Assembly (NCBI GenBank): GCA_905250005.1 | Contig: CAJNOH010000088.1 | Span: 1 to 62,152 of the forward strand | Direction of reading: 5' to 3' | From: Rotaria sordida | Taxonomy: Eukaryota | Length of the DNA stretch: 62,152 nt | Shown here: positions 1 to 62,152 of the stretch, piece by piece | Numbering within the stretch: position 1 is the first letter of the stretch | How the letters are laid out: each line of letters opens with the position of its first letter | Position numbers and translations under genes: made by a program | Notes under the pieces: generated by a model | Told to the model about the DNA's origin: nothing | Seen by the model: only the letters and a program-made list of their open reading frames with translations | Database searches by the model: none

Positions 1-734
1 CTAAAATATAAAATTACTACTACTACTTAATGAATTAATTATTGTCCATTTAATAATATAAAATTACTCAAATAAAGCTTTTTATTGCTCAAAAATTATT
101 ACTCCAATAAAGTTTTTTTTGTTGCTCAAAAATTATTGCTAAAATCATATTTTAATTATTGCCCATTTCAGTATTTTTATTGCTCAAATAAATACTAGCC
201 GTTTTTTTTTTAATTCTGAAATAGAATTCAATCAAGATTAATCAATTGTTAAGATTCTTGTTTCTTCGTTTTTTTTATGATATATTATTTGAAAAGAAAT
301 CGGTTTTTTTCCGTTCCATTATATGCATGAATGAAGACAAGAAAATGAATTATAATTTAGGCTTGCTCGTATACATTCTATCATTGTCTTCGAATACAAT
401 TGAGAGATAATGATCTTAAGGCATAAATGTGTTAGGTCCCTATGGACTACGTTTCATTTTTGGATAGCTGATAGCAAAATAAAACACTAGCATTTCACTT
501 TTGTTTTTTATTCAATTATATTTTGTTTTTCCTTTTCTTTCTTTTATTATTATTATTATTATTTAAGATTTAATATTCTCAACGACACACAGGCTAATAT
601 CTTCGTCTTGTTATTCGACGGAGTATCACACCAGTGAATTCATTGAATAAAATATAGATAGAACAAAACTTATGAAAAAAAAGAAAAGGTCTTGTCTTTT
701 TTGGTCTTTTTTATATTGTTCTTAGGACGATCTA

Positions 735-1033
735 GTGCTTTTCTTGTTGTTGAAATTGACTGTGTGCTGAATCAGCCATATCGTTATTGTTCATTGCTGG
801 TTCATTTAAAGATCGTTTCCAAAATTTACGATGTGGTGCACGTTTCCAAAATCGTGATTTAGCTGCTCGTGCTTTAAGAAGATGAGCTGGATAATAACTA
901 TCAAAGTAATTCCAATCAGCAGCAGCAGCAGCAGCTGCATCTTCATCGTTATCGATTAATGAGCTTGATGAAACAGCAATACCGATTAAAACAATAAATA
1001 AACATAAAATAGCATTGATCGATATCATACGCA
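735..1033 (-). CDS. small secreted peptide precursor, about 99 aa, with a signal peptide and dibasic KR sites; possibly a neuropeptide precursor
   Basis: Part of minus-strand ORF 732..1307, taken from the internal Met at 1033. It begins MRMISINAILCLFIVLIGIAVSSSS, a hydrophobic signal-peptide-like N-terminus. An acidic Ala-rich spacer follows, then ...AKSRFWKR APHRKFWKR SLNEP... This gives two KR-flanked segments that both end in [RK]FW. An A/T-rich TATA-like stretch lies just upstream at about 1060..1085. I recognise no homolog. Confidence 0.35.
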
Positions 1034-4000
1034 TGATTACTATATTATATTGAAATAAGAATTTAAATATAAAAATAAAATGAATATATGTATACCTGAT
1101 GATTTCAAGAAAGATATTGATGTATATGAAAAGTTTAGATAATCGAATGCTAAAAGAGACTGCGAATGATGATGGAAAAAGCAAAAGGAAGACTTCGATA
1201 GAAGTGTTGCTCGGCTTTTTTTTTTTATTCTCCGTAACTAATGGACTCTGAATTTTCTTTCTTTCTTTTGCATTTCTCTCTTCTTTGTTCGACGGTTTTT
1301 TTATCATTTGTCTCTCCGATCACGTATTTTGAAAAGGATCTTCCTGGCTTTTCTACTTAGTGAATAGCAAACACATATCTTTGCTTCTATATATTTACTT
1401 ATTATTTGATTTTGCTTCATCAATCACTATAATTCATTATTCAATTATACTAATGTGTTTAAATCATTTTCCTTTCAACACGAATATTGATTTCTAATCT
1501 GCTAAAGCTAATACAATTAGTTTTTGTTCAAAATATATTTTTTTTGTTTTGATCAATTTCCTGTTTGATAATATTAATCATATATTGATCGTGCATGGAA
1601 ACATATATATATAACGGTATGCATAACACGTACGTTTCATATATGATCTCTATGAATTTATTATTGACTATTATTAAAATAAGCTAATAAGACCGAAAAA
1701 TAAAATAAGAAGGTAAAGGAAGAGAAAATCGAGAACTGAAGAGCATTAACTATTTGACATCAAACGATATTTAAAAAATCGGGTAACTTTCTTTTCCGAT
1801 CTTGTCAATAAAAAGAAAACACATGAAAGAACCTATTGACATACTATCTTAACGTTCATTTTAATACATTAGAATATTCAAAAAAACAAAAGGAAAATAC
1901 AGAAGTACTTTATATTATTAAGTAGATCATTGATATTCTTTTTTTTTCTCATCTCTTTGAAATACGTTTGTCGGAATGTATCGATCTATAGATTTAATTA
2001 TATTCAATAGTTATTTTTAGTTCGAAACAATTGCACTTTTTGGAAATGAACCGAACCAATATATAATCTGTATTCAAAAAGTTAGTCATCAAATAGATAA
2101 GCGTATTACTGAAGATAAGAATTGATTTTATTTATAACAATTTAGATACAAGCTAAAAGCTTTTTTTTTATAACACTCATTTAAGAAGACAATATAAACA
2201 AAAAAAAGACATTTGATCAAGAGTTTAACGGAAACGAATTACGTCGAATTAGTACTTGCCAAAAAATCTTGAAGAAGATTTTATCAGTTCAAGACATCAA
2301 CAATAAGGATTTCAATATAAATGTAATTCTAATACATGTTGATGAATAAGCTAAAGATTCGAACTGAAATTTAATTAATTATTCTTTTAATTTATTTTTA
2401 TTTTTAGTAAATAAATAAATAAAGTTCAAAATAATTAATTACTTAATTCAACTTCTCTTCCTATGTCATATCTTTTTTTTTCTATTTATAACCATGACAT
2501 TATACCCATAAGTGACAAAATATAATATTATTTTCTCATTTGACTTCTTTTTGCATAAGATGAAAATTTTGTCAGTAAGATATTAGTTCTATTAGTTTTT
2601 TAACTAAGAAATCTTTCATTTGATTTATAAAATTTAATAAATATTTAAATACATTATGTGAGTCAAATAGTTCATAAATATGTATTGATAAAAGTCAATA
2701 GCTTATTATAAATAGATTAAAAATTATTTTCAAAGTTTATTCAATAGAATTTCTAATCGATCGTTTGTCTCATTATTATCAATTACTTTCAATATTTCTA
2801 ATAAATGCCATTTTGCTTTATTAACAATTGATGTCTATTATGTTTTTTTATTCTACTATTGTATATCATTCTTCAAGTACAAAAAAAAACCTATTGACTA
2901 ACTACTAAAAATATCATTAGTAATGATCTATTTGAATGTACATCGAAAATTCGAATTAATTCTATTGTTTTTAAATAGTTTTAATAAAAGATTAGAAAAT
3001 GTCTCATTCCATTCAATTTTTGTTATAGGATTAAATAATAAACACGATCTCTTCCTCTCTCTTTGTTTGTTGATGACTAATAGTCGTTATTAGGTTGTGT
3101 ATCTCATGACATTGTTCCTAATGATCACAATTACTTAAACAAATTTGATATAGATTAGATTTTCGTTTAGCTTTTTTTTAATAAAATCTTATAGTTGGTA
3201 TACACAAATTAACTGACCATTCCATACGTTTTATGTTCAAAATAGAGATGAAATCGATACTGGTTGCAGGCCAGTCGTTACCGGTGTGTCTTATTAATTT
3301 TTTTGCTATTAAGATCTCATAGAGGATGTGTAAATGAAACTTTATTGAAAGTTGACTATGTCAAATATCATTATACACAGATGGAATTGTAAGATAACTC
3401 GTCAGAACAGTGTCGGTATGCATTTTAGACAGATCAGTCAGTCCAGTTTGGCCTACTTAAAACAGTACCGATCATGAAAAATCCAGACCAGTTTCATTTC
3501 TAGTTCAATACAGAGTTCTTCATATTCTGTCAGCTCTAAATGATATATTCAAATGTTTTACAGCAACGGTTTAAAATATACGAACTGAAATCATTATGCA
3601 AAATTCGATTTACTGTTGATAGAATACAGAGCACGCATTTGAAAAGGAATATTTTATTATTGAATTTGTATAGTTGTTTCATGATTATCAAAATGATTTG
3701 TGAATGAAAAAAACGTAGAATAAATTTAAGGAAGATATCAAGCATTTATTTTATTCTTCATCATCGTTTTGAATCTTTCAATGAAATAATACTAGAATCA
3801 ATGCTTTAGCAGCCAATTGATTTATTATTTTATTTTGTTCCGACAAACATCAATATTGTTAAAACAACATTTGCTCTCATGACATTGAGGGAGGTGAGGG
3901 TGAAGCAAAGGAGAATGTGAGGTTTACAACTATATTTATAATCTAATTTCAGTATACTTCGCATTGGTATTTAATGGCTACCAGTTCTCATACAATACTG

Positions 4001-4944
4001 TTGAAGAGAAAATGTCTCGGATACAGCTGTCATGGATGTTTTGTTCAAAACCAATATATATCCTATGATCGATACAAGCTATTAACAAGTCATGCTCTTT
4101 TTCTTTCTTTAGTTTCGATTGATTCAGCTTGTATGTCGTGTTTTAATGCTTGCGTTTCGTCATGTAAAGTATAGATAAGAAAGCATGTCTCAAGATAATG
4201 AACATTAGGAAGATGCATGAGTATAGCGAATTTAATAAAAGCTTTTAACGAATGGGCATGTTCAATGATTATTTAGATTATTAAATAATAATTGAAGTAA
4301 ATCAACAATATAAAGATCAAATTAAATATTCGATGAAATCTGTGTAACTAAAACCTTTTGTATTTCAAGAGCATCTTTTAACAAATATTCGATGACATAA
4401 TAATCATAAACTAAATGTGAAAATAGAATTATGAATTGTCATCTTACGACATAGATTAATAGTTTCATCTACTCTGTAGATTTCACTATTAGGTAATGAT
4501 AAAATTTGTCGTAATTTATTCAATATTGGCGGATGATTATGCAACCATTTTAATGGTTTACATTAATCCAGTTTCGCTTAAACTTGTATGCATATTTTGA
4601 ATGCATTTTTTTACTATTTATTATTGGATATTTATTAGTAACTGGTTTATTAAATAACGAATGAAGTGTTGTACCGAGACGAATTACATTGAATTGTCAG
4701 TCAACATGAAGAGTTTAAAAAAATAGAAAAATCTAATGCGTTGATTCAATTTTGTCGTTATCATTCATTGATCTGCTGTAATCAACCAGAAAGTCAGATT
4801 CATTATCAATTCTATGTTGACCATTTTCATAATTAGCAATATCCGATAAAAACCTATCGATAATAGTAGTTCGAAATTCAATAACTAAAAATATGTATCA
4901 TATATATGAGAAATGTATCAATTATATTGTCTCGATTTATTGAT

Positions 4945-5535
4945 ATACCGGGTGTCCCAAAAGTCCCTCCTTCCACTTAAATTTTTCTTATATCTTTGCT
5001 ATTTAATTTTACTTTATCAACTATCGTTTTTCTACATGATAGGTAGATACACCGAGTTTTTATTTATAAAGATAAGCTTCAGAAGTACTGCTCAAAGCTA
5101 AGACTTAGAATCGAGATACAAAATGTAGCTTATTTTCTATTCCCAGAAAAACATTACACAAAATTTCTTTTTTAGTCACTTCGCGTTATTAAGTGGTTCA
5201 GATATTTGAGTTCTTCAATTTTTAACGAGTCTTTTTTTCATAGAATTTTACTTTGGTATGTCTTCATATAAACGAATTGGATCTTGTCACGCCAATATTC
5301 CATCAATTAGAACAGATATCATGCATAAGTTTTTCTGGGAATAGAAAATAGGCTACATTTTTGTATTTCGATTCTAAGTCTTAGCATTGAGCAGTACGTC
5401 TGAAGTTTGTCTTTATAAATAAAAACTCGCTGTATCTTTCTATCATTTAGAAAAACAATAGTTGATAAAGTGAAATTAAATAGTAAAGATCTACAAAAAC
5501 TTTAAGTAGAAGGAACTTTTGGGACACTCGGTATA
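4945..5535. mobile_element. foldback/MITE-like element with about 200-bp terminal inverted repeats and a 175-bp loop
   Basis: Reverse-complementing 4945..5155 (tataccgggtgtcccaaaagtccctccttccacttaaa...) gives a close match to 5330..5535 (...tttaagtagaaggaacttttgggacactcggtata). A (TA)n run sits at the right end. Track ORF 4913..5101 is just an arm of this element. Confidence 0.75.
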
Positions 5536-6051
5536 TATATATATATGATCCTTGTACTATATAATTTAGTTCATTATTTCTTATATGAGAATTATAATGA
5601 GATGCAATGGTTGTTGGAATAATAAATCGTATAGTATTTACTTTTGAGCTAATCCAAGTTCAAGTATCAAATTAAATTCTATTTGACTTTGACTATTTGG
5701 TTCAAGACTAAATTTTTTTAATGTAAAATTAAAATTGAAATATTGAAAATAAAAACATTTTTCTGACACGCTAAGCTGTATTCTAAGTATATCTCTTATT
5801 TTATCAATTTATTCGAACAAATTAGTTCGATAATCTTGATTTATTGCTTGTTGATATTGTTATCGAATTTAAGGTCTTTTATAACTCAACATCAGTTTCA
5901 TGTTCAATATTAATACGAACAATAAATAAATAGTTGCATTTCATTAAATTAGAAAATCAAATCAAAGAAATAGTTTTGTTTCATGGATATAAAAAAGACA
6001 ATACATACTGAGTAAAGATGTGCGGGATCCAAATTTAAAGGCTTGTTGGGA

Positions 6052-6240
6052 TCAGGACAAGGAGAGAATGCCGAGATCAGGACCATGAGAAAGAGAAGTT
6101 GTCGATATCAAGACCGGAACCACGGGAAAGAGAAATTGTCAAGACTAGGATCACGAGAAAGAAAAGCTGCTGAGACTAGAACCGGAACCATGGGAAAGAG
6201 AATTTGCTGCGGCCGAGGCCGAAACAATGAGAAAAAAAAT
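6052..6240. repeat. minisatellite, about 5 imperfect copies of a roughly 36-bp unit
   Basis: The unit is GAYCRGGA(A)CCAYGRGAAAGAGAARTTGYC..., repeated head to tail, and it is GC-richer than its surroundings. It creates the spurious ORF 6043..6294. Confidence 0.7.
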
Positions 6241-8513
6241 TTGTCACCACCAGAACTCAAATTTATAGTAAAGTATCCTATGGTTTATAAGTGAATTATC
6301 TCATAAATCATATCAATCAGAACATAATTTCAAAGAGATGACCCAAATAAGTGCTGATCGTCGACTACATAAATAAAAAGAGAATGAGTATTGAAGGATG
6401 GTTTTAGATGTGATGTCAATAAATTCTAGAATAGTTTTCTCTAGATCGGAAGCGAAACCCAAAAAACCTTCTTCCGGGATATATCTATTACTGGTATATT
6501 AATTCAATATTATTTGGATTGGTATGACAAAATATATGTTTCAATGAAACAACAGTTGAAAAATATTTGTTGGTTATATTGTGAAGCATTCTAAAAATTG
6601 ATTTTTTTAATCGAATAGAACAAATTTTTATAGTGATAAAAATTAGTGCTGGATTATATTCAAACCTTCCTAAATACATGACACATTTACAAATACATGA
6701 TTCATTTTTGAATTATATAAAACAAGAACTTTATATGAAATTAAATTATCTTTATTACTATATGATAAATGAATGTAGTTATAGTTGATTGTCAGTAATG
6801 GATTCACATTAGAGAAATCATCTTTCCTTGTTAACTTCATCATGAAACAAATAAATTTTTGTTAATGTTCTTGATTTCATGTCAAATTTTTATCTATTCA
6901 TTGATTTGTAAAACAAGAAGAGAAGTCATATTGCTAATATTCACAGATGAAAGCATTCTATCTTTACTTTTGTTAATCAAGAAAAGAAATAGTCATTTTA
7001 ATGTTTCATAAGTTTTATTGATCGTGCATATAAGAAATGTTGAAATATTGATACCCTATTGTCTTTCTATTGTATCCATCACTATTAATTTCCATTATTT
7101 TAATGAGTTTTTTAAGTCGCTTTTGTTCGACTACTTTAAAGAAAATGTTTAATAAAACTCATATCTACTTATAAAATAGCATATTATTAAAAGTTTTTTT
7201 GATGGTCACTTATTTATATTTTGAGACGCCTGCAAGGTATATTTTGACAATATATGATATAACAATTCAATAATATCAAAATTGCAATTAGATATCAATA
7301 AAAAAAAAGAGAGAGTCCTTGTACACATAATTTTAAGTTTTACTATAAAATAGACGAATATTCTTATCCAAAATGTGCCTTTTTTTAAGTATTTCTTTAC
7401 ATAATAGTTTTCTATCTTTAAAACCAAAGCTTCGAATATAAGAACAATAATTAATATTCATACAAATGAATAGAGAATATTATTTTCTCGTTTCAAAATT
7501 AAGTTTTTTTTTTTTTTTTTTTGTTTGTCTTTGTTCATAAAACTAAACCTAAACGATGATTGTATCAATGCTAAACTTTGAATGCTAATGTTTATTTTTC
7601 TTATCAAAATAGAAAAAACAAATATTTTTTTTCCACTTGAGTTAATCAAATATTCAAATTTACTAAATTCTAATTCAATGTTCTAGTAAATCTGAATAAT
7701 TTCTTTTTCTTTTTTTGTTTCTTAAAAAGCAAAAACAACAACTGCATGGACACAAATCAAACAATGTATTTTAAGAAAAAAAAAAAGAAAACCGATCAAA
7801 CAAATAAAAATATTCTAGAAGATTTACTTCATTAATAATTCTATTGCATGTCAAAGAGAAAAGAGTTATTTTAAATTAATGACAATGCATTATTGAGTAT
7901 AGAAGTTAGTTAAATTGCTAGGTTTTTTTAATACCCATTTTGATTTGCTTTTATATAATTAAAATTAATTTTAATTTTGATCTTATTATTATTATTATTA
8001 TTGTTATTGTTGTTATTTCTCCGTCTGTCTTTGTCTTCAAAAACTGAACAGTACTCCAGCAGTAATGAGCGCAGAAAGCAAATGCAAAAGAAACAAAGAA
8101 GAAAAAAAACGAGACAATGACAGTGACGAAAAAAAAAATGAGAAGAAAAGAATGAATAGCAAATAAAAATGGAAAGAAGAAAAAAAAATCTCACATTCAC
8201 TCACAAATACACAATTTTTTTTTATTTATGATGATAGAACAATAAAAACACCTTAGCTTGTTTGAAGATTCGATCAGTTTTTTTTTTCTATTGACTTTTT
8301 CCATTGTCAAGGAAAAAAAAAGAAAATCTCTTACTCTCTCTTTCTCTTTCTTTTGCTATGCCTCATGCACATACACCGGGGTATCTGCTCGTAGCCTGTT
8401 TTTTCAAATTGAGAAAAAGAAAATTATTGATGGAATTTCAAGAGAAAAAAACTTGAGGAATGAATGCTAAATATCACAAGAAAGAGAATGAGAGAGAGAG
8501 AGAGAGAATCAAA

Positions 8514-10133
8514 TTAAACAGCAAACATTTGTGGTACATATAAATCCGAATCATTTAAAGATGTCGATAGGTCATCAAGACCAACGAGACCATTATTGCT
8601 ACTACCACCATTTATAGATGATGATGGATCTCCTGTTGTTCCAGAAGAATCACCATTACCATTCGGTGCATACATAGTTGCATAAAGACAACGCTAAAAT
8701 TTTATTTAAAAAAAAATTGTTGGTTTATTGACACAATATAAACAAGAAAAAAAAAGAATAATTTCTTACTTTTTTTGCTTCATTCTCCATAGCTTCATAT
8801 GGATCTGTATACAGATCACAATGTAAATCATTATGATTAGGTAAAAGTCCACCAAGATTAACGTTTGGATTTGAATTACCACCACCGGTTGCATATAAAT
8901 GATGTAAATCTAAATGTCCATGATGTAAATGATGAAGTTCACTATGTGATATTGGTAATGGTTGAGCTAATGAATGATGCTGTGGTTGTTGTTGTTGTTG
9001 TAAAAGATGATGATTAACATTCATTTGCTGTTGTTGTTGTTGCTGAGAAGGATCTGAATAGGGCAATTCAATAAGTCCATTTTTACCTTTATTCGTTGTT
9101 ACTAATGTACGTCGTACAATGGGTCGTAATTTATACAAAGGTGGTTCAGGTGTATTAGCCGTGATACATTTTGGACATAACCATGTTTCCGGTATATCAT
9201 CACTAAATACACCTTCACTTGTAGACGAATCTGGATGAGCAGTCTAGAACAAAAAAAAAAAAGAAACGATTGGTTTTTTTTTATTATATAAATGAAAAAG
9301 GTACAAACTACATGAAAACAAGGTAAATGATGTATTTCCATACAACGTTCACATTCATAAAGAATTTCTTCTGGTTTAAGTTGTGATAATTTTCTTGAAC
9401 CTTTCTTTTTTGAACAAACTTGACATGAAGCTGTTGATGGTAATATTGGTGCGATACATTGTTTTGTTAAACAACATTGTTTCATTTTTCCAACACCACC
9501 AAATTTTGGCATATCTTTACAATGTACACATTCAGAACAATCATCACGACAACATGGTTCACATTGTTTACATCTATTTGAAAGGTTTTTTTTTCATATA
9601 GAAAAAATTTAAATAAAAAAAGAAAATAAAAATGAATCTTACCGAACACGTTTATGTCGATCTTTTGCAGTAGTTGTTTTATCTGTATTAGCTTGATAGT
9701 GTTGTTGTGTCGGTGGTGTCGGTGATGCTGTTGTACTATATTGATTGTTTCCATTTGTATGATGATAATTTGTAACATAATGTTGTTGCTGTTGTGCAAC
9801 ATAATAATTTGCCAAGTTTGATTGTGTTTGTTGTTGTTGTTGAGATGAATTTGAACCAGCTAATGGTCCACTTAAAAGTATAGTAGCCGATGGATGTAGT
9901 GTAACAACGTTTGTAGTTGTTTGTTGTTGCATTGGTAGTGTATCATATTGATGATGATGAGGATGAGGTGGAGGAGGATGTGATGATTGTTGTTGAGTAT
10001 GAGGATGATGAAGATGATGGAATGACGAATGATGTTGTTGTTGCATATCGTCACTACTTGTACTGCTCTTACGTTTTATGCCTCGTAAAGTCTCCGTTAT
10101 TATTGTTCGGTCGTTCTGAAACATATGATACAT
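8514..10133 (-). CDS. CXXC-type zinc-finger protein with a Q/H/P-rich low-complexity N-terminus (4 exons, about 468 aa)
   Basis: Minus-strand exons are 10133..9643, 9573..9312, 9243..8770 and 8693..8514, with donors GTAAGA, GTAGTT (weak) and GTAAGA. Exon 2 encodes CKQCEPCCRDDCSECVHCKDMPKFGGVGKMKQCCLTKQC, which is the CXXC CpG-binding zinc-finger signature (C-x2-C-x2-C ... KFGG ... C-x2-C-x-C). Exon 1 is polyQ/His/Pro rich. Exon 3 contains TWLCPKC and a second polyQ/His stretch. The stop TAA is at 8516..8514. The exon 2 donor assignment is the least certain part. Confidence 0.7.
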
Positions 10134-11239
10134 CTTATGTCACAAACTACAACCAACAACTAGTATGATACGTGCGTACACAAGTCGAGTCAACATGACT
10201 TTTGTAATAGTTTATTTAGAGCTCCGACTCTATGTACATGTGTCGTCTTTATCTTAATGAACCTGTTGTCTCTGTCTATGTCTATTGTCTTAGCTTACTT
10301 GACTGTGATTTGTATCGATAGATAGTTGTTGATTATAGTTGTAATGAATTATCGTTTGACCAGTTATTGTTAATAAATGATCGTTTGATACATGATCAAT
10401 AAGAAAATGCTAAAAAGATAATACATTAAAGATTGCATCATATTTGCTTTGATACAAGGTTAAAAAAAAGAAGAATGTGAGGTCAAATGACCAAAAATGT
10501 ATGCGTGTATTTATGGACAAACATAAGATTTTTTTTCGTGTAAATATCTTCTCATAGTGTATGTAGACATTCTCATACTTTTTTTTCCTTTTTGCAATAA
10601 GATACTCATTCTTTTTTTGATCAGGTTTCTTTCAAAATTACTTAAATAGTACAAAAACACAAGTTAATCACATCTTTGTCAGGAAACCTTAAAGTGAAAA
10701 TTTTTCGTCTTGTTGATATAGAAAACTATTTTTAAAAATATACAAAAGAGTAGAGAATAACTATATATAGAAGATTTTCGATAACGGCGTACTATTGACA
10801 GAATTTATTCAATAAAAGATACTTTCTCAAGACAAACTTTTATTCTCTATATTTATCTCTAACACAAGAGCGACCTTTTCTAAAATGACATTTCCATGAA
10901 AACTTATTCGTATTGTTATATCTCAAGAATCAATTATCAAAATTGATAGTATTCAAAAGATAAATGAAGAGAAAAAAAGAAAGCTCTTTCTGTTTAATTT
11001 ACCTCCATTGTATTCGAAAGTTGTTGTATCTGTACAAGATCTTCCGGGATCGATTTGTCTTTCAATTTGCGTCAAAGTGTACATAGTATTTATAATATAT
11101 CTAGTTTAAATTGTGTCAAACTTTGATAATATTGTATTGTTGCTGTTGCTCACTGTCTTTATTAGTATTGTTGTTGTTCACTACCAGCAATCGACTTGTT
11201 CGACAAGGTTTCAGATCTAAAGACAGAGCAATCGGACGC

Positions 11240-11248
11240 GCGCAACAT

Positions 11249-11279
<31 letters not shown>
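11240..11279. repeat. (GA)n microsatellite
   Basis: agagagagagagagagagagagagaa seen directly. Nearby simple repeats are (TA)n at 11483..11510, (TG)n at about 11630..11650, (CT)n at 11734..11762 and (TG)n at about 11870..11890. Confidence 0.9.
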
Positions 11280-11280
<1 letters not shown>

Positions 11281-11731
11281 ACAAAGGGGCTTCCTTTTTG
11301 CTGCTCATCATTTGAACAGAATAACAATGGACCTCTCAAAGAAACGGAGAAGGAGGGTAGCAAGTAATAAGAGAGCATATTAACAAAAAGAGACACAACA
11401 TGATGTTTTTCAAGAGAGACAGAGAAGAGGACTTGATTGAGCAGCATATTTCTACCTGTATGCGTTAATCGATCGCAATTATTTATATATATATATATAT
11501 ATATATGTAAAGAAAGAGAAACAGAGAAGTTTTTTGTAGAACCAAAACTCGAGACAAGCAAAAGCAATAGTAGAAATAAATAGGAGCAACGAACAAGAAT
11601 AAGAGAGAAAAAAGAAGGGAAAACGACGAGTGTATGTGTGTGTGTGCGAACAACGAGTTTTTCCCTTTTTCGCCCCTATGCGTTCATTCATAAAAGATTT
11701 GAGTAATTTGCACACAGATTTCTTTTCTTCT

Positions 11732-11762
<31 letters not shown>

Positions 11763-13622
11763 CTTTCTTTGAATGATCAGAAGACAGCAATAGCAGAGAA
11801 AAGGGAAGGAAAATTTTGAACAAAGAATAAGACGCAAGCGCGCGTCGTGCGTAGCGAGAACATATTATTATGATTGTGTGTGTGTGATTGCACAAGCGAG
11901 AGAAAGTGATTGACGAGTGAGAACAGAGGGAGAGAAAAACGAGGACGCCGAATGATCAGGTTGTGGATGGCGGTAGTACGCATTAATTATTCTCTTCTTC
12001 TTCTTTTTTTCTTCTTTCTTTTTTAGTTTTTTTTTGTCATTTCAAACAAGAATTTGAAATTGATGGTCTTGTGTGTATATATGTGTTTCCAAGTGCAACC
12101 CATGTCCCCTCTTCAAATTCATAATGAATGTGTGTGGTTGTCCAAGAAACAGAAAGATTTCATTTATTAATTAGCAAACATAAAGTTTTCTTTCTTTTCA
12201 AGCACATAAAGAAAAAAATTAACAACAAAAATCAATGTTCTCATTTGCCTATTCTCGTTGCTTTCTTTCTTTTTCCTGGCAATGTTTGAGATTGTCAACA
12301 TGAGATATAGACCAGACAAGTCATAACGATAAAGTGTTTGTGTATTTGAGCAATGAAATGAAAATCGGATGAGATGAGAATGAAGGAGAGAAGAGAAGTT
12401 TTGTAGATCAAAATGACAGCAACAAATGAAGACTAGTAAAAAGATGATGATGATTATTGAACTTTTCTGTCTCAATCTTCTAACAAGAACATATTTTAAG
12501 AGTCAAGTCAAGTAGTCAATCAAAATACGAACTGTTTTATTTCTTTCTCATTTTCTTTTGCTACTTCTTAATATAATTCTATATCTCTATATAAATTTTA
12601 TGAAATACTTTTATAAGAGTATTTATAAGAGTTTGAAAAGAGAAAAAAAAAAAGAAGAATAAAATCATGTATATAAGAAAGATTGAAAAAAGAAGAGAAA
12701 AAAAAAGTCATGATTCGTTTCTGTTTATTGTCAAAAAACAAAATGAAACAAATGTCATATTTCGTTGTCGATTTTTTTTCGGTTGAATGGCTGGTATAAA
12801 AAGAGAATTATGTAAGGAAAGAAAAGGGAAAATTGTTCTTTCTTCTTCCTTTCTTTTCTTTTCATACAACCGAATGACAATTGTTCACAAAGTTAATCGA
12901 TACATTTTTTTTTATTTAGTCAATATAAGAAAAAAAAAAAAAGAAAAGTAAATCTTTGAAAAGCTGCTTACCGAATCTGACTCGTTCGTTAAAATACATC
13001 AATAACTCTCAAACAATCGTTTTATAAATATACATATATACATACATACATTCATATATCTTTATATCCTTCTTAACTCTAGAGAGACAAATGAGTATGA
13101 TGATGGTGTTATTATCAACATAGCAAATCGTTCAACATGCTGGTGATGATGGTGAATATTGACGACAACACGCCTTTGCGCGCTATTCATTTGTCTCCTG
13201 AGACAGTATAGAGTGCGTGCGTATGCAGGAGGCAATAACAGCAAAAAAATCATTATGATCACCATCTTCTCTCTTTTTCTCTCCTCCTTCGTTCTACACC
13301 CAAAGTGACTATTATCTGATTATCTTAAATACTTGCGCGCTTCTCAGCATGAAATACCAAGTGTTACCTCTAGAGTCTTCTTCTTCTTCTCTTGTTCAAG
13401 AACGAGCAAACGAACGAGTACGATCACAAATTGTTCTTTCTCTCTTCCATCTCATTTTCTCTATGTTTGAAATAATGAGACAAATGTTCGATTGTCGTGC
13501 TTGAATATTTTTTGCCGAAAAGGTCAGCAAATGAAACAGAGTGAATGAAAGATATAATGTCATAGTTCATGTTATACAATTGTCAATGATAACCTCAACA
13601 TTCAGATCAATATTTCGAACCG

Positions 13623-13792
13623 CGTATATATATATATATATATAGTTTTGCACACAAAACAACCTTCATTCATTCTTCTATTCTCTGTTTAATAGACAAG
13701 AGACATGGATACTTCCATGTTTGCTATCGCGCTGGAGCACACACATACAAATACATATATATATATATATAAATATATATATATAAAGAGGA
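13623..13792. repeat. two (TA)n microsatellites flanking a purine-rich block
   Basis: tatatatatatatatata at about 13623..13650 and atatatatatatataaatatatatatata at about 13756..13792. The spurious overlapping minus-strand ORFs 13678..13929 and 13689..13952 come from this low-complexity sequence. Confidence 0.85.
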
Positions 13793-16582
13793 AAAGAGAG
13801 GAAGAAGAGTAGATCCGCTCCGGAATAATTCGAAGAGGAAGACATCCAGAATCGATAATTGACATCATGAGACAGAAGGGAGAGAGGAAAAGGGATGCTT
13901 GACAAGAGGAGATGCGCGCTCTCGCACACTTGATAGAATCGATGAACGCCAATGACGATGAGTAAGAGAGCCTAGTTCAAGAGAGAAAGAAAACGAGAAG
14001 TCAGTTTCTTTTCTTATTCTACTACTACAACCCATATTCAACATAAATACATCTATTGATTATGCAAAAAGACAATTTCATTTAGGATTCACTTACTTCC
14101 TACTAATCTACTAACTTTGCATTAAATTTAGTTCGAAACCTTTCGATCTATGACTACTAGAAGTTCTCTCTTTTTTTTCTCTTCTCAAGTTATCGTACTT
14201 ACTCACTCGTTTGTATGCATTTTGCAAAAAAAAAAAAGATCAAATGCCGGAAAAATTAGTAGAGGAAGTGCTATGAAAATCAAAGCGAGGCTAATTTAGG
14301 CCGAAACCCTCTTTATTTTCTTTATATAACTAACTTCTGTTATGTGTATGTTTCATTCTTCTTCTTATTCTTCTTTTTTTTTCTCGCTAACAACAACAAC
14401 ACTTTCCGATTGACTTTTGTTCACAATACACAACAGATACAATTGATTCCATTCAAACATCATAAAAATAAAAGAAAAGAGTGTGTACCGTTTTTTTTCT
14501 CTTCTCTTTTTTTTAATCACTAGACCTAAGTTAAAAAATTTTCTAGGCTAATGATGGCAACAGAAAGAGAGAGAGAGAGAGCAGAGTGCCACTAATTCGA
14601 TTATCTCGAATTCCAGTCTTCGTTCGTCTGCAAATTAACATGTTTGATTTTTAACGATTAAGCAACATTCTCATAATTTGTGTATGCATATACAAGACAG
14701 AATAAGCGAGATCAAAGCAAGAAAGACCGAAGTCAATGATGATGATGAGGATGAGGATGGCGATCGGCGATCAAGTACTTGGCATAAATAATTCTCACTC
14801 ACTCACACTCACTTATTCTTAAACTGATTCAAAAAAAAAAAAAATCTGTTCTACATCAATAATAGATACAGCGTTAAAAGGCCTACTAACAACATCATAT
14901 TGTAAGCATATGCATATGCACACACGCAACATACAAAAAAAAAAAAAGAAAAAAAAGTCAAACTTAAATACTCATAAGAGGTAGTTGACGTCGCTACTAT
15001 TGTTTGATGTCTTTATCTATTGATAGTATTACTCTATAAATTGAATGAAAACGATTAAATTGAAAAAAGTAATCATAGTCTATCGGAAAAACTTCTTAAT
15101 CGTTTTCTCTTTTATCTTTACCTAAAGTATTGATTCCATTTTGTTCTTGTTTCTTTTATATATATTCCAAACTGAAAAGAATAAAAAAAAAAAAAGAATT
15201 TTATGTAATCAAAAAGAATTATATCGCAAATACATATGATAATAAATGTTCATGTCTAAAGTCTAATGGAATATATTTAATAAGATACTAACAAATTCAG
15301 ATACAATAATATAGCAAATATTGCTTGTATTCTTAGAATTTTATCCATTATTATCGTCTCTATCATTATTTATGTATTTTAACTTCGGCCTAGAAAATAG
15401 ACTGAGCATTTTTTTTATGCACGTACTTAATTAATTCTGTAGATTCGAAATAATAATAAAACAATCAGATTCAAAGATACAAAAACATTTATTTTTTCAT
15501 ATGAATCAAGTTTTAGAATATTCATTATCATCAAATATATTAATATTTAAAAATATTCTAGCTTCTAAACAATGCCTTACTTACCTATTTTGATTATTGA
15601 ATAGAGTTTAATGAACTTTTTTTTTTGCCTTATTCACAAAATATCTAATCATTAATAATAATAGAAAAAAAAAAAAAAACTTTTTCTCCTAAGCAATTTT
15701 CCAGCAATTATGAAACCCTTTAGCACATTATAATTATTTTCAGTTATTTTATATCATGTGTTGCCAACATAGAATTCTTTATTGAATAATTAATGAGAAA
15801 TTATTTAAATGATTAAGAAAAAAAAAATGTTTTATGACGTCTCATGTATATTATTCATTTCCTATCAAACATATAGATATGAATTATCGTTTATAATAGA
15901 ATCATATAACTCTTATAGAAAAAAAAAAAACTATTATTTATATTTTATAATAATTGTCTGCATTAAATAAATTAAATTGTTTTGAAATAATATTGTTATC
16001 TAATAAAAATAAAAGTTTTGTTGTACTTACTAAAAGTTCAAACAGATCATCAAACTTATTTGAAGTCGATGTAGATGTTCATTTTCGAGTTTGTCACAGG
16101 TCAGGCAGAACGCCTACCTATCATGTTCTTTTTTTTTCTAAATTTTCAATAAAAAAATTTCCTTTATTTTTTCAGAAGAAAATGCAAGTATCAAAATCTA
16201 TAGGAAAATATCTTTGCTATTAGAAGTTGAGAAAAGATGCTTTAATTAATTTTGACTCGACATAAACATAAATAATAATAGATCGTCACTAACTTATTTC
16301 CTTCTTTTTCTATTTCATCAAAATACTGTTCTCGCAGTCGAATCTGGAGATGTACAGTGTTGATATAAATACTGACAGTGAGTCACCAACACAGGATTCA
16401 CTCGGATACGAATTACACTGACACCTGCATTCGTTATAATCTTGAGACATCAACTCTATCAAAATATATCCTTTTTTGTAGCGGTGTATTCCCAGTGTTT
16501 CGATGAACACTGCTGCCAGTGTGTTAGTGTGCACTAACTATTGATATTTGATTAAACTATCTAATTTTTAATAAGTCTATTT

Positions 16583-16985
16583 TTTGGGTTCCAGATTTTC
16601 GGAAAACTCTTTTTTTTTCGAATTTTGATTTAAAACTTTGCACATATAGAGAACTCAACTAGACTAACTTCCATGAAAAAAGAACTCACAAGTTTTGAAC
16701 AAAGTTTCATTACACATCTTCTAGAAGAAAATAGGAGCAAAAAAATTAATAACATACATCAGTAACGACCAGTCTAAAATCCATACCAGTATCAGTTCCA
16801 TCTCTGGTATACACGATCCATGGAAAAGGGTCTATATCCTGTAATTCTCATATTTTGGAGAGACTTTGTTCAAAACTTTTTAGTTTTTTAATGAAACCTA
16901 GCTAGTTATGTTCTCTATATGTGCAAATTTTCAGATCAAAATTCAAAAAATCAAATTTCTCGACAACTTGGGACTCAGAAAATAA
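16583..16985. mobile_element. foldback element (arms of about 130-140 bp). It belongs to the family whose core is shared with the elements at 26169 and 53689.
   Basis: Left arm: ...gaattttgatttaaaactttgcacatatagagaactcaactagactaacttccatgaaaaaagaactcacaagttttgaacaaagtttc. Right arm: ...actttgttcaaaactttttagttttttaatgaaacctagctagttatgttctctatatgtgcaaattttcagatcaaaattc. The right arm is the reverse complement of the left. The core (gaattttgat..aaactttg..ctagactag..aaaa..gttttgaacaaag) recurs at 26340..26440 and 53870..53960. Confidence 0.65.
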
Positions 16986-19900
16986 ACATAAAAAATTTGC
17001 TGACTTAGTCAAATCTTCATGGGAACCCAAATCCTTCTAAGATTCTGTATAATATCTATAGACAAAAAAAAAAATCATTGAAATCGGAAAAGGCAGCTGA
17101 AGAAATTCCTTGATAAGTTGATGACGAGTAAACTGAAAATGTATATCCCTATTCTAATCGATGATTATTCTTATGTTACATGAATCATTGAATAGATTCT
17201 TATTATTCTCTTATTCATATTTATATTGTTGTAATATAGTAGGTTTTAATATTTCATCTTCAACTCAAATTCATTCAGAATGTTCTTATGAAAAAACAGA
17301 TTTGTTTTTCTAAATGTTCATGTTTCTTTTATTTATACGATGTATAAAATCAATAAATGTTTCGTATTGTCATATCATTTTGGTATACATAAGTTCGTTA
17401 CTTTCTTATAATGATACTCTTCTGCATTTTTTTCAATTATCATAATAATAATATGTAAAGAAAAATACACAGGTAGATCAGATCAAGAAAATAAGATGAA
17501 AGACAGATATTTTAAGGATTGTCTTAGCCTATCACAAATGAGTCAAATCTACAAAAAGTAGATCTGCCTCAGCCTTTACTACTTACCAAAAAATAATTTT
17601 GTAAATAAACAATTGCAACAGCTAATTTTTTCTTGTTTTTATCAAAATATCATTTGTCAAAAATAAAAAATATTTTATATATAATCTCGGATTTATCTAT
17701 TCGTTATCATATGGATGAAAAATATTGAATTCGAATGATGTATCGTATGCATTGATTTATATAAAAAGAAAAGTTTAATTATTAATCGATTTATTAATTT
17801 GTATGCCATGATTGAGATCAAACGATATATCTTTTTTACAATCTAAATAACTTATCCAATAGTTCTAAACATCTGCAAATGAATGAAGACAATATTGACA
17901 TCCACTAAATCTCAACATCAGTTATATCAATAGTTTAAACACGACATTTGATTGAAACACAAAAACAAAAAGGTTTTAGAATAGTTCCTATTGACTATAA
18001 TGTGAAACACAATGAAGCAATTTCCTAGAAAAAATTGTAATTAAAACAAAATAATTAAACTCTTACAGAAGTTTAACAGAGTTAAAAACATCCTTTCACC
18101 AGGTTTGTAAGTCAAAAAATAAAAAAAAAGAAAATTCTTCTCTCTTTTTTAAGGTATTCAAGTCATGATTTCTATTCAGGTTAGAAGAACATGATGAAAT
18201 TGTCACGTTAGAATTAATTTAAGCTTAAATTCTTGTTTCTTATTCTTTGTCTGAAACAAAAAGGAAATAATTGACGAGACTTGAAATGAGGCGTAAATTT
18301 TTCTTTGATCTTCGAAAATTAATTAGTTTCTATATTCAAATCATAATAATCAATAATAGTATACTTGAAATTAATGAAAAAATTCCTATTGACAATAAAT
18401 CTCAGACGAATATTTATTATCAACAAAATAAATAAATAAAAAACCTTTAAATTAAATGTTTTTAGGCTATTCAGCTATAAATATCATACATTTCTCATTG
18501 AATAATCACGCGTTCTATCATCATTTTATACATTTAGAAAGTTTAGTTGTTTATATGTTACTTCATCTATCCATCCTTTTTTTTCTTCATTGTATACGTA
18601 GAAATACAGAAGTTCATTGTGATTCAAATCATGAATTATCCATAAAATGACTACTGAGAAATGGAAACAAGACGGTTTTTTCCTCTATCGGCAAAAATAG
18701 AATTAACGGCTATTGTAAATTGCAGTAAGTATTTAAATTACAAAATAATATTGAAAAGTTTTAGATAAAATTTCAAAAATATGTTAGAACAAACTCATTG
18801 ATCAATATTCTGTGTCTTCTTGATTGTGGAGATTTTTTCTTAATTGAAAGCAAAAAAATGTATGCAAGATAAAATCAGAAGGAGAGACAAAAATGGCTGC
18901 ATTATAGAAATATGCAGAAATAGATATAGTAAGAGTATCAGTGTAAGTAGTTCGATTGAAGAGTGAATATTAGAATGTGAGTCTTCTACTCAGTCACATC
19001 CTAAACTCAAAAATTTTAGATACTCTTATATACTTCATTAATGATTTTAACTGTATTTCTTTTTTTCTCCTTGCAATTCTTCTTTGCGGACATTTTTTCT
19101 TCATCGACTAAAAAAGGTGTCTGCAGTCTGGATGTAGACCAACATCCGTATATGCAATAGTTTCGTAAAGAAACGCGTGATAAGAAATATAAAATCTTCT
19201 AGAAACAAAATGTCATATCCTATTGAGAATATCGCATAAGTGTAATAAAAATCAAAACTCTCATAGTCTGAAAAAACAATTGTTTATAATCTCTACATTA
19301 CGAATATTCTCTATGGTATCTTTCAGTGTATCTCAAGTGACAAAAATGAAAGCTATTTTTTAAACTTACATATATACATTTTGCACAGAGGTGTCTCAAG
19401 TGGGGAGAAGGCTCAGGAAGTGATCTCAATCTTAAAAAGTTTTCGTTTTTATCTAGTGGAGTTCCGGTACTTTTGCTTACCGAGTTCCAAAACACCGCTT
19501 TTAACTCCTAAAAATCAGTTCAACTTTAGAAAAAAATCTTCTAATCATAGCAATTATCATGATAGAAAAATCTTACCAAGATCATATAAGATGTTATTGA
19601 CTATCGAATGTCATAAGATTCATCCTGTATGATCTTTCAAAATTGTACAAATATCATATTGTAAGATTTAATATTTATCTGACTATAAGATGCTAAGTAA
19701 ATTTTATATGTCACCTGTATAAACAATGTTGTGCATTTAAGTAAATATTTAAATGATTAAATACATTCTGATTGAGACGATAATTTTTGTAGAATTGAAG
19801 ACACATCTTCTATGTAGTGATACTGATCTGTTAAAAAAATTATTCTACAGATAATTTAATCGATTCGATTAGATAGAAGTAGATTTTCTCTGGTTTATGC

Positions 19901-21538
19901 AGTTCATTTTAATGATCAAATTCAATAAAAATAATTTCTTTTTTGTCTTGTAAACATATATTTTTGTTTTCATTTAGTCTTATTAATTTTTATAAATAAA
20001 TATTCACATACAAGTAAAGATAAACGACTTTCTTAAAAAAAAACACGATGATCATATAGCAGGTTTCTATATGATTGTGTAAGAATCGTACAAGATCTTA
20101 TAATGAGATTGTTTGATCTAAAGATAAGCGAATTTTTTTATTCAGCGATAGTCTTAAGTGAGTTTATAAAAAAGAATGAATAAAAATATTACATTTGAAT
20201 TTAGTTCTATTATTTTTACATTAAAAATAAATCGAGAAATAAGATCTGCTTCATTTGCTCAAATGTAAAGTTGCATGACAATGATGTCGCTAGCTACCGA
20301 TGGGTGAAAATATTTATGAATGAGAAAATGAAAAGTTAGAAACTATTAATCAAACTTAGAATATAAAATTATTGATTTTACAAAGAATATCTTTATAGAT
20401 GATATATATGTGACAGAATGGAGACAAAGACCTAAGTTCTGATTGGTTATCATGTTCTTTGTCTATTCTTTGTTCGTGGCACACGCGAGAAATAGAATTG
20501 ACTTGCACTTACTGACACCCAGAAATTGTCTATAGAGGTCAATCTGTGGTACGTAACTAGTTGCCTTGATATATTTATAAAAAGAATGAACAAGTATTAC
20601 AATGGTTATATTCTTCATATTACTACTCAATAACGCATCATTTTTTTTTATTCTTCTCTTTCCTATCTATTAGCTTTGCTTCATTTCATGCACACCTTTC
20701 TATGTAGTACGTGTGAATATACACATCATTGAGTACGATGTACGATTGAAATTTCGAAGCCTTCACCACACAATATGTATTACTACTCCTGAAGCAAGTA
20801 TTTTATGATGAATAATAGAGAGTATTTGAACTCTTATTTAAATATCTAATATAGATTGAGTTTCTCAATTAAATTATTTTTTAAAACTAAAATAAGATAT
20901 TAATATTTAGAAAAAGGTAAGAAAATAGAATTAGAATGTGTTTATCTGTTTACTTCTTCTTATCGATCCTTGAAGATATTTAATCTAATCAAATTTTTTT
21001 TTTTTGCATATATTTCCGCTTCTCAACGAGGTCAATATACTATTTTATGTTACTAGTGAAATAACTACCAAAGTAATGGTGGTTATTGTCTGGAAATAGA
21101 TGGATATACTTTAGTTATTTATTACATTATACATTCGATCATTTAATCATTAAGTCTTTTTATTAGGTGTAAAAAACAATTTATTTTCTTTTTTCTTTTT
21201 GTGAAACGAATGATTTTAACATGACTTAATTATTTTTTTCCTTTCGTTTTAAATATAGCTGTGTTCGTTAGATCTGACTAACGATAGTAGATGGCCATGT
21301 AAGCGAGAGAGTGATTTTCGTTCTTTTCCTTCCGTCTGCTTGCCCTCTAGTGCATCCTAAACGTAGCGGTCGTTCTTTGTTCATATCGTTCACCGATGCT
21401 AACGCATCGCTGCATACATGAACAGAAAAAAAAAAGAAGAAGGAAACAATAGAGAAAGAAATTCAACAAAAGGCGTTGCTTGTTTTTTTTTTGTTTTTAG
21501 ATTTGTTTAAATAAACAAAGCAAAAAAAACCTAAGACA

Positions 21539-24452
21539 ATGGCAGACACACTAACTGATGACGATATTATTGAAGTTCGTTCATCAACGAATAGACCACC
21601 ACCAACAACAACAAGTTCGAGTTCATCTATAACAACTACTCGTCGACCAATGTATATTGAAACAGAAGCACGAATTGACACGGTAACAACACGTCGAATG
21701 GCATCAGCAGCTGCTAGTCGAAGTGTACATGATGTACTCGAAAATACAAAATCACCTACTCAGTAAATTAGTTTTTCTTTTAATTAAATTTTTATCTAAG
21801 GAAATCTTTTTTTTTTTTCTAGTGATCGTCAGTCGACAAGTTATACATATGCTCATAGGTTAGTATTAAAACAAAAGATATCCACTATATTGAATGGCGA
21901 GTACCAATCAGCGATAGAGTTAGCCGTATGAGTTTATTGCTGTTAACTCTACAAGGTTTTTTTCTATCAGATACGGACACATACACTATTCACTAATTGG
22001 TTTGACCTCATCATGTAAAACGTTGCATGTGGGGTGAGAGTTTGTGTATATTCTATGGAAGCACCGATTATAGATAGAATTAGTACCTGTAGCTTGATGT
22101 GGATCGTCAAAAGTGTAACGTATTCCATCTGCGTAGAGTTCTAATTATTACCTGAGATTAGAGTATGCATCTTTTTCCCTTTGATTTGAAAAATTTCAGT
22201 TGCCGCCGCTCAAGCCTAAATTTTTTTTGTTGCCGCCAATCAATGTATCGGATTGTATCTCTACTTGAGATTAATATTTGAATTACAAAAATCTCATGAT
22301 TTTCATATTATAGAAAACGATTCTTTGCCTCTTAAGATACTAAAATATTCAAAATCAATTTTTAATATGTTTTTCTTTTCTAGCAATGCATATGGACCTG
22401 AATCACGACCATCTACATACGATATTCCTGTAATGTCTCGACGTAGTTTACATGATGAAAATGATAGTCGTACAGCGTCAGTATTTTCATTACCATCTCA
22501 ATTGATCTCGAATGTTCGATCACAATTACACAGCGGTTATGATACTCTTCGTAATGGTATATCTCATTTAACTGGTCATGAACAAGAAGAAACATCAGGT
22601 TCACCAACACATGGTATCACTAGTGGTGGTACACGTTTTTCTCGTACATCATCACAATCGTCAGGATCAGGTGGTCGAACAACAGGTTATAATCTTCGTT
22701 CACGTCCTGTTCATTCAACACCACGTGATACTGATAGTGAACAACAACAACAGCAACAACAACAACATAAACAACATAAAATACCAACGAAACATCGAAA
22801 AGATTATCAACACCAAGGTGAAATTGATGAAGAAGATGAATATGATAATAAACAACATAAACGTACAAAAGATATGAATTATTATTTACAAAAAATTTTT
22901 CATTTACCTATTCATATTTTTGATACAATTTGGGATAAATTAAAATTTTTACCATGTTGGTTACTTATTCCACTTCTTATTTTTCTTAGTCTTTATGCAT
23001 GTAAGTCAAAAATAAAAAAAAGTTTCATTTTTATTATATTTTCTTTGTTTTTTTCTTCATCTTAAGTACCTTATTTGGTTTGTAAACCATTTGAACATAA
23101 TCGTCATTCAAATGTAAATCATATGTGTCGAAATCTTAATGATTATACAACTAACTTAACAGGAAATACATATGATTTTACACGTCGTCATACATTTGAT
23201 CGTGGTACTCGTAATCTTAAACAAGTTTATAATTCAGCACATGATATAAAAGATTCTATATTTAATTCTTTAAATGATGTATATTATTCAATAAAAAAAT
23301 CTTTAAAAGGTTCAGTTTATGACGTTAAAGATCGTGTTGCTGATGTTGTTGAAACAACAGCTGATAATGCTAAAGAATATTATGATGCTGGTATAAAAAA
23401 AGTTAATCATCTTATAGAAGAACTTAAACATGAACGTGAAAAAATTCTTGGAGCGTAAGTTAGACCAAAAAAGGGAAAAAAAAATATTTATTTTAAATTT
23501 TATTTTATTTTAGACGACATACATTAAAACCTGATCAAGAAAAAGAATTAGGAGAAGTAAATTAAATTTTTTTTTAAGAAAAAATATTTCCAAAAAAAAA
23601 ACAAAATCAAATTTTTATGATTTTAGATAGTTCGAAAATTAATTGATGAATATGCAGCTGATGAAACTGGTCAAGCTGATTATGCACTTGAAGCTAATGG
23701 TAAATAAACCGAAAAGAACGAAAGAATATATATTCTTTTATTTATCTTTTAGGAGGAAAAATTGTTGATATACGTGCTCATGAATATACAGATGAACCTC
23801 GACAAAATGTTGTTAAATTTCTCGGTATACCAATTGTTCATATGTCAAAACAACCAGATATAATGATAAAAGTTTGTTATTTAAATGAATTAATTTATAT
23901 ACATATAAAATAAAATAAAATATTTTAGCATGGACGTATGCCTGGTCAATGTTTTCCATTTAAAGGTGATCATGGAAGTGTTGTTATTCGATTAGCTGTA
24001 CCTGTTATACCAACAGAATTTGTAGTTGAACATTTATCAAAATCTATTTCAATTGTTGGACATATAAATAGTGCACCAAATAATTTTACAATTTATGTAA
24101 ATTTAAAAAAATAAAAATTTGAAAATCTAAAATATAGATTAATTAAATGAATTTTGTTTCTTTTAAGACTTTGAAAGATAAACATGATAAAGAAGGTATG
24201 GTTCTTGGTCGATATTATTATGATGCTGAAAATGGTCCAGCACTTCAACGATTTAAACCTCAAGTATGTATTTCATTTTTTTGTTTTAATGAAATGAAAT
24301 TTACTTTTATTATATTTTAGATTTCCAATGTACCCGTTGTTGAATATATCGAAATACAAGTAACATCAAATTGGGGTAATCCAAATTATACATGTTTATA
24401 TAGATTTCGTGTTCATGGTGACATGCAAAGTGTTGCACCAACAGCTGCCTAA
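21539..24452 (+). CDS. SUN (Sad1/UNC-84) domain protein, 10 exons
   Basis: Exons are 21539..21762, 21823..21858, 22384..23000, 23067..23454, 23514..23556, 23627..23699, 23753..23871, 23929..24096, 24168..24263 and 24321..24452, all GT..AG, and the phases close. Exon 3 ends in the transmembrane segment LPCWLLIPLLIFLSLYA. Exons 6-10 encode ...ADYALEANGGKIVDIRAHEY...HGRMPGQCFPFKGDHGSVVIRLAVPVIPTEFVVEHLSKSISIVGHINSAPNNFTIY...EGMVLGRYYYDAENGPALQRFKPQ...IEIQVTSNWGNPNYTCLYRFRVHGDMQ. This is the canonical C-terminal SUN domain. AATAAA lies at about 24522. Confidence 0.85.
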
Positions 24453-25070
24453 AAAAAGAAAACTAATTGTATTATTGTTTAAACTTTATTATATTTTCAT
24501 CATTTCGATTTGTTCATATTGAATAAATTCGTTTTGATGTGTATTGTATTATTAATCATCGTTTGTTTGTATAACATTTAAATAATACGCTTAGTTTGTT
24601 TTTTTTTGTATGATTGTGTATCTAGAAAACACATTAAGAAAAAAAAAACGTATGAAATATTATCTGAATATTCTGTTTTTGTCGTTAATGTTTCTGTATT
24701 GTATTTGTTCAATCTCGTCTTTTTTTGTTTTGTCTATAACTTGTGTTCATATGTGTGTAATTGTTGGTGTGCTTCTTTTTCGTTTTTTTTTCGTTGTCTA
24801 ACGTATATTTGAAAATAAAAATATAGACATTTTTTCAAATTACAGTAGTAGATTATTGGTATTTTTTTTTGTGCTTATTTGAGAATTTGATGAAAGTTTG
24901 ATAGAGCTTATACACTGGTAAATGAAAACGTTTGTAATAAAAGAAGAGAAACAGGCATAGACAATATATTATGATCATAGTATATTATAGTTCGATAAAA
25001 TTCAACTCTTCAGTTTTGCTTAATATTGAACGAATAACGTCAGCGTGACGACTAAAATGAACTCTGGTAA

Positions 25071-25700
25071 GGCGCTTCAGGACTATTATAGAAATTTTAA
25101 AAAAAGGCTATCGGACAAAATGCTTATAACTTTTGAACGAAGATAGCTAGAGCCTTGCAGTTTTTCATCATTCGAAAGGGGAGAAAAGGGGACGCCTTTT
25201 TCTCCAATATTGTATAGGACAAAATCATTTAAAAATCAGTCATTTCTACAAAACATGAAAAAAATGCATGAAAACGATCTGTCATTCCAATGATATTTTG
25301 GTTCTGACATTTGATCTAAATAGAGGAACCTCAGATGTATAGTTCAAGATATAATTCGAATGATTATCTATCCACCTCCTAATGTTGAACAAATAAACTT
25401 GTCTATTCAATCGTACGAAAACTATAGAGTTCTTTTAATTTTTAAGCATATTTTCTTACTTTTCGTCAAAGTTTCATCTGAATGGCAGACCGTTTTTTAT
25501 GCATTTTTTCGATGTTTTGTAGAAGTAACTGATTTTTAAATGATTTTGTCCTATACAATATTGGAGAAAGAGACGTCCCCTTGTCTCCCCTTTCGAATGA
25601 TGAAAACTGCAGGGCTCTAGCTGTCTTCGTTCAAAAGTTATAAGCATTTTTCCCGATAGCCTTTTTTTAAAATTCCGGTAATAGTTCGAGAAGAAAACAT
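25071..25700. mobile_element. foldback/MITE-like element (arms of about 200 bp, loop of about 225 bp)
   Basis: 25071..25270 (ggcgcttcaggactattatagaaattttaaaaaaaggctatcgg...aaaaatgcat) is mirrored by 25495..25700 (atgcattttttcgatg...cccgatagcctttttttaaaattccggtaatagt). The pairing is seen directly. Confidence 0.75.
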
Positions 25701-26168
25701 CAGATTTCGAGACTTTATGGGACTAACATATTTTAAAAGCTATTAGCGCAACGCCTGAGGGATTGAAATGCAAAACACGATGTAGCTGCTGCTGCTAATC
25801 AAAGCGAAATTGTTTTATTTTATCTATTTTGTGACATATTTCTTAACCATTATTCCACTTAATTCTTCAAAAATGCAATGAGGAAGTAGTTCATATATTA
25901 AAACGAGCTATTATTTATAAACAGTCTGTGATCTGCGGTTCCTCGTATGTCTGTAATGACTTGTTGCTAAGATTTCTATCAAATCTGTGAGGGATTTCTC
26001 ATTCTACCCTATACTTCAACACTCGTTTTTGGTTATGTTTTACAAAAGCTATGGTTTACAGTATTCATAAGACTTCAAGACTGAAGTCTTTGTTATTTTC
26101 ATTCGGACTAGTCATTCGAAGCGTGTTTCACAGTGGGTATGGGTGTGTGGATGTGGCATAGTAGACAG

Positions 26169-26705
26169 CAAAAGGGGATCGAGAGCAATTTACAGTTGTC
26201 AAATCGCTTTTGAATCGAGACTATGCGCGTTATGTAGGCCCTAATGAGCTATGAACATCCTGAAAAAAGTTCATGCTTATAGCTTATTTCTGTCAAGATA
26301 TTTAACTGTTATGGCATTTTTTAGGAAAAAGCTGTGGTCTTCCTCAGGTTCACCCGAAAAATCAATTTTCGAATTTCTACTTGAAACTTTGGCCAGAGAA
26401 AGGTCTCAGTTAGACTAGTTTATTCTGAAAGTTTTGGATTTTTGAGTTCCTCCTATCGCGAGATACGAGTATAAGGAAAAAATATTCTTTTTCATATCAC
26501 TTATAGCACCAAATGTTAAATGTTTATATTTAAGGATAGGAGCAACGAAGAAATTTGAAACTTTCAGGATTAACTAGTCTCATTGAGACTTTTCGTTGCA
26601 TAAAGTTTCAAGTCGAAATTTGAAAGTTGATTTTTCAGATGGGTCTGAGAAGGAACACGGTGTTGTGCTACAAAATGTCAAATATCTCGACAAAGATTCA
26701 ATGGC
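26169..26705. mobile_element. asymmetric foldback element of the same family as 53689..54311 (left arm about 310 bp, truncated right arm about 160 bp)
   Basis: The left arm, cgcttttgaatcgagactatgcgcgttatgtaggccc...gaaactttggccagagaaaggtctcagttagactagtttattctgaaagttttgga, aligns with the 53.7-kb arm, cgcttttgagtcggaactttgcgcatcttgtaggcc...gaaactttgtccacataaacagctcagctagactagtttgcataaaaaatttcagaacttttgga. The reverse complement of 26545..26700 aligns to 26230..26460. Confidence 0.7.
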
Positions 26706-26794
26706 GCATCCACGAAGATAGATGATGATATGCTCTGCAAAATAACAAACTAAAATTTGAATTAAAATTCCGGAAAAATCCTGGAAACGAACTG

Positions 26795-26960
26795 CATCAC
26801 TGGCTAGTAGCTATTTTCACTATACTGGATGTGGGTGTGTAGGTGTGTGAATATCAGTCTTAGCTCAGTCTGCATTCATTTACATCCACACCACCCGCCC
26901 ACGACCACATCCACATCCATACCCACACCCACATCCGTTCGATCTCTACAGGAACAAGCT
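26795..26960. repeat. G/T-rich then C/A-rich hairpin block built from degenerate TGTGGG-type (telomere-like) hexamers. It is homologous to 33217..33420.
   Basis: It contains ggatgtgggtgtgtaggtgtgtg, followed by catccacaccacccgcccacgaccacatccacatccatacccacacccacatcc. A shorter related tract, gggtatgggtgtgtggatgtgg, sits at 26136..26157 on the other side of the foldback. Order and sequence align with 33217..33420 (ctagtgatgctggtccagctgtgagtgtgggtgtg...gcacattcacc...cacacccac...). Confidence 0.6.
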
Positions 26961-38482: not shown

Positions 38483-41400
38483 TTAAACATGTCGCCATGT
38501 AAGCACTGTAGTATTATCCATATTTGTAATTGCAGTTTTTTTCCCTACATCTCTTCCTTCATTATATATGATAACTCCAAAAATAACAATAAATGTTCCT
38601 GCACCGCTCAAAAATGTCACCGGATTATGAAATATAATAATTGATATCCATATTAACAATGCTCGTTTAATAGTATTTGCAACACTAATTAAAAAAGCAA
38701 ATTAATTATAAGCACAAAAAAAAAAATAAGTAAATTATGTATCTTTTTTTTTCTTACCTATGTGTTATTGGCGATATATAAGCCATAATAGCAAAAGCAG
38801 CTACTGATTGTATATGATAAACAAATCCATTGAAGATATATAAAAAAACTAATGTTTTAGAAGTTAATTTTAATGCTAATGGAATATTAACATAATAAAC
38901 AAGTAAAGGTAATTGAAAAATACATGCTAGAAGACTTGCCCAGAATTGTAATTCAGTAGCTGAATAACGATAATGTTCACCACTAATTAATATTTTTGAA
39001 TAAACGTTTTGTAAACTAAAATAAAAACATTCTATTAACACAATGATTGTGAAATAAAAAATATGAAACATAAATGAATTTCTATCATTAATAAAACGAA
39101 ATATTTAACAAATCGATTAAAGCCAATACTGTATATAGATCAATCGCTTTTAAATTCAGACTCTATGGATAATCTCAGGTCGAAATACTGTCATTCGATT
39201 TATTGGTATATACCATACAAGAGGCTAAAATTCTAGTAAAATGCCTATAACTCTGGACAGATGGCTTAATGAGGGACTTTATCCTTTTGAGATTTTTTAT
39301 ATCTTACTGGAATCTATCTTAGACACCGAGTCCAAGTTCTAAAGCGATTAACTAGTTGAAAATGCTCAATCAATATTATTCGAGAGCTTTTCTTAGTTTA
39401 CCTATAAACTTATGGTTTTCTCTTTTCGTAGTTTAGAAAAATAAACAATTAAACTTCATTCTCAAGACATTGTTTGTTACTATTAGAGATGTATGGGATC
39501 ACGGGAAAGGAAATTTTCCAATATTGAGACTTCGAGAAAAAAGTGGTCTCAATCAGAATTGAAGATTATAGTTAAATATTCTACGATTTTAGAGTATCCG
39601 CTCTTCCTTTTGTGACCCAATATTGTTTTATTGTTTGTTTGTGACCATTGCACTATCTATTGAGTACAGTTTAATATCCAAAAATTATCTCTAAGCGTTA
39701 AAAAAATTCGAGAAATTAGCGAAAATTAAACATTATTACGCATTGTTCTCAAATTGACTTTTTCTTGAAAAGAAAAGTGTATAAACATCTCCATTTCTCC
39801 AGTCTAGTACATCTGATCAAGCTGAAACTTTTGTCATATATACTAGACACTGTTTGGGATGGGTATCTTTTTTTCGTTTAAAAAAAATATTGTTCTGGTG
39901 ATTTTTAATAGTTCTTACAAAAATAAGCTCTATGTAAAGAAACATGCGTTTTTTAGGGTTGGGATTTTTTTATTTGAAAAACAAAAAGGATACATACTCC
40001 AAAGAATGTGTAGTGTCTGGAAAAATATTTTCAGCTTGATCGAACATAGTATATCGGAGAAACGGAAGCGAAAAGTGGAACCATTGCAATTTTAGTATCT
40101 CATAGAAGACAACATCTGGGAATTGTGAGTTTAAGACAACTTTTGCTCTACTCGTCAAGATCTATCTGCTCGAAGAGTTTCAAATTTTTCTGAATATGAT
40201 TGAAGCGAAATGAGCCGAAACAGTACTAGTTATCTACTAACGATTGAATCCGTCTGTCCTATAACCTTCGTTTTGAGCTCATATTTTGCTCAAAGATAGA
40301 ACTCATAGTATAGATAAAAATCTTGAAAGAATTCGTGTCATTAGGCTTTTTTCTCGAATTATGGCCGTTTTACTGAACTTTCAGCCTATTACAAGATATC
40401 ACGAGAAAAATCGTAACAAGGAGTTTCGATCTAAAATTCTCCCCAACAATAGCTCTTATGGTATCCTGAAAGTTTCAGCTCAAAGGAATGATTTTTTCTT
40501 AAGATATCGTATACCTAAAAACTGGACTATTTTTGAAGCTATTTTGTGCAAGTAACGTTTTTTTTTTTTATAAATGTGTTATCTCAGAAGGAAAACATCC
40601 GCTTGAGCTGATACTTTCAGAATATCATAAGAATCATAAGAGCTTTTGCTAAGAAGAATATCCAGTAGAAACTTCTTGTTGTGATTTTTCTCTTGATATC
40701 CTACAATAGACTGAAAGTTCCGTAAAATAGCCATAACTCGAAAAAAAGGGCCTAATAGCACGAATTCTTTAAGAATTTTTATCTGCATTATGAATCCTAC
40801 CTATGGACTCAAGCGGAGATTATCAGTCGGACGGGTTCCCTTATAAATAGAAAAAAAAACGAGTATGGAAAAGTTTTTTCTAGAGCGGGATCCGATTGGA
40901 TTTGCCGAGAACATAACTAGGACCAATAACACTTGATTCCATATATCTCTAGTCTAGACATCGGCGTGACCAATATTTTTTGGTCAAGGTTACGGTCACG
41001 GTAGTCACACCAGTCTCTATCGGAACGGCTATTTTCTATTTCTCAAAATAGCATATCCTTCTGCGCCAATAGAAGATCCCCACTGGAGAAAATATGTGCG
41101 AGATCTAAGGGAACCCCCTCAGAAAATCCAAGTTTTCGCAGACAAATCGAAGTCGAGATCTTATCATAGAAAGATGTACCGAAGTCTCCTCTTTCAGAAT
41201 ATCTATGACTTATCGCAAAATGAATTGATTTAACAGACTTATCGTCTAAAACTTGGCTTCTACTATCATATTTTTCGAGAAATTTTTACGGTTTTTTTAG
41301 ACTGCTTTCTCTTTGAATCAGCATTTCGCAAAGTTCTTTTTTTTATATTAATCACTATGAAACTCTTAACACTTAAGATTAAGATTACATATTTATAGCC

Positions 41401-43745
41401 TGTCCTGAATACTGATATATAATTCATGTGTGTTTCGCAAAAATCGATTTCTAAAACTTATTTAGTCTTTTTCTCAAAATCAGTTTTTTGTCGAGCATAC
41501 CGTTTACGCGGGCATGGGTTTTTTTCATAATGACTCAATAGGGAAGTGATCATTTTTTTATTGCATAGAAGACAGTTAGGGCTAGATCCTCACAGAGCCC
41601 GATTTTTGAATTTCTCTATTGGTAAAATAAAAAACCTACGTATTTCATTTTTATCAGCGAGTTTTTTGACCATGAATTCGAGAATTTTTCAGAAAAGATT
41701 TTTTAAAGAACAAACAAAGGAAATTTCAAAAATTGGGCTCTGTGAGAATCTAACTCCAAGGGTATTCTGCAACTTAAAAGCCGCGCCGACATGTTAACTC
41801 GTATCCTGACTGCGAAAATCTTGCCTGTGTACAGGATATTTTTGTCTAATAAATTGACTATAACTCGTTAGTCTATTGAAGATTTGAGGGGAATATTTCA
41901 TCCATAATCTATCCTAGTCTAGACTAATATGCTTCGAAAATTTGATTGAAATCGGACGAAAAATAACAAAGTTGGTTTCTGAGGGGGCTCCTTAATATAA
42001 GACCTCATTCAATTGATTAATTTTTCGAAAAATGACAACTTCATTTACTGAGTTTACACCGTAATATGCTTAGTTTTCAGAATTTTGAGCTAAAAACCTT
42101 AACTGAGTGTTTTCAACATTTTATTTGGACTTTCAAAATCCTAGAAATTCCTTCTCAAAGCCTCAAAATCGCTTTGCCTTTCTGAAGAACCTTTTTAGTT
42201 AAAAACTGTAAAAACAAAAGAGACACAATAGAAGATCCTCTAAAAAACTTTTGCGGTTGGACACAATAGAAAACATTGGGTCTTCTCGTGTAGAAGAGCG
42301 AGAGGTAATATAACAGATAAACGAGCAAGATTAGGTATGAAAAAAATTGATCGATTTATATTTTTGAGAAAAAGTCTTAAAGTTCTTGAAATTTTATTTG
42401 ACCAAAGTCTGCATAGAAATGAGCGAAATCAGAACAAATAGAAAAATGATCAATCATCAAGTAGGTCATCTGATACAAGTTAAAAGAGTCAACAATATAT
42501 GAAAATGACATTATTTTTGTTCAAGAAGACGATAATATTTTTTAATGGTACATTTTTTTCTAAAGTATTTCTATGCAAATTGTTTAAAGTATATTAATAT
42601 TGGGTATATTTTTTCTGGTATTGTGATTGCATTGATTCTATTTCTTCGTTTTGAGTTATCTCAATTAGAAAAGGATATTGATACATATTAAAAGAATACT
42701 AAATATAATATTTAATTCTCTGACGAAGTTTGAAAATAGTTGTCATAGAGCTATACTGAAAATATATGGTGACTGGCCGTGACCAGGTTTTGATCACGGT
42801 CACGACCTTTTTTCAAAAAAAGGTCACGATCGTGATTCACGGCGATCACGTCGATGTCTACTCCAGTCACAATCTATAATAAATTACGTCTGCAGTGTCT
42901 ATTACAATTTATGAGAGAAAGATCTCATAATCTGGCCTTATATTTCAACATTTCTTGTTTTTAATTTATATTTCATAAAATTCAAAAATAAAATCTTACC
43001 AATCAAATATATTTGTGCCTAATGCACATAAAAATCCAAATAAATTAAAACTTAATTCAAATGAACTACATAAACAAAGACCAAGTGTTATTGGTACCAT
43101 TGAAAATTTTGTCCAATTACCTAAAATAAAAAATATTTTACATTTTATATTTAATAAATATTGAAACAAAAAAAGTATTCTTTACTTGTTTTTTCTCCAA
43201 GTATAATTCGACTTATAATAACAGTAAATAATGGTGAAGATGATTTGATTGTTGCTACAAATGATACAGCTATATATTTCAATGCAACTAAACCTAACAT
43301 AACAGTCACAGAACGAAATGCACCAATAAACATCATATCACGAAATATATTTTTCATAATAATTGGATTTTTATCTAATTGATTATGAAATTTATTTATA
43401 AATTGTATTTGAATATAACCACTTATTACAGATATAACAAGTTGATTTGCACCTTTATTCAAAAATAAACAAATAAACAAATAAAAGAAATTTTAATTAA
43501 AAGAAAAAAAAATAATATTTTTATTTTTCTATTTCAATACCTAATGAAAAAGCATCACCATCTAAATGACTTAATATATATTTATTTGAAAATATTGTTG
43601 CAGCTGATGAAATATACCAAACAATAAGTAATATTATTGCCATTGAATGATATAAACCACGTGGAACTTCAAGTACAAATCGTTCTGGTGAAAGTAAAAC
43701 ATTTGCTCGATTTGGGACAACTTCAGATAAACTTGTTAATGACAT
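38483..43745 (-). CDS. SLC35E-like nucleotide-sugar/triose-phosphate-translocator-family transporter (5 exons). It includes one anomalous 3984-bp intron.
   Basis: Minus-strand exons are 43745..43541, 43452..43186, 43120..43000, 39015..38758 and 38684..38483, and the phases close. The translation is MSL..MAIILLIVWYISSAATIFSNKYILSHLDGDAFSL|GANQLVISVISGYIQ...FRSVTVMLGLVALKYIAVSFVATIKSSSPLFTVIISRIILGEKT|SNWTKFSMVPITLGLCLCSSFELSFNLFGFLCALGTNIFD|CLQNVYSKILISGEHYRYSATELQFW...|SVANTIKRALLIWISIIIFHNPVTFLSGAGTFIVIFGVIIYNE. It aligns with vertebrate SLC35E1 across the whole length (KATMPIWVVLLSRIIMKEKQ, SLQNIFSKKVL and ANATKRIMVI equivalents are present). Introns 1, 2 and 4 are 60-90 bp. Intron 3 (42999..39016) is about 4 kb. 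Confidence 0.8.
40325..40790. mobile_element. foldback element (arms of about 190-210 bp) lying inside the large SLC35E intron
   Basis: The reverse complement of 40578..40790 aligns at about 85% to 40325..40510 (gaattcgtgtcattaggcttttttctcgaattatggccgttttactgaactttcagcctattacaagatatcacgagaaaaatcgtaacaaggagtttcg...). Track ORFs 40286..40555 on the plus strand and 40579..40788 on the minus strand encode near-mirror peptides. That is an artefact of the two arms. Confidence 0.75.
40937..42872. mobile_element. about 1.9-kb candidate non-autonomous DNA transposon with imperfect terminal inverted repeats, inside the SLC35E intron
   Basis: The left end reads ctagtctagacatcggcgtgaccaatattttttggtcaaggttacggtcacgg. 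The right end, 42781..42872, reads gaccaggttttgatcacggtcacgaccttttttcaaaaaaaggtcacgatcgtgattcacggcgatcacgtcgatgtctactccagtcac. Its reverse complement begins gtgactggagtagacatcgacgtgatcgcc.. and so mirrors tagacatcggcgtgacc. Each end also carries small GTGACC...GGTCAC sub-palindromes. There is no internal ORF. Confidence 0.45.
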
Positions 43746-45699
43746 TTCTTAGATTAATTTAATAGGAAAAACTATATTCATATTTCATTAAGTGTTTACA
43801 GGAAAAATTAAAGAATTTTTATCAAAAATTGATACAAAACCGAAGATTATGAATACAAACAGTGTTTATTTAATATTGATTTGTAGTCTATACCAAATGT
43901 AATATGAATATATTGTTTCGCATTCTAAAGACCACCTTTGGTTTGTTGTTTTTTCTATGCTATTACCACGATTATTTATTTGTTAGATAATCACCAATCA
44001 TATTCGTGCCGCTCTTTTCTATGTAGATAGCTATTTTAAATATAATTCATATGAATTTTTCGTGAGTATTGTTAGATTTTATTCAATGACAGTCTTGTAC
44101 AAAAATTACTCATTGCTAACAAAAAAAAACAAGTACATGATTATAGCTTTCAGAATTATCTTATTTTAATGCAGATGTTCACTGTTCTTCTTTGTGAAAT
44201 TCACCTATATTTTCGAATATAAGTTTAAATCGAGCTTTGTAAGACTCTTTCCTTAGGCCTTAGTAGCGCTGAAGGCGAGAGGAGAAAAGTCAGAGATCAT
44301 TGGATATGTTTTCCTAGCAATGAGAAAAGGCGCATGAGTCATAGCAGTGTTAAAGACCATTCTGAAACTTTTTAGAATCCTCTACAGCACTCTGTAAACC
44401 TAAGATTCCTACCATAGATTCTAACTAGTCTAACTATTGTGGATTTTGATATTTAATGCAGCAAAACGATCTTATCGTAGGTATAAATCAATAGGACGGT
44501 GATTTTTATTAGTCTAGCAGAATCAGAATAGAACGGACATAGAAAAGTATGAACTTTGGCGGTTGAACCGACAAAACGAAAAATAAAAATATATTTGCCA
44601 TGTCCTAAGATATTTATCATGTATATTACCATTAGCAGAAAAAAAGTTATGTATTAGAGATGTATCTGGTAATACATATAAGATGTTTTTAACATAACGA
44701 TATTAAATGAATCAAGTAAATTAGAAGAATAGTAATTCTAAATGCAAACATTTTCGAAATGATAAAATTTGAGAGCGCACATATTAAATATAAAAATTCT
44801 TATAATTTTGATTTATTCATTGAATTGAATTTTTTTTTTTAAATTAATTATTTTAACTCATCTGACAATATACCATATATTTATAACAATCAGAGTCACC
44901 TCAGCAAGTTTCGCTTTTAATTTGAATTTATGTAGTTAATCATTTATTAAATGATGAGTTCCTAAAAGATTGACATGGATAGTTTTAGATAGCGTTACCA
45001 AACCATTTAATTTATCCAGAAGAATCCTAATTCTTGATTCTTTTTCCTGATGAAAAAATCTCCTGGTGTCAGGAGTTGTTTCCAAAGATTTTCTCCTTGT
45101 TTCTTCTGTTTTGTTTTCATCTCGACTTTTAGCACTTATCTTCTTAACCGTGAGAGTGTGTCTCATTTACAAAAATTTGTTTAATTTGCTTTTTCTATAC
45201 CTATCTCAAATGCCTTTTGTGAATCTATTTTTAGTCACATAAAATTTTTGTGCTATAATAGTTAAAACAAAATAAAATATGATCTTGTTGACGCTAAATT
45301 TAAAAAAAATAATAAGTACTTACAGAATCATTATTGGATCTATCAAGAATCTAATGTAGAAACATTAAAGATTTTAGCTAGAGTTACAGCAACGTAACGA
45401 GAATGTGAGAGAAAACGTGCAAACATCATAGAAGTGAAGTGAAATGTGACACAGTATATCAAACCATGCTGTAAATAATTAATTTTTTCATTCGTTCGTT
45501 GCCTTGTAAAACTAAAAAAAATCACAAACAGAAGATAGGTATAAAACACTCAAGTGAAACGAAAAGGAAAAAACCAACTTCGATGACAACAACCATCGAA
45601 AACAAATAGAAACATCTAGAAAGAAAAACACGCGACATACTATGTAAATTCAAGTCATTTTATTTTATTTTCTCTCATTGATAAAACAACACGCACACC

Positions 45700-47450
45700 A
45701 TGGATACAAAAAAATATCGACAGCAACAACAGATGCTTCCACTGCTGGCACGAAAACTGAATATACGAGTCTAAAGCCATGATGGCCTCATTGTGCTCGT
45801 ATGTTTCAGAATTTCATACTGATGTAGCTTAATGCCAATATCGATGATATAAACAACGACAATTACATCGATGCCATCAACGTGTTAAAAGAAGTGATGA
45901 ACAGAATATATCTATTCACTAATGTGTACGAATGCATCGATTTGATAACCGATATTCAAGAAAAAAAATAATTTCTAATCGTTTCTGGTGCATTGAAGCA
46001 AACAACTGTTCATATCTCCCATGACATTCCACAAATCAGTACAATTTATATTTGGAGTGAGAACTATGCTCAGCATGACGGTTGGACCAAACAATGGCCA
46101 CAAACAAACGGCATAGTTACAGATATTGCCTCAATCTGTAAAAAAGTTTAATAAGCCGCATATAGATATGATCAAAATTTGGTCGTCATTAGTTTTGTTG
46201 CCACTAATAGTGAAAGTCACAGACAAAATCTACATGAATTAGATCAACAGTTTATGTACACACAAATATTAAAAGAAATTTTTTTAATCATTGAGTTCCA
46301 AAAAAAAAAACGTTTCGATGAATTTATTTCGTATTGTCGTCAACTTTTTGAGGATGGTGCTAACGAACTGAAAACTGTCGACAAGCTCGAACAAGAATAC
46401 CATATGCATCTCCCAATTTGGTGATATATCAATCAATGTTTTTCGTTTTCGATGCTCGATCGATCATTACGAATGATGGAGGTTAATCTCATAATTAGCA
46501 TGAGATTTTTTTGTTCAAGATCTTCACAGCAATATCGCTGAGCTTCATGCTCAATAGTTCTTTGGATGTTCGTCTTGAAACTCACTTACTGTTTATCGCA
46601 GTCAAAGATTATCACAAACGAATTTTGATAAATTAGTCAAGACACCAGCTATCATTTAACAATTCTTTTTGTCGAGAAGTATCTCTTGCTTTTGCTCACG
46701 GTATGATCACAATCTGATAGGTGTTCTCTTTGAAAAACCTACCAATCCATCAATATCGACTACTGCTTTCGTAAACATCGATGACGTCAGTTATTTCAAA
46801 GGAGAAGAGGAAATTCTTTTCTCTATGGATTCTATCGTTTGCATTAGACTAACGAAACCAATCGATGAAGATAATCATCTTTGCCAAGTCGATTTAACGT
46901 TGACCAGTGACAACGATGGAAAACTCTATGCATCTACTGAACAGATGCGCTCGCTAATTAAACTTGCGCAGTTCAACAAACCCAAAGACGTGCATGAAAT
47001 CTTGCTTAATCAAACAATGACTGATCAGGAAAAAGCATCAATCTACCTTTTGCTCGGTGTCGTCAAAGAGAACCAAAGTGACTACTCAAATGCCATTGCC
47101 TGTTATAAACAATCGATTGAAATCAAACAGAAAATTCGCTCACCAGTGAATTCCACTTTGGCTGCTTCTTACAGTGATATTTGTTCTGCCCATGACGAGA
47201 TGGGTCACTATTCGAATGTACAATTCATCACATCAAAAAGCACTGGAAATTCACCAAAAAACTCTTCCTCTAAATCATCCTGATTTGACTACTTGTTACG
47301 GCAACATTGATTCGTTGTATAGCAACATGCGTGACTATTCGAATGCACTTTAACTCTTTGAAGATGCATTGAGTATTTTGCATCGTTCAGTTCCTGAAAA
47401 TCTTCCTCATCTTGTATTACTATGCTTCAAAATCTCGAATATGTGAAAAA
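45700..47450 (+). pseudogene. decayed member of the R-S-E ADP-ribosyltransferase (cholera-toxin-like ART) + TPR-repeat fusion family
   Basis: Reading across the frames in order gives ...HDIPQISTIYIWSENYAQHDGWTKQWPQTNGIVTDIASIC...FMYTQILKEIF...YCRQLFEDGANELKTVDKLEQEYHMHLPIW W*YINQCFSFSMLDRSLRMMEVNLII...LSFNNSFCREVSLAFA...FVNIDDVSYFKGEEEILFSMDSIVCIRL...VDLTLTSDNDGKL. These are the family hallmarks: PIWWYT, the FNN(FLSTS)-type segment, and the catalytic E-x-E in EEEILF. After that come kinesin-light-chain-type TPRs (ASIYLLLGVVKENQSDYSNAIACYKQSIEIKQKI...MGHYSN, then ALEIHQKTLPLNHPDLTTCYGNIDSLYSNMRDYSNAL). The copy is disabled by several in-frame stops and frameshifts. The STS motif is replaced (NNSFCRE). 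A TAA follows ...DYSNAL. At least two frameshifts separate the blocks. Confidence 0.7.
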
Positions 47451-50400
47451 GAGAATATATTACTTCTTTTTGTTTTATTCGAAGGAATAGATGTAATGAA
47501 GAGAAGAGTATTTTCCTTTTGCTCTTATTTGAAGAGATATGCGCAAGCGCAAACAGAGAAACTCTGTCTTATTGAAAATACAATGGGATGATGCCTACTG
47601 ATAAAGTAACCAATACATGTTTAGATGACGAACACCTATTGTCATAAAAAGAGTTTTACGGTATAGTTTGTGTTTTAATAAGGAGAGTTTCTCTGTATTG
47701 AATTCTAGAGTCATTTGATAGGCTAAAAAGAAGGAGGAAAGAAAATTGTCTGATTCATGCAATACATTATTCTTTCTGTATCAAGACAACAATAATTCAA
47801 TGCATGTAGAAAAGAAAAAATGAAGAGAACATAGATCAATAGAATGATTTATTTTTACCTGTAGTTGAAAAACTGTGACATTTTCAACAGAAAGGGTAAT
47901 TTAACTATACCTAGAAATAATTCATGCAATTGACTATAGAGAACAATCATGGTTGGCTACATAGAAAATGATGACTTTATGTACGATTAGAGATGACATT
48001 TTTTGGAAGAGCAATTCATAGTTGACCGATTTATTTATTCAAATATAGACGAATATGCCTATCAGTTAATTAATGTGAGAGAAAAGAAAAAAAAATAATT
48101 AAAGGGTAAAAAAAGATCAAATCTTAATCCGCTGGTGGTGTTGACATGAAATGAGAAATGAACGGACGAAGCATGTCACTATGGTCTTTCTAAAAGGTTT
48201 CTATTTGATTATTGTGTGTCGTTCGTTTGAATAGCATTTGTTTGAGAAATAAAATAAAATAAATTCGAATTCGAAAGTTGATATATAAATCTATTCAACA
48301 ATGATCATTGTTGAGAAAAAGTGTAAAAGATAACCATATTGATTTGTTTTTGTTTTTCATGATCAAAATCTTAAGAGTTCAAAATTGTCTTTCGATTTCT
48401 TCTTTTGTCTTTGAAATTAGTTTTTTAAACGGTAGTGAAATTTCATAGTTTTTCTCCTTATCTTTGCACTACTTTCAGAAAAGTTTAAAAATGACTTTTT
48501 ATTTTCTATTAGAACTTTGATACTCTTTACAAACAATATTTCCAATAGATTATCATTTTGAATCTTTATTTTCTGATTTATCTTTTTCTCATATCAATTC
48601 ATCATCAGTCTTTGATTTATTCCATAAAATAATTGTCTACAAGAAAAATTAACAAGGAACATTAATACAAAAAAGAAGGCAAAACACACTTTTGTACGAG
48701 TACACAACATTACAAAAAATAATCATTTGCCTATGACCAACAAAAAAGCAAGCGAAAATGATTTGTTAATATAATATGTCGATATGACACAAGTATCTAT
48801 TTTCTTTTTAATAAATATTTTAAACATTAATCTAACCATTCATCATTAAATATTATTAAGTCACTGTTTAATTTTCATTTAATACTCGTATAACAATTTT
48901 TACATGTCATTATTCATATGATTAATATTACCAGTTTTTAATCAATTGTCTTCAACTATCAGTTAATGGTTCATTATCAACTAAATCACAAATATCTAAT
49001 TAAGTAATAAAATTAGGAAAGTCAATTAAGAAGCATTTGATCTCTCTACATTCATGACTCAGAATTGGTTCTTCATTAAATTCATTTATTGTAATGAATA
49101 TTATACAAATTCTAGCATGATATAATCTGAATGATGTTTCATTAAGATTTGCTTTTTTGATCTTGAATAGTTTGCTAAATCATATATAATTCTATTCTTA
49201 ATTTCTTTTCACATCAAATATAGATATTTGAATATAAGATCATAAAAGATTGTTGCGTGATCATTTTGCATACGAAGCAGATTTTTATGAGTTTTCATAT
49301 ATTTTAATTGTACAAATAAATCAAGACTATTTTCATGACAGAATAATATTCATCTAATTAAATAGTAAATAAAGTCTTTTTATAGATTTCATTTTATCAT
49401 CAAGAAATAGATCGTCCAGCTATTTAGTTATTGAATTATATTCAACTAAATGAATTCAATACTAGAAAAATAAAAGAATATTCTATAATTAGCTCAACAA
49501 AGACTATAATCTTGTCATCTTTAAAAATATAATTTCATACAACAATTTTTATATTAAAACCGTATTCAATTCTTAAGATCAATAGATTTTAAAAAAAGTC
49601 TGTTACTAATAATTTGACCAATATTAAGAGATTTGTGACGAATGCATTTGTTTTTCAATTAAACTTGATTCATCAGCAGTATCAAATACTGATACAGTGT
49701 TATTCGTCAAGCTAAGTATACAAAAAAAATTGATTAGAACCAGTACAAATTTTATTTGTTGGTTAATCAACAACATGTTTGAATAATTACATCTTCTTTC
49801 AGTATAACGATGATAAACATTTGAGTGACCTTTTGGAATTAATTGAAACCAACATTTATGAGAAAAATCAAGTTCATTAAGAATATACCGGTAAATTGCG
49901 TGACTAGTTTATGCAGACCTTTGTGAGTTTTTTTTTCCTTCTCTTTTTTCTAGGTATAGGCATTAAAAACTGTCATTTTTTGTTACGATGGTCTCAAGAT
50001 GAAATAGTCAGAAACTACTCATTCAAAAGCGACAATAAAATCTGATGATCGAATCGATAACATTCATTTTCTGATCTTTACTATGACATTCATTATCTTA
50101 CAGAAAGTAACGCAAAAAGGCAAGTTTTTGTGGATTTTGTTTTTTTTTTGCAAGCTTCGAAACTTTTCGCTTATAGCTACGACAGATGTGAATATAGCTG
50201 ATGATCGATAGTGAATCAAAGCGAAAATCAAGCAATTTATTGATAGTATTCATTAAAATTATGTTTATATCTGTTAATAGAGTTGACTTAGTGATGAATT
50301 TCGCAATGGCTACTTCGCAGTTTCTTTCTAACTTTTGATCATCTGATTAGTCGAAATGTAACTCTTCCGATTTGCAACGACAGAAAAAGAAGTCGTAATT

Positions 50401-50654
50401 TCAGTATAGCATGAATATCTTCTGTAGAAAATTGTATCATATTCTCAATCGTCCAAACGATTATTCTTTTTTTTTTTAGAAAATATCGATTTATCCGTCA
50501 ATCAACATTGGAAACCGCGCACTGCATTTTGCAGTCGAATGAAACGCGAATGCCATCTAGTTATTTTTATATTACTATATAAAATATGAACTATCGATTC
50601 AGATCTGAGCAAAATATTCGAAGTACTCGTATTCAAGTAGCAAATACTCTAAAA

Positions 50655-50976
50655 GATGCAGGCGGATAAGATCGTTTGTCTGCTTTCAAAATATTTCAGT
50701 TTTTTCCTTGAAATCAATTCAGTGACGACTCCTAATATCATTGTAATGTTTTATTTCATGATGTCTCTCAATCAAGTTTTCAAATCACACTTGTATTCCT
50801 AGAAAGATAGCTAAGTTTTTGTTAACATCGTAGAGAACTACAAGTATGATTCGAAAAAATTGATCGAGAAGCACTGCGTAATAAATCTTTGCAATGTTAT
50901 CGGATGTCGTCACTGGATTGATTTCAACATATAAAACATGAAAGATTTTGAGAGCAGGCAAACGGCTTTTATCCAC
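50655..50976. mobile_element. small foldback element (arms of about 75 bp, loop of about 170 bp)
   Basis: gatgcaggcggataagatcgtttgtctgctttcaaaatatttcagttttttccttgaaatcaattcagtgacgac at 50655.. is the reverse complement of gtcgtcactggattgatttcaacatataaaacatgaaagattttgagagcaggcaaacggcttttatccac, which ends at about 50976. Confidence 0.7.
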
Positions 50977-53688
50977 TTTTGTCATTTTAGATAAAATGTG
51001 CTGTATTAAAGTGGTACTTATTTCTTTCCTTCGAAGATGAAGTAAATAGCTAATTTTTTTCTATCTTCAATCTTATGTAAAAGTCCATTCATTTATATTC
51101 AACAATCGTACTGTAACAGCGTTATACACATGTTTCAAAGTAATCTTACTCGAAATTCTCATTCTTGAGTGCGAGTTTCACTGCACTTATAGTCGAGAAA
51201 GTTTATACTTGCTCAACTCTATATTGATTACAATAAAATAAGATTCTAAGTATTCTGAAATAAATGTACAAACTATCTTTATTTCTGATTCAATATATAC
51301 ATGAAATCTATTCTGCATGTTTTCACTCATATCTTAGCTTCAATTTTTGTTACATATATAATTTTGTATGTGCGATGTTATCTTTCTGTGTAATAATATG
51401 TAATAAAAAAAGAAACGTCGATATAAAAACATTAAGAAAATTAGATACTATTAGTTTTTGAGTATAATTCACCGTTTTAAATGAGAAAAATGATATTCTA
51501 TATTTTATCTGATTTTATTTTATTTTACGTCAAAAATTAGAGATCTTATTAGGTTGCATGCGTATAATGTCCTTAGAAAAGAGCCAGGCTAGTCGTAAGA
51601 CACTATGTACGTGTTCAAGGAACGCTTACCATTCATCTGAAAACTCAAGATAACAAAACATGAAGAATAACTAGCATTATTAACAGTTCATTAAAGATTT
51701 CTAGGGATTCTAGGAGATAGTGAGTAGAAAAAAAATTTAATTGGAAGTAAATATATGTAGTACTTTTTCTTGAGTATTTCTTTCATATCAACAATAGCTG
51801 ATGGAGATTGATTAGTCTTATTAGTATACTATATTGACGAAAGAACTTTTTTTTTTAACTGATATCTTTGCATTTGATGTCATAGTTTGCTAAGGATTCA
51901 AATCAAACAAAAAAAAAAATTGTTGATAATATACAATTATTTTCATTATATAAAAAAAAAGATTATATCATTCGAGATATTCTATCCTAAATGTCGCTCG
52001 AGAAATTGTAATTTACCAGAAATTATCATAATGTCAACAAAATCAAATTATCAATCTCGAAATATCTATAAAAGATGAATTTGCAAAGAATTTTCTTGTG
52101 TGATTCGAAACATTTCTTATTTAAAATACAGTAAGAATATAGTAAATATCAATAATGAATAATAAATTTGTACATGTCTTTCTGAAATCAAACAACAAAA
52201 GAAATAATTTCCTTGAGAAAAATTTTTTTATGAAGGTAAAACATGATTGTTTTGAGTTTGATTGGGTTGACTTGAGTCTGGATCGAATGGAAAAATATCT
52301 TTTGATTGTTTTGAGCCCGGAGACGGCAATGAGTTCAAATCAATTAAGAAAAAATATATCTTATGCAGACAAGTAAAACTTAATTAAAAAGGTATATGAT
52401 ATTTGTCTCACCTATACATCTCATATTCTATGACAGTGCTCTCATATTTTTGTAGGTGAGGGGCGGATGTCTTCTTTCTAGTGCCATTGACTTTGACATG
52501 CCTATGTTCATCCATTCTCAAGACAAAAAATTACTTGTTCAATTTAATCAAATTTGAAAGCTGTAGTGAGATAGTGTGTCTTAATTGAATTCGACTCATT
52601 TCTGCCTTCGAGCTTAGTAAAAAGGTCCTTGTTCAAATGATTTCATCACTATGAGTTTATTTTTCAGTCATACATGTATCTTTGTTCTATTATTACTACT
52701 AGGTTATTTTTGTATATGAAATGAGCATAACCTTGTTTTCGAGGAGTTTTGATGTATATAGTATAAAATGAATTCATTTGAATATTGTATCCAATGCAAA
52801 ATTTGATCATGAAATTCTTCCACGAATTAATCATATTTAAATAAAATTATAGAAGTTATTGTGATTTATAATTTTTTTTTTTTTGAGATCGCTTTTATAC
52901 ACATTTGAATGATTTCTTTTTCTTTTGTTTACTTTTTTCTTCTTTATTAAAAAAAAGACATTCATTCCTCATTATGAGATCTATTCCTTTTTAGATTTTC
53001 GTATTTATCGCTATTTAGTTTATCATACGGCTTTATTATATGTATTTCTATTTACTTATGTCCGTGCATTGAAAATCGTCAAAGAATATTAAAAATGATG
53101 ATGAAAATTGAAATAAAGTAAGAATAAAGCTAATCTAAAGACTCTTATTTAATGATTCAGAACATTGTTGTCGAAGAAAATTCATCTTTTGACTTCCAAA
53201 ACATAAGAATCTTATTTGTAGATCAGGTTTACTCTTTATCGACAAGTTTATACTATAGGAATAGCTCTTTCGAAAAACAATTAAGGAAAATTTTCCATAT
53301 TTACTCCTGTTTCTTTTCTTCGAATAACCTTATTAATAAAATTCATAGGAATTCAATCATTCTAATTAAATCACGTATCGTAGAGGAAGAGTCATTCAAA
53401 AAAAGATATCTATCACGTAGTTTGTCAAGACGTTGTAATGCATGTTAGATCTCATTAAATATATTTATTATGCTTGAAAAGAAAAAATGAACGTAAAGAA
53501 CCTTTTAGAACATGTTACGTTTTTTTGTATCGATGAAAAATATAACTTTTAAATTTATAATTATATGTCAGAATACATAAAGTAATATTGAAATATGTAA
53601 CTCAATTATTTATTTTATCATTATATTGAAGGAATTAAAGTTAATTGATTATAAGTCACATACTATCTTTTTATAATTAAACTAACTC

Positions 53689-54311
53689 ACAAGGGAACAT
53701 TCCCAGGTGCCCGATCGCTTTTGAGTCGGAACTTTGCGCATCTTGTAGGCCTTGATGAATTATGTCTACCATAGAAAAAGTTCGCGCCCCTAGCTTGTTC
53801 CTAGTGAGATATCGAGGTTTTAATGAATTTTCTCTATAAGACGCCACATTTGCAACAAGGTCATATTTTTGAATTTTGATCTGAAACTTTGTCCACATAA
53901 ACAGCTCAGCTAGACTAGTTTGCATAAAAAATTTCAGAACTTTTGGACAAAGTCTCTCCGAGATATGAAGCTTTCAAAAAATGTATGCTTTATACGCTAT
54001 CTATGGAAAACGACCTATACGTTGAAAGCTTCATATCTCGGAGAGACTTTATCCAAAAGTTCTGAAATTTTTTATGCAAACTAGTCTAACTGAGGTGTTT
54101 ATGTAGACAAAATTTCAGATCAAAATTCAAAAATATGACCTTGCTGCAAACGTGGGATCTTATAGAGAAAATTCATTAAAACCTCGATATCTCACTAGGA
54201 ACAAGCTAGGAGCGCGAACTTTTTTTATGGTAGATATAATTCATCAAGGCCTACAAGATGCGCAAAGTCCCGACTCAAAAGCGATCGGGCACCTGGGAAT
54301 GTTCCCTTGTC
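53689..54311. mobile_element. near-perfect long palindrome or foldback element (arms of about 290 bp, loop of about 40 bp). It belongs to the same family as the elements at 16583 and 26169.
   Basis: The left arm is cacaagggaacattcccaggtgcccgatcgcttttgagtcggaactttgcgcatcttgtaggcc...ctccgagatatgaagctttcaa. The right arm is ttgaaagcttcatatctcggag...ggcctacaagatgcgcaaagtcccgactcaaaagcgatcgggcacctgggaatgttcccttgt. Track ORF 53677..53925 is an arm artefact. Confidence 0.85.
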
Positions 54312-56526
54312 AGTTGATTTAGAGGAAAAAAAAAGAAACTTTGAACATGTTTTATCTTCTCTATCTATAAGTATAGTAATTATAAATATATAGAAAAAAC
54401 TAAAAACATTATTCTATATATTATAGAATGTAAAAAAAACACAAAAACCAAAGATCTATGGAATACTTTTAAAAAGTCTTTTTTGTACGATATAATTTTG
54501 AATCTATTTTTTCTTAGTTTTCTATTTTAATTACAGCTGTGATGTAATCATTATTGTCAATCTTCATAAATAGGTTATCGTGTTTGATTAAAGTGCCGTG
54601 CATGACGATTATTTATTTCAGTAGAACTTTTTGACACTAAAAGTATTTCAAAAGAACTTTTATTTATAGCCTATTATTGCAAAATATAAATAGATAATTG
54701 AGTAGATTTACTTTAAAAATACAGATGATGTCGAACTAAAATTTCATTTAGGGTAATCCGATTAAGTTTTATATTTCATTATGAATATTGATCCTTTGTT
54801 GTTTCTTTTTCTTAGTATTTATAATTGAAAAGAGCTATGCACAGAAATACTGTATTCATAATTATTTATGTCTTAATAACCTTGTGTTTCATTGTATTAG
54901 AATAGAAAACGTCCTTAGTAACCTGTTCGAGGTATTTAATGTAGCAAAAGAAGTTGTTTCTTATTAATTGCTTACATAGAGTAAATTAAAATTAAGTGAT
55001 TGATAAATTTTCCATATGTCTTTTGATTAAATTTATTATATTAAATAATTAACATTTATGTTCGATAGACTCTCATTTATTTATGTTAAATTTAACAGCA
55101 ACTTTAATACTATACATAATTGTCAAATACTTGAATGCAAGACTTAGCAGGTGATTGAATAATAGAACGAGAAAAATAACAAGACATTTCATTTTCTTTA
55201 TTAATTAATAATAACAGTAAAGACAAAAGTTTATACGAGCTGGCGCATCAATAAAAATCCGCCATGTCAATTAATGCTATGAGTGGTAAACACCTTTTTT
55301 TTTTATAGTTAAAAATATCGTTAATGATGTTCTTCTTGTTTTTTTTCATGCGATACAAATTATGGATAATTCATAAATAGACAATGCACTTATTACTATC
55401 CGTTATGTAATGTAAAAAAATTAGTTTTTTGACGTATATATATCGCATCTATAATTCGACAAAAATAAGAAAATTGGTGTATGTAAATTTGATATGTCAA
55501 AATATATCTAATTAAGATATATCTTTTAAAATTATATATTACTTTCTAATTTCTCTTTAAACTAAAATATTCATTTAAATCAACATGAATATATCCACTT
55601 TTATTATTTAGTTTTTGATATGTTATTATCTTGTATTGAGGTGATCTAAAGTTTACTTTCGTTTAATTATGTAGTAGGAAGATACTTATTTCTATAACCT
55701 ACTAATACTAAAGCATGTATACAACAAAATAAAATTGATACTCCTTGATATTCAAAAATCATTAGAGATTTTTTTGAACTAGAATGTCGTCGAGATATGT
55801 TGGCTAGTCAAATGCATAGAAAGATAAAAGCCGATGTTGATTGTCAATAAGAGCCTTGTTTTTCTTTTTATTATAATATCCAGAATATAATTAATTCTTA
55901 TGGGTCTTATATCTGCTTTTTGTTTAGAAATTAAATGAGAACATAATGACAGATTTGTCTTTGAGTTTATGTTTAACATTATAATGATTTATGCCATAAT
56001 TGCCAAATGAATATTTTTGTTTTCATATTTAATGACATCAAATATTACAAAAGAAAGATTCTATTTGCATATATTTTCTTTTCTGAATAATATCTATATT
56101 TGATTGGAAAGCATGATATAACACATTTGTGTACTCGGAACATGAATAGAACATTGTAATGTATCATTTTTCTTTATATTAAAGAAATCTTATTCCTATA
56201 TGTGAAAGTTAACACTGTATTTTTTTTTTGTATCCTTTAAAGATGGTTAATCTCGATGTTCCTATCAATTGACATATGTTACTTAATAATGTATCTAAGC
56301 TTACTTTTGCTTCTTATTATTTTTAAGTTATCAAATTGTACTTGAAGATTTCTTATACTATATAATATTTTTATTATAATGAAGATCAGATGTTTTTCAT
56401 ATGATTTAACAATAATATAATGATACTTGATTATATATTTTATACAAACTCATTTTCTTATATTTACATAAACAGATACGATATATATATATATTAAGAA
56501 TATTTATAAAAACATGCTTTAGATAT

Positions 56527-56741
56527 TACCTTGTCCGGAAAGTCCGTGCAACTCATATACTATAAAACCTTAGGATAACAAGTGCTGCATTTAATCAACG
56601 TAATGACCTTCGCTAATAGCCACACATAGCTCGTTGGCAACGTGGAATCGCTAGTGAAGGTCATTAGATTGAATAAGTCCAGTATCTGTTAATCTAAGAT
56701 TTCATAGTATATCAGTTGCATGAACTTTCCGAACAAGGTAA
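56527..56741. mobile_element. MITE-like palindromic element of about 215 bp
   Basis: ttaccttgtccggaaagtccgtgcaactcatatactat pairs with atagtatatcagttgcatgaactttccgaacaaggtaa. An inner pair is taatgaccttcgctaatagc and gctagtgaaggtcatta. Confidence 0.7.
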
Positions 56742-57146
56742 TATTATATAGAAATAAACTTAAGAAGGGTGAAAAGAATAAACGTATGAAAACGTGACAT
56801 TGATAAAGACTTAGTCACGTAATATTTTTCTGTTTGTTTCTCAAATAGTCAAACGTACTTGTATAAGAATAGTATATAAGCATATGTGTTATTATTTTTC
56901 TTCAATAGCAAAATGTTTAAACATATATAAGTAAAAGAGATATTTTTCTTCTTTTGTCTTGCTCATTCTTCAACGTTTTATCATCCTTTGGAATTTGATT
57001 CCAAATGTAAGTACGAATATATATAGTTTTTTATTTCGATTTAACCACTGTTTGACTGAAACAAAAAAAAGCTGTCAAAAGATCCGGTGATTAAAAATGT
57101 AACATTAACAAATATGAACTTGTTCTTTTAAGAGAAATTGTTGAAT

Positions 57147-58177
57147 TTTAATTATATTATATTCTCGAAATTTATGAAAAGATTTTATTTTGATTGAACA
57201 TCAAAATCGGAGTAGGAAAACGTTATTTGATTAAATTTTGAGTTGATAAGATCAAAAAAACGAATCGTGCTTAAGTATAGATGCTTCCAACATGTCTCAT
57301 AACACGCACTTGTGAATATTCTTGTAAACTTATCTAATGCTTCTGTAATAAGAAGCTAATGATCTACCTCATTAAAACGACTATATCATGAGCTAAAAAA
57401 CATATCCATGCAATTTCTTTTGTAATTTTGTTTTATTGTTGAGAAAATTGAATTTTTCTCTTGTTTCGTGGCAAAATCCGATTAAAGCAAAGTGAAAAAT
57501 GTGTTCATATTTAGCGATTTTTATTACTATAACTCCATTGTAAACTGAAATAGATAGCATATTCAGTATTAGCATAAGAAACTGCACCAAATCACATATG
57601 TTTCCGTAAAAACTGTTTACAATAAAAAAATACACCTGTGATCTATTTTTCTAAAATTTTGCCTTTACCTCGCGACAAGGTCGGTTTTTTGACGAACAAA
57701 AAAGCCCTTAAAACATACATGATTTGAGGTAGTGTTTCAAGCTGATTCCGAATATGCTGTCTATTTTATTTTACAATTGAGCTATAATAATAAAAACCGT
57801 TAAATATGAACACATTGTTCACTTTTTTTTAATATAATTTTGCCACCGAATAAGAAAAAAACTCAATTTCCTCAACAATAAAACAAAATTACAAAAAGAT
57901 TGCATTGGCTCATTTCTAGCTCACAGCCTGGCCGCTTAATGAAGCAAAAGTACTAGTTTTTAGCTTTTATTACAAAAATATTAGATAAGTTTACAAGATT
58001 ATTCACAAGTGCGTGTTATGAGACATGTTAGAAACATCTATATTTGAGCGGGATTTTTTTTTTTGATCTTATCAACTGAAAATCTAATAAAAAATAACGT
58101 TTTTCTACTCAGATTTTGATGCTCAAGCAAAATAAAATCTTTTCATAAACTTCGCAGATATAACATAATTAAAATTT
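57147..58177. repeat. about 1.03-kb palindrome (arms of about 500 bp, spacer of about 40 bp centred near 57665)
   Basis: The outer pair is aattttaattatattatattctcgaaatttatgaaaagattttattttgattgaacatcaaaatcgg at 57147.., matched by cagattttgatgctcaagcaaaataaaatcttttcataaacttcgcagatataacataattaaaatt ending at 58177. Continuous pairing runs through 57240..57380 against 57935..58100, and 57380..57640 against 57690..57935. Track ORF 57393..57635 lies inside one arm. Confidence 0.8.
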
Positions 58178-59611
58178 AACAATTTTTCTAAAAAACAAAA
58201 ACAAACGAGTTCATATTTGTTAATGTTACATTTTCAATTATTGAATCTTCTTTTTACAGCTTTTTTTTATTTCAGTCAAATAGTGGTTGAATCGAAATAA
58301 AAACTGTATATTCGTGACCAACTTGTCACACTCTATGAAATCAAACATAAATAAATGAGAAAAAAATCCACGAGAATTTCGCATTATGTGTACCTTAAGT
58401 AGTTTACTCACTACCGTAGTATATATTGATCTTGATAATTTCTTCAATAAGAGCGTTCATATCAGTCATTAGACATTGAGCAATAGAATCGACATTATTA
58501 TGTTCATTTATGATAAAGTGTGTGCTTTCTAACTCGAGTTTCTGTAACCTTCGAGAATCATTAGTATCTAGTTTCTTGTATAGATTCATCTTGAAGAAAA
58601 TATACTCTCTAATTAAATCATAAGAATACTCATGCTGTGCTAGATAGGATAGAAAAAAGAAAAAAGGAAGTCTTATAACAGAATATTTCTCTTCCGAATG
58701 AATTAGTATAGCAAGTAAAAGGTGATAAATCAGTTGGATTTACGTATTTTGAAATTATTCTAATATTTAGTAAAGTCATCATGAACTTTCTACTTTTTTT
58801 TACTGTTCTAGATAAAGCAATAAAAAAAGAACTTATTGATTAATACTTATATATATATATATATATATATAAAGATGGAGATATATAAAATAATAAATCC
58901 TTTATATAAAACAAACTTGTCACAGAAGAATATATGGTTAATGTTAATCATCATATATACAAAGCAGCTGTCAATAATATGAAGATTAGTTTTTCTTCTA
59001 TTTTCACATGAATATAAAATTCAATGAATATAAAATTCAATGAAATTTATTTAGTATTTTTTTGTTCTATTTTAATCGATATTATTAACCAGAAAAGTGT
59101 CTTTTTAAATTCTATATCTATCCGCTTTTAAACTCATAATTATCAATAATTATCAACATAATCTATATATGGTAAATATATTTTTCCAATTAGTTTTATT
59201 TTTACACAGAGAAAAGATTTTCTTTTTCTTCTAGAGAAGACATAAGTTTAAGGTTGTATTTTACATCTTTTTTTGACATTAACAAAACTGATAATAAGAA
59301 CGTCTGTAGTGCAGTTTAGTTATTCATTATTAAATGAAAATGATTCATAAAAAAAAATGACCTAGTTAGTATTTCAAGATATTTCATCACGTTATCTCTA
59401 ATTAATAAGAGTTTCTAGGATAATTTTTATAAAGTATTTTAATGAGATATATATATTTTTTTTCTATCATTCTCTATATATCCTGCAACGAGAGAACAAA
59501 GAAAACTTGAAGTGTGTTACAAATAAAAGAAAAAATGAAAGTCTTCATAAGTTAATATTTTCCTAAATGACATTCTGTATTTATTCTAGACTTTTTTTTC
59601 TTTTTTAAATA

Positions 59612-60781
59612 ATGATTCCAATAACAAATTCTTCAATGAATAATTTAACTATTCCATTATCTTATTGTTTTCTTGATCGTTTAAATTTTTTTTTCAATCA
59701 TATTTATTTATTATTACTTACTGTAATTGGTTCAATTGGTAATACATTTGTTATTATTATTTTTTGTCAACGAGCATTTCGTACAAAAATTGGTTCGATT
59801 AATTCAAATATGTCTGTTTATCCATTTTTATTTTATATGGCTATATCAGATACAATGTATTTAATTATATTATTTTGTTTATGGTTATCAAATTATATTA
59901 ATGTTTTACATCGTCCAGTTATTTGTCAACTTACATTATATTTAACATATGTTTGTAATTTTATTAATGCTTATTATACAATAGCATTTACTGCTCAACG
60001 TTTATTTGCAGTTATTAATCCATTTCGTGTATCACATGTTCTTTCATGGTATCGTTCACGATTTTTATCATTATCAATAATAATATTTGCTTGTTTAATA
60101 TATTCATATTTACCATTTTTAATTGGTATTGTTAATGGAAAATGTTTTTCTCGTCCAGAATTTCGTTGGATAAATAAATATATGGATATAATTGATAGTA
60201 TTATTGTTTTTCTTATACCATATATTATTATAATAACAATGAATACAATTATTCTTATATCATTACGTCGTATGAAACATGATCAACATGAATTTCTATT
60301 TCGAACTCATTCACATTTAAATAGACGACGTGAATTAATACGTCGTAATGCATCACGTAAAATAACAAAATTATTATTAACTATTTCAACATCATATTTA
60401 ATTATATGTGCACCATATGCATCTATACATACATGGCGTTTATTAAATAATCGTCAACAAAATAAAAATTCACAATTAATTAAACAATTAGAACATTATG
60501 CACTTTTTATATATCATATATCATTTGCAATGAATTTTTATATTTATATTGTGTTGGATTCAAAATTTCGTCGTGAATTAAAACGTTTTTTTATAAAATC
60601 AAAACAAAATTTTTATCAATGTTCTCGACAAAAGAAATTTGTTGAAAATGACAATCAATTAGAATTAGTAGACAATAATTCTACAACAACAGTTGGATAT
60701 ACATTTCAAGGAAATCTACAAAATGTTAATCATAATCATAATCTTATGAGAAACTCTTGTTGTTGTCATATTCATTTGTAG
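59612..60781 (+). CDS. rhodopsin-like (class A) GPCR, intronless, 389 aa, orphan
   Basis: This is a single ORF with seven hydrophobic segments. TM1 is ..LLLTVIGSIGNTFVIIIF, with the GN motif. TM2 is FLFYMAISDTMYLIILF, with the conserved Asp. The end of TM3 is IAFTAQRLFAVINP, so Q-R-L stands in the D/E-R-Y position. TM7 is FAMNFYIYIVLDSKFRREL, so NFxxY stands where NPxxY is usual, followed by a basic helix-8-like stretch. The third intracellular loop is basic (LRRMKHDQHEF..RRRELIRRNASRKITK). AATAAA is at about 60823. Confidence 0.75.
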   Translation: MIPITNSSMNNLTIPLSYCFLDRLNFFFNHIYLLLLTVIGSIGNTFVIIIFCQRAFRTKIGSINSNMSVYPFLFYMAISDTMYLIILFCLWLSNYINVLHRPVICQLTLYLTYVCNFINAYYTIAFTAQRLFAVINPFRVSHVLSWYRSRFLSLSIIIFACLIYSYLPFLIGIVNGKCFSRPEFRWINKYMDIIDSIIVFLIPYIIIITMNTIILISLRRMKHDQHEFLFRTHSHLNRRRELIRRNASRKITKLLLTISTSYLIICAPYASIHTWRLLNNRQQNKNSQLIKQLEHYALFIYHISFAMNFYIYIVLDSKFRRELKRFFIKSKQNFYQCSRQKKFVENDNQLELVDNNSTTTVGYTFQGNLQNVNHNHNLMRNSCCCHIHL

Positions 60782-61103
60782 ATAGTAGAACATAACAAAA
60801 AAAAAAAACGAAAGAATGTGTTAATAAAATATTCTTAAGAGTAGTTATCTTTTCTTTCTTTATCTATTTTACGTTTGTATATATCTTTAAATGAAAAAGT
60901 TCTTATCATTATTTATTATCTATGATCTACGTAGATGGGTATAAGTATTTTTTTTTTAAGTATTTGTTTTATTCTATATTAAATTTATTTTTGATTCATC
61001 TAGCATTTGGTGCAAATTATCGGAAAATTTTAGAAATAAACGAAGAAGCAAAGGGTTTGCTAAAATATATTTGATCGAAATCTTGAGACTTTTTTTTTAA
61101 GGA

Positions 61104-62152
61104 ATGAATTCAAATAAATTTGAAGGTAATGGAATTCAATTTAAATGCAAAATTATTGGTATGAAAATTACAAAAAAAAAAAGGAAAATTTGAAGATATA
61201 ATTAGTTTTCATTTGACATAAAGGAATGGAATATTTACCAATTGATCGTGATGAACGCGTATGTCTTGAGTCAATGTTTAAACTTAAAGTTGTTGTACGT
61301 GCTCGTGGTGAACATAAACAAAAAATTCAATTAATTTTAACTATGAATGGTATTAAAGTTGTTGATGAACTTACTAAAGTATGAATGAAAACTTTTATTT
61401 TATTTTATTTTATGTTTTCTAAATTAAATTACTATTTTATTAGGTTGAAATTGCTAAACATGAACTTGTACGTATATCATTTGTTACTATGGATCCGAGT
61501 GATTCACGTGCATTTGGATATATTTATAATACAAGTGATGGTCGTCATCAATTTTGGGCTATTAGAACTGAAAGATCAGCAGTAGTAACAGTTCTTGCAT
61601 TGAAAGAACTGTTTGAAATAGTTTATCAACGAATTAAGAATTCCGAAAAGACTGAAACACAAACAAATCAAACAATATCTACGTCTGCTTTACCAGATAC
61701 ATCAACTCTTTCAATACAAGTAATGATAAATGAAATCTATTGTATTTATACAAATTTTTTTTCAGCAATCATCATCGACATCTAGTCCTGTTGTTACATC
61801 ACAGCCACCGATAATATCTGCAGAACCTGTTCCTCAACCAGCACAAGCGTCTAAAGTACGTATGATATTTTATTGTCGGTTTTTTAAATACAAATTAACT
61901 AGTAGATGCCTTTGTTTGATGATGTTTGGGGAGATAATCCTTCAACAACGGTTTCACAAACAATGTCAACACCCAAAGTATGTGTAATATTTTATTATCG
62001 ATCTTTTTAATAAAATTTAGCTAGTAGACACCTTTATTTGATAATATTTGGGGAGGTAGTCCTTCAACAACGGTTTCACAAACAACGTCAACACCCAAAG
62101 TATGTGTAATATTTTATTGTCGATCTTTTTAATAAAAGTTAGCTAGTAGACA
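61104..62152 (+). CDS. Disabled (Dab1/Dab2)-like PTB/PID-domain adaptor, 5' part (at least 6 exons; it continues beyond the window)
   Basis: Exons are 61104..61158, 61224..61378, 61444..61719, 61766..61855, 61906..61977 and 62028..62099, with a next exon beginning at 62150. The translation is MNSNKFEGNGIQFKCKIIG|MEYLPIDRDERVCLESMFKLKVVVRARGEHKQKIQLILTMNGIKVVDELTK|VEIAKHELVRISFVTMDPSDSRAFGYIYNTSDGRHQFWAIRTERSAVVTVLALKELFEIVYQRIK... Compare vertebrate Dab1: RFKGEGVRYKAKLIGIDEV...[40 protein letters not shown]...[59 protein letters not shown]. There is an in-frame TAA immediately upstream of the ATG. Confidence 0.8.
61856..62152 (+). repeat. tandem array of 122-bp exon+intron modules (at least 2.4 copies, cut by the window end) in the Dab gene
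   Basis: Module 1 is intron 61856..61905 plus exon 61906..61977. Module 2 is intron 61978..62027 plus exon 62028..62099. Module 3 starts with intron 62100..62149. The introns are gtatgtgtaatattttattRtcgatctttttaataaaaKttagctagtag. The 72-nt exons encode [M/T]PLFD[D/N][V/I]WG[D/G][N/S]PSTTVSQT[M/T]STPK, every unit in phase 0. Confidence 0.85.

Follow-up and report, generated by a model that had tools for sequence, protein, structure and literature searches.

The window analysed here, a 62,152-nucleotide stretch of Rotaria sordida DNA, carries several members of a single family of non-autonomous fold-back MITEs that occurs in R. sordida and its relatives and that probably owes its movement to a transposase of the Tc4 clade. 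Taken as a whole, with the Tc4 assignment included, this explanation is given a probability of roughly 0.6. Its core, a mobile non-autonomous fold-back family with the target CTNAG, is very likely to be correct. An intact copy has a simple plan, in which two arms of ~290 nt, each the reverse complement of the other, enclose a loop of ~44 nt and contain no gene.

The window is AT-rich (GC ~0.28) and includes exons of two major vault protein (MVP) genes and a single-exon GPCR gene. The GPCR protein is identical on contigs of four NCBI assemblies, two of which appear as R. sordida individuals in Nowell et al. 2021 (PMC7943196), and the window matches those contigs at 98.4–98.7% identity. Palindromes of other families are also present in the window, at 25082–25685 and 57019–58311. 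The original prediction, made from the letters of the DNA, named three places in the window as homologous inverted-repeat elements, here called e16, e26 and e53. Their homology was confirmed by BLAST, by multiple alignment and by nhmmer with an arm profile (E = 1e-10 to 1e-98). A broad profile built from 56 arms recovered two further copies that had not been listed, a remnant (matched at 39227–39371) and a full copy at ~40.24–40.85 kb, which brings the count to five to six family pieces in the 62 kb of the window. The pieces and the features adjoining them are as follows.

~16458 to 17113: e16, an old, decayed full-length copy of ~656 bp, with a left boundary uncertain by a few bases.
26129 to 26829, plus strand: e26, a 3'-truncated copy of a composite ('V-type') subfamily, a piece of ~0.7 kb.
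26830 to 26936: telomere-like repeats adjoining the truncated composite, with the G strand TGTGGGTGTGTAGGTGTGTG at 26830–26849, a spacer, and the C strand (CCACAT-like) at ~26886–26936.
26940 to 27062, minus strand: a solo right outer-arm fragment of the standard (e53-like) form, arm positions 2–134 (E = 1.5e-32; terminal profile E = 7e-10).
39130 to 39371: e39, an internally deleted remnant of outer-arm sequence only (broad profile 39371–39227, E = 2e-8).
40241 to 40843: e40, a full-length copy of 603 bp from a divergent subfamily (broad profile E = 1e-6 and 2.5e-5).
53687 to 53689, plus strand: the left TCA duplication of e53, preceded by C (aactaaC, then TCA).
53690 to 54309: e53, an intact fold-back of 620 bp with termini CAAGGGAACATTCCC (nhmmer E = 1e-96 to 1e-98), composed of a left arm (53690–53977), a loop (53978–54021) and a right arm (54022–54309).
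54310 to 54312, plus strand: the right TCA duplication of e53, followed by G (TCA, then Gttgat).

The core sequence that the three predicted elements had been said to share is not a random resemblance. A degenerate pattern of 37 nt, WRAAAHTTTR-N13-CTCARYKAGWCTAR, matches five arms, compared with an expectation of 0 from 100 shuffles. The outer-arm motif (cgcttttgaRtcg...) ascribed to the two larger elements is likewise common to e53 and the left arm of e26 in the alignment.

The description of e53 as a near-perfect hairpin was borne out. Its arms measure 300 nt at 95% identity around the 44-nt loop (95.4% over 285 nt in the comparison of complete copies), and fold computation predicts that the element, as single-stranded DNA, would fold up as a single long hairpin (−313 kcal/mol, z = −70). 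The inference of a recent insertion, however, is not supported. The element is neither very recent nor polymorphic, because each of the four other R. sordida assemblies contains it, and these assemblies represent two haplotypes ~1.5% apart. Nor does its arm identity call for special recency: the value of 95.4% is equalled by one metagenome copy (L041, 95.4%) and approached by two others (L040, 94.4%; L014, 93.0%). Each of the four other assemblies is gapped, mis-joined or ends inside e53. In the right arm, 17 of 307 sites differ between the haplotypes, mostly by transitions, whereas divergence in the flanks is ~1.5%; mis-assembly of the palindrome from short reads could cause the excess.

The outer ends of the family were defined by aligning 27 independent ends of its copies, and earlier readings of the e53 flanks as TA, TTAA or 8-bp duplications were dropped after this alignment. 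The consensus terminus over the 27 ends is CGAGGGAAC, with the alternative form CAAGGGAAC, and the conserved terminal sequence starts C(G/A)AGGGAAC. It is flanked by a triplet T-N-A, with T at 27 of 27 ends and A at 26 of 27. The middle base is free (C at nine ends, T at eight, G at six and A at four), and C occupies the position outside the triplet at 23 of the 27. When each end is read in the orientation of its arm, the two ends of a copy have complementary middle bases, and the triplet is therefore a direct duplication. Identical flanking triplets (TCA, TGA or TAA) border seven of the eight listed complete copies, the exception being L031, which has TCA on one side and TGA on the other; e40 also has identical flanks, with TAA at 40238–40240 and at 40844–40846. 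When two loci that represent one insertion (L014 and L038) are counted once and e40 is added, the independent count is again 7 of 8, for which the calculated chance probability is ~4e-4 if the middle base is random. From the flanking T-N-A and the C outside it, the target is therefore CTNAG, of which TNA is duplicated. Among the R. sordida ends, ATCAAC lies beside the duplication in five of seven, which suggests an extended palindromic target preference of the form ATCAAC-TNA-GTTGAT. An end reading CTGACGAG was considered as a hammerhead core and rejected, since its G comes from the unconstrained middle position of the duplication (other ends have CTCAC, CTTAC or CTAAC) and no Rfam match was found.

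The element at 16.6 kb had been described as ~400 bp long, at 16583–16985. That interval contains the best-preserved core, but the element itself runs from ~16458 to 17113, as set by alignment to the metagenome copy L039 and by the broad profile. The right arm is homologous to L039 as far as 17103 (E = 3e-30), a few bases short of the L039 terminus, and the broad profile matches 17127–16815 (E = 2e-46); the terminal-profile match at 17121–17092 is weak taken alone. At the right terminus, ...ggcagctgaagaaattccttga precedes TAA (17114–17116) and then gttgat, paralleling the right end of e53 (...gggcacctgggaatgttcccttg, then TCA, then gttgat). The left outer arm is heavily eroded, so that the boundary at ~16458 is approximate, and no clean duplication was seen at that end. 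The inverted repeat spans 16546–17014, with well-kept segments at 16546–16708 and 16860–17014, and the inverted-repeat search recovered segments of 49 and 30 nt at 87–88%. When the outer part of e16 was aligned directly to e53, the score was not significant (z = 0.7). The centre is enlarged (~150 nt) and shows partial homology to 3244–3350 by BLAST.

The fourth full-length copy, e40, has arms that are ~74–79% alike, a loop of 43 nt and three collinear inverted-repeat segments. The remnant e39 is edged by atcgcttttaaattcag at the left and by aaagcgatt at the right. A family of variable length, as had been proposed from the three elements, is not what the copies form: the eight complete copies are uniform, at 600–622 bp, and the apparent variation in size arises from decay of copies and from the composite subfamily.

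A search for further copies and for shared termini, whose absence had been named as the refuting outcome, found both. The core pattern, run once against JGI metagenome contigs, retrieved 37 stretches, of which the arm profile confirmed 35, most with two inverted arms and many at full length. One more copy, on a 558-bp ENA metagenome contig, was reached by a protein search through a spurious 98-aa open reading frame (66% identity). The flanks differ between copies at the metagenome loci, and the copies are 70–88% identical to those of the window. The contigs also bear animal genes (arrestin, FG-GAP, Fringe and LDL-receptor repeat), and together with the DNA identity to the window copies these suggest that the contigs derive from bdelloid rotifers.

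The composite subfamily accounts for e26. From its 5' end, e26 comprises the terminus CACAGTGGGTAT, a 29-nt insert (TGTGGG-like repeats and a partial duplicate of the terminus), an embedded fold-back with its left arm at 26170–26496 and its right arm at 26505–26692, cut at arm position ~122, and a conserved internal segment up to 26829. The inverted-repeat search returned arms of 146 nt at 76%. The segment 26157–26829 is 81–85% identical to metagenome composites (L025/L032 and L030) and also aligns with partial copies (L021/L019/L008, L016 and L042). The composites are ~1.0–1.36 kb long and are bounded by the inverted ends CACAGTGGGCAGA ... GCTGTCCACTGTG, with the fold-back near the left end; the ends of the composite 'V-type' element were defined as CACAGTGG...CCACTGTG. 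Their right arm is cut at position ~120 in L025, L016, L042 and the window, and at ~56 in L030. The truncated right arm attributed to the 26-kb copy is thus real but not local, and was inherited from the progenitor of the subfamily. The window composite is itself additionally cut at 26829.

Beyond that cut lie the telomere-like repeats; TGTGGG is the bdelloid telomeric repeat (PMC7943196). The solo arm fragment at 26940–27062 is located 258 bp farther along and ends in a terminus ...ccctcg, followed by TCA at 27063–27065 and gttgatt. The juxtaposition of composite, telomere-like repeats and standard arm fragment may be a coincidence or may reflect repair between homologous copies.

The mobility of the family was also examined through three syntenic contigs of related bdelloids, which were fetched via their MVP homologues. 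Protein searches with genes neighbouring e16 and e26, aimed at allelic loci, had yielded only relatives at ≤91% identity and no R. sordida gene models. The gene order is kept, over 21 kb compared with 48 kb in R. sordida, and no family copies were found in the syntenic bdelloid loci L043–L046. Two blocks of the window are missing from the closest syntenic contig, L045, which is ~85% identical in MVP.

24871 to 28743: block holding e26, 0 bp in L045.
39023 to 42989: block holding e39 and e40, 34 bp in L045.

The window copies therefore sit in lineage-specific intergenic DNA. At this locus the fold-backs and the other palindromes are part of a roughly two-fold intergenic expansion in R. sordida relative to the related bdelloids.

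Active homogenisation of the arms, which had been offered as one explanation for the symmetry of e53, received indirect support. The metagenome loci L014 and L038 represent the same insertion, with flanks 89% identical and the same TGA duplication. All six parsimony-informative sites of the 'orthology' type lie in the flank or the duplication, whereas the arms contain five 'concerted' sites but none of the orthology type. The 'cross' sites, 17 in number, are confined to the loop and the inner ~25 nt of the arms. The loop therefore has opposite orientations in L014 and L038, which shows directly that the arms undergo recombination, accompanied by some conversion. Across the family, the arms of one copy are 70–95% alike, compared with a mean identity of 45–66% to other copies, and the closest relative of an arm is its own partner in six of eight copies.

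The elements are non-autonomous DNA transposons. The proposal of a MITE or fold-back family without coding capacity is supported by the additional copies, the common termini, the target-site duplications and the absence of Pfam matches. The longest open frames in the arms vary in frame and strand between copies (median 59 codons), show no Pfam match and are not conserved as a frame across copies. A 98-codon frame in an e53 arm was considered as a gene relic and rejected: the protein search led to one spurious frame (66% identity) in another copy, with no Pfam match and no frame conserved across copies. A search of the whole window against Rfam gave no match at the gathering score, and no tRNA or tRNA-like part was found. 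Pfam searches of the ten longest open reading frames of the metagenome loci detected no transposase domain; where a frame had any domain, it was of host type. A tblastn search of the ~350 kb of gathered sequence, with three Tc4 catalytic domains from the supplementary alignment of PMC11071193 as queries, gave no match. Loci with solo arms (L035/L036, L039, L033 and L013) were considered as autonomous partners and proved to be truncated or interrupted copies instead.

Three independent features of the elements, namely the target with its duplication, the fold-back architecture and the terminal bases, all indicate the Tc4 clade, and membership of that clade is favoured, though with some reserve. 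Transposons of this clade, which belongs to the Tc1/mariner-pogo group, recognise the interrupted palindrome CTNAG and duplicate the central TNA alone (PMC11071193). The curated tardigrade Tc4 consensi begin CGAGGGGATT and have TNA or TSA duplications, and their TIRs are 134–160 bp long or are annotated as 'huge palindrome, TIR: whole' (PMC11071193). The terminus CGAGGGAACATTCCCA of the present family is identical in its first six bases to the tardigrade Tc4 termini CGAGGGGATTTTTCCA, CGAGGGGATTATGCCT and CGAGGGGATTATGCTT. In a terminal comparison covering tardigrade consensi only, 12 of the first 16 bases match those of ramVar1-607.

Under this reading, a transposase whose gene lies at another place in the genome, and which most likely belongs to the Tc4 clade (pogo-like, 'TcMar-Tc4'), would recognise the two identical ends and excise the element, and reinsertion at CTNAG by staggered cuts would duplicate TNA. 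Once inserted, copies decay, as e16, e39 and e40 have done, and they can travel inside other elements, as in e26. Recombination between the arms flips the loop and keeps the arms more alike than independent decay would allow.

The main rival retains the same type of fold-back MITE and assigns its movement to a PIF/Harbinger (Tourist-like) transposase, which we consider unlikely, if a serious contender. Maize PIF prefers the palindrome CWCTTAGWG, in which C and G stand beside the duplicated TTA, and the CTNAG target of the present family, with its extended palindrome, resembles that palindromic target. Harbinger duplications, however, are mostly TAA or TTA, whereas here A and T are not favoured at the middle base (C or G in 15 of 27 ends, A or T in 12 of 27). 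PIF and Tourist termini usually start with GG or GA, and palindromy of the whole element is a hallmark of Tc4. The termini CGAGGGAAC match the curated Tc4 consensi CGAGGGGATT, and the elements are whole-element palindromes, as in tardigrade Tc4 (PMC11071193). A TNA duplication as such is shared with the rival, since Harbinger elements classically duplicate TNA (PMC12477816). A PIF/Harbinger partner, with DDE_Tnp_4 and a Myb-like protein, was not found among the open reading frames of the metagenome loci.

Mobilisation by another superfamily with 3-bp duplications (Zator, CACTA or Academ) is improbable. The length of the duplication would fit, and for this reason RepeatModeler first called the tardigrade Tc4 elements 'Zator' (PMC11071193); the duplication here is nevertheless specifically T-N-A within C...G, the termini are not CACTA-like, and the tardigrade elements with these termini were reassigned to Tc4 by transposase phylogeny (PMC11071193).

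It is improbable, to much the same degree, that the elements are host hairpin-RNA genes, in which a near-perfect hairpin is kept since its transcript yields small RNAs, for example to silence the family. If transcribed, a near-perfect hairpin of 290 bp would give double-stranded RNA, and RNAi gene families are expanded in bdelloids (PMC7943196). The arms are also more alike than expected, but this similarity is explained by inverted-repeat recombination. Moreover, there is no Rfam match, most copies decay freely (e16, e39 and e40), and position is not conserved between species. Hairpin RNA would be at most a side effect of some copies.

The idea of unrelated, immobile palindromes that arose where they now stand, through inverted duplication or faulty replication, can be practically dismissed: the window does hold palindromes of other families (25082–25685 and 57019–58311), but the present copies agree over ~300 nt of arm sequence, at their termini and in a conserved loop, are uniform in length, and are scattered over dozens of unrelated loci, where they have different flanks and carry matching 3-bp duplications.

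The favoured reading, a non-autonomous family moved by a Tc4-clade transposase, has a wider form: Tc4-clade transposons would have been active in bdelloids and would have spawned abundant, widespread fold-back MITEs of 620 bp; the clade would not be an ecdysozoan invention but older or horizontally transferred; and the arms would be kept alike by recombination (loop flipping and conversion), in a lineage famed for the lack of conventional sex. We regard this wider form as evenly poised. The known Tc4 consensi come only from nematodes, arthropods and tardigrades, and an ecdysozoan origin was suggested in 2024 (PMC11071193). Our literature search found no paper linking TcMar-Tc4 to rotifers, nor any account of the present family. 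Should the partner prove to be a Tc4-clade transposase, the range of a small clade would extend beyond Ecdysozoa, and the family would be a compact natural example of maintained fold-back symmetry; the specialist interest would be moderate if the Tc4 link is confirmed. For bdelloid biology, the elements provide a dated, countable DNA-transposon family for the debate on transposon activity without sex. For annotation, it matters that they break short-read assemblies. As a kind, a fold-back MITE family is ordinary, since both MITEs and fold-back elements are well known.

[quoted passage not shown] As mentioned there, that element resembles the present ones in being a fold-back-like DNA transposon that forms an insertion/deletion difference in gene-rich DNA, and it may or may not be of the same family. 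A generic MITE finder was used by Nowell et al. 2021 (PMC7943196).

In Drosophila Foldback (FB) elements, as in the present family, long inverted arms fill nearly the whole element and recombine. FB arms, however, are built of tandem sub-repeats and the FB duplication is 9 bp, whereas TRF found no tandem sub-repeats inside the arms here and the duplication is 3 bp. The family is not of the FB type. Tourist-like MITEs are similar in being small and non-coding, with a 3-bp T-N-A duplication and a palindromic target preference, and they differ in their short TIRs (tens of bp), in a duplication that is usually TAA or TTA, and in other termini.

In each feature that could be compared, the family agrees with the Tc4 clade, whose defining feature is the transposase. 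That clade is the RepeatMasker class TcMar-Tc4, to which Tc5 and the curated tardigrade elements also belong. The Tc4 element of C. elegans, reportedly described by Yuan et al. in 1991, is said to be a fold-back with arms of 774 bp and a loop of 57 bp, and Tc5 has the target of Tc4 and most of its terminal ten bases. The present family differs in size (620 bp, compared with 1.6 kb for Tc4 and 2.4–2.5 kb for the tardigrade elements), in being known only from forms without a transposase, and in that the similarity ends after ~16 terminal bases. It lives in a rotifer (Spiralia), while reports of the clade come solely from nematodes, arthropods and tardigrades (PMC11071193). It resembles the clade in the CTNAG target, in the duplication of TNA only, in an architecture of fold-backs, whole palindromes or very long TIRs, in the terminal CGAGGG, and in the existence of non-autonomous forms.

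The right arm of e53, the copy of the fold-back family at window positions 53690-54309, differs between two haplotypes as assembled. When this arm (window 54022-54309) is compared with L002 4398-4727, a contig from another R. sordida assembly, 17 of 307 sites differ between the two haplotypes, and the flanks of the element differ by approximately 1.5% between the same two haplotypes. At eight of the differing arm sites the window copy carries the derived state, and six of these eight changes are C to T. In each of the four other R. sordida assemblies, e53 is interrupted by a gap or a mis-join, or the contig ends within it. In L002, the assembled sequence ahead of the gap turns back on itself and continues as the reverse complement of the flank to the left of the element. 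The right-arm differences could be real, arising by deamination or conversion, or they could be an assembly artefact of the palindrome.

Positions of the assembly breaks inside e53
L001, 4312
L002, 4289-4396
L003, contig start
L004, contig start

The surrounding locus contains two genes for the major vault protein (MVP), together with further palindromes and repeats.

Features of the window
29040-32370, + strand, MVP gene 1, convergent with gene 2
33785-37150, − strand, MVP gene 2, convergent with gene 1
33261-33278 and 33332-33396, second telomere-like repeat patch, between the two MVP genes
25082-25300 and 25467-25685, 220-nt arms (89.5%) of a fold-back of an unrelated family
57019-57603 and 57711-58311, arms (approximately 600 nt, approximately 81%) of a large palindrome upstream of the single-exon GPCR gene
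61853-62152, tandem array with a 122-bp unit present in 2.5 copies (88%), continuing past the window end

The tail-to-tail arrangement of the MVP pair is also kept in L043, L044 and L045, the contigs from related bdelloids. Gene order is the same in R. sordida (window 12443-60709) and in L043 (6-20943), but the locus spans 48 kb in the former and 21 kb in the latter, an approximately twofold difference; the extra length is intergenic DNA in which palindromic repeats are abundant. The telomere-like patch comprises TGTGGG-like units and an array of the 19-bp sequence ACCTGACACACCCACCCAC. The large palindrome is found in the other R. sordida assemblies too. The unrelated fold-back shares one R. 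sordida-specific block with e26, the family copy at 26129-26829, and the CGAGGG/TNA signature of the family (terminal bases and target-site duplication) is absent at its BLAST boundaries.

The enlarged centre of a third family copy, e16 (window 16694-16805), matches 3244-3350 in reverse orientation with 74% identity, and probably forms part of another repeat, which either inserted into the loop or was captured by it. A 29-nt stretch at 18755-18783, with 86-90% identity to the family core motif tttgaattttgatctgaaactttg, may be a tiny remnant of the family or a chance match.

Family copies are also associated with other mobile sequences. In the metagenome contig L039 (2613-3085), a copy is split by a palindromic MITE of another type, whose ends are CCCATGTAAAAAA...TTTTTTACATGGG. 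Elsewhere, a fold-back copy sits within a composite element of approximately 1 kb, which is itself dispersed.

Copies of the composite element
L025 (metagenome locus), 853-1879
L030 (metagenome locus), 183-1541
Window, 26129-26829 (e26)

The flanks of the composite element are mostly C-rich and its ends are inverted (CACAGTGG...CCACTGTG), with a heptamer identical to that of V(D)J/Transib-type ends.

Follow-up and report, generated by a model that had tools for sequence, protein, structure and literature searches.

Known counterparts of the proteins considered here include the bacterial C2/C3-like R-S-E toxins, among them Vis from Vibrio splendidus (PDB 4XZJ/4XZK), C3bot, Certhrax, SpvB, CDTa and C2-I, whose fold and R, S-T-S and E-x-E motifs are held in common with the ADP-ribosyltransferase (ART) domain of a family of bdelloid rotifer proteins. 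The E-x-E form of the last motif is linked to arginine specificity. Sequence identity between the rotifer and toxin domains is only ~17–22%, and the rotifer proteins differ from the toxins in being encoded in an animal genome, in their fusion to an alpha/beta domain at the N terminus and an array of tetratricopeptide repeats (TPRs) at the C terminus, and in having no secretion or translocation component. A second point of comparison is provided by the vertebrate ecto-ARTs (ARTC, PF01129). Intact rotifer members reach the PF01129 gathering score, but the bacterial exoenzyme model PF03496 fits them just as well, and they lack a signal peptide or GPI-type architecture; no TPR fusion is known in the ARTC family. 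Closest of all are bdelloid proteins which carry the automatic UniRef and NCBI names 'NAD(P)(+)--arginine ADP-ribosyltransferase', 'kinesin light chain' or TPR protein (for example P0005 from Rotaria sp. Silwood1 and P0068 from A. steineri). These are full-length and collinear with the locus described below, at 45–59% identity. The expansion of TPR families in bdelloids has been noted in general terms (PMC3846280), and in the searchable literature we came across no account devoted to the bdelloid ART-TPR family.

The locus occupies positions 45700–47446 on the + strand of a 62,152-nucleotide stretch of the Rotaria sordida genome, hereafter the window. We conclude with high confidence that it is a non-functional pseudogene whose ancestor was a single-exon member, of about 580 codons, of this very large family. 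Unlike the bacterial toxins, this copy cannot be active.

Extent and lesions of the pseudogene

A tblastn comparison of five intact homologues (P0005, P0001, P0014, P0050 and P0002) with the 62 kb window returned a single locus read in three frames (45714–46514, 46507–47220 and 47225–47440) with a joint E value of ~1e-126 to 1e-137. The alignments are collinear across all three frames (45–59% identity) and run from residue ~2–8 of the homologues through to the C-terminal cap. The limits of 45700–47450 given in an earlier note on this DNA are accurate, as the ATG lies at 45700–45702 and the final TGA at 47444–47446. The R. sordida annotation has no called gene across this interval. The features of the locus, all on the + strand, are as follows.

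45700..47446, +: whole pseudogene, full-length and intronless, ancestor ~582 codons (collinear tblastn; retained ATG to C-terminal cap and TGA)
45700..45715, +: start codon (MDTKK) still present, then frameshift 1 within the A7 run; the ATG is out of frame with the homologous ISTATTDASTAG...
45709..45715, +: frameshift 1, in an A-run (A7), where the homologous frame changes
45780 TGA, 45825 TAG, 45969 TAA, 46149 TAA, 46152 TAA, +: internal stops (translation)
45813..46169, +: remnant of the N-terminal alpha/beta (flavodoxin/CheY-like) domain, aligning to P0005 residues 36–154; stops 45825, 45969, 46149 and 46152
46400..46920, +: what is left of the R-S-E ART domain (58% identity to the corresponding P0005 segment); stops 46422, 46555, 46576 and 46657; frameshift 2
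46422 TGA, 46555 TAG, 46576 TGA, 46657 TAA, 47351 TAA, +: internal stops (translation)
46505..46511, +: frameshift 2, in a T-run (T7), where the homologous frame changes
46597..46599, +: catalytic Arg codon, aligning to family-invariant R72 and to YRG of Vis
46649..46702, +: position of the S-T-S motif, homologous frame LSFNNSFCREVSLAFAHG; family FNNFLSTSxxRxVSLAFA (DNA alignment of the window with the second haplotype, L005, and translations)
46804..46812, +: retained E-x-E, the EEE of GEEEILFSM, aligning to family E150-x-E152 and to EAEVLF of Vis
47029..47446, +: some three TPR_12 units of KLC type, then the C-terminal cap; frameshift 3 near 47217, stop 47351, terminal TGA 47444 (Pfam TPR_12, PDB and C-terminus comparison)
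near 47217, +: frameshift 3, where the homologous frame changes

The 'multiple stops and frameshifts' of the earlier note can thus be counted as ten internal stop codons, with TAA, TAG and TGA all present, and three single-base frameshifts, to which several deletions are added. One of these removes 14 codons relative to the family. Measured against intact bdelloid members, the copy has lost the STS motif and is unannotated, and it retains about three TPR units where most members have 5–9. Many of the stops stand in place of conserved residues, including the W of WLD (now TAG), a W of IWWYT (TGA) and the I of FLIVSG (TAA). These lie inside ungapped alignment blocks and therefore cannot be removed by splicing.

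The retention of the start codon, the catalytic Arg and the E-x-E, together with the fact that short introns do occur in bdelloid genes (SLC35E2-like and MVP), would favour a functional gene that splices out its stops and frameshifts in such introns or overcomes them by readthrough or programmed frameshifting. Against this, the intact family members are intronless, so that the frames are not joinable by introns, all three stop codons would need to be bypassed, the copy has lost 14 codons as well as the STS motif, and no gene is called at the locus. Taken with the haplotype comparison below, these points reduce the probability of a functional gene almost to nothing, leaving the pseudogene as the reading that we adopt.

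The three catalytic-domain motifs pointed out in the earlier note were all located: an IWWYT-like PIW*YIN at 46413–46433, LSFNN at 46649–46663 and EEEILFSM at 46804–46827. The catalytic Arg sits in the context VYRSQRL (46591–46611), where the YRGQG of the family has become YRSQR. The STS motif had been described as mutated; it is indeed lost, but the damage was understated, since the motif has either been deleted or come to lie out of frame. Both haplotypes read FNNSFCREV where the family has FNNFLSTSxxRxV, owing to a deficit of ~12 nt common to the two. The apparent 'FLSRS' at 46666–46680 is read in a shifted frame, created by deletions of 8 nt and 7 nt (after 46648 and 46703) which are private to the window.

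The TPR_12 profile scores 42.8 bits on the pseudogene translation (cut-off 30.1; E = 6e-11), bearing out the TPR assignment made previously, and the PDB matches of these repeats are the kinesin light chains 1 and 2 (KLC1/KLC2; E ~4e-9 to 1e-7). The C-terminal cap, ALSILHRSVPENLPHL..., agrees with family C-termini.

The ART-TPR family

Among database proteins, 710 family members were matched, the best with E = 5e-149 and 47–52% identity over 87–100% of the query, and no intact paralogue or orthologue more than 60% identical to the pseudogene was present among the matches found. All named matches are from the bdelloids Rotaria, Adineta and Didymodactylos. At E ≤ 1e-30 the family comprises 1183 clusters at 50% identity. 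With homology to intact proteins this overwhelming, the earlier core reading of the locus, a decayed R-S-E ART and KLC-type TPR pseudogene of a lineage-expanded family, is upheld. Family members consist of an N-terminal alpha/beta domain, a helical linker, the R-S-E ART domain and KLC-type TPRs. Those inspected for gene structure (P0005, P0014 and P0001) are single-exon, the gene length being 3 × (aa + 1). The pseudogene is collinear with them through the N-terminal alpha/beta, ART and TPR regions and the C-terminal cap.

The stitched translation of the pseudogene gives only TPR matches in Pfam and the PDB, and neither it nor its ART segment matches an ART profile in Pfam at E ≤ 0.01 to 1. The ART identity of the pseudogene is therefore transitive, by way of its homologues. 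In these terms, the profile search proposed earlier for 46450–46950 fails if applied literally to the pseudogene translation and succeeds only through its intact relatives. Both PF01129 (ART) and PF03496 (ADPrib_exo_Tox) match 19/19 intact ART segments (best E = 1e-8), and intact full-length members score 25.7–27 bits on PF01129 against a gathering cut-off of 22.3 while also exceeding the gathering score of PF03496. A family profile matches the Vis toxin with E = 1.2e-9, aligning R, STS and ExE. R72 is invariant across three family alignments, and in one of these E152 is invariant as well and E150 nearly so.

The fold was examined using an AF2 model of P0005 residues 225–415, which are 58% identical to the pseudogene segment (pLDDT 92.6). 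Foldseek places Vis first (E = 2.5e-9, TM 0.67), followed by Certhrax, C3bot, Plx2A, SpvB and CDTa, with E values of ~1e-9 to 1e-8 for Vis, C3 and Certhrax. Each of the 50 best structural matches is a bacterial toxin. The N-terminal domain was taken from an AlphaFold model of P0005 residues 1–420 built with 19 close sequences, in which the ART part has a mean pLDDT of 51. Its N-terminal segment is modelled as a beta-alpha-beta sandwich (pLDDT 70–85), for which Foldseek finds weak, generic matches to REC, flavodoxin and NrdI, none at E ≤ 0.001.

On the basis of the fold and the invariant R, S-T-S and E-x-E, we infer that intact members would bind NAD+ and transfer ADP-ribose to a target arginine, with the TPR array acting as a protein-binding or regulatory scaffold. 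They are probably intracellular, to judge from the lack of an obvious signal peptide in their sequences. The pseudogene itself encodes no enzyme, and nothing indicates residual function.

A horizontal origin for the family, which had been raised as a possibility, is unproven, as is the repeated decay of its copies. The ART domain has no tblastn match in plasmids and phages, and when 185,579 prokaryotic genomes were scanned by motif, one match only was obtained, a probable rotifer contaminant. This match is a 1953-bp contig of 35% GC in a 'Chitinophaga' MAG which carries the rotifer-type N-terminal domain, and contamination is the most likely explanation for it.

A second haplotype and the history of the copy

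The same pseudogene is carried by a second R. sordida haplotype or isolate (L005; GCA_905250875.1), 97.6% identical and likewise with no gene called at the locus. The two share five stops (45969, 46149, 46152, 46555 and 47351) and all three frameshifts, including the offset of the start-codon frame produced by frameshift 1. In addition, L005 has three stops and a 1-nt deletion of its own, and the window also has private lesions. Two of the three frameshifts lie in homopolymers, the A7 at 45709–45715 and the T7 at 46505–46511, which are typical sites of error and might suggest an intact gene obscured by sequencing or assembly mistakes. This is scarcely credible given that L005 is an independent assembly with the same three frameshifts and five stops, and that the ten substitution-type stops are not explicable as homopolymer errors.

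The haplotypes differ by 1.89% within the pseudogene, compared with 2.02% and 2.15% in the flanks, and the coding differences between them (32 in total) are 28 nonsynonymous and 4 synonymous. A divergence equal to that of the flanks, with 28/32 differences changing the protein, indicates that decay is neutral and ongoing. These values, and the fact that the stops differ between the haplotypes, also speak against a functional gene. The locus thus combines homology to a coding family with multiple disabling lesions and neutral evolution. It could alternatively be imagined that the decayed sequence has been co-opted for a non-coding role, as an lncRNA or as a source of small RNAs regulating family members. 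Its persistence in two haplotypes is compatible with such a role, although this is not direct support. We consider co-option very improbable, since divergence is indistinguishable from that of the flanking non-coding DNA and ~50% protein identity implies a nucleotide similarity to paralogues too low for RNA-guided targeting.

Nonsense changes account for 7/32 of the inter-haplotype substitutions, where 4–7% would be expected (post hoc P ~0.0002–0.006). An excess of this kind is not predicted by a purely neutral model. A RIP-like CpA>TpA bias was considered as its cause and rejected, as the contexts of the transitions are even (YG 7, YA 5, YT 5 and YC 5).

Inactivation of the copy preceded the split of the two sampled haplotypes. 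The damage they share comprises the homopolymer frameshifts, five nonsense codons, the loss of STS and the 14-codon deletion. Neutral drift followed the split, with each haplotype gaining further private stops and small deletions.

Genomic neighbourhood and the origin of the copy

The genes nearest to the pseudogene are as follows.

38483..43745, -: SLC35E2-like (TPT) transporter gene to the left, with several exons and apparently intact (TPT profile positions 4–291 of 291, E = 1.6e-49, concatenated exons)
59612..60781, +: intact GPCR gene in one exon, the first called gene to the right (protein identical to R. sordida CAF0829244 and to others from four assemblies, which identifies the DNA as R. 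sordida)

The transporter gene, whose relatives are named SLC35E2 by their sources, starts 2 kb from the pseudogene and is transcribed divergently. The earlier placement of the pseudogene 'between intact host genes' holds on this left side. On the right the GPCR is 12 kb away, with its upstream 10 kb free of called genes, and the intervening gene-free DNA varies in structure between assemblies. The neighbouring SLC35E2-like and MVP genes contain short introns. Inverted repeats occur in the DNA near the pseudogene, which is also structurally polymorphic over 4.6 kb.

The copy could have been dead on arrival, a processed pseudogene duplicated by retro-copying or TE transduction that never worked as a gene. 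It is complete from ATG to stop and intronless, the inverted repeats and structural polymorphism lie close by, and copying of host genes by Penelope-like elements has been reported for bdelloids (PMC3846280). However, in a family that lacks introns throughout, their absence is uninformative with regard to retro-copying. No poly(A) tract follows 47446, and the copy is flanked by neither tandem nor terminal repeats. The ~50% divergence from every known member points instead to an old, diverged gene. We therefore regard arrival as a dead duplicate as unlikely, if appreciably less so than the other alternatives discussed above, and favour the decay of a gene that would once have been functional.

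The pseudogene is an ordinary, neutrally decaying one, and only the family is of wider interest. As an unannotated pseudogene the locus has little weight in itself and serves mainly as a neutral marker, but it shows that the ART-TPR family loses as well as gains members. The interest of the family lies in a huge, bdelloid-restricted expansion of single-exon genes in which a bacterial-toxin-like arginine ADP-ribosyltransferase is fused to TPR arrays. More speculatively, and we hold this to be improbable, the pseudogene would have been lost to birth-and-death turnover in a bdelloid-specific, undescribed and very large repertoire of toxin-like ART effectors that act inside the cell and fall into more than 1000 clusters at 50% identity. 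Its members would join ART to TPR arrays serving as 'sensors' and to the uncharacterised alpha/beta domain at the N terminus. Together they would form an innate-immunity or conflict system resembling NLRs but lacking an NTPase, for which a bacterial toxin gene may have been the seed, and the nonsense excess (7/32) would then have a cause beyond drift, for instance the targeted silencing of family members by mutation. If intact members are indeed immune or conflict effectors, loci such as this one would document the rapid turnover of that system.

A disrupted, full-length ART-TPR copy

Three-frame translation of 45600-47700 gave long family-like runs interrupted by stops. Searching with five intact homologues by tblastn, a check proposed in the earlier note, picked out only one locus across the 62 kb window, full length and collinear, with the matches spread over three frames (45714-46514, 46507-47220 and 47225-47440). 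The start codon ATG is kept at 45700, and at the other end the C-terminal cap typical of the family ('...ALSILHRSVPENLPHL...') leads into the TGA at 47444, so that the relic is full length at ~582 codons. It has ~3 TPR units as opposed to five to nine in most relatives. The description of the locus as a decayed gene with several stops and frameshifts was borne out by ten internal stops, three frameshifts and deletions. TAA, TAG and TGA are all used, which excludes an altered genetic code, and residue-level alignment to P0005 (an intact homologue from Rotaria sp. Silwood1) places eight of the stops (45825 to 47351) on conserved positions within ungapped blocks.

Lesions of the pseudogene (window coordinates, + strand). 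Private, window copy only; common, also in L005, the R. sordida locus from assembly GCA_905250875.1.
45709-45715 (A7 run): single-base frameshift; common
45780: stop TGA, CGA>TGA; private
45825: stop TAG, W>TAG in 'WLD' motif, TGG>TAG; private
45969: stop TAA, I>TAA in 'FLIVSG'; common
46149 and 46152: stops TAA TAA, adjacent codons; common
46422: stop TGA, W>TGA in 'IWWYT', TGG>TGA; private
46505-46511 (T7 run): single-base frameshift; common
46555: stop TAG, Q>TAG; common
46576: stop TGA, S>TGA, TCA>TGA; private
after 46648: 8-nt deletion; private
after 46703: 7-nt deletion; private
just after the ART domain: 14-codon deletion, from alignment to P0005; common
near 47217: single-base frameshift; common
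47351: stop TAA, from alignment to P0005; common

Joining of the frames by introns into an intact ORF is ruled out. The gene lengths of P0005 and two further intact homologues, P0014 and P0001, are exactly 3 x (aa+1), making them single-exon (the neighbouring genes have introns), and splicing therefore cannot rescue the pseudogene. For the same reason, absent introns are uninformative on retro-copying; no poly(A) tract, flanking repeats or tandem repeats were seen at the pseudogene.

A second haplotype and neutral decay

L005, fetched around the GPCR gene, matches window 45008-49303 at 97.6% identity and also carries the pseudogene, at its positions 693-2440. The two copies have in common five stop positions, all three frameshifts, the 14-codon deletion and the loss of the STS motif, while the haplotype comparison also revealed L005-private stops at the equivalents of 46248, 46263 and 47418 and an L005-private 1-nt deletion at 46300. 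Substitution divergence in the pseudogene (1.89%) is close to that of the flanks (2.02% and 2.15%), and 28 of the 32 reading-frame substitutions are protein-changing and 4 silent. On this basis, inactivation came before the two haplotypes separated, and the pseudogene has evolved neutrally since. The R. sordida annotation calls no gene here. Of the 32 inter-haplotype substitutions, seven create stops (four in the window, three in L005), compared with 4-7% expected across a range of mutation models (binomial P ~0.0002-0.006, in a post hoc test). No CpA/RIP-like context bias was found, and the nonsense excess may be due to chance.

The earlier note had read the STS motif as mutated. The motif is indeed absent from both haplotypes, but 'FLSRS' (46666-46680) is an out-of-frame reading, because the frame is shifted between the 8-nt and 7-nt deletions. 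The homologous frame there reads LSFNNSFCREVSLAFAHG in the window, and identically in L005, where the family sequence is FNNFLSTSxxRxVSLAFA.

Genomic neighbourhood

The window is AT-rich (GC ~29%) and contains the following features around the pseudogene.

Neighbouring features (window coordinates).
29178-31561 (+) and 34961-35590 (-): major vault protein gene in two copies, each matching Vault_3, Vault_4 and MVP_shoulder
38483-43745 (-): multi-exon SLC35E2-like transporter gene, exons spanning TPT profile 4-291 of 291 (E=1.6e-49)
49304-53900: 4.6 kb segment, shared by the window and L006 (R. sordida locus from GCA_905251635.1), missing from L005
53678-53977 and 54022-54321: 300-nt inverted repeat, 95% complementary, 44-nt spacer
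57019-57603 and 57711-58311: second inverted-repeat pair, ~600 nt each, ~81% identical, upstream of the GPCR
59612-60781: GPCR ORF, 389 aa, identical to R. sordida CAF0829244 and others

The proposed position between intact host genes stands on the left, where the SLC35E2-like gene covers the whole TPT profile and is divergently oriented, with 2 kb between its start codon and the pseudogene ATG. On the right, ~12 kb (47450-59600) holds no called gene and no convincing ORFs before the GPCR. Contigs from four R. sordida assemblies carry this GPCR, and its identity at the protein level places the window in the genome of this bdelloid rotifer. For a compact bdelloid genome, the gene-free stretch is long. 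The 4.6 kb segment within it, also without convincing ORFs, makes the R. sordida assemblies structurally polymorphic here; one of its breakpoints (53900) falls inside the left arm of the 300-nt inverted repeat. The second inverted-repeat pair may represent a foldback or a TE remnant. The SLC35E2-like gene has an apparent intron of ~3.9 kb at 39071-42996 (-), unusually long for a bdelloid, with numerous short ORFs, perhaps debris of repeats. The two vault protein copies, separated by a few kb, face opposite ways.

Identity, expansion and origin of the family

The pseudogene translation matches TPR_12 (E=6e-11) and KLC1/KLC2 structures (~4e-9), in agreement with the kinesin-light-chain-type repeats proposed earlier. 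Profile and structure-sequence searches with this translation returned TPR models only and no ART model, and the ART match anticipated for 46450..46950 was thus not obtained from the copy itself. Its ART identity rests on intact relatives: the region is 47-58% identical to intact ART segments, all 19 of which match both PF01129 and PF03496 (best E ~1e-8), and full-length homologues exceed the gathering scores. A family profile matched the Vibrio toxin Vis at E=7.8e-4, and a more diverse 39-sequence profile did so at E=1.2e-9 with YRG, STS and E-x-E aligned, the weaker matches after Vis all being bacterial ART toxins/effectors (C2-I, XopAI, HopU1, VsdC). An AlphaFold model of the P0005 ART domain, built from a diverse alignment (pLDDT 92.6, pTM 0.86), had Vis as its best Foldseek match (E=2.5e-9, TM 0.67) among 137 at E<=1e-3, which include Certhrax, C3bot, Plx2A, SpvB, VahC, CDTa and C2-I. 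From the intact-member profile matches, the model and the Foldseek matches, we conclude that the family is a C2/C3/Vis-like R-S-E ART. R72 and E152 are invariant and S99, T100 and E150 nearly so; the pseudogene retains the Arg codon (46597-46599) and EEE (46804-46812), and not STS. The family N-terminal domain (P0005 residues 36-154, window 45813-46169) has no Pfam match; its model (pLDDT 70-85) is a flavodoxin/CheY-like alpha/beta sandwich of five strands, with only weak and generic structural neighbours.

Used as query against 5.8 billion proteins, the stitched translation gave 710 relatives (best E=5e-149; 47-52% identity across 87-100% of the query), every named one bdelloid (Rotaria sp. 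Silwood1 and Silwood2, Adineta steineri, Didymodactylos carnosus). Their UniRef names are 'NAD(P)(+)--arginine ADP-ribosyltransferase', 'ADP ribosyltransferase domain-containing protein' and 'kinesin light chain'. Across 1.84 billion cluster representatives the ART-domain profile had 5059 matches at E<=1e-3, 1183 of them at E<=1e-30; ten of the most divergent listed were checked, and all six with named cluster members were bdelloid. With every named relative and all six of these representatives bdelloid, the term 'lineage-expanded family' is correct. Bdelloid lineage-specific multigene expansions include TPR proteins (PMC3846280), and TPR genes have been noted in subtelomeric fosmids (PMC2861651); literature searches found no paper describing the rotifer ART-TPR architecture. 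On a rotifer-like contig of JGI metagenome 3300059835 (L012), a second ART-domain gene (4639-5616, -; 325 aa, PF01129) sits 4.4 kb upstream of intact P0001, a pair suggesting that ART genes may be clustered locally.

The closest structures to the family ART, for which the earlier note raised a possible horizontal origin, are all bacterial toxins. In the search for a bacterial donor, tblastn against plasmids and phages gave no match, and scanning 185,579 prokaryotic genomes by motif picked up just one contig, in a 'Chitinophaga' MAG (L013 1-1953; CAZRKA010000308.1, 'uncultured Chitinophaga sp.', 1953 bp, 35% GC). It encodes a rotifer-type N-terminal domain and an ART domain in one frame and is probably contamination, rotifer DNA misbinned into a bacterial genome.

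The earlier interpretation was essentially right: the locus is an ordinary pseudogene, unannotated and decaying neutrally, from a known family with automatic annotation, and any novelty belongs to the ART-TPR family and not to this locus.

Follow-up and report, generated by a model that had tools for sequence, protein, structure and literature searches.

What is the origin, and what might be the use, of a DNA segment that is repeated head to tail, splice sites and all, inside a gene for a probable endocytic adaptor? The question is raised by the last 300 nt of a 62,152-nt stretch of the genome of the bdelloid rotifer Rotaria sordida (the window), where a 122-bp unit, consisting of a 50-nt intron (GTAYGT...TAGTAG) and a 72-nt phase-0 exon, is tandemly repeated in a gene of the Disabled (Dab) type. 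The explanation we favor, to which we assign a probability of about 0.65, is a lineage-specific tandem duplication of intron plus exon in the putatively disordered tail of the Dab protein, by which the repeats add predicted endocytic sites. In what follows we consider the identity of the gene, the extent and history of the array, the nature of the repeated motif, and the other explanations that might be offered.

Is the gene in fact Dab? The PTB domain encoded in the window matches Pfam PID (PF00640) with E=2e-7, better than the curated cut-off, and its best matches among PDB sequences are Dab2 (2.7e-30) and Dab1 (3e-29), followed by GULP (6e-9), ARH (8e-8) and Numb (1e-5). Judged by these matches, in which Dab2 and Dab1 lead GULP, ARH and Numb by about 20 orders of magnitude, the domain belongs to the Disabled type, and the assignment to Dab made in an earlier reading of the window, from the sequence only, was right. 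The nearest relatives of the spliced protein are R. sordida 'PID domain-containing proteins', with 95-98% identity. The spliced product of the window is an exact 260-residue prefix of one deposited R. sordida protein of 437 aa (P0021), a prefix that takes in both whole repeat exons as well as the opening codon of the third. The R. sordida annotation was produced by BRAKER guided by R. sordida RNA-seq (PMC7943196); all three modules are in the P0021 model, and one module is missing from some other deposited models. The modules correspond to about residues 212-283 of the 437-aa product, in whose tail a regular-expression scan finds DPW at 291, DLF at 341, NPF at 414 and three occurrences of Fx[DN]xW. 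An AlphaFold2 model, made from an alignment of 8 sequences, has no secondary structure past residue 163 and a mean pLDDT of 33; it is compatible with a disordered tail, but a model of such low confidence adds little. The least certain part of the gene model is the 5' coding exons. The PID proteins P0014-P0016 of R. socialis were considered as orthologs and rejected, as they have nicastrin neighbors and carry no tandem repeat, and they are treated as a paralog. Upstream of Dab lies a gene for a 7TM receptor. Exactly this receptor protein occurs on 7 of the deposited contigs, and the same neighbor is found upstream of Dab in Rotaria sp. Silwood-1, Rotaria sp. Silwood-2, Adineta vaga and metagenome contig L014. 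The receptor serves as a synteny anchor.

Table. Features of the R. sordida Dab locus, in window coordinates, and the corresponding loci of related rotifers and contigs
Feature	Position	Strand	Structure	Remarks
7TM receptor gene	59612..60781	+	single exon, 389 aa	ORF; Pfam 7tm_1; not part of the array
Dab 5' coding exons	60935..61054	+	ATGG 60935-60938, 65-nt intron, exon 61004-61054	matches N-terminus of P0021; least certain part of the model
PTB-domain exons	61102..61719	+	61102-61158, 61224-61378, 61444-61719	two 65-nt introns
Exon just 5' of array	61766..61855	+	encodes QSSSTSSPVVTSQPPIISAEPVPQPAQASK	final 30 nt similar to 3' part of internal module exons
Module 1	61856..61977	+	intron 61856-61905, exon 61906-61977	encodes MPLFDDVWGDNPSTTVSQTMSTPK
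Module 2	61978..62099	+	intron 61978-62027, exon 62028-62099	encodes TPLFDNIWGGSPSTTVSQTTSTPK; recombinant
Module 3 (start)	62100..62152	+	intron 62100-62149	then ACA, the codon that opens the ancestral 156-nt exon
Rotaria sp. Silwood-1 (L001)			six modules	Tandem Repeats Finder: 5.8 copies, 71% matches
Rotaria sp. Silwood-2 (L007)			four modules in DNA	deposited protein lacks the intact third module
Adineta vaga (L008)			one ~51-nt intron, one exon	receptor-Dab synteny; exon opens PSLFDDAFTLGDTP...DDWLG
Logan contig L011			one module	same exon structure; exon opens PSLFNDDPFGDNPFG...VDIWDL
Metagenome contig L014			one homologous 52-nt intron, one 234-nt exon	same synteny; intra-exonic 78-nt repeat

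Within the window, the array found by Tandem Repeats Finder occupies 61853-62152; its period is 122, and its 2.5 copies show 88% matches with 0% indels. Between introns 2 and 3 there are 2 mismatches in 50 positions, between introns 1 and 2 there are 10 in 50, and between exons 1 and 2 there are 8 in 72. The exons of modules 1 and 2, translated in the table, are phase-0 exons, and their splice sites have GTA at the donor and TAG at the acceptor; in the other R. sordida haplotype module 1 reads TPLFDD.... In its anatomy, then, the array is as the sequence-only reading had described it: repeat detection and parsing confirm a head-to-tail 122-bp unit of intron plus exon, a count over the 50 positions confirms the near identity of introns 2 and 3, and translation and splice sites confirm 72-nt phase-0 exons that code for 24-aa repeats. 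A 39-nt core of the unit has no copy elsewhere in the 62-kb window beyond modules 1 and 2 (chance expectation 0). The other five reading frames of the array are rich in stop codons. An Rfam scan gives no match in the array, and only two sub-threshold, snoRNA-like matches upstream of the gene body.

Does the array continue past the edge of the window, and does the gene end with it? The downstream DNA was reached by way of the upstream receptor, which led to four R. sordida loci with 10-kb flanks. Two of these (L003 and L006) are the window sequence over its last 2541 nt, a coordinate in L003 being the window coordinate minus 49611, and the other two (L004 and L005) represent a second haplotype that is about 99.4% identical to the window. 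Tandem Repeats Finder scores the array at 2.8 copies in all four. The third exon has 156 nt and encodes TPLFDNVWGDSPSTAIPRPLRTAQQLSTSNVDPWNISEPMLPTIQPTSRVED; it resembles exons 1 and 2 only over its first ~42 nt and is unique sequence from there on. Past the window edge the module 3 exon reads TPLFDNVWGDSPSTAIPRPLRTAQQLSTSNVDPWNISEP...RVED (L003 12489-12694). This third 'module' is in fact the ancestral exon, which is constitutive. After it come a 57-nt intron and a large exon with DLF, a 21-bp QQTPFVP repeat and NPF. The Dab gene continues for about 1.1 kb and includes at least two further exons. The 21-bp tail repeat also differs between the R. sordida haplotypes. Extension into the adjacent DNA, a check that the sequence-only reading had itself proposed, thus gives a count of three modules, and the comparison of repeat number within R. 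sordida gives the same three in all four assemblies and both haplotypes. Of the claim that at least three modules are present and that the array runs on, the first part stands and the second does not: the array has exactly three modules, with the qualification that short-read assemblies could have collapsed further near-identical copies. The placement of the array at the 3' end of the gene is refuted, as it is in mid-gene.

How did the unit come to be repeated, and when? The non-repeat exons are 83-89% identical between species, and R. sordida module 3 compared with the last Silwood-1 module gives 86, 83 and 80% for the intron, the 5' part and the 3' part of the exon, respectively, as expected for orthologs. 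The introns of the modules within Silwood-1, and likewise within Silwood-2, are only 60-84% alike. From this divergence it follows that the array is older than the split of the three species and that general concerted evolution is absent and can be ruled out as the explanation. The case of R. sordida module 2 is different in kind. Its intron is 96% identical to that of module 3, and the first 42 nt of its exon are 93% identical to module 3; over nt 43-72 of the exon, on the other hand, the identity is 97% with module 1 and only 50% with module 3. At informative sites, module 2 sides with module 3 at 13 of 14 as far as unit position 82 (or 86, in haplotype B) and with module 1 at 14 of 14 from unit position 93 on, with 4-5 private changes. 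Module 2, by this pattern, combines a module 3 part with a module 1 part, and the breakpoint of the recombination falls in exon nt 33-42. Such a product is expected if the array once had two modules, 3 and 1, and these underwent unequal exchange in register, or if a 122-bp duplication to the same effect took place. The recombinant module is present in both R. sordida haplotypes, and its divergence from its parents is about 5%, as against about 0.6% between alleles and 11-17% between species; module 2 is of recent origin. The likeness of introns 2 and 3, which had been put down to very recent duplication or concerted evolution, is accounted for by this recent event, module 2 being a recombinant of 3 and 1; that half of the proposal holds, and the half that invokes general concerted evolution falls with the 60-84% likeness of the sister-species modules.

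Similar mosaics occur in the sister species, where modules M1 and M3 of Silwood-2, and M1 and M5 of Silwood-1, are 90% alike only in their 3' parts, which suggests that such exchanges recur. As to whether the founding duplication reached across the junction between the upstream exon and its intron, the last 30 nt of the upstream exon share 16-17.4 of 30 positions with the internal modules (the background maximum over 493 windows is 15.4), the final 30 nt of the internal exons share 14.5-17.1 of 30 with nt 43-72 of the last module, and a manual count against the matching L014 stretch gives 21 of 30. As the 3' source, nt 43-72 of the last exon and the last 30 nt of the upstream one appear to fit about equally well.

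What was the state of the gene before the duplication? Adineta vaga and Logan contig L011 each have a single intron and a single motif-bearing exon at this place (see table), and by this comparison one short intron plus one motif-bearing exon is the ancestral bdelloid state. Contig L014, whose exon 3 has 77% identity to R. sordida, is of special use here. It has the same gene, synteny, homologous intron and motif (FDNIWGDSPSTTVSQ...) as the R. sordida array, and its motif is present in three copies, FDNIWGDSPSTTVSQPLQTSQQQVK / FDNDAWGDSPSITVSQPLQTSQQPLK / FENDAWGLSEP. The L014 unit, however, has no intron and lies as 26 codons inside one exon, whereas the R. sordida unit carries its intron with it. 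With a different unit and a different register, the L014 repeat is an independent expansion. The motif segment was thus multiplied twice independently, once with the intron, as 122-bp modules, and once without it, as the 78-bp repeat. A protein search with the tail only found no matches outside R. sordida, Silwood-1 and Silwood-2. A further metagenome contig, L013, was rejected as a chance match, being a GC-rich, bacterial-looking contig.

These comparisons lead to the following path. The ancestral bdelloid gene had one short intron and one exon opening with an aromatic-acidic motif. In the clade of R. sordida, Silwood-1 and Silwood-2, the intron and the first 72 nt of the ancestral exon became the 122-bp unit. 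Since the unit is in frame (phase 0-0) and has its own splice sites, every copy adds a 24-residue repeat to the protein, and the copy number now stands at 3 in R. sordida, 4 in Silwood-2 and 6 in Silwood-1. Each repeat, we infer, would be an added weak site of the FxDxF or DP[FW] class, most likely for the platform of the AP-2 alpha-appendage, and the number of copies would determine how avidly the adaptor binds at coated pits, much as in the DPF array of Eps15.

Are the modules constrained as one would expect of translated sequence? All ten internal exons of the three species (10/10) have exactly 72 nt and no stop, with introns of 47-52 nt, and GTA donors and YAG acceptors are found in 13 of 13 modules. 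Within the repeat, F4, W8, G9, S13 and K24 are invariant or nearly so, the F, W and G of the motif being kept in 12-13 of the 13 modules. Pairwise counts, which are phylogenetically non-independent, give a pN/pS of 0.52 for the motif codons and of about 1 for the rest. Such a distribution is consistent with a disordered segment where constraint is confined to a short linear motif. Module 5 of Silwood-1 has lost the F and W of the motif (TVLCDDVSG), and this loss suggests that constraint on single copies is relaxed.

What does the motif resemble? Its core is F-x-[D/N]-x-W-G. The DP[FW] and FXDXF motifs are established platform-site ligands that bind the AP-2 alpha-appendage with affinities in the range 30-120 uM, and Dab2 is a cargo-selective clathrin adaptor, or CLASP (PMC5694535); the Dab2 tail includes a disordered region of about 500 residues with DPF and NPF motifs, and the 14 DPF motifs of Eps15 act multivalently (PMC12370899). 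The rotifer core comes near to these motifs without conforming to either consensus. Canonical FxDxF is found in 0 of the 13 Rotaria modules, with W (12 modules) or S (one module) at position 5 and with N at position 3 in 6, and canonical DP[FW] is found in one of the 13 (Silwood-2 M2, DDPWG), the P being replaced by V, I, T or A in the others. At the orthologous site A. vaga has PSLFDDAF, in which FDDAF is a perfect FxDxF, and L011 has DDPFGDNPF, which agrees with DP[FW]. A conserved DPW lies about 25 residues downstream of the motif, in the same exon, that of the last module. A search of PDB sequences with the repeats returned nothing meaningful. The idea that the repeats are endocytic motifs, put forward in the sequence-only reading, is thus favored by FDDAF, DDPFGDNPF, DDPWG and the DPW, NPF and DLF of the tail, and is weakened by the count of 0 of 13 for canonical FxDxF and 1 of 13 for DP[FW]; we regard it as plausible. 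The more specific proposal, that each module is one more weak predicted binding site and that copy number sets avidity, we would give about an even chance. A bolder version is that F-x-[D/N]-x-W-G is a bdelloid-specific variant of the AP-2 appendage motif, with a valency in Disabled retuned repeatedly and rapidly, by 122-bp modules in one Rotaria clade and by the 78-bp repeat in another, and possibly by module skipping; this is, in our judgment, improbable on present evidence.

Might the array be something simpler than this? It is true that 122-bp repeats can collapse or expand in short-read and linked-read assemblies, and the sequence-only reading had itself raised an assembly artifact, or untranslated modules, as what would undo it. 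Because four assemblies and two haplotypes agree on an identical three-module structure, an artifact is very unlikely, and homologous arrays exist in two other species. That the 'exons' are untranslated intronic or satellite sequence is opposed by the uniform length and open frame of the internal exons next to introns with indels, by the presence of the repeats in a deposited protein, and by the silence of Rfam and the stop-rich alternative frames noted above. Both concerns are largely disposed of, and we consider such an origin to be hardly credible. A more serious proposal is that the modules are translated and lie in a recombination-prone, tolerant linker, with copy number drifting neutrally and without a selected effect. 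One would then expect the pN/pS of about 1 that is seen outside the motif codons, a module such as the fifth of Silwood-1 that does without F and W, copy numbers of 3, 4 and 6 among close relatives, mosaic likeness among modules, and variation between haplotypes in a second, 21-bp repeat of the same tail. Neutral drift does not so readily explain the constraint on the F, W and G of the motif, nor that the L014 lineage multiplied the motif independently by another route, nor that other bdelloids have a canonical endocytic motif at the homologous site. We consider drift unlikely, though to be taken seriously.

A separate issue is whether the modules serve as cassette exons. Alternative inclusion of one to three in-frame modules would yield Dab isoforms of differing motif valency, and, all modules being phase 0-0, skipping keeps the frame. 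Deposited R. sordida products with three modules have 412, 419, 437 and 444 aa, and there are also two-module products, in which the missing module is number 2 (P0001) or number 1 (P0002, P0003); the 419-aa product and P0002 come from equal-sized contigs (156831 bp) and are probably isoforms of one RNA-seq-hinted model. The Silwood-2 model, in turn, omits an intact module 3. Against this, the skipped module varies between assemblies annotated with the same RNA-seq, and exons 1 and 2 end in the same 33 nt in haplotype B and are 97% identical over the last 30 in haplotype A, so that short junction reads can be misplaced. In addition, the RNA-seq strain may have a different copy number, and the Silwood models were built with RNA-seq of another species. 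The gene models on which alternative inclusion is based are inconsistent with one another and leave the case ambiguous; we are doubtful of it. Mutually exclusive use of the exons is ruled out, as deposited products hold two or three modules at once. Does the motif, if functional, necessarily bind AP-2? Other candidates are EH domains, the mu-homology domain of FCHo, the clathrin terminal domain or another module with an aromatic pocket, and the repeats might instead be S/T-P phosphorylation sites (STPK-TP). F-x-[D/N]-x-W-G does depart from both canonical alpha-appendage consensus motifs, and every module junction yields TPKTP. The EH domains of Eps15 are promiscuous for phenylalanine-containing motifs, and the FCHo muHD binds DPF (PMC12370899). 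The orthologous FDDAF and DDPF are, however, textbook alpha-appendage motifs, and a different partner seems to us as doubtful as the cassette proposal. We return, therefore, to the tandem duplication of intron plus exon, adding predicted endocytic sites, as the preferred reading.

Why should such a small array be of interest? Short linear motifs are usually said to evolve through gain and loss by point mutation. Here the number of a probable endocytic motif changes by whole modules that carry their own splice sites, and a breakpoint can be read in the sequence. The single-copy outgroup, the 1/3/4/6 series and the independent, intron-less expansion make up a tractable system in which to ask whether motif valency is selected or drifting. 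If the bolder reading, of a bdelloid-specific AP-2 motif, were true, the rotifers would offer a natural copy-number series (1, 3, 4 and 6) for relating motif number to adaptor avidity, as well as a datable case of unequal exchange, in register, from animals that have long been considered asexual.

How does the locus compare with known systems? Tandem exon duplication in animal genes has been reviewed (PMC9013439, PMC9741552), and the R. sordida modules are like the described cases in that adjacent exons of equal length and equal phase are copied along with flanking intron, the splice sites being kept. The best-studied tandem exons are mutually exclusive and are swapped within a folded domain, whereas the rotifer repeats, going by deposited products that contain all copies together, are additive and lengthen a tail; also unlike the best-studied cases, one rotifer module is traceable to a specific recombination breakpoint. 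As in mammalian Dab2 and Dab1, an N-terminal PTB domain of the Dab type is followed by a long tail with DPW, NPF and DLF-type motifs. In this family the PTB domain characteristically binds phosphoinositides and NPxY cargo tails, and the adaptor is drawn to coated pits. The rotifer protein differs from these in being short (about 412-444 aa) and in that its repeated motif is non-canonical and comes from duplicated exon-intron modules. Epsin has multi-copy DPW repeats that provide avidity for AP-2 and other partners, and epsin repeats read like DPWGGSP, which looks close to the rotifer D[ND][VI]WG[DG]SP. Eps15 and epsin are not homologous to Dab, and the rotifer array is small by comparison (3-6 copies) and evolutionarily young. 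The array nonetheless resembles Eps15, with its 14 DPF motifs (PMC12370899), in having many weak aromatic-acidic motif copies, and it is by analogy with Eps15 that a role in avidity is proposed. Seen in this company, the rotifer locus is an incremental addition, a fresh example of two known phenomena, tandem exon duplication and multi-copy appendage-binding motifs.

Each of the three module introns in R. sordida is closed by a tandem TAGTAG acceptor (window 61899-61905, 62021-62027 and 62143-62149). Were the upstream TAG taken as the acceptor, the exon would begin with an in-frame TAG stop, and accurate choice of the downstream acceptor is therefore required. The DNA of Rotaria sp. Silwood-2 holds an intact fourth module, whose exon encodes TPLFDDVWGGSPSTAVSQTILVPK, yet the deposited protein, P0005, is without that module. 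In Rotaria sp. Silwood-1, the deposited gene model appears to have been split, into products of 377 and 103 aa, by a palindromic, MITE-like element with 150-nt arms that are 92% complementary. The element is missing from R. sordida, where the corresponding intron is 57 nt.

The Dab tail that carries the modules has a second tandem repeat, its position given as about 1.05 kb past the window end, and in R. sordida the product of the unit is QQ[TA]PF[VF][PS]. There are 4.4 copies in the window's haplotype (L003, the locus extending past the window) versus 5.4 in the other (L004), so that the haplotypes are one 7-residue, F-containing repeat apart.

Coordinates of repeat and insertion features at bdelloid Dab loci
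Feature	Source	Locus and position	Strand	Description
Palindromic, MITE-like element	Rotaria sp. Silwood-1	L001 6681-7173		~490 bp, in the intron 3' of the last module
Intact fourth module	Rotaria sp. Silwood-2	L007 4872-4995		52-nt intron + 72-nt exon
Second tandem repeat	R. sordida	L003 12909-13000; L004 12916-13028		21-bp unit
Dab orthologue	Bdelloid, JGI metagenome contig Ga0116229_10028254	L014 1456-1223	minus	78-nt motif repeat within one exon

Where does translation of Dab begin? In the deposited model the first coding exon is only 4 nt long, ATGG (window 60935-60938), and a 65-nt intron comes next, while an alternative start at 61104 (MNSNK...) is found in other deposited Dab models; the choice between 60935 and 61104 is uncertain. 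Deposited R. sordida models also have two different C-termini (L003 13058-13244, past the window), one form reading through to close with ...NPFGDFSSKSPTAKTVLFTSNITN, and the other being spliced, via two extra small exons, to give ...NPF|DQMNICN|IVNKGKYQ.

Upstream of the modules, Rfam gives weak matches to snoRNA-like families at two places (window 61025-61105 and 60811-60857). With scores of 22 bits for ceN28, against a gathering score of 70, and 19 bits for SNORD46, against 40, both fall well short and are most likely chance matches rather than snoRNAs.

An intron-less 7TM receptor gene (window 59612-60781) lies directly upstream of Dab, and comparison of the window with the Silwood-1, Silwood-2, Adineta vaga (L008) and metagenome loci finds this order kept from Adineta to Rotaria. 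The downstream neighbours of Dab, namely HIT/DcpS, Cript, cyclophilin and an MFS transporter, are likewise conserved in Rotaria.

In the Dab orthologue of the metagenome contig, the module motif is multiplied by a 78-nt repeat within a single exon, the unit being without an intron. The expansion is parallel to that of the Rotaria modules and was reached by another route.
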